34,058 nt of DNA from Nanobdellota archaeon (GCA_038045485.1 JBBSYA010000018.1:1-34058); one strand, 5' to 3'; counted from the stretch's first letter, positions 1 to 34,058 are shown. Made by a program: numbers and translations. Notes: generated from the letters alone by a model not told the origin.

Positions 1-1199
1 GAAGTTGTAGAATTAGTTAAATTAATTAAAGTGCCAGTAGAATTATAAATTCTTAGAGTTATATTAGCAAGATTTCCATAATTAGCTATTGCATTAACTG
101 AAATATTATTTCTACTAATAAAAGCTCCAGAAGTTTCTGTTGGTGAAGTAAAATTGGCTTGTATTCTAAAGAGCCCAACAGCATACCAGGAAATATTCTG
201 AGATTGTAATGCTCCATCTTTTTGAAAATATATCAGAGTTGAATTAAAAAATCGCGAGCTAAAAAATGAATTAGTCCAAGTACTTACGCCGCCAGTAGAA
301 TCTGAACTGCTTGCAATAAAAGTTCGGCTAGTGTTAACAGCAGTTATTGTTTGATTAATTTGTGTAGTTGTTGCAGCATAAGTAAAACCTGTCTGAGTTC
401 GAATACTATTATCCTCAATGATAAAATATTCTACACTTGCACTGCCCGTATTAGTCTGTCTATTAAAGGTAGCTGTTGTAGAGTTATATCTACCCATAAC
501 CATACTCGCTACCAGGGTAGAGGTATCCAGAGCTGTTGAAAATACCATAAAACTTTTAGAAACATTAACAGTAGAACTTAATATTGAATCTGCAGTGGTA
601 TCAGGTATAGTTAAAGAACCATTTATAACTCGAGAGTTATTCCAATCAACAACTTGCCAAATAAGCTCCCCCCCGTTACTATTTGTGCCAATTCTCTGTA
701 TATTCATTTGTGTAGCATTGTTAAATTTAGCTTTCCACATTCCTTGTTCCATTGCACCCGCAGTACCTATATTTAATCTTGTTCGAATGATTATAAATGA
801 ACTACTAAGATTTACCTGATTAATAGTAATATTATAATTACTTGTTCCTGCACCGGCACCATAAGAAAAATTACCTGATTGTGAAGAAATAATGCTCATG
901 TTTTCAGTTATAATCTGATACTCCACATTTGCAATTCCACCCGCATAATTATTCAGTTTTAAATTAGTTGAATTAGTTAATCTAGCAGTTACTAATATTG
1001 CATCAGGACCATTGCTAGTAGAACGAGCACTTGTTATTACAAAACTTTTGCTTATATTAATTGAAGTTATGCTTACATTAATTTCTCCATTAACACTAAC
1101 ATTTCCGCTCTGAACAGAAAAATCTGCGTGCACTCCGTTTAATAACGCTATGAACATTACAAATGCCGTAATTAAAATCCAGTTATGTTTTTGTTTCAT
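1..1199 (-). CDS. Secreted/surface glycoprotein with four H-type-lectin-like beta repeats (5' part only; runs off window start)
   Basis: Not in the ORF track because there is no stop in the window. ATG at 1199 reads MKQKHNWILITAFVMFIALLNGVHA-DFSVQSGNV (signal peptide ending VHA), open to base 1. N/S/T-rich with many N-x-S/T sequons and four ~80-aa repeats (QSG...ITxVNxSKSF...VxW/YQVVE). Confidence 0.8.
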   Translation of the reverse strand, partial: MKQKHNWILITAFVMFIALLNGVHADFSVQSGNVSVNGEINVSITSINISKSFVITSARSTSNGPDAILVTARLTNSTNLKLNNYAGGIANVEYQIITENMSIISSQSGNFSYGAGAGTSNYNITINQVNLSSSFIIIRTRLNIGTAGAMEQGMWKAKFNNATQMNIQRIGTNSNGGELIWQVVDWNNSRVINGSLTIPDTTADSILSSTVNVSKSFMVFSTALDTSTLVASMVMGRYNSTTATFNRQTNTGSASVEYFIIEDNSIRTQTGFTYAATTTQINQTITAVNTSRTFIASSSDSTGGVSTWTNSFFSSRFFNSTLIYFQKDGALQSQNISWYAVGLFRIQANFTSPTETSGAFISRNNISVNAIANYGNLANITLRIYNSTGTLINLTNSTT

Positions 1200-1359
1200 T
1201 TTTGGTGATTTTTCCTCTTTTAGTTCTATTAATTAATTCTGTTTCTTCATTCATCAATCGTTCAACTCTCTTAGAAACCACAATATCCTGTCCCTCGCAA
1301 GCTTTCTGAAAATCCGCATAAATCTTAGAGTCTACGCTCAGGGTAATTCTCTTTTGCAT
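1183..1359 (-). CDS. Small ribbon-helix-helix (CopG/Arc-like) DNA-binding protein, 58 aa
   Basis: Manual translation: MQKRITLSVDSKIYADFQKACEGQDIVVSKRVERLMNEETELINRTKRGKITKNETKT*. The KRITLSVD strand followed by two helices fits an RHH pattern. It overlaps the next ATG by 17 nt and has a TATA-like TTTAAAAA about 22 nt upstream. Confidence 0.7.
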   Translation of the reverse strand: MQKRITLSVDSKIYADFQKACEGQDIVVSKRVERLMNEETELINRTKRGKITKNETKT

Positions 1360-1380
1360 GAAATATAGTGGATTTCGGCA

Positions 1381-1428
1381 TTTTTAAATATTTACGTTTA
1401 AGTATTTATGCATAATTGTATGCATAAA
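1381..1428 (-). promoter_or_regulatory. TATA box plus palindromic operator upstream of the RHH gene
   Basis: TTTATGCATA-attg-TATGCATAAA (1405-1428) is a perfect 10-bp inverted repeat containing two TATGCATA palindromes. TATA-like element at 1381-1388 on the minus strand. Confidence 0.55.
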
Positions 1429-1484
1429 CTAAGAAACACAAAAATCTAATTTAAAATAATCCTAAAAAGTCCAAACAGAAAGTC

Positions 1485-2048
1485 CTATTTGCTCAAATCT
1501 ATAACCTTATCGCAAACTACTGCAATCTCATTAATTATTCTTTTATCGGTATCTTCCTGCAAACCAATCATTAGTCCGCAAAGTTTTTCGTCTCTTATTC
1601 TACTCACAAGAGAACGAGCAAATCTTACAATCATCTCTGGCTCATGATAAAGCGAAAGAGCATCAATAGAATCCAATAAAACAAAAGAATGCTGTCCTTT
1701 TTTGTATATCTGTTCTAAAGCAATTCCTATATTAGTCAAACTTTTTGCGCTTTTTATAAACGCACAATTTTCAGCCATAGAATCATTTTTAGTGCTAACA
1801 CAATCAATAAAAAATAATTTGCTATGGTCTATCCCTTCTTTATTGAGTGCTTCAATAATTGTTCTATACGGCCTATTTATTGCAACATACGCTCCATTTT
1901 TCTTGCTTTTTATCATATGTTTTATCATATGATGATTAAGTTCATGATAATTATCCCTAGGAAGAATGGTAAGAACTACAAAATTATCCTTAGCATTATT
2001 AAGCTCTTTTGTTAACCTCTTTTTCATATATCCCACAGTAAAAGCCAT
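1485..2048 (-). CDS. Degenerate (Walker A-less) KaiC/RecA-fold protein, DUF835-like
   Basis: YVAINRP, FFIDC, VLLDSIDAL (Walker B-like) and a C-terminal CDKVIDL, with no GxxGxGKT. Paralogous to 8884..9405. Confidence 0.7.
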   Translation of the reverse strand: MAFTVGYMKKRLTKELNNAKDNFVVLTILPRDNYHELNHHMIKHMIKSKKNGAYVAINRPYRTIIEALNKEGIDHSKLFFIDCVSTKNDSMAENCAFIKSAKSLTNIGIALEQIYKKGQHSFVLLDSIDALSLYHEPEMIVRFARSLVSRIRDEKLCGLMIGLQEDTDKRIINEIAVVCDKVIDLSK

Positions 2049-2126
2049 GTTTTAAATATTTCGATGTGAATTAGAACCTACTTTATTAAAATAACCCCCA
2101 ATAACTGAGCCCCTCAAAAAAAAATA

Positions 2127-2222
2127 AATTAATAAACTAAATTTTTCAAAGTTATTTAAAATTATAGATTTGTTTGAAAAATTTTATCTAAAAATCACAT
2201 AGAAATTGGCATAAGGTTTTAA
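2127..2222 (-). repeat. Dispersed repeat family B (inverted, partial copy)
   Basis: AAATTTTTCAAA...TTTGAAAAATTT hairpin. The minus-strand sequence resembles 16230-16305 and 18850-18940. Confidence 0.6.
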
Positions 2223-2250
2223 ATTTAAAGTCAAAAGGTTATTAGTATTT

Positions 2251-2280
2251 TATTTATTAGAATTTTATTTATTAGAATTT
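2251..2280. repeat. Perfect 15-bp tandem duplication
   Basis: TATTTATTAGAATTT occurs twice in tandem. Confidence 0.7.
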
Positions 2281-2286
2281 ATGCGA

Positions 2287-2339
2287 AGGCGAGAACTTGC
2301 ATTTAAGTAGTAAAATAGAAATAAGAATGCAAGTTCGAG
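2287..2339. repeat. Dispersed hairpin repeat family C, copy 1
   Basis: AGGCGAGAACTTGCATTTAAGTA...ATAAGAATGCAAGTTCGAG with an 11-bp stem GAACTTGCATT/AATGCAAGTTC. Near-identical to 33673-33726. Confidence 0.75.
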
Positions 2340-2356
2340 CCACTCTAGAAAATATT

Positions 2357-3346
2357 TTATCCGCCAACTCCGCCAAAAACTTCCTGCTCTGGATAGATAA
2401 TCAATCCCTTATCTGTTATTTGCATAGCAACAATTTTTTTCTGGTGTTTTTCTCCACGCATTTTAAGAATTTCAACTGCATTTTCCCTTATATCTCCTCT
2501 TTTAATATTGTATAGAACAATAACTCCGTCCGCTAAAAATTCTTCTACTCCTGAAGTTGAAAAAACTTCTGGAATTTGCTTTGTCTCTGCAATAAGAAAA
2601 CTTGTGCTTCCTAATCTTTCAAAAAATCTGAATAATTGTTCAATATAAATTCTATATGAATCTTCTTTTCCAGTAAACGCAGAAGCAATAGCCGTAAGAG
2701 AATCTAAAACTATAAAATCGGGCTTGAAATTTTTAGGCAGGATAACTGGTTCAATCTCTATAAGTAATTCACCTTTTTCTTTTGCAAGCATGGCATCAAC
2801 ATTCCTCGTAATTTCAAAAGGATTGATTCTTTCTATCTTTAAGTTTCCTGCTTTAATCATTTTATCTGCATCCCAGCCAAATTCCTTCATATGCTGTTTT
2901 AATTTATCTTCGCTTTCTTCAAAGCTCATATAAAAACACTTTTCACCTTTCGCAGCATGATAAGCAAGAGTTTGCAAACAAAAAATTGTTTTTCCACTTC
3001 CAGCCCCACCAGCTACAAGAACATTACTTCCCTTAGGAATTCCTTCTTGGAATAAATCATCAAATCCAGGAATTCCAGTATTAACATATTTGCTAATTTG
3101 TTTATTATACTTAAATTTTAAATCCTTTATTTTTGTGAGTGGTGCTCTCTGAACATTAATTTGTTCAACATGATTCATAGTTTTCGATTCTCCAGAATTA
3201 AGCGCTTTTTCTATATCTGCTTTAAGCGCAGATAAATCTATTTTTCCAGATGTTTTATCTTTAGAACTCTTTTCTTTCTTTATTTTAACAGGATTAACAA
3301 TCTTAGACTTCTTCGAATGCTCAACTTTTCCCTTCCCCTTTTTCAT
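2357..3346 (-). CDS. KaiC/RAD55-like single-domain ATPase with Lys-rich N-terminal extension
   Basis: TGIPGFD, Walker A GGAGSGKT, SFEE, Walker B VLDSLT, EEFLADGVI, ILKMRG. Confidence 0.92.
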   Translation of the reverse strand: MKKGKGKVEHSKKSKIVNPVKIKKEKSSKDKTSGKIDLSALKADIEKALNSGESKTMNHVEQINVQRAPLTKIKDLKFKYNKQISKYVNTGIPGFDDLFQEGIPKGSNVLVAGGAGSGKTIFCLQTLAYHAAKGEKCFYMSFEESEDKLKQHMKEFGWDADKMIKAGNLKIERINPFEITRNVDAMLAKEKGELLIEIEPVILPKNFKPDFIVLDSLTAIASAFTGKEDSYRIYIEQLFRFFERLGSTSFLIAETKQIPEVFSTSGVEEFLADGVIVLYNIKRGDIRENAVEILKMRGEKHQKKIVAMQITDKGLIIYPEQEVFGGVGG

Positions 3347-3441
3347 AATACTCTCAAGAAATAACTTTATTTAAACCTTATCCTCCAACCTCATTAGGGA
3401 GTTATCGAAATATTTATAAGCTCTTTTCACATAAAGAAATC

Positions 3442-3759
3442 ATGGTAGCATTAGGGGTGATTTTCTTAGCAACTATTTTAATTGGAATAATTGCAACAGT
3501 TTTAGCGTATTATGCGAATAAATATTCTTTAGACGAACTTAAAAAATCATTAAAGTTAAGACTATATGCTATAGCTCTTATCTGCTTCGGATTTATAGTT
3601 CATACTGCTGGAGACTATTACGGCCATTTATACGGCAGTGAAAATCTTGAGCTTACAATTGAGAGTATTGCCCACATTATTATATTCATATCAATAATAA
3701 TCTGCTTATTATCGACTAAAAAAATAATGGAAATATCCAAGGAGTATAAATTCAAATAA
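3442..3759 (+). CDS. Small three-TM membrane protein
   Basis: Three hydrophobic segments with His in TM2 and TM3. TATA (TTTATAAG) near 3413. Divergent from the KaiC-like gene. Confidence 0.7.
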   Translation: MVALGVIFLATILIGIIATVLAYYANKYSLDELKKSLKLRLYAIALICFGFIVHTAGDYYGHLYGSENLELTIESIAHIIIFISIIICLLSTKKIMEISKEYKFK

Positions 3760-3760
3760 A

Positions 3761-4108
3761 ATGATAGATATGTTATTAGTCGCACAAGTAAGTTCAAGCT
3801 TAACTATCTTAATGGGAATAATAGCCCTAATATTCACAATTAAAGCCATAAGCGGGCTTGCAGAAGATTCTTTTAAAACTCTTGTAAAAAGAATGGCTGT
3901 GTTTCTAATTTTAAGCATTATTGGAATTGCTTTTATGACTTCTTACCACATTATGGAAAGTTATGGGGGATTAGACATAACAATAGATATCTGGTATATT
4001 TTTATGTTCATGGCTATTGCATATTCAATCTATGATTCTTATAAAACGATTAAATTTGAAAAGCCAATTTATTCTATAGCCCTTAGAACAAAGAAAAAGA
4101 AAAGATAA
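3761..4108 (+). CDS. Small three-TM membrane protein
   Basis: Three hydrophobic segments and a basic C-terminus. Starts 1 nt after the previous stop and has similar topology. Confidence 0.7.
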   Translation: MIDMLLVAQVSSSLTILMGIIALIFTIKAISGLAEDSFKTLVKRMAVFLILSIIGIAFMTSYHIMESYGGLDITIDIWYIFMFMAIAYSIYDSYKTIKFEKPIYSIALRTKKKKR

Positions 4109-4269
4109 AAAGTCCTAAACTCCCAAGATTAATCTCGCTGAATTTATTGCTTCCAACCAATAAGCTCTCAAAAAAAAAGCTCATTAATTTTATTGAAAAT
4201 TATTAATTTTCAGTCTGGCTTTTTCTTCCGTTACTGTCTCTTTTTTATTCATTTTAGATTTTATCAGGT

Positions 4270-6507
4270 TTATTTTAAAATCCTCACAATGCCAACAATT
4301 CCTAAAACTTTGCCTTCTGGATTCCTAATGAGACTTAATCTGGTACTTATCTTCTCAAGTTTATTTCGAACCTTTATTGTTTCTTCAATATTCAGAGTTT
4401 TTCCTGTTTTCATTACTTTCTTAAGATTCTTCATAATCTGCTCGCCGGCTTTTTTAGGGAATACTTCCATTACAGATTTACCGATAATCTCTGCTCTTTT
4501 CTTCCCTACACTATCCATCATTGTTTTATTTATAGAGAGATATTTATAATTTTTATCAACAATAAACAATGCATCAGGCAATGATTCAATAAGAGCCCTA
4601 TCTTTTCCTTCTTCTGTTTTTTCATTAGTTAAATCCCTTACTGTCGCCTAAAGATAAGTTTTATCTCCTTCTTTAACTCTACTTAAAAGGACTGTTGCTG
4701 GAAAATCTTCGCCAGTTAATCTTCTATGAGTCCACTCAAAAAAGTTCTTTCCTTCCTTAATTGCAGTTTCAATCATTTTTTTAGCTTTTATCGAAGAAAG
4801 TTGTCCGTCAGACTGTTTTTCAGGAGAAAATTCCCAAGGAGCACGAGAAGTAAAATCTTTTTCATCCTTAGCAATAAACATTCCAATAGCCGCAGGATTT
4901 CCAGAAGTGAATTTCCAAGTTGGTGGCTCTAAAGTCATAATTGCATCGCTTGAAGTTTCATAAAGAGCCCTATATTTTTCTTCTGCCTCTTCTTTTGCTT
5001 TTATTGCTTCTCCTAAACCTAATTCTGCCTTGGTTAATCCTGTTCTTAAAACAGCAAGCTTCAAAGTAGCTAAAATTCTATTAATTGAATTATTCAAGCC
5101 TTGAATTTCGGTTATCTCGCTTTTTTCAAGCTGCAAGTCTAATTTTCCCTTGCTGACTTCTTCAACTTCTTCTTCCAGTCTTTTAAGCTGTCTTGAAATT
5201 GAACTGGAAATATTAAAAGAAACAATTATAGATATTAATAAAATTAAAATTAAAGAAAAAATATACACCGCACTTAATTCTTTAGACTGCTGAATTATCT
5301 GCTCCCTTAAATTTGCAGATGTTTGAGATTCAAGATCTGCCCAATCAGAATAAAGCTGCGCAAGTTCATACTTATAGTTATCATAGTTTTCAGCGACTAT
5401 TAGGGAGAATGCGGTCTTGGTATCATTTTTCTCAATAGCTGCAAATGCTCTGGTTTCTAAATCTACTAATAATAAATTAACTCTATCGAGTTCAGCAAGG
5501 TCTTCTTTTATTCTATCTTTAATTTCTTGAGCTCGCTTGCTTTTTTCCAATAAAGCTGGCGCATCTATTTTTAGGAGATTATCTAATTCTGCTCCAATTT
5601 CATCATAATAATCCTTATGAAAGCTAACATCTGCAACTTCTCCTTTTTGCGCATGGAGAAGAGCAGCATGGGCTGCTCCTGTCAATATGGCGTCATATCC
5701 AATAACCTGCTGAACCATTAATCCAAGCGGAGCTTCAACATCTCTAAGCTGTTCAGTATTAGAAAGTCTTAAGTTATTCATCTGTGAGCTCAATCCAACC
5801 ATAAATACTATTAAGAAAAGAATTAAGAAAAATCCTAAGAAAATTCTTTCTCTAAGCGGAATGCTCTTTTCTTCATACATTTTTCCAGCCAACATCCATA
5901 TAGCTACTCCAATTATTAAGAAAAGAAAAGCAGTATGCAGAGCCATAGCCGAACTAATATTTTCAAAATAAAAATATAAAAAGGGTTTATTAAAAATATA
6001 TCCAAAAATTGAGCTCAAGCCAGAAATACTGATAATTACTGCAAAAATTTTAAGAATTTTTGTCTTTTTTGTATAAAAAGAAAATAATCCTGCTAAAGAT
6101 ATCAAAACAAAATCAATCATTGTAGCAGTAGAAGGCAGTCCGGGCTTAACCGTTAAAATTGCTCCTGCTGCTTCTTTTATAACCAAATTTTCAATAGCAC
6201 TGCTTATTCCTAAAAGAGTTGTTACAAGAATATAACCCATAAAGAGAAGCAGAATAATAGAAAAAAATAAGGTTATTCTCTTATTAAAAGCAAAAGAGCC
6301 AAAAAGCTGTGAAACACCGAGCAAGATTATTGAACTAATTAAAAAAGCAACAGCTGTTGAAAACTTCATCGTGACAAAACCTGGCAGAATGCTTTTCAGC
6401 ACAGCAATATCAAAAATCCAGCCCATAATAACTATTATTGCTGCAATAAAAACTATGAGAGTTATCGCGCCTAATGCTTGTTTTTCCAGCCGATTATTTT
6501 GCTTCAT
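4270..6507 (-). pseudogene. Multi-TM sensor with helical extracellular domain, HAMP and two PAS domains, interrupted by an in-frame TAG at 4648-4650
   Basis: ORFs 4648..6507 and 4270..4581 are in the same frame. The junction reads KTYL*ATVRDLTNEKTEEGKDRALIESLPDALF, so the stop falls in the PAC motif (usually LQATVRD). Full length would be 745 aa, with no kinase domain. Confidence 0.75.
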
Positions 6508-8602
6508 TTTCCTCTTTTTCTACTTTATTCATTATAAGCGCGACTTTGTTTTTAAATTCTTCTGCTTTCTCTCCAGAGAGAATTCCTTTTCTAACCAAGA
6601 ACTTAATATACTCCATTATAGAATCATAAGATATTCCATTGCTTTTCATCAAATATTCAAATTCTTTATCTCCAAGAGGACCAATATACTCTCTAAATAA
6701 ATTTTTAAGCGCTTCATCAACATTGGCACTGTTTGAAAACAGCAGTCTTATTGCTTTCATTTCACGAATTGGCTTCAATGGAACAGTAAAATAAAATATT
6801 GTTCCTTTTGACAATTGAGAAACGAGCCAAATCTTGCCATTCTGGCTCTCAACAATTCCCTTAGAAATAGCTAAACCCAAACCAGTTCCTCCGGTTTTAT
6901 GCTGATACATGTTATCTGCCTGATAAAAGGGCTCAAATAATCTTCTTTGGTCCTTTTCAGAAATACCTACACCATTATCTTTTACTGAAAATAAAATCAT
7001 ACCCTTAAAAAGTTTAGCAGAAATTTCTATCTTGGAATTTTCGGGTGAAAATTTAATAGCATTATTAATTAAATTTCTCAAAACTTGAGAAACTCTATCA
7101 GGGTCAACTTCTATTGTGGGGAGCTTTTCTGCCTTAATTTCTATCTTAATATTCTTCTCAGGCATAAAACCCTTCATCTCGTTAACAACATTGTCAATAG
7201 TCTTTGCTAAGTCTGCTTTAATAAAATTAAATTTTAATCTTGCTGCTTCAATTCGCGAAATTTCCAAAAAGTCAACTATAATTTTATCCAATCTTTCAGT
7301 ATTATTCAAAACAATCTGCAGAGATTCTCTCTGCTCTTTATTCAATTTTCCGAAATAATCTCCAAGCACCATCTGCAACTGAGCCTTCATCGGAGTCATA
7401 GGCGAGCGAAGTTCATGCGAAGTAATTGAAAGAAATTCTGTTTTTGCCTTATCTATCTGGTTTTTTTCTTTATCAAGATTTTCAAGAGCTTCTGCAGTTT
7501 TATTAAATATGTTTCCAAGGAGTTCAATTTCATCTCCACTTTTAATATTAACTCTTGCTTTAAAATCCTGATTTCGCAATTTTTCATTTGCGGCAGTAAG
7601 CTCCTCTACGGGTTTGGTAATTCTTCTGGAAATAAAATATCCTACAAACAGAAAAACTATTATAACTAAAATTGTAATAAAAATAGCCACACCGAGAGAA
7701 AGGCGTTGTATCGGCAAAATTACCTCAGCCCTATCTATCTTAGCAACAATGCCAAGTCCAATATCAGGAGTATAATGTGTAAATGCAATAACCTCAACGC
7801 CTCGATAATCCAATGATTTATCAAAGAATACTGATTTTCCTTGCAGAGCATTTTCCATAGGAATTCCTGTAACTACAGAATAATTTCCTTCGTTTTCATA
7901 AAGTCTTGCAAAAGGATGAATGTCATTTCCATTTTTATCCTCAAAGGCAATTAAAACCTCTCCTGTTTCTCTTAAGCCTGCTCTTTGCAAAACAATATCT
8001 TCAAGATTATCAAAGTATTCTGTAGTGATGATTACGCCCATTAATTTTCCGTTTTGTTTTATCGGCCCAGAAACAACAATTCTCCAGTCATCTTCTCCAA
8101 GCTTAAAAAAATAAGCACCCTCTTTTTGCTTTCCTTTTATAAAAAAATTCTCTGTGCTAAAATCCCTGCCTTGAAGAAGAAGGTCGTCACAAGCAACAGC
8201 TTCTCCGCTAAGATTAATAAAGCATACGCATTCAATCTCTTCAATAGAGCTTCTTGAATCTTTAAGCTTTTGAATAATCTTAGCCTCAAATTCACTATTT
8301 GAATCTAAGAGATAATTTTCTATATCTACTCTTAGTTGAGTTCTGCTGGTAATCAGCTTTATTCTTTCTATATCTTGATTAATGTAAGTTTCAATATGGC
8401 CGGCTCGTGAATCTACGGTGGTTTCAAGATGCGCTTCTATTTCAGAAGTTATAAGACTTACCGAAACTGTATAAAAGATAAATGTTCCAATTATTGCCAT
8501 GCAAAAACCTAATACTAAAAATGAAAAAGTTATTTTTCTGCTGATTTTTCCTAAGAAAAATCTTTTCAAGCTAAAACTATTTTGTTCAAAATTATCAGTC
8601 AT
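6494..8602 (-). CDS. Sensor histidine kinase (TM-Cache-TM-HAMP-HisKA-HATPase_c plus C-terminal helical domain)
   Basis: H-box TSHELRSP, N-box NLINNAIKF, G1 DNGVG, F-box LFEPF, G2 GTGLGL, HAMP ITKPVEEL...DEIELL. Confidence 0.95.
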   Translation of the reverse strand: MTDNFEQNSFSLKRFFLGKISRKITFSFLVLGFCMAIIGTFIFYTVSVSLITSEIEAHLETTVDSRAGHIETYINQDIERIKLITSRTQLRVDIENYLLDSNSEFEAKIIQKLKDSRSSIEEIECVCFINLSGEAVACDDLLLQGRDFSTENFFIKGKQKEGAYFFKLGEDDWRIVVSGPIKQNGKLMGVIITTEYFDNLEDIVLQRAGLRETGEVLIAFEDKNGNDIHPFARLYENEGNYSVVTGIPMENALQGKSVFFDKSLDYRGVEVIAFTHYTPDIGLGIVAKIDRAEVILPIQRLSLGVAIFITILVIIVFLFVGYFISRRITKPVEELTAANEKLRNQDFKARVNIKSGDEIELLGNIFNKTAEALENLDKEKNQIDKAKTEFLSITSHELRSPMTPMKAQLQMVLGDYFGKLNKEQRESLQIVLNNTERLDKIIVDFLEISRIEAARLKFNFIKADLAKTIDNVVNEMKGFMPEKNIKIEIKAEKLPTIEVDPDRVSQVLRNLINNAIKFSPENSKIEISAKLFKGMILFSVKDNGVGISEKDQRRLFEPFYQADNMYQHKTGGTGLGLAISKGIVESQNGKIWLVSQLSKGTIFYFTVPLKPIREMKAIRLLFSNSANVDEALKNLFREYIGPLGDKEFEYLMKSNGISYDSIMEYIKFLVRKGILSGEKAEEFKNKVALIMNKVEKEENEAK

Positions 8603-8883
8603 ACTTCCCTCTTTTTCCTCTGAAATAACATGGAAAACATGTTTTTAAATTCTACGAGGGCAAAAAGTCCAATTAAACGACTACCCAATTAACAGTCCAA
8701 ATAATTAAACCCCAATCTCCCAAAAATCTATTGAAATTATTAAAATAAGGTAACAAGAGATTGCTAAACAAGTGAAACAATCGAGCAGTTAGATTTGTTT
8801 TACCATTTTTACTATTTTTGAATAAAATGAAAAAATAGCTAACTCAAGGGAAAAACGAGTGGAGAAAAACCGTTAGGTTTGTC

Positions 8884-9405
8884 TTACAACTCAATAACCT
8901 TATCAACAAACATTCCAGATTCTTTAATCAGGGCTTCCTGTTCTTTAACTGAAAGAGCATAAAATATTGCCTTAGTTTTGCTTTCCTTAATCTTATTAAC
9001 GAGCGAAGCAACAAACTTTCCAACAGGTGCTTTGCTCTCGTAAACCAGCAAATTTGTTAATGAATCAAAAATAAGATAATCAAAATTATGCCTTATAAAT
9101 TTTGAAATAACTAAAGATATTTCAGTTAAAGCCCCTGGCGAAGATACATAATAAACTCCTTCAGATTCTTCAGGAGTACTTTTTATTGTTTTTGAGATAG
9201 CATCAATAAAAACAATATTGTCTGTTTTAACTTTATTTTTTTTGAATAATTCAATTAAAGAATCACGAGTCTTATTCAAAGTAACATATGCTATGCTCTT
9301 GCCTGCTAACTTTTTGGCTACATCAACAATTTCTTTATTATAATCTGTGCTCGACATAATCAAAAGTATTGTTTGATTTTCAGAAAGTTCTTTTTTTATA
9401 TCCAT
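8884..9405 (-). CDS. Degenerate KaiC/RecA-fold protein, DUF835-like (paralog of 1485..2048)
   Basis: YVTLNK, VFIDAIS, LIFDSLTNLL and FVDKVIEL, with no Walker A. Confidence 0.7.
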   Translation of the reverse strand: MDIKKELSENQTILLIMSSTDYNKEIVDVAKKLAGKSIAYVTLNKTRDSLIELFKKNKVKTDNIVFIDAISKTIKSTPEESEGVYYVSSPGALTEISLVISKFIRHNFDYLIFDSLTNLLVYESKAPVGKFVASLVNKIKESKTKAIFYALSVKEQEALIKESGMFVDKVIEL

Positions 9406-9442
9406 TTTTTTAGACTATTAAATTTATTTGAAAAATGGATAA

Positions 9443-9516
9443 TCAGAAATTTAGTAAATTTCTGAGTATAAAAAATCCTGTTAAGCAAATCCGAAGGATT
9501 TAGTTGATTTTTTATA
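9443..9516. repeat. Structured repeat family A, copy 1
   Basis: Hairpin TCAGAAATTTA-g-TAAATTTCTGA, then outer stem TATAAAAAATC/GATTTTTTATA enclosing AAATCC-GAA-GGATTT. Confidence 0.8.
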
Positions 9517-9547
9517 TCCATGTTTATTTTTCATCAACCTCTTTTTA

Positions 9548-9928
9548 TTATACGTTAAACTCCTGCAATTTAAATTCTTTTCTTATTACTTTTAATAAAA
9601 CACGGATATCAACAGGTTTTTCCAGAGCGCCTATTGCATTTTTAAAACTTTTAATTTTATCTCTATCAATTTCAAAACCACTCATAAAAAGAACTTTTTG
9701 TTTAGGTAACTCTTTAGCAATATCATATCCCTCTTCATCATTGCCCAATCTTATATCTAAAAGAAGTAAATCTGGCTTTTCTTTTTTTGCTTTGGCTATA
9801 GCATCTTTAACGTTATAAGCCTGAAATGTCTTAAATCCATTATAGTCTAAAAGTTGCGAAAGAGAAACCGCAGTTTGAACATGATCATCGATAATTCCAA
9901 TCTTAATATCTGCGGGTTTTTTTGTCAT
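9548..9928 (-). CDS. Stand-alone response regulator receiver (CheY-like)
   Basis: IIDD, phosphoacceptor LLLD, S in FMSG, and KP are all conserved. Confidence 0.92.
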   Translation of the reverse strand: MTKKPADIKIGIIDDHVQTAVSLSQLLDYNGFKTFQAYNVKDAIAKAKKEKPDLLLLDIRLGNDEEGYDIAKELPKQKVLFMSGFEIDRDKIKSFKNAIGALEKPVDIRVLLKVIRKEFKLQEFNV

Positions 9929-9970
9929 ATTATTTTTTATTAACCCCCATTTTAGTTAAAAAATAATCAG

Positions 9971-10043
9971 TCAGAAAATTATTAATTTTCTGAATATGAA
10001 AAATCTTGTACTGCCAAAGCGAAGCTTTTAGTTGATTTTTCAT
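9971..10043. repeat. Structured repeat family A, copy 2
   Basis: TCAGAAAATTA-t-TAATTTTCTGA, then outer stem ATGAAAAATC/GATTTTTCAT enclosing AAAGC-GAA-GCTTT. Confidence 0.8.
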
Positions 10044-10044
10044 C

Positions 10045-10401
10045 TTAACCCACTATTTTCTTTACTCTTTTAAGAAGTTCATTTATATCAAATGGCTTTT
10101 GTATAAAATCAACAATATTTTTAGATTTCATTAAATCTTCTTTTTCAGCTTCAGAGGTTCTAACAACAGAAAGATAAGCAATCTTAACATTACCCAGTTT
10201 AGGAATTACTTCACGAACAGGAGTTCCCGGCATCATAATATCCATTAAGATTAAAGCCGGCTTTTCTCCAGCTTTTATCTTTTTTAAACAATCATCAGCA
10301 TTAACTGCTGTAACGACATCATATCCTGCCTTAGTTAAAACAGTTTTAACTGTACTTCTTATATCTGCTTCATCATCCACAACCATTATTTTTTTTGCCA
10401 T
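10045..10401 (-). CDS. Stand-alone response regulator receiver (CheY-like)
   Basis: VVDDE, LMDIMMP, YLS, QKPF. Confidence 0.93.
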   Translation of the reverse strand: MAKKIMVVDDEADIRSTVKTVLTKAGYDVVTAVNADDCLKKIKAGEKPALILMDIMMPGTPVREVIPKLGNVKIAYLSVVRTSEAEKEDLMKSKNIVDFIQKPFDINELLKRVKKIVG

Positions 10402-10419
10402 CTTAAAATCTTTTATTTC

Positions 10420-10842
10420 TCATTTTCTGCAGTATTTATCATAAGCAGGATAAAGTATACTCTCTTCAATACCCACCCTTCTTTTAACTGTTGTTATAAT
10501 CAAGTCAGCCTCCTTTTTAAATTTAGCATTTTTTAATAAATCTGAAAGAATCATATTATTATATTTTTCAAAGAATATCATTGCAACCTTAGATATTGCG
10601 GTCATTTCTGTTGAAAACTTTTTTCCTAAATTCTGGGCTTCTTTAAATTTAGACATCTCAAAAGAAGGATACAGCATTCTATCTTCTAAGGCTAAATGCG
10701 CAATAAGGAAATCTTTAAGATTATTCAATTCTTCAATTAAATAATTATCTTCTACATCGCCTTTAGCCATCTCATCGCCTATTGCCTTAAAAAAATGCAG
10801 AATTTCAACGTGCTGTTGTTTTAGCTGAACAATTAAATCCAT
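10420..10842 (-). CDS. Hemerythrin-like (HHE cation-binding) protein
   Basis: LKQQH, HLALEDRMLYP and EESILYP repeats of the HHE fold. Confidence 0.85.
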   Translation of the reverse strand: MDLIVQLKQQHVEILHFFKAIGDEMAKGDVEDNYLIEELNNLKDFLIAHLALEDRMLYPSFEMSKFKEAQNLGKKFSTEMTAISKVAMIFFEKYNNMILSDLLKNAKFKKEADLIITTVKRRVGIEESILYPAYDKYCRK

Positions 10843-10859
10843 GTTATTTTTTATTAAGT

Positions 10860-11210
10860 TTATTTAAGTGCTTTTTTTACTTCCTTAATTAAATTAGCGG
10901 GCATAAATGGTTTTTGCACAAACCCATCAATATCTCTCAAATCAACATCACATTTAGGAATAATGGAAACATATATCATTTTAACTTTATGATTAAGTCT
11001 TTCTCTCAAGAGTCTAAGCAAATCATAACCTGAAAGAGTCGGCATCTTTATATCCAATAAGATTGCGTCAGGTCTATTGTCTTTTATGCAGTCAAGAGCG
11101 TCTGCGCCATTATCTGCAGTTAAAATCTTATACTTTTCTTTTTCCAGAACTAATTTCATAGTTTCCGTATCATTTATATCATCATCAATTATAAGTATTG
11201 TTTTAGCCAT
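10860..11210 (-). CDS. Stand-alone response regulator receiver (CheY-like)
   Basis: IIDDD, LLDIKMP, SGYDLL, QKPF. Confidence 0.93.
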   Translation of the reverse strand: MAKTILIIDDDINDTETMKLVLEKEKYKILTADNGADALDCIKDNRPDAILLDIKMPTLSGYDLLRLLRERLNHKVKMIYVSIIPKCDVDLRDIDGFVQKPFMPANLIKEVKKALK

Positions 11211-11356
11211 GTTCTCCTCTTTGAATAATTTATTATGTTTTTCAAACTTTAAAAATCTTCCTCTGTAAAGAGGAATGAGTTAAACACTTAATGTTTAAAC
11301 CTTTATAATACTCGAGTATTAATAACATTTATTAATACTTTAACGTTAAATTACAT

Positions 11357-12742
11357 ATGGCAACAATCCCAAAAATAGGTTTAGAAATACACGGCTATCT
11401 TACTACTAAAGAAAAGCTTTTTTGCAATTGCAAGAACGAGCATAAAAGCAAAGATGCTAAACCTAACACTTTTATTTGCCCAACCTGTACCGGAACTCCT
11501 GGCTCAAAACCAATGCTTCCAAATGAAGAAGCTGTTAAAAAACTCATTCAAATCGCTTTAATGCTTAATTGCAAAGTTAATACTATCGAAAATAAGAAAC
11601 CATTAATCTGGTGGAGAAAACACTATTCTTGGCCAGACCTACCAAAAGGCTATCAAAATACAATTTCAGGAACTTATGCAAATCCTGTTGGAGAAAAAGG
11701 CGAGTTTTTAGGCATTAGAATAACTGAAGTTCATCTTGAAGAAGACCCTGCTGCATGGAATCCTGATTCAGGAGAAATTGATTATAATCGAAGCGGCGCC
11801 CCTTTAGTCGAAATAGTTACAGAACCTGATTTTACGAATTCAGAACAAGTAGAAAAATGGCTTAAAGAAATGATTCTAACAATGTCTTATATTAAGGCAC
11901 TTGATTCTGACGCAGGCATAAAAGCAGACGTTAATGTTTCGATTAATAATGGTGAAAGAGTTGAAATAAAAAATATGAACTCTATTGGAGAAATAAAAAA
12001 AGCAATAGAACATGAAATTAAACGCCAAGAAAAAGAAAAAGTTGAAGGAAGACAAACTCGCCAATGGAATACTTCAAAACAGCAAACAGTTTTAATGAGA
12101 ACTAAAGAATCTCATGCGGACTATCGTTTTATCAAAGAGCCAGACCTTCCAATAATAAAATTAACCAATGCAGAAGTAAATGAAATAAAAAAGAAACTTC
12201 CAGAATCTCCGATGGTAAAACTTGATAAAATAATAAAAAAGCACAAAATTACTGAATATTACGCTAAAATCCTGGTTAGTAACTTAGAAATAATAGAATT
12301 CTTTGAAAAGATTATTGAAAATCCAAAAACTCCGGTTAACCTTGCAGTTCCATGGATTACAATAGAACTTTTAGGAATGCTGAATTATAATAAAAAAACA
12401 ATGGCTGATGTTAACATCCAACCCGCTCATTTTATTGAGCTTCTAAAATTAGTTGATGAAGGTAAACTTACTGAATTAAAAGCAAAAGATATTCTCAGAA
12501 GTTGGAAAGAAAAATCTAGCGAGATTAAGCTTGGAAATATCTCTGCAATTTCAGATAGCTCAGAAATCGACAAAATTGTTGAGTCAGTTTTAGCAGATAA
12601 AAATAATCAAAGAGCCATAGAAGATTATAAATCAGGAAATACTCAAACAATAAATTTCTTAATCGGCGCAGTTATGAAAGCCAGCAACAAGAGGGCTGAT
12701 TTTGCAACTACCAAGAAATTGCTAGAAGAAAAGCTGAAATAA
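11357..12742 (+). CDS. gatB: Asp-tRNA(Asn)/Glu-tRNA(Gln) amidotransferase subunit B
   Basis: IGLEIH, KLFC, CPTC-G-PG, HLEED, DYNRSGAPLVEIVTEPD, RVEIKN, DYRF-EPDL and a C-terminal YqeY-like domain. Confidence 0.95.
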   Translation: MATIPKIGLEIHGYLTTKEKLFCNCKNEHKSKDAKPNTFICPTCTGTPGSKPMLPNEEAVKKLIQIALMLNCKVNTIENKKPLIWWRKHYSWPDLPKGYQNTISGTYANPVGEKGEFLGIRITEVHLEEDPAAWNPDSGEIDYNRSGAPLVEIVTEPDFTNSEQVEKWLKEMILTMSYIKALDSDAGIKADVNVSINNGERVEIKNMNSIGEIKKAIEHEIKRQEKEKVEGRQTRQWNTSKQQTVLMRTKESHADYRFIKEPDLPIIKLTNAEVNEIKKKLPESPMVKLDKIIKKHKITEYYAKILVSNLEIIEFFEKIIENPKTPVNLAVPWITIELLGMLNYNKKTMADVNIQPAHFIELLKLVDEGKLTELKAKDILRSWKEKSSEIKLGNISAISDSSEIDKIVESVLADKNNQRAIEDYKSGNTQTINFLIGAVMKASNKRADFATTKKLLEEKLK

Positions 12743-12780
12743 AAATTTTTAGCAATTTCGTGGGCAGGGGGAAGCAGATG

Positions 12781-13530
12781 CTACTTTTTAGCTATTTTCC
12801 AAAGATGTTCAAAGTAAGATTTCATCTCTTCTGAAATCTTTTTATTCTTTATTTCTACTACATTTGAATTATCTTCCAAATAAAAAAAATAGACATAACC
12901 ATCAAAGATTATTGTTGTAGCTTCTGAAGGTAAGTCTATGAATTTATTTTCCCCCATTTTAGAGAATATTTCCATAAATGGATTATCTTTAAATTTGGGA
13001 TTCCATAAACCCCAACACTTAATCTTTTTTTTGATATTTGCATTAGAAAGTTCTTTTAACAATCTTTGAATTAAAAGATTAGAGCTTTTTGTGGTTATTT
13101 TTGGATTGTTTCCAAGCATATATACAAAAGTTAATTCTTGTTTTTTAATAAGTTCTACAATTTTAAAATCAATACCTAAAAAAGCGTTTTCTGAATCTAT
13201 GTGCTTAACTAAGGTTTCTTCTTTAGACTCCAAAGTTTTAAGTTTGGGTGCAAGAGATAGCAATAACTCCTCTTTGCTTTTAACAACACCAATAATCTCT
13301 ATTATATCTCTTGCATGATAAATCATCTTACTGCCGTCTAGAGATTTAGAAATAAAACCTTTTTCTATCAATCTTTCTAAAACATCATAACAAGTAGATT
13401 TGAATATTTTTGTTCCATTAGCTATTTTATAAGCAGTTATTCCATTATTTTCGACTAAAAACAAGAATATATCTACTTCTTTAGGAGAAAGGCCATATTC
13501 CTTAAGTGTATTCATTATATCTTCTTTCAT
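12781..13530 (-). CDS. TrmB-family transcriptional regulator
   Basis: LKEYGLSPKEVDIFLFL...YDVLERLIEKGFI winged HTH. C-terminal effector domain ends SYFEHLWKIAK. Confidence 0.88.
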   Translation of the reverse strand: MKEDIMNTLKEYGLSPKEVDIFLFLVENNGITAYKIANGTKIFKSTCYDVLERLIEKGFISKSLDGSKMIYHARDIIEIIGVVKSKEELLLSLAPKLKTLESKEETLVKHIDSENAFLGIDFKIVELIKKQELTFVYMLGNNPKITTKSSNLLIQRLLKELSNANIKKKIKCWGLWNPKFKDNPFMEIFSKMGENKFIDLPSEATTIIFDGYVYFFYLEDNSNVVEIKNKKISEEMKSYFEHLWKIAKK

Positions 13531-13570
13531 AGTTTATACAAGAGGAACATTACTTATAAACTTTTACATT

Positions 13571-13590
13571 TAGTCGGAGAAAATAGACTA
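13571..13590. promoter_or_regulatory. Putative TrmB operator between divergent promoters
   Basis: TAGTC-N10-GACTA inverted repeat lying between a minus-strand TATA (~13553-13560) and a plus-strand TTTATAA (~13597). Confidence 0.35.
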
Positions 13591-13625
13591 TTTAGATTTA
13601 TAATGCCCTATTTATTCCCTTATTC

Positions 13626-14060
13626 ATGAAATTACGAACATTATTTCAAAATGCTCTATTGGGGAGTTGTTTAGTAGTTGGTTTAGCAGGTTTAGGAGTT
13701 ATAGCCTGCGCTTCACGTAATATATATAATCAGGTTCTATCCAGTGATGCTAAAAAAACCACACTATTAAATGAAGCTAAAAGAACAGAATTACAATCTC
13801 TTGTAGAAGATGTTTTGAAAAAAGCTGAATTTAAGGATGGAAGGAAGGGTATTTCTTTAGAAGATATGGCTGATATGGCTCCTCGATTAGGTTATACTAA
13901 AAGAATTTATGAGGGTGATAATCTCTTTTTGAATGTCGATGGGCCCTGGGGAGTAATCCCCCCAAAACTTGGTCTAAGGATTGTAAAATCCTACGGGGAT
14001 TATGCTTATGGTATGAAAATCGATGAGCAAAAAATAAGAGATTATGTTGGGTCTCCTTAA
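13626..14060 (+). CDS. Hypothetical protein with N-terminal membrane anchor
   Basis: 144-aa ORF with a hydrophobic N-terminus and a TATA about 25 nt upstream. Confidence 0.65.
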   Translation: MKLRTLFQNALLGSCLVVGLAGLGVIACASRNIYNQVLSSDAKKTTLLNEAKRTELQSLVEDVLKKAEFKDGRKGISLEDMADMAPRLGYTKRIYEGDNLFLNVDGPWGVIPPKLGLRIVKSYGDYAYGMKIDEQKIRDYVGSP

Positions 14061-14068
14061 AGATTAAA

Positions 14069-14371
14069 ATGGAAAGAAAAACTAACGGATATTGGGTAGG
14101 AGGGCAACTAGCAGGTTATGCGATGGAAACTGTAGGGATGGTAGTAACTGCTTTCGAAGCAGCAAAGATTTATTCAGCAGGAAGACTCGATGATCCGGAT
14201 TTTATAATTATTACTTGTTTTGGACTAGGTCTTTATGCTTCTGGAAGATGTTTTTCTGATGACCTGAATAGACAAAGAATAAGAGAAGAATTAAAATTAG
14301 AGGAAAAAGTTAGTCAGGAAAGTTCAGTTAAAATATCTCCTTCTATTTCTGATGGCTCCAGGAGGATTTGA
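14069..14371 (+). CDS. Hypothetical two-TM protein
   Basis: 100-aa ORF 8 nt after the previous gene. Its 3' end overlaps the tRNA on the opposite strand. Confidence 0.6.
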   Translation: MERKTNGYWVGGQLAGYAMETVGMVVTAFEAAKIYSAGRLDDPDFIIITCFGLGLYASGRCFSDDLNRQRIREELKLEEKVSQESSVKISPSISDGSRRI

Positions 14372-14426
14372 ACCCCCATCTTCCGGTCCGAAGCCGAAAG
14401 CTCTATCCGGGTTGAGCTATGGAGCC
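14353..14426 (-). tRNA. tRNA-Arg(UCG), intron-less, CCA not encoded
   Basis: GGCTCCA TA GCTC AACCCGGATA GAGC T TTCGG CT-TCG-GA CCGGA AGAT GGGGG TTCAAAT CCTCC TGGAGCC A folds as a full cloverleaf. Confidence 0.95.
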
Positions 14427-14528
14427 TAAATAGACTTTTACTAATCTACCCAAGATATTAACGTTTAAAAATCTGATTAAGCTCAATATTTTAATAAAGT
14501 TTATAAGAATGATAAACTAACAACTATC

Positions 14529-16133
14529 ATGGCAAAAAAAGAAGCTAAACAATCAGAAACCACAAAGATATTGGAAAAAGGCATCGAAAACATAGTCGAA
14601 CAAATAGAAAAAGCTCCTAAGCAAGAAGTGGGTAAAAAGAAGCCAGTTCAGCCGATAATAAAGGTTGAAGAAAAAGATAAAATAATAACTGAAAAATCTA
14701 AAAACGAATTAGGCATAACTGCAGACAAAGATGACTTTTCAGATTGGTTTACTCAACTGATGATTAAAGCAGAATTAGCCGATTATACTGAAGTTTCTGG
14801 TTGTATGGTTTTCCGTCCAAATGCTTATGCTATTTGGGAAAAAGTTGTTCAAGAAACTGACAAACGATTTAAAAAACTTGGAGTTAAAAATGCATATTTT
14901 CCACTTTTTATTCCCGAAAAACTCTTTAATATAGAAAAAGAACATGTTGAGGGATTTTCTCCAGAAGTAGCATGGGTTACTCAAGCAGGTGATTCTCCTT
15001 TGGCAGAAAGATTAGCAGTTCGCCCAACTTCAGAAACAATAATGTATCCTTCTTATTCAAAATGGATTAGAAGCTGGAGAGATTTACCATTAAAGATAAA
15101 TCAATGGAATAATGTTGTTCGTTGGGAATTCAAGCATCCTGTTCCATTCTTTAGAACTCGCGAATTTTTATGGAATGAACTTCATACAGTTTTAGCAACA
15201 CAAAAAGAAGCCATAGAAGAAGGCGCAGAGATTATTGATGCTTACAAAGAAGTTTGTGAAGACTATATGGCAATTTATGGAATGTATGGACAAAAAACAG
15301 ATTCAGAAAAATTTGCTGGCGCAGTTTTTTCAAGAAAATTGCATTATATAATGCCTAATGGAAAAGTAGCAGAGGGTTCTTGTTTTCATCATGATGGACA
15401 AAATTTCGCAAAACCCTATCATATTGAATTCCTAAACAAAGAAGGAAATAAAGAATTTGGCTGGCAAAATACTTATGCAATTTCAACAAGAATGCTCGGT
15501 GTAATGTTTGCGATTCACGCCGATGATAAGGGTTTAGTTCTACCCCCAAAAATTGCGCCAAATCCGATTATTATAATCCCAATTATTTTTGAAGATTCAA
15601 AAGCACGAGTAATAAAAAAAGCCAAAGAAATAGCTGAAGAACTAAAAGAATTCTCCCCCATAGTAGATGAACGCGAAGATGTTAAAGCAGGTTTCAAGTT
15701 CAATGAGTACGAATTAAAGGGAATTCCATTAAGAATAGAGATAGGCCCTAAAGATTTAGAAGAAAATTCAGTCATAATTTCAAGAAGAGATATCCAACAA
15801 AAAGAAAAAGTAAAAATTTCAGATTTAAAAGCAAAAATCGCAAGAACCTTGGAAGAAATTCAAAAAAATCTTTTTAATAAATCTAAAAAACTATTTGAAT
15901 CTAAAATAAAACACGCACAAACTCTAAACGAGCTAAAAATAGCTATAGAAGACAAAAAAGTAGCCATCAGCCCATTATGTAAAAATGAAAAATGCGAAGA
16001 ACTTTTGAAGTTTGAAACAAAAGGCGCAAAAACTCTTTTTATCGATGATAAAAATCCAGTAAAACCAAATGAGAAATGCATAATCTGCAATGAAAAAGCC
16101 GAATATAACGTTTACATTGGAAAAACCTATTAG
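14529..16133 (+). CDS. proS: Proline--tRNA ligase (archaeal/eukaryal type)
   Basis: FSDWF, LAVRPTSET, RDLPLKINQWNNVVRWE, FFRTREFLW, EKFAGA, GIPLRIEIGP, C-terminal Zn Cys and terminal Tyr. Carries a ~55-aa charged N-terminal extension. Confidence 0.96.
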   Translation: MAKKEAKQSETTKILEKGIENIVEQIEKAPKQEVGKKKPVQPIIKVEEKDKIITEKSKNELGITADKDDFSDWFTQLMIKAELADYTEVSGCMVFRPNAYAIWEKVVQETDKRFKKLGVKNAYFPLFIPEKLFNIEKEHVEGFSPEVAWVTQAGDSPLAERLAVRPTSETIMYPSYSKWIRSWRDLPLKINQWNNVVRWEFKHPVPFFRTREFLWNELHTVLATQKEAIEEGAEIIDAYKEVCEDYMAIYGMYGQKTDSEKFAGAVFSRKLHYIMPNGKVAEGSCFHHDGQNFAKPYHIEFLNKEGNKEFGWQNTYAISTRMLGVMFAIHADDKGLVLPPKIAPNPIIIIPIIFEDSKARVIKKAKEIAEELKEFSPIVDEREDVKAGFKFNEYELKGIPLRIEIGPKDLEENSVIISRRDIQQKEKVKISDLKAKIARTLEEIQKNLFNKSKKLFESKIKHAQTLNELKIAIEDKKVAISPLCKNEKCEELLKFETKGAKTLFIDDKNPVKPNEKCIICNEKAEYNVYIGKTY

Positions 16134-16144
16134 GTTTTTACAAG

Positions 16145-16305
16145 TCAAGAAATCTATGATTTATTGAATAGGTAAGACTTACTAATTAATCCCCCTTATT
16201 TTTACAAGAAGCTTCTTCTATCCCAAACATTATCAATTAACCGGATAAATTTTCCAAACAATCTAAAAATAAATAATTTCTTTGGAAAATTTTAGGTATT
16301 AATTC
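16145..16305 (+). repeat. Composite ~160-bp dispersed element (family A hairpin plus family B hairpin), copy 1
   Basis: TCAAGAAATC-tat-GATTTATTGA ... TAAGACTTACTAAT ... AAATTTTCCAAACAATCTAAAAA ... TTTGGAAAATTTT..TATTAATTC, collinear with 18778-18940. Confidence 0.65.
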
Positions 16306-16369
16306 AATATCAATCAGCAGAAGTTTATAGTAAGGAAGTCTTACGAAACATACATTAAAATTCTAACCA

Positions 16370-17428
16370 TTACTCTTCCTCATCGTCATCCTCTATTCTT
16401 TTAATCTCTCCAAGCAATCTTTCTTTAAAGAATAAAATCTTATCCGCAGGAACTCTTGCGCCAGTAGAATGCTCATGCCCTCCACCAGAAGCGCCATCGA
16501 TATCTTTAATCGCATTTATCGTAGCAGTTCTAATATCTTTTTCCCAGCGCAGAGAAATATTTGAAATACCGCCCTTAGTATAAACAACTACAATAACTTT
16601 ATGGGGATATTTATAGAGTAATTCATTAGCTGCATACTGGCTTATGCTCAAATCTCCTGCATAATTAAAAAATACTATATCTTTCTCGACAAACTCTTCC
16701 GCTTTTTTAATAATCTTTTGATATTTTTCATTAATTTCATTAAATCTTTTTAACAAATTTTTGGTTTTAGAATTTTCCTCAAGCAAATCATAAGGATTTT
16801 TTGCATTAACTAGTAGTTTAATCATAGCAACAACATTTGTAACTGTATCTCTTAATCCAAAACTAAGAATCATAGCCAATTTTCCAAGTCGGCTATTGTA
16901 TACTATATCGTAGGCTTTTTTATATTTATTCTCTATTAATTCAGGATATCTTTCTTTGAGCTCTTCAATATAATCTGGAAGATAAGAATCAGTTATACAT
17001 CCAATTGCAGAAATCCACATATCTTCTTTTCTATTTGTAATCTTATAGCAAAGATATGAAACAGGCTCTATCTTTCCACTAGAATAAAACGTATTATAAT
17101 AATATTGAGCTTTTGATTTAGCAACATTGTGATGATCAATATGAACAACAGGGATATTTCTTTTTTCTGCTTCCTCAATAAAATCGTCATCCACAACAGG
17201 CTTATCCACGATAAAAATATAATCTGCTTGCAATTCTTCAACTCGTTTAAAATAAGTCCCACTTAAACCTGGATGAGATTTAATAGCAATTCCTCTTCCT
17301 CTTCCAATAAATCTCTGCAAAAGCAAAAAACTGCACAATCCATCCGGATCATTATCAAAAAAGAAAACCGGATTTCTCGCATTCTCCAGATGTTCTCTTA
17401 TCTCTTGAATTTCTTTATCCGTCAGCAT
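16370..17428 (-). CDS. DHH/DHHA1 family phosphoesterase
   Basis: DNDPDG, IVD, IDHH, SLR and GGGH motifs. Confidence 0.9.
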   Translation of the reverse strand: MLTDKEIQEIREHLENARNPVFFFDNDPDGLCSFLLLQRFIGRGRGIAIKSHPGLSGTYFKRVEELQADYIFIVDKPVVDDDFIEEAEKRNIPVVHIDHHNVAKSKAQYYYNTFYSSGKIEPVSYLCYKITNRKEDMWISAIGCITDSYLPDYIEELKERYPELIENKYKKAYDIVYNSRLGKLAMILSFGLRDTVTNVVAMIKLLVNAKNPYDLLEENSKTKNLLKRFNEINEKYQKIIKKAEEFVEKDIVFFNYAGDLSISQYAANELLYKYPHKVIVVVYTKGGISNISLRWEKDIRTATINAIKDIDGASGGGHEHSTGARVPADKILFFKERLLGEIKRIEDDDEEE

Positions 17429-17434
17429 TTTATT

Positions 17435-17557
17435 TTAAAATCTCTTATTTAATTTATTAATAATATCAAATCTCAAGAAGAAGTTGCTTCTTACAGATTC
17501 CTGCGCTAAAACTTTTCCCACGATTTCACTAAAGTCTCCAAACTTAACAGATGCCAT
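17435..17557 (-). CDS. Putative 40-aa microprotein
   Basis: MASVKFGDFSEIVGKVLAQESVRSNFFLRFDIINKLNKRF* fills the disA-DHH gap and stops 6 nt before the DHH ATG. Confidence 0.45.
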   Translation of the reverse strand: MASVKFGDFSEIVGKVLAQESVRSNFFLRFDIINKLNKRF

Positions 17558-17597
17558 AATTAATTATTAATAATTATTTCATCAAATTTAATTTCAA

Positions 17598-18710
17598 TCA
17601 TACTTTCTTCCCCATTAAAATTTGTTCCTTAAGATTATCAAGTTCTTTTCTAAAACTATCTGCTTTAGCCTTCAAAACTTTCCTTAATTCATCCTCTCTA
17701 GCATCAAGAACATTAGAAAAATTCTCAAAGTATCCTATCAAAGATTTTATTTCTCTCTCAGTCAAATTTAGTTTAGTTAATAATCTAAATCCTCGGGGGC
17801 TAAGTTGCGTATCTGGAGAATTTTCAAAAATCATTCGCGAAAGCGATTCTGTATCGATAACTCCTTCAAAAGTAATTCCGTCTAATATCTTCTTAGTGTT
17901 CTGTGGCTTATTTGAATAATCTCTTATAACTTTCTCTTGCAGCGGTTCTATATCTTTAAAAATTTCCCTTAATCTCATTCTAATAATAACTCCTTGATTT
18001 CCTAATTCAGTCAAATATCTTTTCATTGTATCCATCATCTTAATTATAACCCCGGTTCTTTGTAAAACTGAACATACATCTGCAGCAGAAACCAGTTTAG
18101 TAATCTCTAAAATATTTAAATTCTTAAGAATATCATCAAAAATTTCTCTTTGTTTCTCAAGAATATGCAATGTTTCTGTTGCTCTTCTCAAAAGATGCTC
18201 TGAATTTTCTAAAACATATTTTTTATCTTCATAAAAAAGCGTAATCTTATTTCTCCTTTCAGATACTGCAATCGTGCTCGTTCCAGTATGCTTAGATGTT
18301 CTTTCTGCTGCCTTATGTCGTGTTCCTGTTTCATTACTTGGAATCTTTGAATCAGGAACTAATAAAACATTGCAGAAAAGAATCTTTTTCAAGTCTTCAG
18401 ATAAAACAATAGCACCATCCATTTTTGCAAGCTCAGCAAGTTTTTGTGGAGTAAATCTGCAATTAATTCTAAATCCACCCTCCATAATATTTCTAAGTTC
18501 AGGACAATCAATAACAATTAAAGCTCCGGTCTCGCCCTCTAAAATATCATCTAACGCCGTTCTAAGACTTTTACCAGGAGATAATCTTCCTAAAACATCA
18601 AGAAAAGGCAGCTTTTTCTGCTGCAATTCTTCTGAAAAAGGAACAATAATTTCATTGCTATTATTCTGTACCTCGTTTTGCACTTCTTTAATATTTTCTT
18701 CTTCAGTCAT
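17598..18710 (-). CDS. disA: DNA integrity scanning diadenylate cyclase, DisA-like
   Basis: PG-LR-ALD, ELAKMDGAIV (DGA), ETGTRHKAAER (RHR variant), VSERR, a DisA linker and a C-terminal HhH (PRGFRLL). Confidence 0.9.
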   Translation of the reverse strand: MTEEENIKEVQNEVQNNSNEIIVPFSEELQQKKLPFLDVLGRLSPGKSLRTALDDILEGETGALIVIDCPELRNIMEGGFRINCRFTPQKLAELAKMDGAIVLSEDLKKILFCNVLLVPDSKIPSNETGTRHKAAERTSKHTGTSTIAVSERRNKITLFYEDKKYVLENSEHLLRRATETLHILEKQREIFDDILKNLNILEITKLVSAADVCSVLQRTGVIIKMMDTMKRYLTELGNQGVIIRMRLREIFKDIEPLQEKVIRDYSNKPQNTKKILDGITFEGVIDTESLSRMIFENSPDTQLSPRGFRLLTKLNLTEREIKSLIGYFENFSNVLDAREDELRKVLKAKADSFRKELDNLKEQILMGKKV

Positions 18711-18777
18711 ATTATCTAAACAAACCTGTTCTTTTTAAACTTTTTAGTCACTTTAAAAATATACTTGTTTTTAAAGG

Positions 18778-18940
18778 TCAGAAAATTATGAATTTTCTGA
18801 AGAAAAAAATTAAGTCTTACAAATCAACTTTCTACCTCCTAAACCCACTACTTGCCCAATTTTTATCTAATTACTAAATTAAATTTTTCAAACAATCTAA
18901 AAAGATATACTTTTTTTGGAAAATTTTGAATATTAATTCC
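18778..18940 (+). repeat. Composite ~160-bp dispersed element, copy 2
   Basis: TCAGAAAATT-atg-AATTTTCTGA ... TAAGTCTTACAAAT ... AAATTTTTCAAACAATCTAAAAA ... TTTGGAAAATTTT..TATTAATTC. Confidence 0.65.
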
Positions 18941-19064
18941 AAATAAGTTCTAAGGCAATATTTTAGCTAAGTTTTTCCATTCAATAATTCATCCCATGTT
19001 CTAAGTTTAAACGTATATATTGGGATATAGAAACTTTTATAAATAAAAATAAGCTAAAATAACC

Positions 19065-19250
19065 ATGAATAAATGGTTAGAAATATTGCTTGGACTTATC
19101 CTCGTGATTGCAGCAGTTATTGGTTGGGTTCTTTCACCTAACGACTGGGGCGCAGCAGCACTATCCCTCCTTAAGGGCGGAATAGTTTGGGGAGTAATCC
19201 TTGTTGGAATGCTTTTCCTTTTACTAGGAATTAGCGATTTACGAGATTAA
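19065..19250 (+). CDS. Small two-TM membrane protein
   Basis: 61 aa with two hydrophobic helices. BRE/TATA (GAAACTTTTATAAA) about 25 nt upstream. Confidence 0.75.
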   Translation: MNKWLEILLGLILVIAAVIGWVLSPNDWGAAALSLLKGGIVWGVILVGMLFLLLGISDLRD

Positions 19251-19324
19251 ATCAAAGCAATTAAAAAGAGAATAGTTCTTATTTAATGTAATTATAATTA
19301 TAAATCCCAAACCTTTCTTAGTTT

Positions 19325-20503
19325 ATGGCATTGTGTCGTATCTGTGGAGCTATTAATTGCAAGAAGCATTCTTCTCTATTCGAGAATGTCAAGAGAATCT
19401 CAGAGTTTTCTGGGAGTTCTCCACCAGAAGTTTTTGTTGGTAGATATGATTATCCTAATGTTTATGTCGGTATCCTTTCACCGCAAGAACACGGAAATAC
19501 AGAAATACTATCTTCTCAAGAGCTATGGCATAAGAATAGACTAAAGATGCCAGAAATATTGAGCCTTAGAAGCAAATTAATCTATGGCAGAACTAAAAGC
19601 AATGTTAAAAAAGCAATGTTAAAGACGCGCTTCATTTCAACAATGCAGGAAGTAGCAATGACTTCTAAACCTATCTCAACAGAATTCAAGCTTGAAAAAT
19701 CCATAATAGAAAAGAATAAGGAAAAAGACAGTTATACGCCCATAATAAGCAATGCGGCATTAGTTAAATCAGTGAGATTAGAAGAAAATCCAATAATAGA
19801 TAAAAAAGTAGACAATCTTGTAAATGACAATGATGCAAAATCTGTGACTGCAATAGCAGAACTCGATAGAGCTAAAACACCAACATCAACAATAATAAAA
19901 ATTCTTTCGGCAGGACTTTTAGGACGTTCTATTTTAAGAAAAATGGTTCCAACTCGCTGGGCGATTACTGCCGTAGATGATACTCTAAGCAAAAATAAAC
20001 TAAGAAAAATAAAATATAATCATGAAATAAATGAGATTTTGGTTTTTTCATCAGAATATCTTGGAAATCACTATGAATTTTTAGTTCTTCCTGATAAATT
20101 TTCCTTTGAAGTTATAGAAATAAATCAAAATAATCCAAATGCTTCATGGCACGACTATGAATCCTTTTTAGGTAGAAAAACTTATGCCACAAGTGTTACC
20201 GGGGCCTATTATGCTAATCGTTTGGCTTTATGCGAATATCTCGAACGAATAAACAAGCAATCTTCCTGCATTGTTTTCCGTGAAATCGGCGATGAATACA
20301 CTCAATCAATGGGCGTAGGCATCCTTCGTCAAATTTCCAGAGAAGCTTTTTCAAATCCTCCAGAAAAATTTTCAACAATTCAAGAAGCCCTAAATAAGAT
20401 TCAATCCAGAATAAAACTACCAATTAATACATTCACAGATAAATCCCTTATTCTAAAGAATTATGGAAAACAAAAACGATTAGAAAATTGGTTTAATCAA
20501 TAA
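19325..20503 (+). CDS. nreA: Archaeal DNA repair protein NreA
   Basis: GSSPPEVFVG..YP, LSAGLLG, VPTRWAITAVD, GAYYA.RL and a C-terminal PIP box QKRLENWF. Confidence 0.9.
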   Translation: MALCRICGAINCKKHSSLFENVKRISEFSGSSPPEVFVGRYDYPNVYVGILSPQEHGNTEILSSQELWHKNRLKMPEILSLRSKLIYGRTKSNVKKAMLKTRFISTMQEVAMTSKPISTEFKLEKSIIEKNKEKDSYTPIISNAALVKSVRLEENPIIDKKVDNLVNDNDAKSVTAIAELDRAKTPTSTIIKILSAGLLGRSILRKMVPTRWAITAVDDTLSKNKLRKIKYNHEINEILVFSSEYLGNHYEFLVLPDKFSFEVIEINQNNPNASWHDYESFLGRKTYATSVTGAYYANRLALCEYLERINKQSSCIVFREIGDEYTQSMGVGILRQISREAFSNPPEKFSTIQEALNKIQSRIKLPINTFTDKSLILKNYGKQKRLENWFNQ

Positions 20504-20642
20504 CTAAAAATCAAAAATTAAACCCTAAATCTAAGAACAAAATTCAAATTCCCCTAAACCTGCTAATAAAAATAAATCCCCCTCTACCAAATACTGCACC
20601 AAACCTTAAAATCTTCCCATCTGCCATCTACCAAAAAAATAT

Positions 20643-22778
20643 CTACTTTCGAGCAAACTCAAAAGTCTTAACATGTTCTCTTGCTCGAGAATTTCCCGAA
20701 TTCTTTCTTAAGAAAATTATTCCTACAACAATAAGCGCAATCGCAATTATAACTCCAAGGCTAACTGTAATTTTCTTTGCAAGACTCCAAGCTACAATTT
20801 TATCTACAGTTTCTCCAACTATTGCACCAACACCTGTTTCAATAGGGGTTTCTGTTGCAAGAACCGCAGGAGTTTCAGTTATAAATTTAAGGGTTGCATC
20901 TGCCTTAATTCCACTAATACTATTAATTTTAACATATATATCATTCTTTCCATCTTTATTTAAATCAAAGTTCTTTTCTTCGCCAACAGCTAATGTTGCT
21001 GATTGTAAATTTGGTGAAAACTGGATTGTAGCATTATTCCCTTTTGTATAAAGCAACATAAACATAAATGATTTTGAATCAAATTTAAACGAAAGCGTAT
21101 CTCCTGTTGAAAATAATTTTGTATATCCTGCTGTCAAATTTTCAGAAGCTGCTGCACTTGATGAACCTCCACCAAGAGTTGTTTCTGCTGCGGCAACATA
21201 AGGAGTATATGCTGCAAAACTTGTAAAATGATATGTCCAGATAATTAAATCAGCGCCAGTAGAATTATAACACTCTCTTGTTGTAACTGCATCAATATTT
21301 GTAGGACTATCTGTGTTATTACAAATTGTAGCTATATTTGCAAGCGCAGAACCACTACTACTCCAAGCAGCACTTTTTCCTTGCATTCCACCAATTACAA
21401 CTTTTACTGGACTTGAGAAATTAAGATGAACTGAACTCCCAATATCAACAACCACGTTTGTTGTTCCAGAAGATGGTGCAGTGAATGTTGTAGAAACATT
21501 TATTGTTGGTAAATTTACCTTACCATCCCAAGAACTTCCACCCGTTATATTAACAAATTGGGGAATATAAACTGTATAATTATAAGTTCCTTGAGTAACC
21601 AATGAAAAATTATTTCCTGATGTTACCGTTCCGTTGTCTAAAACTTGAGATAAATCAAAAGCTACAACTTGCGAAGTATTTGTTAAGCTAACATTTTTAA
21701 GAGTGCTATTATAAGGAACGACTATTGTACTCATAGTAGCATTTACATCAAGAGCAGATGAACTCGAATTAGCCATAGTGGATGTTCCGGATAGACTTGT
21801 TATGTTAATCATTATTCTAAGAGTAGTCAAATGAGCTGTAGAGTCATTAGCATAAAAAGTAAGATTATACCAGCCCAGAGAGGGATAACTAATTGAAGTT
21901 AAATTAACACCCGGAACAAAAGTAATATTAGTTCCGCTTGAACTATTGAAATACCAATAATTAAAAGGATTAGTCTCTGTTGCTAAAAAATTAATGTTAA
22001 TTGATTGATTAGCATAATAATTAGTGTTATTAATCGGACTTGATACGATTATTACTGGAGAAATCGTATCAATAGTTACATTTCTCGAAGTAGTATTACT
22101 ATTTCCGGCCAGATCATAAGCAGTAGCAAATATAGAATATCTTCCATCTATAGTAACATTCAAGGTCGTATTAGTTGAAGTTATATTCGCACTGCTTACA
22201 AGAGAGCCAGTAAAGTTGTAAATAGTTACTGCAGTATAATTAATATATGTATCCCTAAAAGTCATATTTATGGACGAATTCCATGCAGAAATATTTGCAT
22301 TAGCAGCAGGAGAATTAATAGTAATATTCGGTTTTAAGGTATCCACCGTTATATTATATCTTATTGTAAAATTAGAAAAGGTTACGTTAGAAGCATTTAC
22401 AGTTATATTATAAACTCCATCAGGAACCGCAAGTTGAGTAATATAATTTATTACAGGACTAGTTGAATTAGAAGCATTGCACATAACCGTTGAATTATAA
22501 ACATAAACAGTGAGATTATTAACTCCTGGCAATCCACTTAAATTAGCAGTTACATTAATTAAAAGATAGGCTCGATTTAAATAAGTGTGCGAACTTTCAC
22601 TAGGACTTAAAAAAGCTACTCCATTATTTCCTACATAAGAATCAGTAACTGCTGCATAAATAAATGCGCCAAAAGCAAAAGCTAATAAAGATATAATTAT
22701 TACAGAATATAATCTTTTATCGCCCATCTTTTTCAAAGAGATAATCCTTTTCCTATTTATAAAGCTTTTCATAAACAC
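20643..22778 (-). CDS. Surface glycoprotein with Ig-like repeats, HFT motif and C-terminal TM anchor
   Basis: Signal/TM at the N-terminus (true start probably Met18, ~22727), VDT..P.I.I.SP Ig-like repeats, many sequons, IIWTYHFTSF, DLNKDGKND, and a C-terminal TM with basic tail. Confidence 0.85.
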   Translation of the reverse strand: MFMKSFINRKRIISLKKMGDKRLYSVIIISLLAFAFGAFIYAAVTDSYVGNNGVAFLSPSESSHTYLNRAYLLINVTANLSGLPGVNNLTVYVYNSTVMCNASNSTSPVINYITQLAVPDGVYNITVNASNVTFSNFTIRYNITVDTLKPNITINSPAANANISAWNSSINMTFRDTYINYTAVTIYNFTGSLVSSANITSTNTTLNVTIDGRYSIFATAYDLAGNSNTTSRNVTIDTISPVIIVSSPINNTNYYANQSININFLATETNPFNYWYFNSSSGTNITFVPGVNLTSISYPSLGWYNLTFYANDSTAHLTTLRIMINITSLSGTSTMANSSSSALDVNATMSTIVVPYNSTLKNVSLTNTSQVVAFDLSQVLDNGTVTSGNNFSLVTQGTYNYTVYIPQFVNITGGSSWDGKVNLPTINVSTTFTAPSSGTTNVVVDIGSSVHLNFSSPVKVVIGGMQGKSAAWSSSGSALANIATICNNTDSPTNIDAVTTRECYNSTGADLIIWTYHFTSFAAYTPYVAAAETTLGGGSSSAAASENLTAGYTKLFSTGDTLSFKFDSKSFMFMLLYTKGNNATIQFSPNLQSATLAVGEEKNFDLNKDGKNDIYVKINSISGIKADATLKFITETPAVLATETPIETGVGAIVGETVDKIVAWSLAKKITVSLGVIIAIALIVVGIIFLRKNSGNSRAREHVKTFEFARK

Positions 22779-22786
22779 GATTTATA

Positions 22787-23407
22787 TTATCCTAGAAGAA
22801 TCATCAAACTTCCTTCAATAATTGCTGCCAAAACTAAAAGAGGGATAATAATTAGGACAAGAACTCTAAGAGCGTCTTTTAAATCACTCCAAAAAATTCT
22901 AAAATCTGAATTATTTAAAGCCAGGATTAAAGAAAAACCTAATCTTAGTCCAATGCCTATTGAGATAAAAATCGCGGGCAACTCAAAAATTCCATGAGGC
23001 AAAAGTCTCCATAGGGATAGTGTTCCATTAAAAAAGCCCAAATGAGCAATCAAATTTTTTATAACATAACCAAGCATATAACCATTTGAAATCGCAAAAA
23101 TTAAAGGGACAATTCCAAAAAAGATGCCTGCGAAAAGTCCAATGACACTTGCATTAAGATTGTTATTAAAGATAAATGCAATCAGATTTATCTCCTCCAA
23201 TCCAAATGCCTTAAATAAAATTACCTCCAAAATATTCCTTATAGTCCGATCTATTTCTGCAGGAACAGGAAGAATTAATGCCAACAAAACAAAAAAGAAG
23301 AAGAGCCCTATAGAAAAATAAATATATTTTTTACTTCGTTTTATAGATTCCAACCCAAGAAGAATGTTTTTCCCAATAAAATCCGGAGTTTTATTCTGGT
23401 TTTTCAT
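22787..23407 (-). CDS. SpoIIM-family (DUF95) membrane protein
   Basis: IFNNN, NGYMLG, LPHGIFELPA, AAIIEG. Confidence 0.88.
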   Translation of the reverse strand: MKNQNKTPDFIGKNILLGLESIKRSKKYIYFSIGLFFFFVLLALILPVPAEIDRTIRNILEVILFKAFGLEEINLIAFIFNNNLNASVIGLFAGIFFGIVPLIFAISNGYMLGYVIKNLIAHLGFFNGTLSLWRLLPHGIFELPAIFISIGIGLRLGFSLILALNNSDFRIFWSDLKDALRVLVLIIIPLLVLAAIIEGSLMILLG

Positions 23408-24294
23408 CGTGAGAAATAATTAGAGATAATTTGGGATTTTTTCTTATATCTTAATCTAAGATAAATACCATAGGCTGCTCCAGCAAAGAATCCTCCAAGA
23501 TGCGCGGTGTTTCCTATTGGAAGTTCAACGAATAATCCTACGATAATCAGAGGAACAATAGCAATAATAGGCAAAAGCCAAAAGGGCATTCTTATCGGCA
23601 GAGATATTTTTCTAAAGGTATTATTTATAGAAAACATTGAGAATATCGAGATAAAAATATAGATATTCACAAGAACATCCAAAATAGTCATAGTTCCTGG
23701 AGAAACAAAACCCATAAGCGCAAATTCTACAACTATAGCAATCAACGGACCCGCGATAAGATAAACCTTATTTCTCGGAGTAAGAAAACACAAGACGCCG
23801 GCTATAGCAAATATTGCGCCAGAAGCTCCGACTGCAGGAGTTAATGGACTTACAAAAATAAGTCTGCCAATCTCACTATTTCCAAATAAAAAAGAAAGAC
23901 TGGCAAAAAATAATCCTGCAAATAATCCTGAAATAATATAAAGCCAGAAAAGCCTCTTCTTACCGATAATCATCTCAAGGAAACTTCCAACAAAAAACAA
24001 AGAGATAGTATTAAACAATAGATGCCAGATATTTGCATGCATAAACATACTTGTTAAAAGTGTCCAAAAATAACCATTAGTAAATAAATTATAAGGCTGA
24101 AGAAAAATATATTTTTGAATTCCAAACAAATTTATTAAAAGACTGAAAATTATAAACATAATAACATTGACAAATATTAGCCATCCAGTAACACTCAAAT
24201 TAGAAAACCAAATTGAAAGTAAACTTCTTCTTTTTCTATGAAAACCACTATCCTTGCCATCTTCCACCTTAGAAACCTTAAAATAATGCCCCAT
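23404..24294 (-). CDS. Rhomboid intramembrane serine protease
   Basis: TSMFMHA..HLLFN, catalytic GASGA, and AHLGG. Confidence 0.92.
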   Translation of the reverse strand: MGHYFKVSKVEDGKDSGFHRKRRSLLSIWFSNLSVTGWLIFVNVIMFIIFSLLINLFGIQKYIFLQPYNLFTNGYFWTLLTSMFMHANIWHLLFNTISLFFVGSFLEMIIGKKRLFWLYIISGLFAGLFFASLSFLFGNSEIGRLIFVSPLTPAVGASGAIFAIAGVLCFLTPRNKVYLIAGPLIAIVVEFALMGFVSPGTMTILDVLVNIYIFISIFSMFSINNTFRKISLPIRMPFWLLPIIAIVPLIIVGLFVELPIGNTAHLGGFFAGAAYGIYLRLRYKKKSQIISNYFSR

Positions 24295-25016
24295 TATTCT
24301 TTTTTCTTGCCATGTTTTTTAGCAGACTTTCTAGCAGATTTTGCTCGAGCTAACTTATTCTTTTCTCGTGCCAGCAATTTAGCCTTAGTTTTCATTTTAG
24401 CTCTTCTTTCAATACTTTTCTTAAGTTTATCTTTTTTAATCGTCTTCAATAATTTTTTATCCATCTTTTCCTGTTCTTGTCTAATTTCGCTTCTTATTGA
24501 TTCAAGTTCACGATTAAGTTTTTCAATTTTCTTTTTGACTTCCTCAATAAGTGGACCATTATCTGCAAGTCCATAAACCTCACCACATTCACTGCAAGTA
24601 AAATTAGTAATCAATGCATTTTCTTCATTAACTTCTCTGCCGCAAAGTTTGCATTTATAAAATCTCTGCGCCTGCTTTTTCGTAAGTTCATTTTTCAGAT
24701 TATTAATTTCACCGCTCCATGTTTGTTCTAAAACTTCAAGCGATTTCATTATATTAAATGTCCAAAAATAAATATACCATCCCTTTCGTTTATCTTTTTT
24801 CCTTATTGAAGTTAAAATTCCCAAATGGGATAATCTGTAAAGAAGATTTCTTGTTTGATTTATAGTTAAACCGAGCTTTTTAGCAATTAAAAATTCATTA
24901 ATATCTTTCTTATTATAGAGCAAGTCTACAATCTTAACAGCCTCTAATCCAGCAGTATTCTCTACGACTCGCTTAATAAAATTGATTTGCATACAAATAG
25001 ATTTAACGGGCGGCAT
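24294..25016 (-). CDS. tfe: Transcription factor E (TFIIE-alpha) with Lys-rich tail
   Basis: INEFLIAKKL..INQTRNLLYRL, GWYIYFW and Zn ribbon CKLC...FTCSECG. True start may be Met9. Confidence 0.9.
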   Translation of the reverse strand: MPPVKSICMQINFIKRVVENTAGLEAVKIVDLLYNKKDINEFLIAKKLGLTINQTRNLLYRLSHLGILTSIRKKDKRKGWYIYFWTFNIMKSLEVLEQTWSGEINNLKNELTKKQAQRFYKCKLCGREVNEENALITNFTCSECGEVYGLADNGPLIEEVKKKIEKLNRELESIRSEIRQEQEKMDKKLLKTIKKDKLKKSIERRAKMKTKAKLLAREKNKLARAKSARKSAKKHGKKKE

Positions 25017-25122
25017 TTATATATTTTTAGGCTAACGAAATACTCACTAATTAGGATAAGATTTAAAAACACCGGATTCATGAGATAATTAATAAAAAGA
25101 GGATAAGAAATTTAAAACACCA

Positions 25123-25602
25123 ATGGCTTTCTTTAAAAAAAATGTGAGGGAGATGAATAAATCTTTAGATTTGCCAGAACTTCCTGGAACTTCTAAACTT
25201 CCAGAACTTCCAAGTCTGCCTTCACTTCCTGAAAGCAAAGCGAATGATTCCTTCGGTATTCAAGCAATAAAAAGCAACATTATGGGTGATAAAAATATGC
25301 CCGAAGAAAAAAGAACAATCGAATTAGGAGAAAGAATTGAACGCCCTCAATTTACATCAATGACTCCAAGGAAAATGGTTGCTCAAAAAGAACCTGTATT
25401 CGTTAAACTTGATAAATTTAAAGATTCTGTATCCAAGTTTGAAGAAATAAAAACAAAAATAAACGATATTGATTCTACTCTAAGAAAAATAAAAGAAATC
25501 CGTGAAAAAGAAGACCACGAACTTCGAGCTTGGGAAGAAAAAGTTCAGCTGATAAAAGAAAAAGTAGATAGTATAGATAATTCTTTATTCAGCAGGATGT
25601 AG
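25123..25602 (+). CDS. Hypothetical coiled-coil protein with LPELP repeats
   Basis: Pro-rich N-terminus, EPVFVKLDKF motif and a heptad-patterned C-terminus. Confidence 0.75.
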   Translation: MAFFKKNVREMNKSLDLPELPGTSKLPELPSLPSLPESKANDSFGIQAIKSNIMGDKNMPEEKRTIELGERIERPQFTSMTPRKMVAQKEPVFVKLDKFKDSVSKFEEIKTKINDIDSTLRKIKEIREKEDHELRAWEEKVQLIKEKVDSIDNSLFSRM

Positions 25603-25612
25603 GGGGCGCAAT

Positions 25613-25993
25613 ATGAATGAAAGTTTACATATCAAAATTGAACGTGAAGATGCTGTTGCAATTAAAAAAAATATTCTAATATCTGAAAGTGACTTACTTG
25701 AAACCATAAGATATACTCGAAATTATAATCTTCTAAGAAAACAAGAACTTGTTCTAAAAGAAAAAATGCAAAAGGAATTAGCGGCATTACATTTGATAGT
25801 TCAAGCAATAGAAGCAAATCTTCCAAAAGAAGGATTGCACTATCAAGACGAGCAAGAAAAAACAGAAAAATCAGTTATAACTCAAGAAGTTACAAAAAGC
25901 AAAAAGAAACAAAATAAAGTTATAGAAAAACACAAAAACGAACTTGAGCAAGAAATTGATAACATTCGCGAAAGACTGGCGCAATTAGGCTAA
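25613..25993 (+). CDS. Hypothetical coiled-coil protein
   Basis: 126-aa helical ORF ending LEQEIDNIRERLAQLG, co-directional with its neighbours. Confidence 0.75.
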   Translation: MNESLHIKIEREDAVAIKKNILISESDLLETIRYTRNYNLLRKQELVLKEKMQKELAALHLIVQAIEANLPKEGLHYQDEQEKTEKSVITQEVTKSKKKQNKVIEKHKNELEQEIDNIRERLAQLG

Positions 25994-26022
25994 TTTTTTA
26001 AATTCCCTTATTTCTAATAAAG

Positions 26023-26036
26023 GAAAAGTTTATAAG
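26023..26036 (+). promoter_or_regulatory. BRE/TATA promoter of alaS (leaderless geometry)
   Basis: GAAAAGTTTATAAG 22 nt before the ATG. The same AAAGTTTATAAG precedes proS (~14496-14507). Confidence 0.55.
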
Positions 26037-26057
26037 AAAAACTTTGGTTGTTCTCCT

Positions 26058-27782
26058 ATGGCAACAACAATAAAGAACCGGGAAGAGCTTATAAAAAAAT
26101 ATATTGAATTTTTCAAAAAGAACGGACATAAAGAAATTCCGAGTGCAAGTTTAGTTCCTGCAAATGATCCAACAGTCTTATTTACAACCGCAGGAATGCA
26201 TCCTCTTGTTCCTTTTCTTTTAGGACACCCACATCCACTTGGCAAAAGATTAGTTGATGTTCAAAAATGTATTAGAACAGGAGATATAGAAGAAGTCGGC
26301 GATAATTTTCATTTAACATTTTTTGAAATGCTTGGTAACTGGAGTTTGGGTGATTATTTTAAAAAAGAAGCCATAGAATATTCATTTGAATTTTTAACAA
26401 ACCAACTTGGAATCAAGAAAGAAAAACTTTCTGTTACTTGTTTTATAGGAGATAAAGATGCACCGAAAGATGAAGAATCGGCAAAAATCTGGCAATCTCT
26501 TGGAATAAAAAAAGAAAATATAAAGTTTCTTCCAAAAAAAGATAATTGGTGGGGGCCAGCAGGAAATACGGGCCCATGTGGTCCGGATACTGAAATGTTT
26601 GTAAATAATTGCGAAATCTGGAACGATGTTTTTATGCAATATGTTAAGGATGAAAAAGGAAAATATAATTTAGCAAAACAAAAAAATGTTGATACCGGAA
26701 TGGGCGTTGAAAGAACTATCGCCATACTTAATAATTTTCAAAGTGTTTACGAAACGCAAATGTTTCAACCAATAATAAAGGAAATAGAAAAACTGGCAAA
26801 CAAAAAAGCTCTTACAAATAATAAATCTTCAAGAATAGTTGCAGACCACATTAAATCAGCAGTTTTTATTATTGCTGATGGAGTAACTCCAAGCAATGTT
26901 GAGCGAGGCTATGTCCTTAGAAGATTAATCAGAAGAGCAATTCGTCACGCAGCACTTTTAGGAATTAAAGAAAACTTCACAACAAAGCTTGTAGACCCAA
27001 TTTTAGAAATTTATTCAGGCTATTCTGAACTAAAGAAAAATAAAAATAAGATTATAACTGAATTAGAAACAGAAGAAAATAGATTTAGACAAACATTAGA
27101 ATCCGGAATACGAGAATTTGAAAAACTAGCAAAGGATAAAAAAGAAATTCATTGCAAAGATGCTTTCCTCCTTTACCAATCTTATGGTTTTCCAATTGAA
27201 ATGACTGAAGAATTAGCAAAAGAAAAAAAAATTAAAATAGATAAAAAAGGTTTTGAACAAGAATGCCAGATGCATCAAGAATTATCAAGAAAAGCAAGCG
27301 CAGGACAGTTTAAATCAGGATTAGCAGATAATTCAGATCAAACAAAAAAACTTCATACAGCAACCCACTTGCTTAATGAAGCTCTCCGAGCAGTTCTCAA
27401 TGATAAAAACATTCATCAAAAAGGCAGTAACATAAATCCAGAAAGACTGCGTTTTGATTTTAATTTTGGAAGAAAATTAACAGATATAGAATTAGTTGAA
27501 CTTGAAGATTGGGTAAATGATAAAATTAAAAAGAAAATTCCGGTTAAACGAGAAGAGATGAAATTAAGTGATGCCCTCAAATCAGGAGCACAAGCAGAAT
27601 TCGGAGCAAAATATCCTGAAATAGTTTCAGTTTATACAATCAGTGAAGGAAAAAATATTATCAGCAAAGAAATTTGCACGGGCCCTCATATCAACAATAC
27701 TGAGGAACTCGGAAAATTTAAAATTCTCAAAGAAGAAAGTAGCGCTTTAGGGATAAGAAGAATTAAAGCGACAATTCAATAA
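26058..27782 (+). CDS. alaS: Alanine--tRNA ligase, compact form lacking C-Ala
   Basis: DPTVLFTTAGM, QKCIRT, HLTFFEMLGNWS, DTGMGVER, RGYVLRRLIRR, editing motifs HTATH and CTGPH. Ends at RRIKA. Confidence 0.95.
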   Translation: MATTIKNREELIKKYIEFFKKNGHKEIPSASLVPANDPTVLFTTAGMHPLVPFLLGHPHPLGKRLVDVQKCIRTGDIEEVGDNFHLTFFEMLGNWSLGDYFKKEAIEYSFEFLTNQLGIKKEKLSVTCFIGDKDAPKDEESAKIWQSLGIKKENIKFLPKKDNWWGPAGNTGPCGPDTEMFVNNCEIWNDVFMQYVKDEKGKYNLAKQKNVDTGMGVERTIAILNNFQSVYETQMFQPIIKEIEKLANKKALTNNKSSRIVADHIKSAVFIIADGVTPSNVERGYVLRRLIRRAIRHAALLGIKENFTTKLVDPILEIYSGYSELKKNKNKIITELETEENRFRQTLESGIREFEKLAKDKKEIHCKDAFLLYQSYGFPIEMTEELAKEKKIKIDKKGFEQECQMHQELSRKASAGQFKSGLADNSDQTKKLHTATHLLNEALRAVLNDKNIHQKGSNINPERLRFDFNFGRKLTDIELVELEDWVNDKIKKKIPVKREEMKLSDALKSGAQAEFGAKYPEIVSVYTISEGKNIISKEICTGPHINNTEELGKFKILKEESSALGIRRIKATIQ

Positions 27783-27893
27783 TAACAAATCCTGCAAAGA
27801 GAAGCTCCCCTCCTTATATTATAGAATTATTAAAATAGTTTTATAATGCGCAGCACACCCTAAAAATAAATAAAAAGATAAAATAAAATTTGC

Positions 27894-28328
27894 TTATTTA
27901 AAATAAGCTATTGCTTCTTTGTTGAATCCCAGATACCAGATTACAACTGCAGAGATTACTAAGTTTATTAAACTAAATGATGTAAGAGAGCCCAATATAC
28001 CTAATACAGCAAAAACTAATAATAAAATTCTCGCCCAATTTCTTCCGTTCCATAAACCCCTACCAATAAAATAATCTAAAACTCCGCAAGCGATTATCAT
28101 TAATCCCATTAAGATAAATGCTATAGCTCCCCATGTTGCAATTTCCGCATAACCAGGTATTGCACTAAGTAAACTGCTAAAGAAACCAGAACCTGCAATC
28201 ATCATTACTCCAATGAGTGCTGCAAATGCGGCTCCGATATATGCAAGTATAGAAAGGACTTTTACACCTACCGGAATAGATTTAACAATCTCTTTCTGAA
28301 CTTTCACTTTTGATTGTTTTTTTACCAA
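27894..28328 (-). CDS. Four-TM membrane protein
   Basis: TTG start with a strong AGGAGGT ribosome-binding site. Motif GLWNGRNWAR. Confidence 0.75.
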   Translation of the reverse strand: MVKKQSKVKVQKEIVKSIPVGVKVLSILAYIGAAFAALIGVMMIAGSGFFSSLLSAIPGYAEIATWGAIAFILMGLMIIACGVLDYFIGRGLWNGRNWARILLLVFAVLGILGSLTSFSLINLVISAVVIWYLGFNKEAIAYFK

Positions 28329-28356
28329 ATTATTAACCTCCTTTCAAAATTTTAAA

Positions 28357-28875
28357 TTATAAACCGCTTCTACTTTTTTTTGTTATTTTCTTAATAACAA
28401 ATTCTCTTATCTTTTCAGCCTCTTCAATAGATACCGCTGGAAGATATCCTTCTGTAGACATACCTGCACCATTTCTCGAAACAGAATATCCCGCAGTTTG
28501 AATATTTACTGTTGAAAAGCAACATAATCTTGCGATAATTCCGCGAGTTATATCTACATTTTGTATTCTTTCGTAGGGAATATTACTATATCTCTTCCAA
28601 ATTATTCCTCTTTCTATTCTTAATTGCGAATCTGTAAACTCATACTTCCAAAATCTGTAGGATAATCTTGAATAAATTTCTATTATAACCACCGCTATAA
28701 TAATCAAAAATAAAAGATAAATTAGAATTCCTGCCAAATTAATTTTTGATCCAAAAGTCATAATCATAAACGGACTAGACCATATTCCAAAAAAGAAAGT
28801 TAAAAAAAATACTGTAAAAAGACCTCTAACTCTAAACGCCCATTTTGCTCCAGGATGCAATTGTCTTTCAGCCAT
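28357..28875 (-). CDS. Membrane protein with bacterial PH (bPH_2, YdbS-like) domain
   Basis: Two TMs, then Y..WKYEFT..LRIERGII....IPYERIQNVDI.RG...IQTAG. Confidence 0.85.
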   Translation of the reverse strand: MAERQLHPGAKWAFRVRGLFTVFFLTFFFGIWSSPFMIMTFGSKINLAGILIYLLFLIIIAVVIIEIYSRLSYRFWKYEFTDSQLRIERGIIWKRYSNIPYERIQNVDITRGIIARLCCFSTVNIQTAGYSVSRNGAGMSTEGYLPAVSIEEAEKIREFVIKKITKKSRSGL

Positions 28876-28909
28876 AAGAGTATATCCCTGAACTTATTTA
28901 TAAATCTGC

Positions 28910-31900
28910 TTACGCAATAAATATTCCGGGTTTTCCAGGTTTAGCTTTAGAAGATTTTCCTTCAGGATCATACTTATTCTTATCGTTTACTGCAAAAATC
29001 TGCACTTCTTTTCCAGTTCTTTTTGCAATCGCGTCTGCACTATAGTTTCCAAGCTCATTAGGAATAACATAAAGATAAATTTTATTGCCTTCTTTTCCTG
29101 TTTTTTCTTTTATAATATTCAAAACATTAAGGACATCACTCACAACTTTATCAGCATTTTTTTCTGCCTGTTCTAATTTAATATCAATCTTGCTTTCATC
29201 TGCAACAGGCCAGCTTTCAAGCGATAGGAAAGTCTTATGTCCAATTTCATGCCATAACTCTTCAGTAATATGCGGGCAGAATGGATGAATTAATTTCAAA
29301 AGAATTTCATAATTTTCTTTATTAATATCTTCAACAAAAGAATCAATGCATTCAACAATAGAAATTATTGCCTTAGGATATTCAAAAGTTTCCAAAGCAG
29401 AATTAACTTTTTTAATAGCTGCATTAATTTTATTATCTTGTGCGGGAGTAGTTTTATCAGTTATTTTTTTCGCCAATCTAATAATCTTGTTAATTATTCT
29501 AAAACTTCCTTCAACACCCTCGTCACTCCACTCCATCTGTTTATCTGGAGAAGAGACGAACATTAAGAACAATCTTGCAGTATCAATTCCATATTTATCG
29601 GAAATCTCTGTTTGAAAAATAACATTGCCTTTTGACTTTGACATCTTCGCACCATCTTTGTAAACTATTCCCTGATTAAACAATTTAGTAAAAGGTTCAT
29701 CAAAATTTACATAACCCAAATCTCTCAATACCTTTGTAAAAAATCTTGCATAAATTAAATGCATTACTGCATGTTCTGCTCCACCAACATATTGATCAAC
29801 AGGCATCCAATAATCTATTTTCTTTTCATCAAATGGCTTTTTATCATTATGTGAATCACAATATCTCAAAAAATACCAAGAGCTATCTACGAAACCACCC
29901 ATAGTATCTGTCTCTCGCGTTGCTTTCCCGCTGCACTTAGGACATTTTGTATTAACAAACTCTTTATTTGTAGTAATCGGATTTCCTGCAACTTTGAAAT
30001 CAACTTTTTCAGGCAACAAAACAGGAAGTTCTTTTTCAGCAACAGGAACAACACCGCATTTATCACAATAAATAATAGGTATCGGTGTTCCCCAATATCT
30101 TTGTCTTGAAATCATCCAATCTCTAATTTTATAATTCGTAGTTTTTCTTCCCAATTTTAAATCTTCTAAATGTTTTGTAATTTCCTCTATTGCTTTCTTG
30201 CTCTCCATTCCATTAAACTTCCATGAATTAATAAGAATGCCTTCAGAAGTATATGCTTGTTCTCCATTCAGGAAGATATTCCAAGCATATTTATGATTTT
30301 CAAGATTCAAAAAATTAGCTATTTTATCTTTTTCAATCCAAAGACCATCATGATTTTTAGTTTCCTCTTGACTGGGTTTTTTGTATTTATCTGATTTCAA
30401 TTCAATAACAAAAGTCTTATATTTTCCATATCGATTAACATCTTTATGACCTGCATAAAATCTAGCATGTACTTCAAAACCTATTTGTTTTATTGATTTA
30501 ATATCTTGATAGCCTGTTTCTTCTTTCATCTCTCTCAAGGCCGCCTGTTCTGGAGTTTCCCCTTTTTCAATTCCACCCATTAGAAAACTCTTCCATTTAT
30601 GTTCTTTCCAATTTAAACAAAAATATTTATCATCTTTCCAATGTTTAACAATAATAAATACCGAGTCTCTTTCTTCAGTTTTTTTATCAGCCCTAAATGC
30701 ATCTTTATCAAAAGTATTACTAAACAAAGGAGCAATTACTTGCTTCATCGGAATCTTATATTTCTTAGCAAACTCAAAATCTCTTTGGTCATGAGTTGGA
30801 ACAGCCATAACCATTCCACTTCCATAATCTGCAACAACAAAATTTCCAGCCCAAACCGGAACTTTTTCTTTTGTTACAGGATTTATTGCAAAACTTCCTG
30901 TAAAAACTCCGTCTTTATCAAGGCTCTCAACTTCTTCAGGGGTTCGTGCTTTTTTACATCTTTCAACAAATTTTTCAACCTCTTCACGATTATGTTTTGG
31001 AACCAATTCCATTAATTTTGGATGCTGAGCAGCAATAACCATAAACGTAACTCCATAAAGCGTATCTGGTCGAGTTGTAAATACTGGCCATTTTTGGTAT
31101 AATATCTCTTCTAAAAGTTCGGGAAATTCCTCTGTCTTCATATCCCCAAAAGTAAAATGCCCTCTGCCTTCCAATTCAATTAATTTAGCAGGAAGTTCTT
31201 TTCCATATTCTCTGGCTCCTTCAATATGCAAATTGGTATCATTATTAGATGTAAAAATTAAAATTCCATCTGAAACATATTTAGCAATATCATAAATTTT
31301 CCTATCGCCATATAGTTTGGCTCTTGTTTCAAGTCGAGCTTTTCCAGATTTCCCCGGAGAAACTAAAATCAATTTCTTAATCTTCCTTTGTGTTTCTTCT
31401 AACCATCTTACTAAAAATCCGCCACCAGCACTATGACCTACTAAAATCGTATCTTCATTTATTTTATTTTTTTCAAAATTTTTCTTCCAATCTTCATAAT
31501 TTGGTGCCCAGTCTTGAGGATATAGTTCATTACTAACTAATATTTTTCTTTTCTCTAACTCTCTTTTAAGCCAAGGTTTCCAATGGCGTTCATTCTCTAA
31601 TTTGCCTTTTTTTGCTTCATTTTCACTAGAATTAGACCCATGAACAATTATAACATTTGATATATTTTTATCTTCGATTTCAAACTCCACTTCAGTTCCA
31701 TGACTTTTACCAATCCAGTTTCTCTGCATAGTTTTTATTTTGTCACTCCACTGAATTCCTTCTAAATCATTAAGCAATCTATCTGCATAGGCTGTAATTT
31801 TAAAGAACCATTGTTCCATTTCCCTAATTGTAACTTCTTCTCCACATCTCCAACATTTTCCACCTTCGGCTTCTTCATTAGCAAGAACACTCCCACATTT

Positions 31901-32512
31901 CTCACACCAATTAACTGGGGCTTTTTTTCTATAAGCTAATCCTTTTTCAAATAACTTCAAAAAGAAATATTGATTCCATTTATAATATTGCGGTTCATGG
32001 CTTGCAAGTGTTCTACTCCAATCATAACTATTTCCTAACGCTCTAAAATATTCTGTTATTTTTTTAATAGAATTTTCAGTATATTGCTTTGGATGAATTC
32101 CTTCTTTTTTTGCAGCAGTTTCAGCAGGCAATCCAAAACTATCAAAGCCCATAGGATAAAGAACATTAAATCCACTCATTCTTTTAAATCGCGCATAAAC
32201 ATCACCAATTGTAAAATTTCTAACATGCCCCATATGCAAGAAACTTGCACTAGGATAAGGATACATTTCAAGAACATAACACTTTTGTTTCTTAGAGTTC
32301 TCATTAGTCTTGAATATTTCTTTGGCTTCCCATTCTTTCTGCCATTTTTTTTCTATACCTGCGAAATCGGTTTTTTCGTCTTCTTTATATTCGGTTTTCT
32401 TATTTAAGGAGGGTTGACTTGTTAAGGGAAACTTGGTTCCCTTACGACATTCTATAGAAGATTCTAATTTCTTTAATTCCTTTCCCAAATTCATTTTAGT
32501 TTCCTTTTTCAT
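28910..32512 (-). CDS. leuS: Leucine--tRNA ligase with inserted alpha/beta-hydrolase and Nudix domains
   Basis: YVLEMYPYPS..LHMGH (HIGH), MQRNWIGKS, FTTRPDT, GSGMVMAVPTHDQRD, RDWMISRQRYWG, GGAEHA, KMSKSKGN. Inserts carry GHSAGG and GGIEKGETPEQAALREMKEETG. Confidence 0.96.
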   Translation of the reverse strand: MKKETKMNLGKELKKLESSIECRKGTKFPLTSQPSLNKKTEYKEDEKTDFAGIEKKWQKEWEAKEIFKTNENSKKQKCYVLEMYPYPSASFLHMGHVRNFTIGDVYARFKRMSGFNVLYPMGFDSFGLPAETAAKKEGIHPKQYTENSIKKITEYFRALGNSYDWSRTLASHEPQYYKWNQYFFLKLFEKGLAYRKKAPVNWCEKCGSVLANEEAEGGKCWRCGEEVTIREMEQWFFKITAYADRLLNDLEGIQWSDKIKTMQRNWIGKSHGTEVEFEIEDKNISNVIIVHGSNSSENEAKKGKLENERHWKPWLKRELEKRKILVSNELYPQDWAPNYEDWKKNFEKNKINEDTILVGHSAGGGFLVRWLEETQRKIKKLILVSPGKSGKARLETRAKLYGDRKIYDIAKYVSDGILIFTSNNDTNLHIEGAREYGKELPAKLIELEGRGHFTFGDMKTEEFPELLEEILYQKWPVFTTRPDTLYGVTFMVIAAQHPKLMELVPKHNREEVEKFVERCKKARTPEEVESLDKDGVFTGSFAINPVTKEKVPVWAGNFVVADYGSGMVMAVPTHDQRDFEFAKKYKIPMKQVIAPLFSNTFDKDAFRADKKTEERDSVFIIVKHWKDDKYFCLNWKEHKWKSFLMGGIEKGETPEQAALREMKEETGYQDIKSIKQIGFEVHARFYAGHKDVNRYGKYKTFVIELKSDKYKKPSQEETKNHDGLWIEKDKIANFLNLENHKYAWNIFLNGEQAYTSEGILINSWKFNGMESKKAIEEITKHLEDLKLGRKTTNYKIRDWMISRQRYWGTPIPIIYCDKCGVVPVAEKELPVLLPEKVDFKVAGNPITTNKEFVNTKCPKCSGKATRETDTMGGFVDSSWYFLRYCDSHNDKKPFDEKKIDYWMPVDQYVGGAEHAVMHLIYARFFTKVLRDLGYVNFDEPFTKLFNQGIVYKDGAKMSKSKGNVIFQTEISDKYGIDTARLFLMFVSSPDKQMEWSDEGVEGSFRIINKIIRLAKKITDKTTPAQDNKINAAIKKVNSALETFEYPKAIISIVECIDSFVEDINKENYEILLKLIHPFCPHITEELWHEIGHKTFLSLESWPVADESKIDIKLEQAEKNADKVVSDVLNVLNIIKEKTGKEGNKIYLYVIPNELGNYSADAIAKRTGKEVQIFAVNDKNKYDPEGKSSKAKPGKPGIFIA

Positions 32513-32541
32513 GTTTGGCTATATCTTCGTATATTTTTAAA

Positions 32542-32820
32542 TTATACTAAATGACTCAAGTCGATAACTATCCCCTGACTCTTCATGGGGCTAGAAACCA
32601 CATAAGCATATGGTTGAGTAAACCAATAAACCTTACTTTCATTAAATTGTCTAAAATCTTGTCTACCATTATTTGAAACAGCTATTCCAATATCTTCTTG
32701 ACCATCATTGTGAACTATCTGATGCTTCCCACCAGCAGGAATAACATAGCTACTCATACGCTCAAATTTAATGAATTTTTCTTTTTCAGTCAAATGTTTA
32801 GCCTTAATTCCTTCATTCAT
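32542..32820 (-). CDS. Hypothetical protein
   Basis: 92-aa ORF co-directional with leuS, with no recognised motif. Confidence 0.55.
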   Translation of the reverse strand: MNEGIKAKHLTEKEKFIKFERMSSYVIPAGGKHQIVHNDGQEDIGIAVSNNGRQDFRQFNESKVYWFTQPYAYVVSSPMKSQGIVIDLSHLV

Positions 32821-33060
32821 TTTATCTTTTATATTTTATAGTAAAAACTATCAAAAACCTCCTTTTTGAACATTATAATAAAGTTTTGTTTTAATCATTT
32901 TAATCATCCAGAAATTTAAGCGGAAAATAAAATGACTCTTATAAAAGAGTCAAGACTAGCACTAAAGTTAGAACCATTACTGATTGTGCTAGTTTAATTT
33001 CCATAAAAAAATCAAGGGGGGTAAGTTTAAATAGTTTTCCAATATATTGTTTATATCATC

Positions 33061-33567
33061 ATGGCATTCGAAATCTATAGCATATCGAAAAATGTTTTTC
33101 AAAGCAATCGCGAAGAAGCAATAGCTCTTGCCAGTAAGAGCAATATTGGAGAAATTAAAAATGGCAAGGTTCTATATTCAGTTCTTGAAGTTCTCTACTT
33201 ATTAGATAAAAACAAAGCAGAACTAATCGAAAAAAACAAGGCACTAAAATTCGCAGAGTTTATGAAACAAAATAAAAAACTTCATACAATCTATGAAGTC
33301 TTCAAAGATTTACGCGATAAAGGACATATCGTCAAAGAAGGAATGAAATTTGGTGCAGATTTCAGAGTTTATGAAAAAGGTGACAAACCTGGAAAAAATC
33401 ATGCTAAATATCTTCTGCACGTAGTTCAATCAAGCAAAAAATTAGCAATGAAAGATTTTTGCGCAAAAGCTCGTGTTGCCCATTCAACAAATAAAATTCT
33501 TCTTATGGCTATTGTTGATTCGGAAGGCGATGTGAGTTACTATGAAGTTAATTGGAAGAGTAAGTAA
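33061..33567 (+). CDS. endA: tRNA-intron endonuclease (single-unit, alpha4-type size)
   Basis: EVFKDLRDKG, GMKFGADFRVY (Tyr), PGKNHA (His), ARVAHSTNK (Lys) and AIVD.EGDVSYY. Confidence 0.93.
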   Translation: MAFEIYSISKNVFQSNREEAIALASKSNIGEIKNGKVLYSVLEVLYLLDKNKAELIEKNKALKFAEFMKQNKKLHTIYEVFKDLRDKGHIVKEGMKFGADFRVYEKGDKPGKNHAKYLLHVVQSSKKLAMKDFCAKARVAHSTNKILLMAIVDSEGDVSYYEVNWKSK

Positions 33568-33672
33568 TTCTCAGTTTAAGTGAAATAAACTCACCTCCTT
33601 AAAACTTAAACAAAATTCTTATAAATCCGGCATACAATTATTAATATCCTAAGTAATAGATTGCTGAGCAGG

Positions 33673-33726
33673 AGGCGAGAAGTTGCATTTAAGTAAATTA
33701 ATTCATAATAAAAATGCGAGTTCGAG
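33673..33726. repeat. Dispersed hairpin repeat family C, copy 2
   Basis: AGGCGAGAAGTTGCATTTAAGTA...ATAAAAATGCGAGTTCGAG matches 2287-2339. Confidence 0.75.
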
Positions 33727-33777
33727 GAAGCAATCAGGTTGAGATTTTAATTAATTATGTTTACGAAACCAAAGAAT

Positions 33778-34058
33778 CTATTTCTTCACTAAAACAATCT
33801 CAATTGTAGAAACATTAACTTTCTTTCCTTCTTTGTTCTCAAACTCTTCACTATTAATTCTAATATCTTTAACTGTGATATTTTCTTCTTTTAAAAATTT
33901 CTTTGCAGAAACTTCAGCAACATCAACTGCTCTTGAAATAAATTTTCCTCTTGCTTTAACAATAACTTCTTTTTGATTCTTTGTTTTAAACTGAGTAACT
34001 ACTCCCGTAACGTAATTCATAAAGGGCTTTTCGCCAATATAGATTATATTGCTATCTG
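33778..34058 (-). CDS. albA: DNA/RNA-binding protein Alba (start lies beyond window end)
   Basis: The frame stays open upstream of the track's Met: DSNIIYIGEKPFMNYV...VKARGKFISRAVDVAE...VSTIEI. Confidence 0.93.
   Translation of the reverse strand, partial: DSNIIYIGEKPFMNYVTGVVTQFKTKNQKEVIVKARGKFISRAVDVAEVSAKKFLKEENITVKDIRINSEEFENKEGKKVNVSTIEIVLVKK

Follow-up and report, generated by a model that had tools for sequence, protein, structure and literature searches.

What a KaiC-like ATPase does when it is encoded beside a sensor kinase, receiver proteins and two KaiC relatives without ATPase motifs is the question raised by positions 1485–11210 of a 34,058-nucleotide stretch of DNA from a Nanobdellota archaeon (the window, by which the whole stretch is meant). 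A sequence-only reading had described the region as a KaiC-centred phosphorelay. Its components were identified from ORF calls, from Pfam and NCBIfam profiles and from two structure models of high confidence, in a small genome whose assembly is 76% complete, and all of the genes that had been listed (KaiC, two pseudo-KaiCs, a kinase, a receptor, three receivers, a hemerythrin and two TM ORFs) are present. With a probability of roughly 0.6, the region represents a cassette for two-component sensing that recurs in DPANN archaea and Thermoplasmatota; its core would consist of a receiver (REC2), an inactivated KaiC-fold protein (iKaiC; psKaiC2) and a histidine kinase, with the iKaiC serving as an adaptor toward KaiC.

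The first gene of the minus-strand run specifies REC1 (10860–11210), a stand-alone receiver; REC2 (10045–10401) and REC3 (9548–9928), an extra receiver between REC2 and the iKaiC, are encoded further along it. The three match PF00072 at 7e-20, 2e-16 and 1e-15, respectively, and the phosphoacceptor pocket is intact in each, with the acidic pair, the acceptor Asp, the Ser and the Lys all kept. Orthologues of REC1 (62–72% identity) occupy the same position in four related genomes (G001, G002, G021 and G024); for REC3, only G001 (86%) and G021 (62%) yielded one. The kinase (6494–8602, minus strand) is composed of a TM segment, dCache, a second TM segment, HAMP, HisKA (1.9e-15), HATPase_c (1.7e-30) and a helical C-terminal tail of about 90 residues. 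The dCache_1 match, at 37.9 bits, lies below the Pfam cut-off of 45, yet it spans profile positions 3–239 of 240. With the H-box His present in its translation, the protein is classed by sequence as a class I sensor histidine kinase, and Pfam shows no receiver domain in it, so that it is not a hybrid kinase. Its tail aligns in 31 of the 45 loci with a kinase match and is assigned to neither a Pfam family nor a named Atlas family, although Atlas structure rows place a similar tail on a Thermoplasmatota kinase cluster. The tail contains no His and is therefore not an Hpt domain.

Profile searches of the 76%-complete genome likewise gave no match to the Hpt family, and the term phosphorelay is accordingly not supported. 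The same searches gave no match to KaiB, CheW or MCPsignal; CheW and the MCP signalling domain are the two components by which a chemotaxis (Che) pathway would be recognised. A gene for a TrmB-family HTH protein closely flanks the island (12781–13530, minus strand) and is not fused to a receiver.

The active KaiC-like ATPase (2357–3346, minus strand) has a single domain preceded by a Lys-rich N-terminal extension. It matches PF06745 at 2e-55 (188 bits, cut-off 26.6) over profile positions 1–230 of 231, and its Walker A motif (GGAGSGKT), E143/E144 and Walker B D215 are invariant in an alignment of 47 orthologous sequences. Two more specific identities were rejected. Against circadian KaiC (TIGR02655 and NF006799) stand scores of 107 bits (cut-off 546) and 147 bits (cut-off 408), the single domain and the failure to find KaiB; for ArlH/FlaH it scored 51 bits against an equivalog cut-off of 215. 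Among its best 120 homologues, 14 carry an N-terminal hemerythrin domain and one carries an HTH.

psKaiC1 (1485–2048, minus strand), encoded downstream of KaiC, and psKaiC2 (8884–9405, minus strand) are 26% identical to one another (E 8.5e-14). psKaiC1 matches PF06745 at 1e-9 and DUF7504 at 1e-7. In both proteins the matches to PF06745, DUF7504 and DUF7090 start past the P-loop, those to KaiC beginning at profile positions 41–48. Their DUF7504 scores of 32.9 and 28.2 bits exceed the cut-off of 27; DUF835 reaches only 18.5 bits against 33.1, so the proteins are not filed under that family. The predicted models are confident (pLDDT 94.3 for psKaiC1 and 91.0 for psKaiC2), and their best PDB matches are FlaH, PH0284, KaiC and RecA, with TMq of 0.64–0.74 and a probability of 1.00; FlaH and PH0284 are among the best for each, and FlaH (4yds) ranks first or second for both. 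Judged by these models both iKaiCs have the KaiC/RecA fold, which answers the concern that the pseudo-KaiC ORFs might model as something unrelated. Both have lost the P-loop and the catalytic glutamates: a profile alignment, itself of low probability and weighed alongside the fold, places non-catalytic residues opposite the P-loop and Glu-Glu positions of KaiC.

Neither family is rare. psKaiC2 has 525 homologues at E<=1e-3, with a mean column identity of 72% and 33 invariant columns over 28 sequences, and psKaiC1 is matched by 1883 cluster representatives at the same threshold. Among relatives of psKaiC1 there are fusions with dCache-HAMP, with an adenylate cyclase and with KaiB-V4R, which indicate that the iKaiC behaves as a signalling module.

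Using psKaiC2, 76 related loci were defined; because their source genomes are kin, counts over these loci cannot be treated as independent. Of 74 evaluable loci, 66 have a same-strand receiver immediately upstream of the iKaiC and eight have none there; a kinase core follows within 2.5 kb downstream, again on the same strand, in 37 of 55. In 65 of 67 loci, from DPANN and Thermoplasmatota, the upstream receiver was best matched by REC2 as query. The REC2-type and iKaiC genes are mostly separated by gaps of 0–5 nt or overlap by 4 nt, and in two Thermoplasmatota loci they are fused end to end (L097, 345 aa; L099, 319 aa). In the window the corresponding gap between REC3 and psKaiC2 is 142 nt and that between KaiC and psKaiC1 is 308 nt; tight translational coupling is thus not evident here. 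The conserved centre is the trio of REC2, iKaiC and kinase, and KaiC is optional. The neighbourhood conservation that the sequence-only reading had set as a test is thus borne out for receiver, iKaiC and kinase; its description of the island as KaiC-centred is not, and the idea of a symbiont circuit sits poorly with the presence of the module in Thermoplasmatota records.

The fusions suggest how the separate genes function: the REC2–iKaiC pair probably works like a REC-iKaiC regulator, of which it would be a split variant, and by sequence psKaiC2 is the probable output partner of REC2. Fusions of iKaiC-REC (in Methanosarcinaceae), REC-DUF835 and MEDS-REC have been published (Galperin 2018, PMC5847659, Table 2). 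As far as the architectures in that table go, the window resembles those regulators in coupling an intact-Asp receiver to a KaiC fold without ATPase motifs, with no DNA-binding output, and in having orthologues of REC2 and psKaiC2 joined in one protein in L097 and L099. It differs from the tabulated examples in that no single REC-iKaiC polypeptide was found in the window, receiver and iKaiC being separate adjacent genes with a further receiver between them; in that the iKaiC matches DUF7504/DUF7090 and not DUF835; and in that the same run continues with a dedicated kinase, whose C-tail is conserved. The protein-level output proposed earlier agrees with what the same source gives for archaeal two-component systems generally (Galperin 2018, PMC5847659).

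In the mechanism that we favour, the dCache domain of the kinase would, judging by its domain families, sense an extracytoplasmic ligand and trigger autophosphorylation, and the phosphoryl group would pass to the receiver-only proteins, whose acceptor residues are intact. Phosphorylated REC2 would then act on psKaiC2, its partner in the genome and presumably by direct binding, the two forming a split REC-iKaiC response regulator. In the most tentative step, the iKaiC would act as an adaptor toward the KaiC-like ATPase and the other dead paralogue, and would thereby alter how active the ATPase is or how its rings assemble. Here the core is extended by two more receivers, a hemerythrin-family protein poor in ligands and a HAMP-PAS-PAS receptor that lacks a kinase; the core lies some 2.5 kb from the genes of the KaiC-like ATPase and the second iKaiC.

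KaiC-like ATPases were reportedly proposed as hubs of archaeal signal transduction by Makarova, Galperin and Koonin in 2017 (mBio), a comparative-genomic proposal said to draw for the most part on cultivated archaea with complete genomes. The window fits such hubs in that its two-component genes and inactivated KaiC paralogues have the gene of a single-domain KaiC-family ATPase as their neighbour, and in that variable sensor domains (hemerythrin, HTH) are fused in KaiC orthologues. The cyanobacterial KaiABC clock, with its SasA/CikA–RpaA output, likewise combines a KaiC-family ATPase, histidine kinases and a receiver protein, and communicates by protein–protein contacts; in the window, however, KaiC is single-domain, KaiB was not found, no receiver is fused to a DNA-binding domain, and no feature suggests an oscillator. 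The KaiC-like ATPase that serves the archaellum motor, ArlH/FlaH, shares the single-domain KaiC fold, and FlaH is the first or second structural match of each iKaiC, but the active KaiC falls far below the ArlH cut-off, neither iKaiC scores on the NCBIfam ArlH model, and the window is without archaellum genes. The cassette is a split-gene variant of an already proposed archaeal signalling design and no new kind of system.

Whether the cassette and the active KaiC belong together is the point at which other explanations enter. Two independent systems may lie side by side, a REC-iKaiC-kinase cassette without an ATPase output, and a KaiC whose own iKaiC serves something else, such as the assembly of a surface structure or the remodelling of DNA or protein. 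KaiC was found in 23 of the 76 loci overall and, where both flanks are complete, lies within 10 kb in nine of 18 and is absent there in the other nine; one locus (L070) has the whole cassette and a hemerythrin and no KaiC within that distance. The two halves of the window are different transcription units, split by two membrane ORFs that are convergent or divergent with their neighbours, and in G039 KaiC-iKaiC pairs occur with no REC or kinase match in the stretches examined. Against such a separation, an iKaiC is present in each of the seven relatives that have a close KaiC orthologue, versus five of 54 other relatives. KaiC is found beside kinase/receptor genes in G002, G019, G021 and G024, and lies within a few kb of them in four genera, in genomes with just one or two KaiC copies per 0.7–1 Mb, while G045 has a compact operon in which HK, REC, iKaiC and KaiC form a single tight run. 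The conservation expected for KaiC itself therefore holds only loosely, in the relatives with close orthologues and in half of the fully flanked loci. A predicted complex of the KaiC core with psKaiC1, the interface proposed earlier, is weakly positive: its ipSAE of 0.39 (best control 0.00) is graded by the tool as weak support and falls in a range in which the tool's calibration shows more false than true passes. In this prediction the partner pLDDT is at least 86 and the contacts agree across three runs; since KaiC hexamer structures have been solved, resemblance to these, and not binding, may account for the pass. Taken together, independent systems appear rather unlikely.

A different role for the iKaiC beside REC2 would be that of a kinase regulator that docks on the C-tail and sets the balance of kinase and phosphatase, the extra receivers being phosphate sinks. 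The iKaiC gene does lie between REC2 and the kinase, which it overlaps by 20 nt in L070; the His-free tail co-occurs with the module and has a similar counterpart placed on a Thermoplasmatota kinase cluster, and only one assembled kinase of this kind may be available in the genome to all three receivers. The REC-iKaiC fusions (L097 and L099), together with the published architectures as tabulated, nevertheless put the iKaiC at the usual position of an output domain, and in the dCache-HAMP-iKaiC fusions the iKaiC replaces a kinase and does not regulate one. A regulator of this type is improbable, and the reading of psKaiC2 as output of REC2 is retained.

The receptor bears on a further alternative, in which the Walker-A-less KaiC copies and a stop-interrupted receptor are pseudogenes of a decaying island in a shrinking genome. 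This kinase-less membrane protein (4270–6507, minus strand), with multiple TM segments, a helical sensor, HAMP, PAS_8 and PAS_4 (Pfam), forms one continuous frame apart from an in-frame TAG at 4648–4650, in the last strand of its first PAS domain. The interruption, the loss of ATPase motifs from both KaiC paralogues and the small genome are what decay would predict. However, position 4650 is A in the window and in run X1 and G in runs X2, X3 and X4, so that three of four public runs, a second sample included, read CAG; the equivalent residue is Gln in G021 and L070, and the latter encodes an uninterrupted receptor of 764 aa with 57% identity. TAG acts as an ordinary stop throughout the genome and is not recoded, for which reason the stop is most readily explained as a Gln-codon variant of a single run. 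The iKaiC families are, moreover, widespread and conserved, and their models confident. Decay is largely refuted and can be regarded as very improbable.

The hemerythrin-family (HHE) four-helix protein (10420–10842, minus strand) matches PF01814 at 8e-9 (36.4 bits, cut-off 25.3), and homologues occur in seven of the 76 loci. Oxygen-binding hemerythrins coordinate their di-iron site through five His, one Glu and one Asp. The full set was not found in this protein, in which only two His are conserved over eight aligned sequences and the C-terminal half is without His in every orthologue; an O2 or metal input through it, as had been supposed, is thus not upheld.

At the other end of the region, an Asn/Ser/Thr-rich secreted protein (3–1199, minus strand; N-terminal 399 aa, running off the window) is only a candidate member of the system. 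It matched no Pfam or NCBIfam family and nothing in the 76 loci, and it adjoins KaiC only in genomes of the same genus (G001 and G002), which leaves the suggested control of an adhesin-like gene with adjacency within one genus. Between KaiC and the receptor lie two small plus-strand membrane ORFs, TM1 (3442–3759), divergent from KaiC, and TM2 (3761–4108), convergent with the receptor. Neither matched a Pfam family above cut-off, and TM2 gave no match in the 76 loci. Both have counterparts in G001 only (88% and 86% identical, respectively), and they are weakly similar to one another (26% over 90 aa).

The analyzed genome comprises 723,900 bp in 61 contigs, with an estimated completeness of 76% and a G+C content of approximately 31%. 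Archaeal genes in the window include those for Nre, TFIIE-alpha, a GatB/E-type amidotransferase and an archaeal-type ProRS, and the closest named records for the window proteins carry the labels Woesearchaeota, Pacearchaeota or Nanoarchaeota. On the strength of this gene content, the small genome and the DPANN-labelled neighbors, the description "reduced DPANN-like genome" is a fair one.

ORF listing together with Pfam and NCBIfam scans revealed all of the components that the sequence-only reading had claimed for the island. The minus-strand run from 11210 down to 4270 specifies, in order, a receiver (REC1), a hemerythrin-family protein, two further receivers (REC2, REC3), an inactivated KaiC-fold protein (psKaiC2, 8884–9405), a sensor kinase and a receptor; the intergenic spacing is 17, 18, 116, 142 and 281 nt, with the last pair overlapping by 14 nt. 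The kinase has a dCache-HAMP-HisKA-HATPase_c architecture followed by a tail of about 90 amino acids belonging to no family, and the receptor consists of a multi-TM region, a helical sensor, HAMP and two PAS domains. Beyond these lie two small membrane ORFs on the plus strand (TM1 and TM2, 3442–4108), a single-domain KaiC-like ATPase (2357–3346, minus strand), a second inactivated KaiC-fold protein (psKaiC1, 1485–2048, minus strand) and an Asn/Ser/Thr-rich, adhesin-like secreted protein (3–1199, minus strand) which extends past the window edge. In the active KaiC the Walker A and Walker B motifs and the Glu pair are intact and do not vary across 47 orthologs, and each of the three island receivers retains its acidic pair together with the acceptor Asp, a Ser and a Lys. 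The genome contains six receiver matches, three of them in the island, two HATPase_c matches, one being the island kinase, and two full KaiC genes, one in the island. No members of the CheW, MCP-signal, Hpt or KaiB families were found in this 76% complete genome. A TrmB-family winged-helix regulator (12781–13530, minus strand) is located two genes past REC1, beyond gatB; it had no match in the related loci, where no conserved tie to the cassette was seen.

The KaiC/DUF7504 Pfam matches of psKaiC1 and psKaiC2 begin at profile position ~41–48, that is, past the P-loop, and the two proteins show 26% identity to one another (E-value 8.5e-14). AlphaFold models were obtained with pLDDT values of 94.3 for psKaiC1 (50-row alignment) and 91.0 for psKaiC2 (28-row alignment). 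When both models were compared with the PDB using Foldseek, the best matches were FlaH (4yds), PH0284 (2dr3), KaiC and RecA, with TMq values of 0.64–0.74; the proposed pseudo-KaiC proteins thus match KaiC/RecA folds and not an unrelated one. Probabilities were very low, at 6% and 4%, when the profiles of these inactivated KaiC-fold proteins (iKaiC) were aligned to that of KaiC using hhalign, so that the family assignment depends on the Pfam matches together with the fold. An invariant Asn-Lys-Thr in psKaiC2 was considered as a P-loop remnant and dropped, as profile alignment places this strand on the Glu-Glu strand of KaiC.

The psKaiC2 family is tightly conserved, with 33 invariant columns in the 28-sequence alignment and 525 homologs at E≤1e-3 among 597 candidates. 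That of psKaiC1 is broader (1883 cluster representatives at E≤1e-3). Ten of its longer members were scanned, revealing one each of dCache-HAMP-iKaiC, adenylate cyclase-iKaiC, KaiB-V4R-iKaiC and tandem iKaiC, while the remaining six possess N-terminal extensions with no assigned domain. In these fusions iKaiC thus acts as a module for output or adaptor functions in signalling.

Conservation of the gene neighborhood was assessed at 76 loci, recovered by a pattern scan of species-representative genomes using the psKaiC2 alignment, with features counted by tblastn of the window proteins. The loci are labelled chiefly Woesearchaeota, Pacearchaeota and Nanoarchaeota, with a minority assigned to Iainarchaeum, Micrarchaeota, Undinarchaeota, Aenigmarchaeota, Thermoplasmatota and Methanosarcinales, and three to bacteria. 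The core of the cassette proved to be conserved: a same-strand receiver lies immediately upstream of the psKaiC2 homolog in 66 of the 74 loci having at least 450 nt of upstream sequence (two were not evaluable), and a same-strand kinase core follows within 2.5 kb in 37 of the 55 with such a flank. REC2 was the best match for the upstream receiver in 65 of 67 rows, and the two genes are mostly separated by 0–5 nt or overlap by 4 nt; at two Thermoplasmatota loci they are fused into one ORF, of 345 (L097) and 319 (L099) amino acids. The kinases constitute an orthologous group with 45–72% identity. The remaining components are less regular: a second iKaiC is present at 16 of the 76 loci, a homolog of the island hemerythrin-like protein at seven, and a HAMP-PAS receptor of the island type downstream at just six of the 41 loci for which 5 kb or more of downstream sequence is available. 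TM1, TM2 and the secreted protein had no match at the 76 loci and recur solely in genomes of the same genus. The similarity between TM1 and TM2, obtained by BLAST against a small database with no correction for composition, is suggestive at most.

Among 61 related genomes, 12 encode an iKaiC and seven a close ortholog of the island KaiC (≥59% identity), all seven belonging to the iKaiC-bearing 12. In two of these genomes (G021 and G024) KaiC is found a few kb past the kinase and receptor genes, and in two more (G002 and G019) it likewise follows the kinase/receptor, on contigs separate from those carrying REC2 and iKaiC, to which the contig ends probably join. A further genome, G045, has the kinase, receiver, iKaiC and KaiC in a single tight run, and G039 contains KaiC-iKaiC pairs. 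Since these genomes carry only one or two copies of KaiC per 0.7–1 Mb, chance proximity is unlikely, although the genomes are kin. A predicted complex of the KaiC core with psKaiC1 gave an ipSAE of 0.39 (0.36, 0.39 and 0.39 in three runs) versus 0.00 for the best control, with a partner pLDDT of at least 86 and contacts consistent among the three runs. In the calibration of such scores, 58 of the 80 solved complexes passed the mark, as did two of 110 mismatches, and the range up to 0.60 held just seven of the solved complexes plus both passing mismatches. The predicted binding is graded by the tool as weak support, and since KaiC ring structures have been solved the pass may reflect likeness to these.

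The frame of the receptor is broken once, by a TAG at 4648–4650 that falls within the final strand of PAS1, after which it stays open for 125 codons covering the complete second PAS. Genome-wide, TAG functions as an ordinary stop codon, with 83 of the 400 ORFs that are 200 amino acids or longer ending in it. Recoding was rejected, as frames are as short after TAG as after the other stops: among ORFs of at least 150 amino acids the median open frame is 6 codons after TAG (n=98), 7 after TAA and 8 after TGA, and only three of the 98 TAG-ended ORFs have 80 or more further open codons. When contigs of four public sequencing runs were compared with the island, position 4650 was A solely in run X1, possibly the run from which the assembly derives; the base was G, giving CAG (Gln), in X3 from the same sample and in X2 and X4 from a second sample. 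Gln also occupies this position in the G021 receptor and in the ortholog at locus L070, an uninterrupted protein of 764 amino acids with 57% identity. The receptor is therefore a single HAMP-PAS-PAS gene and the stop a variant seen, at the level of contigs, in one run. A 7,924-nt contig from the second sample covers 952–8875, differs only at position 4650, and thus independently reproduces the arrangement from psKaiC1 to the kinase.

The sensor modules are shuffled between the two adjacent receptors (window 4651–8602 versus L027, L028 and L020). In the window and at L070 the dCache domain is on the kinase, with the multi-TM region and helical sensor on the PAS receptor; in G021, G024 and G001 dCache is on the PAS receptor, the helical sensor on the kinase, and the multi-TM domain forms a separate gene. 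An assembly chimera was rejected as the cause, since the second-sample contig agrees with the window and the same dCache-kinase architecture occurs at L070 and several other loci. Summed contig depth is approximately twofold in X1 and X2 at 8801–9600 (psKaiC2/REC3) and 11601–12000 (part of gatB), and many loose contig ends fall at 9202–10003; the assembly graph branches at psKaiC2/REC3 and gatB because these conserved stretches are shared with further strains or species present in the samples.

Five hemerythrin-domain genes are present in the 724-kb genome, on contigs C45, C14, C2 and C44 and in the window (10420–10842). The island protein scores above the Pfam cut-off. Its alignment with seven orthologs showed two conserved His residues and several carboxylates, with no His in the C-terminal half, and, set against the canonical ligand set, does not support a canonical di-iron O2 site. 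Classical bacteriohemerythrin, a different type, forms the N-terminal domain of 14 of the best 120 KaiC homologs, with an HTH in its place in one; the N-terminus of the island KaiC has only a Lys-rich stretch and a conserved linker. Stand-alone bacteriohemerythrin follows the receptor in G021, G024, G002 and L070. The corresponding HMM detected five of the 76 loci, a partly circular count, as three of the five supplied seeds or equal seed DNA. In a genome of the same genus (L115, contig C22 of G002, 2912–7609), the interval separating the receptor from an adhesin-like repeat protein contains two tandem KaiC genes, one with a fused hemerythrin domain, as well as a stand-alone bacteriohemerythrin and another hemerythrin-fused protein.

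Taking the domain content, folds, gene linkage and fusions as observed, the best-supported reading is that the cassette is a two-component system in which the receiver-only REC2 acts through a dedicated, inactive KaiC-fold partner. The tailed sensor kinase would provide the input, with phosphotransfer to the receivers; REC2 would bind iKaiC, which would in turn act on the active KaiC, this ATPase and a second iKaiC being frequent downstream or parallel partners. The cassette would thereby be a split version of the REC-iKaiC response regulators that Galperin et al. 2018 (PMC5847659) list in a table. The term "phosphorelay", used previously for the island, is not supported in its strict sense, as neither an Hpt domain nor a hybrid kinase was found in the 76% complete genome. 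For control of the adjacent surface adhesin, also proposed, the association is seen at the genus level only and is so far a coincidence.

KaiC (E<1e-15) is found within 10 kb of the psKaiC2 homolog at nine of the 18 loci with full flanks, and anywhere in the flanks obtained at 23 of 76. That the island consists of two independent systems which are simply neighbors is a less probable alternative. The kinase alignment extends into the C-terminal tail at 31 of the 45 loci with a kinase match, and this tail corresponded to no named family in an Atlas look-up. Regulation of the kinase by iKaiC via the tail is regarded as improbable, and decay of the island as highly improbable. As an extension of the two-component reading, inactive and active KaiC might form mixed RecA-type rings whose composition or activity is set by receiver phosphorylation and, in relatives, also by the KaiC-fused hemerythrin. 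The idea is speculative and rather unlikely; if true, two-component signalling in tiny DPANN cells would have as its output a phosphorylation-gated ATPase machine rather than transcription factors, and this machine might control a surface protein used in contact with the host.

The majority of archaeal response regulators are receiver-only proteins with no known target. The receiver-iKaiC-kinase trio, tightly conserved in many uncultivated DPANN and Thermoplasmatota, gives one class of receiver a concrete candidate partner. The principle of KaiC ATPases as archaeal signalling hubs was reportedly published by Makarova in 2017, and the active KaiC-like ATPase often found nearby offers a direct experimental handle on this "KaiC hub" proposal; a hemerythrin sensor domain is present on many close orthologs of this ATPase. 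With just two HATPase_c-type matches in a 0.7-Mb genome, the cassette may be the cell's principal means of sensing its environment. A literature text search, whose scope lay outside the Makarova 2017 paper and its supplements, found no paper dealing with the cassette in DPANN or with fusions of hemerythrin to KaiC, and nothing on DUF7504, DUF7090, DUF835 or inactivated KaiC beyond Galperin 2018 (PMC5847659), where the principle of a receiver coupled to an inactivated KaiC is already presented. Beyond this, the window contributes an elaboration with three receivers, the resolution of the TAG variant, the link to hemerythrin-KaiC fusions and a weakly positive KaiC-iKaiC prediction.

Other genes in the window include a DisA-type diadenylate cyclase (DAC and linker; 17598–18710, minus strand) adjoining a DHH/DHHA1 phosphoesterase (16370–17428, minus strand), a combination resembling a synthase/phosphodiesterase pair for c-di-AMP, here in an archaeal genome of very small size. 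The alanyl-tRNA synthetase ORF (26058–27782, plus strand), having just 574 amino acids with the catalytic core and SAD domain, may represent a short version of the enzyme or a split one. Within the 1200 amino acid leucyl-tRNA synthetase ORF (28910–32512, minus strand), Pfam detected a serine hydrolase (residues 307–455, 1e-14) and a NUDIX domain (residues 634–733, 7e-13), insertions which flank the editing domain and are unusual for an aminoacyl-tRNA synthetase.
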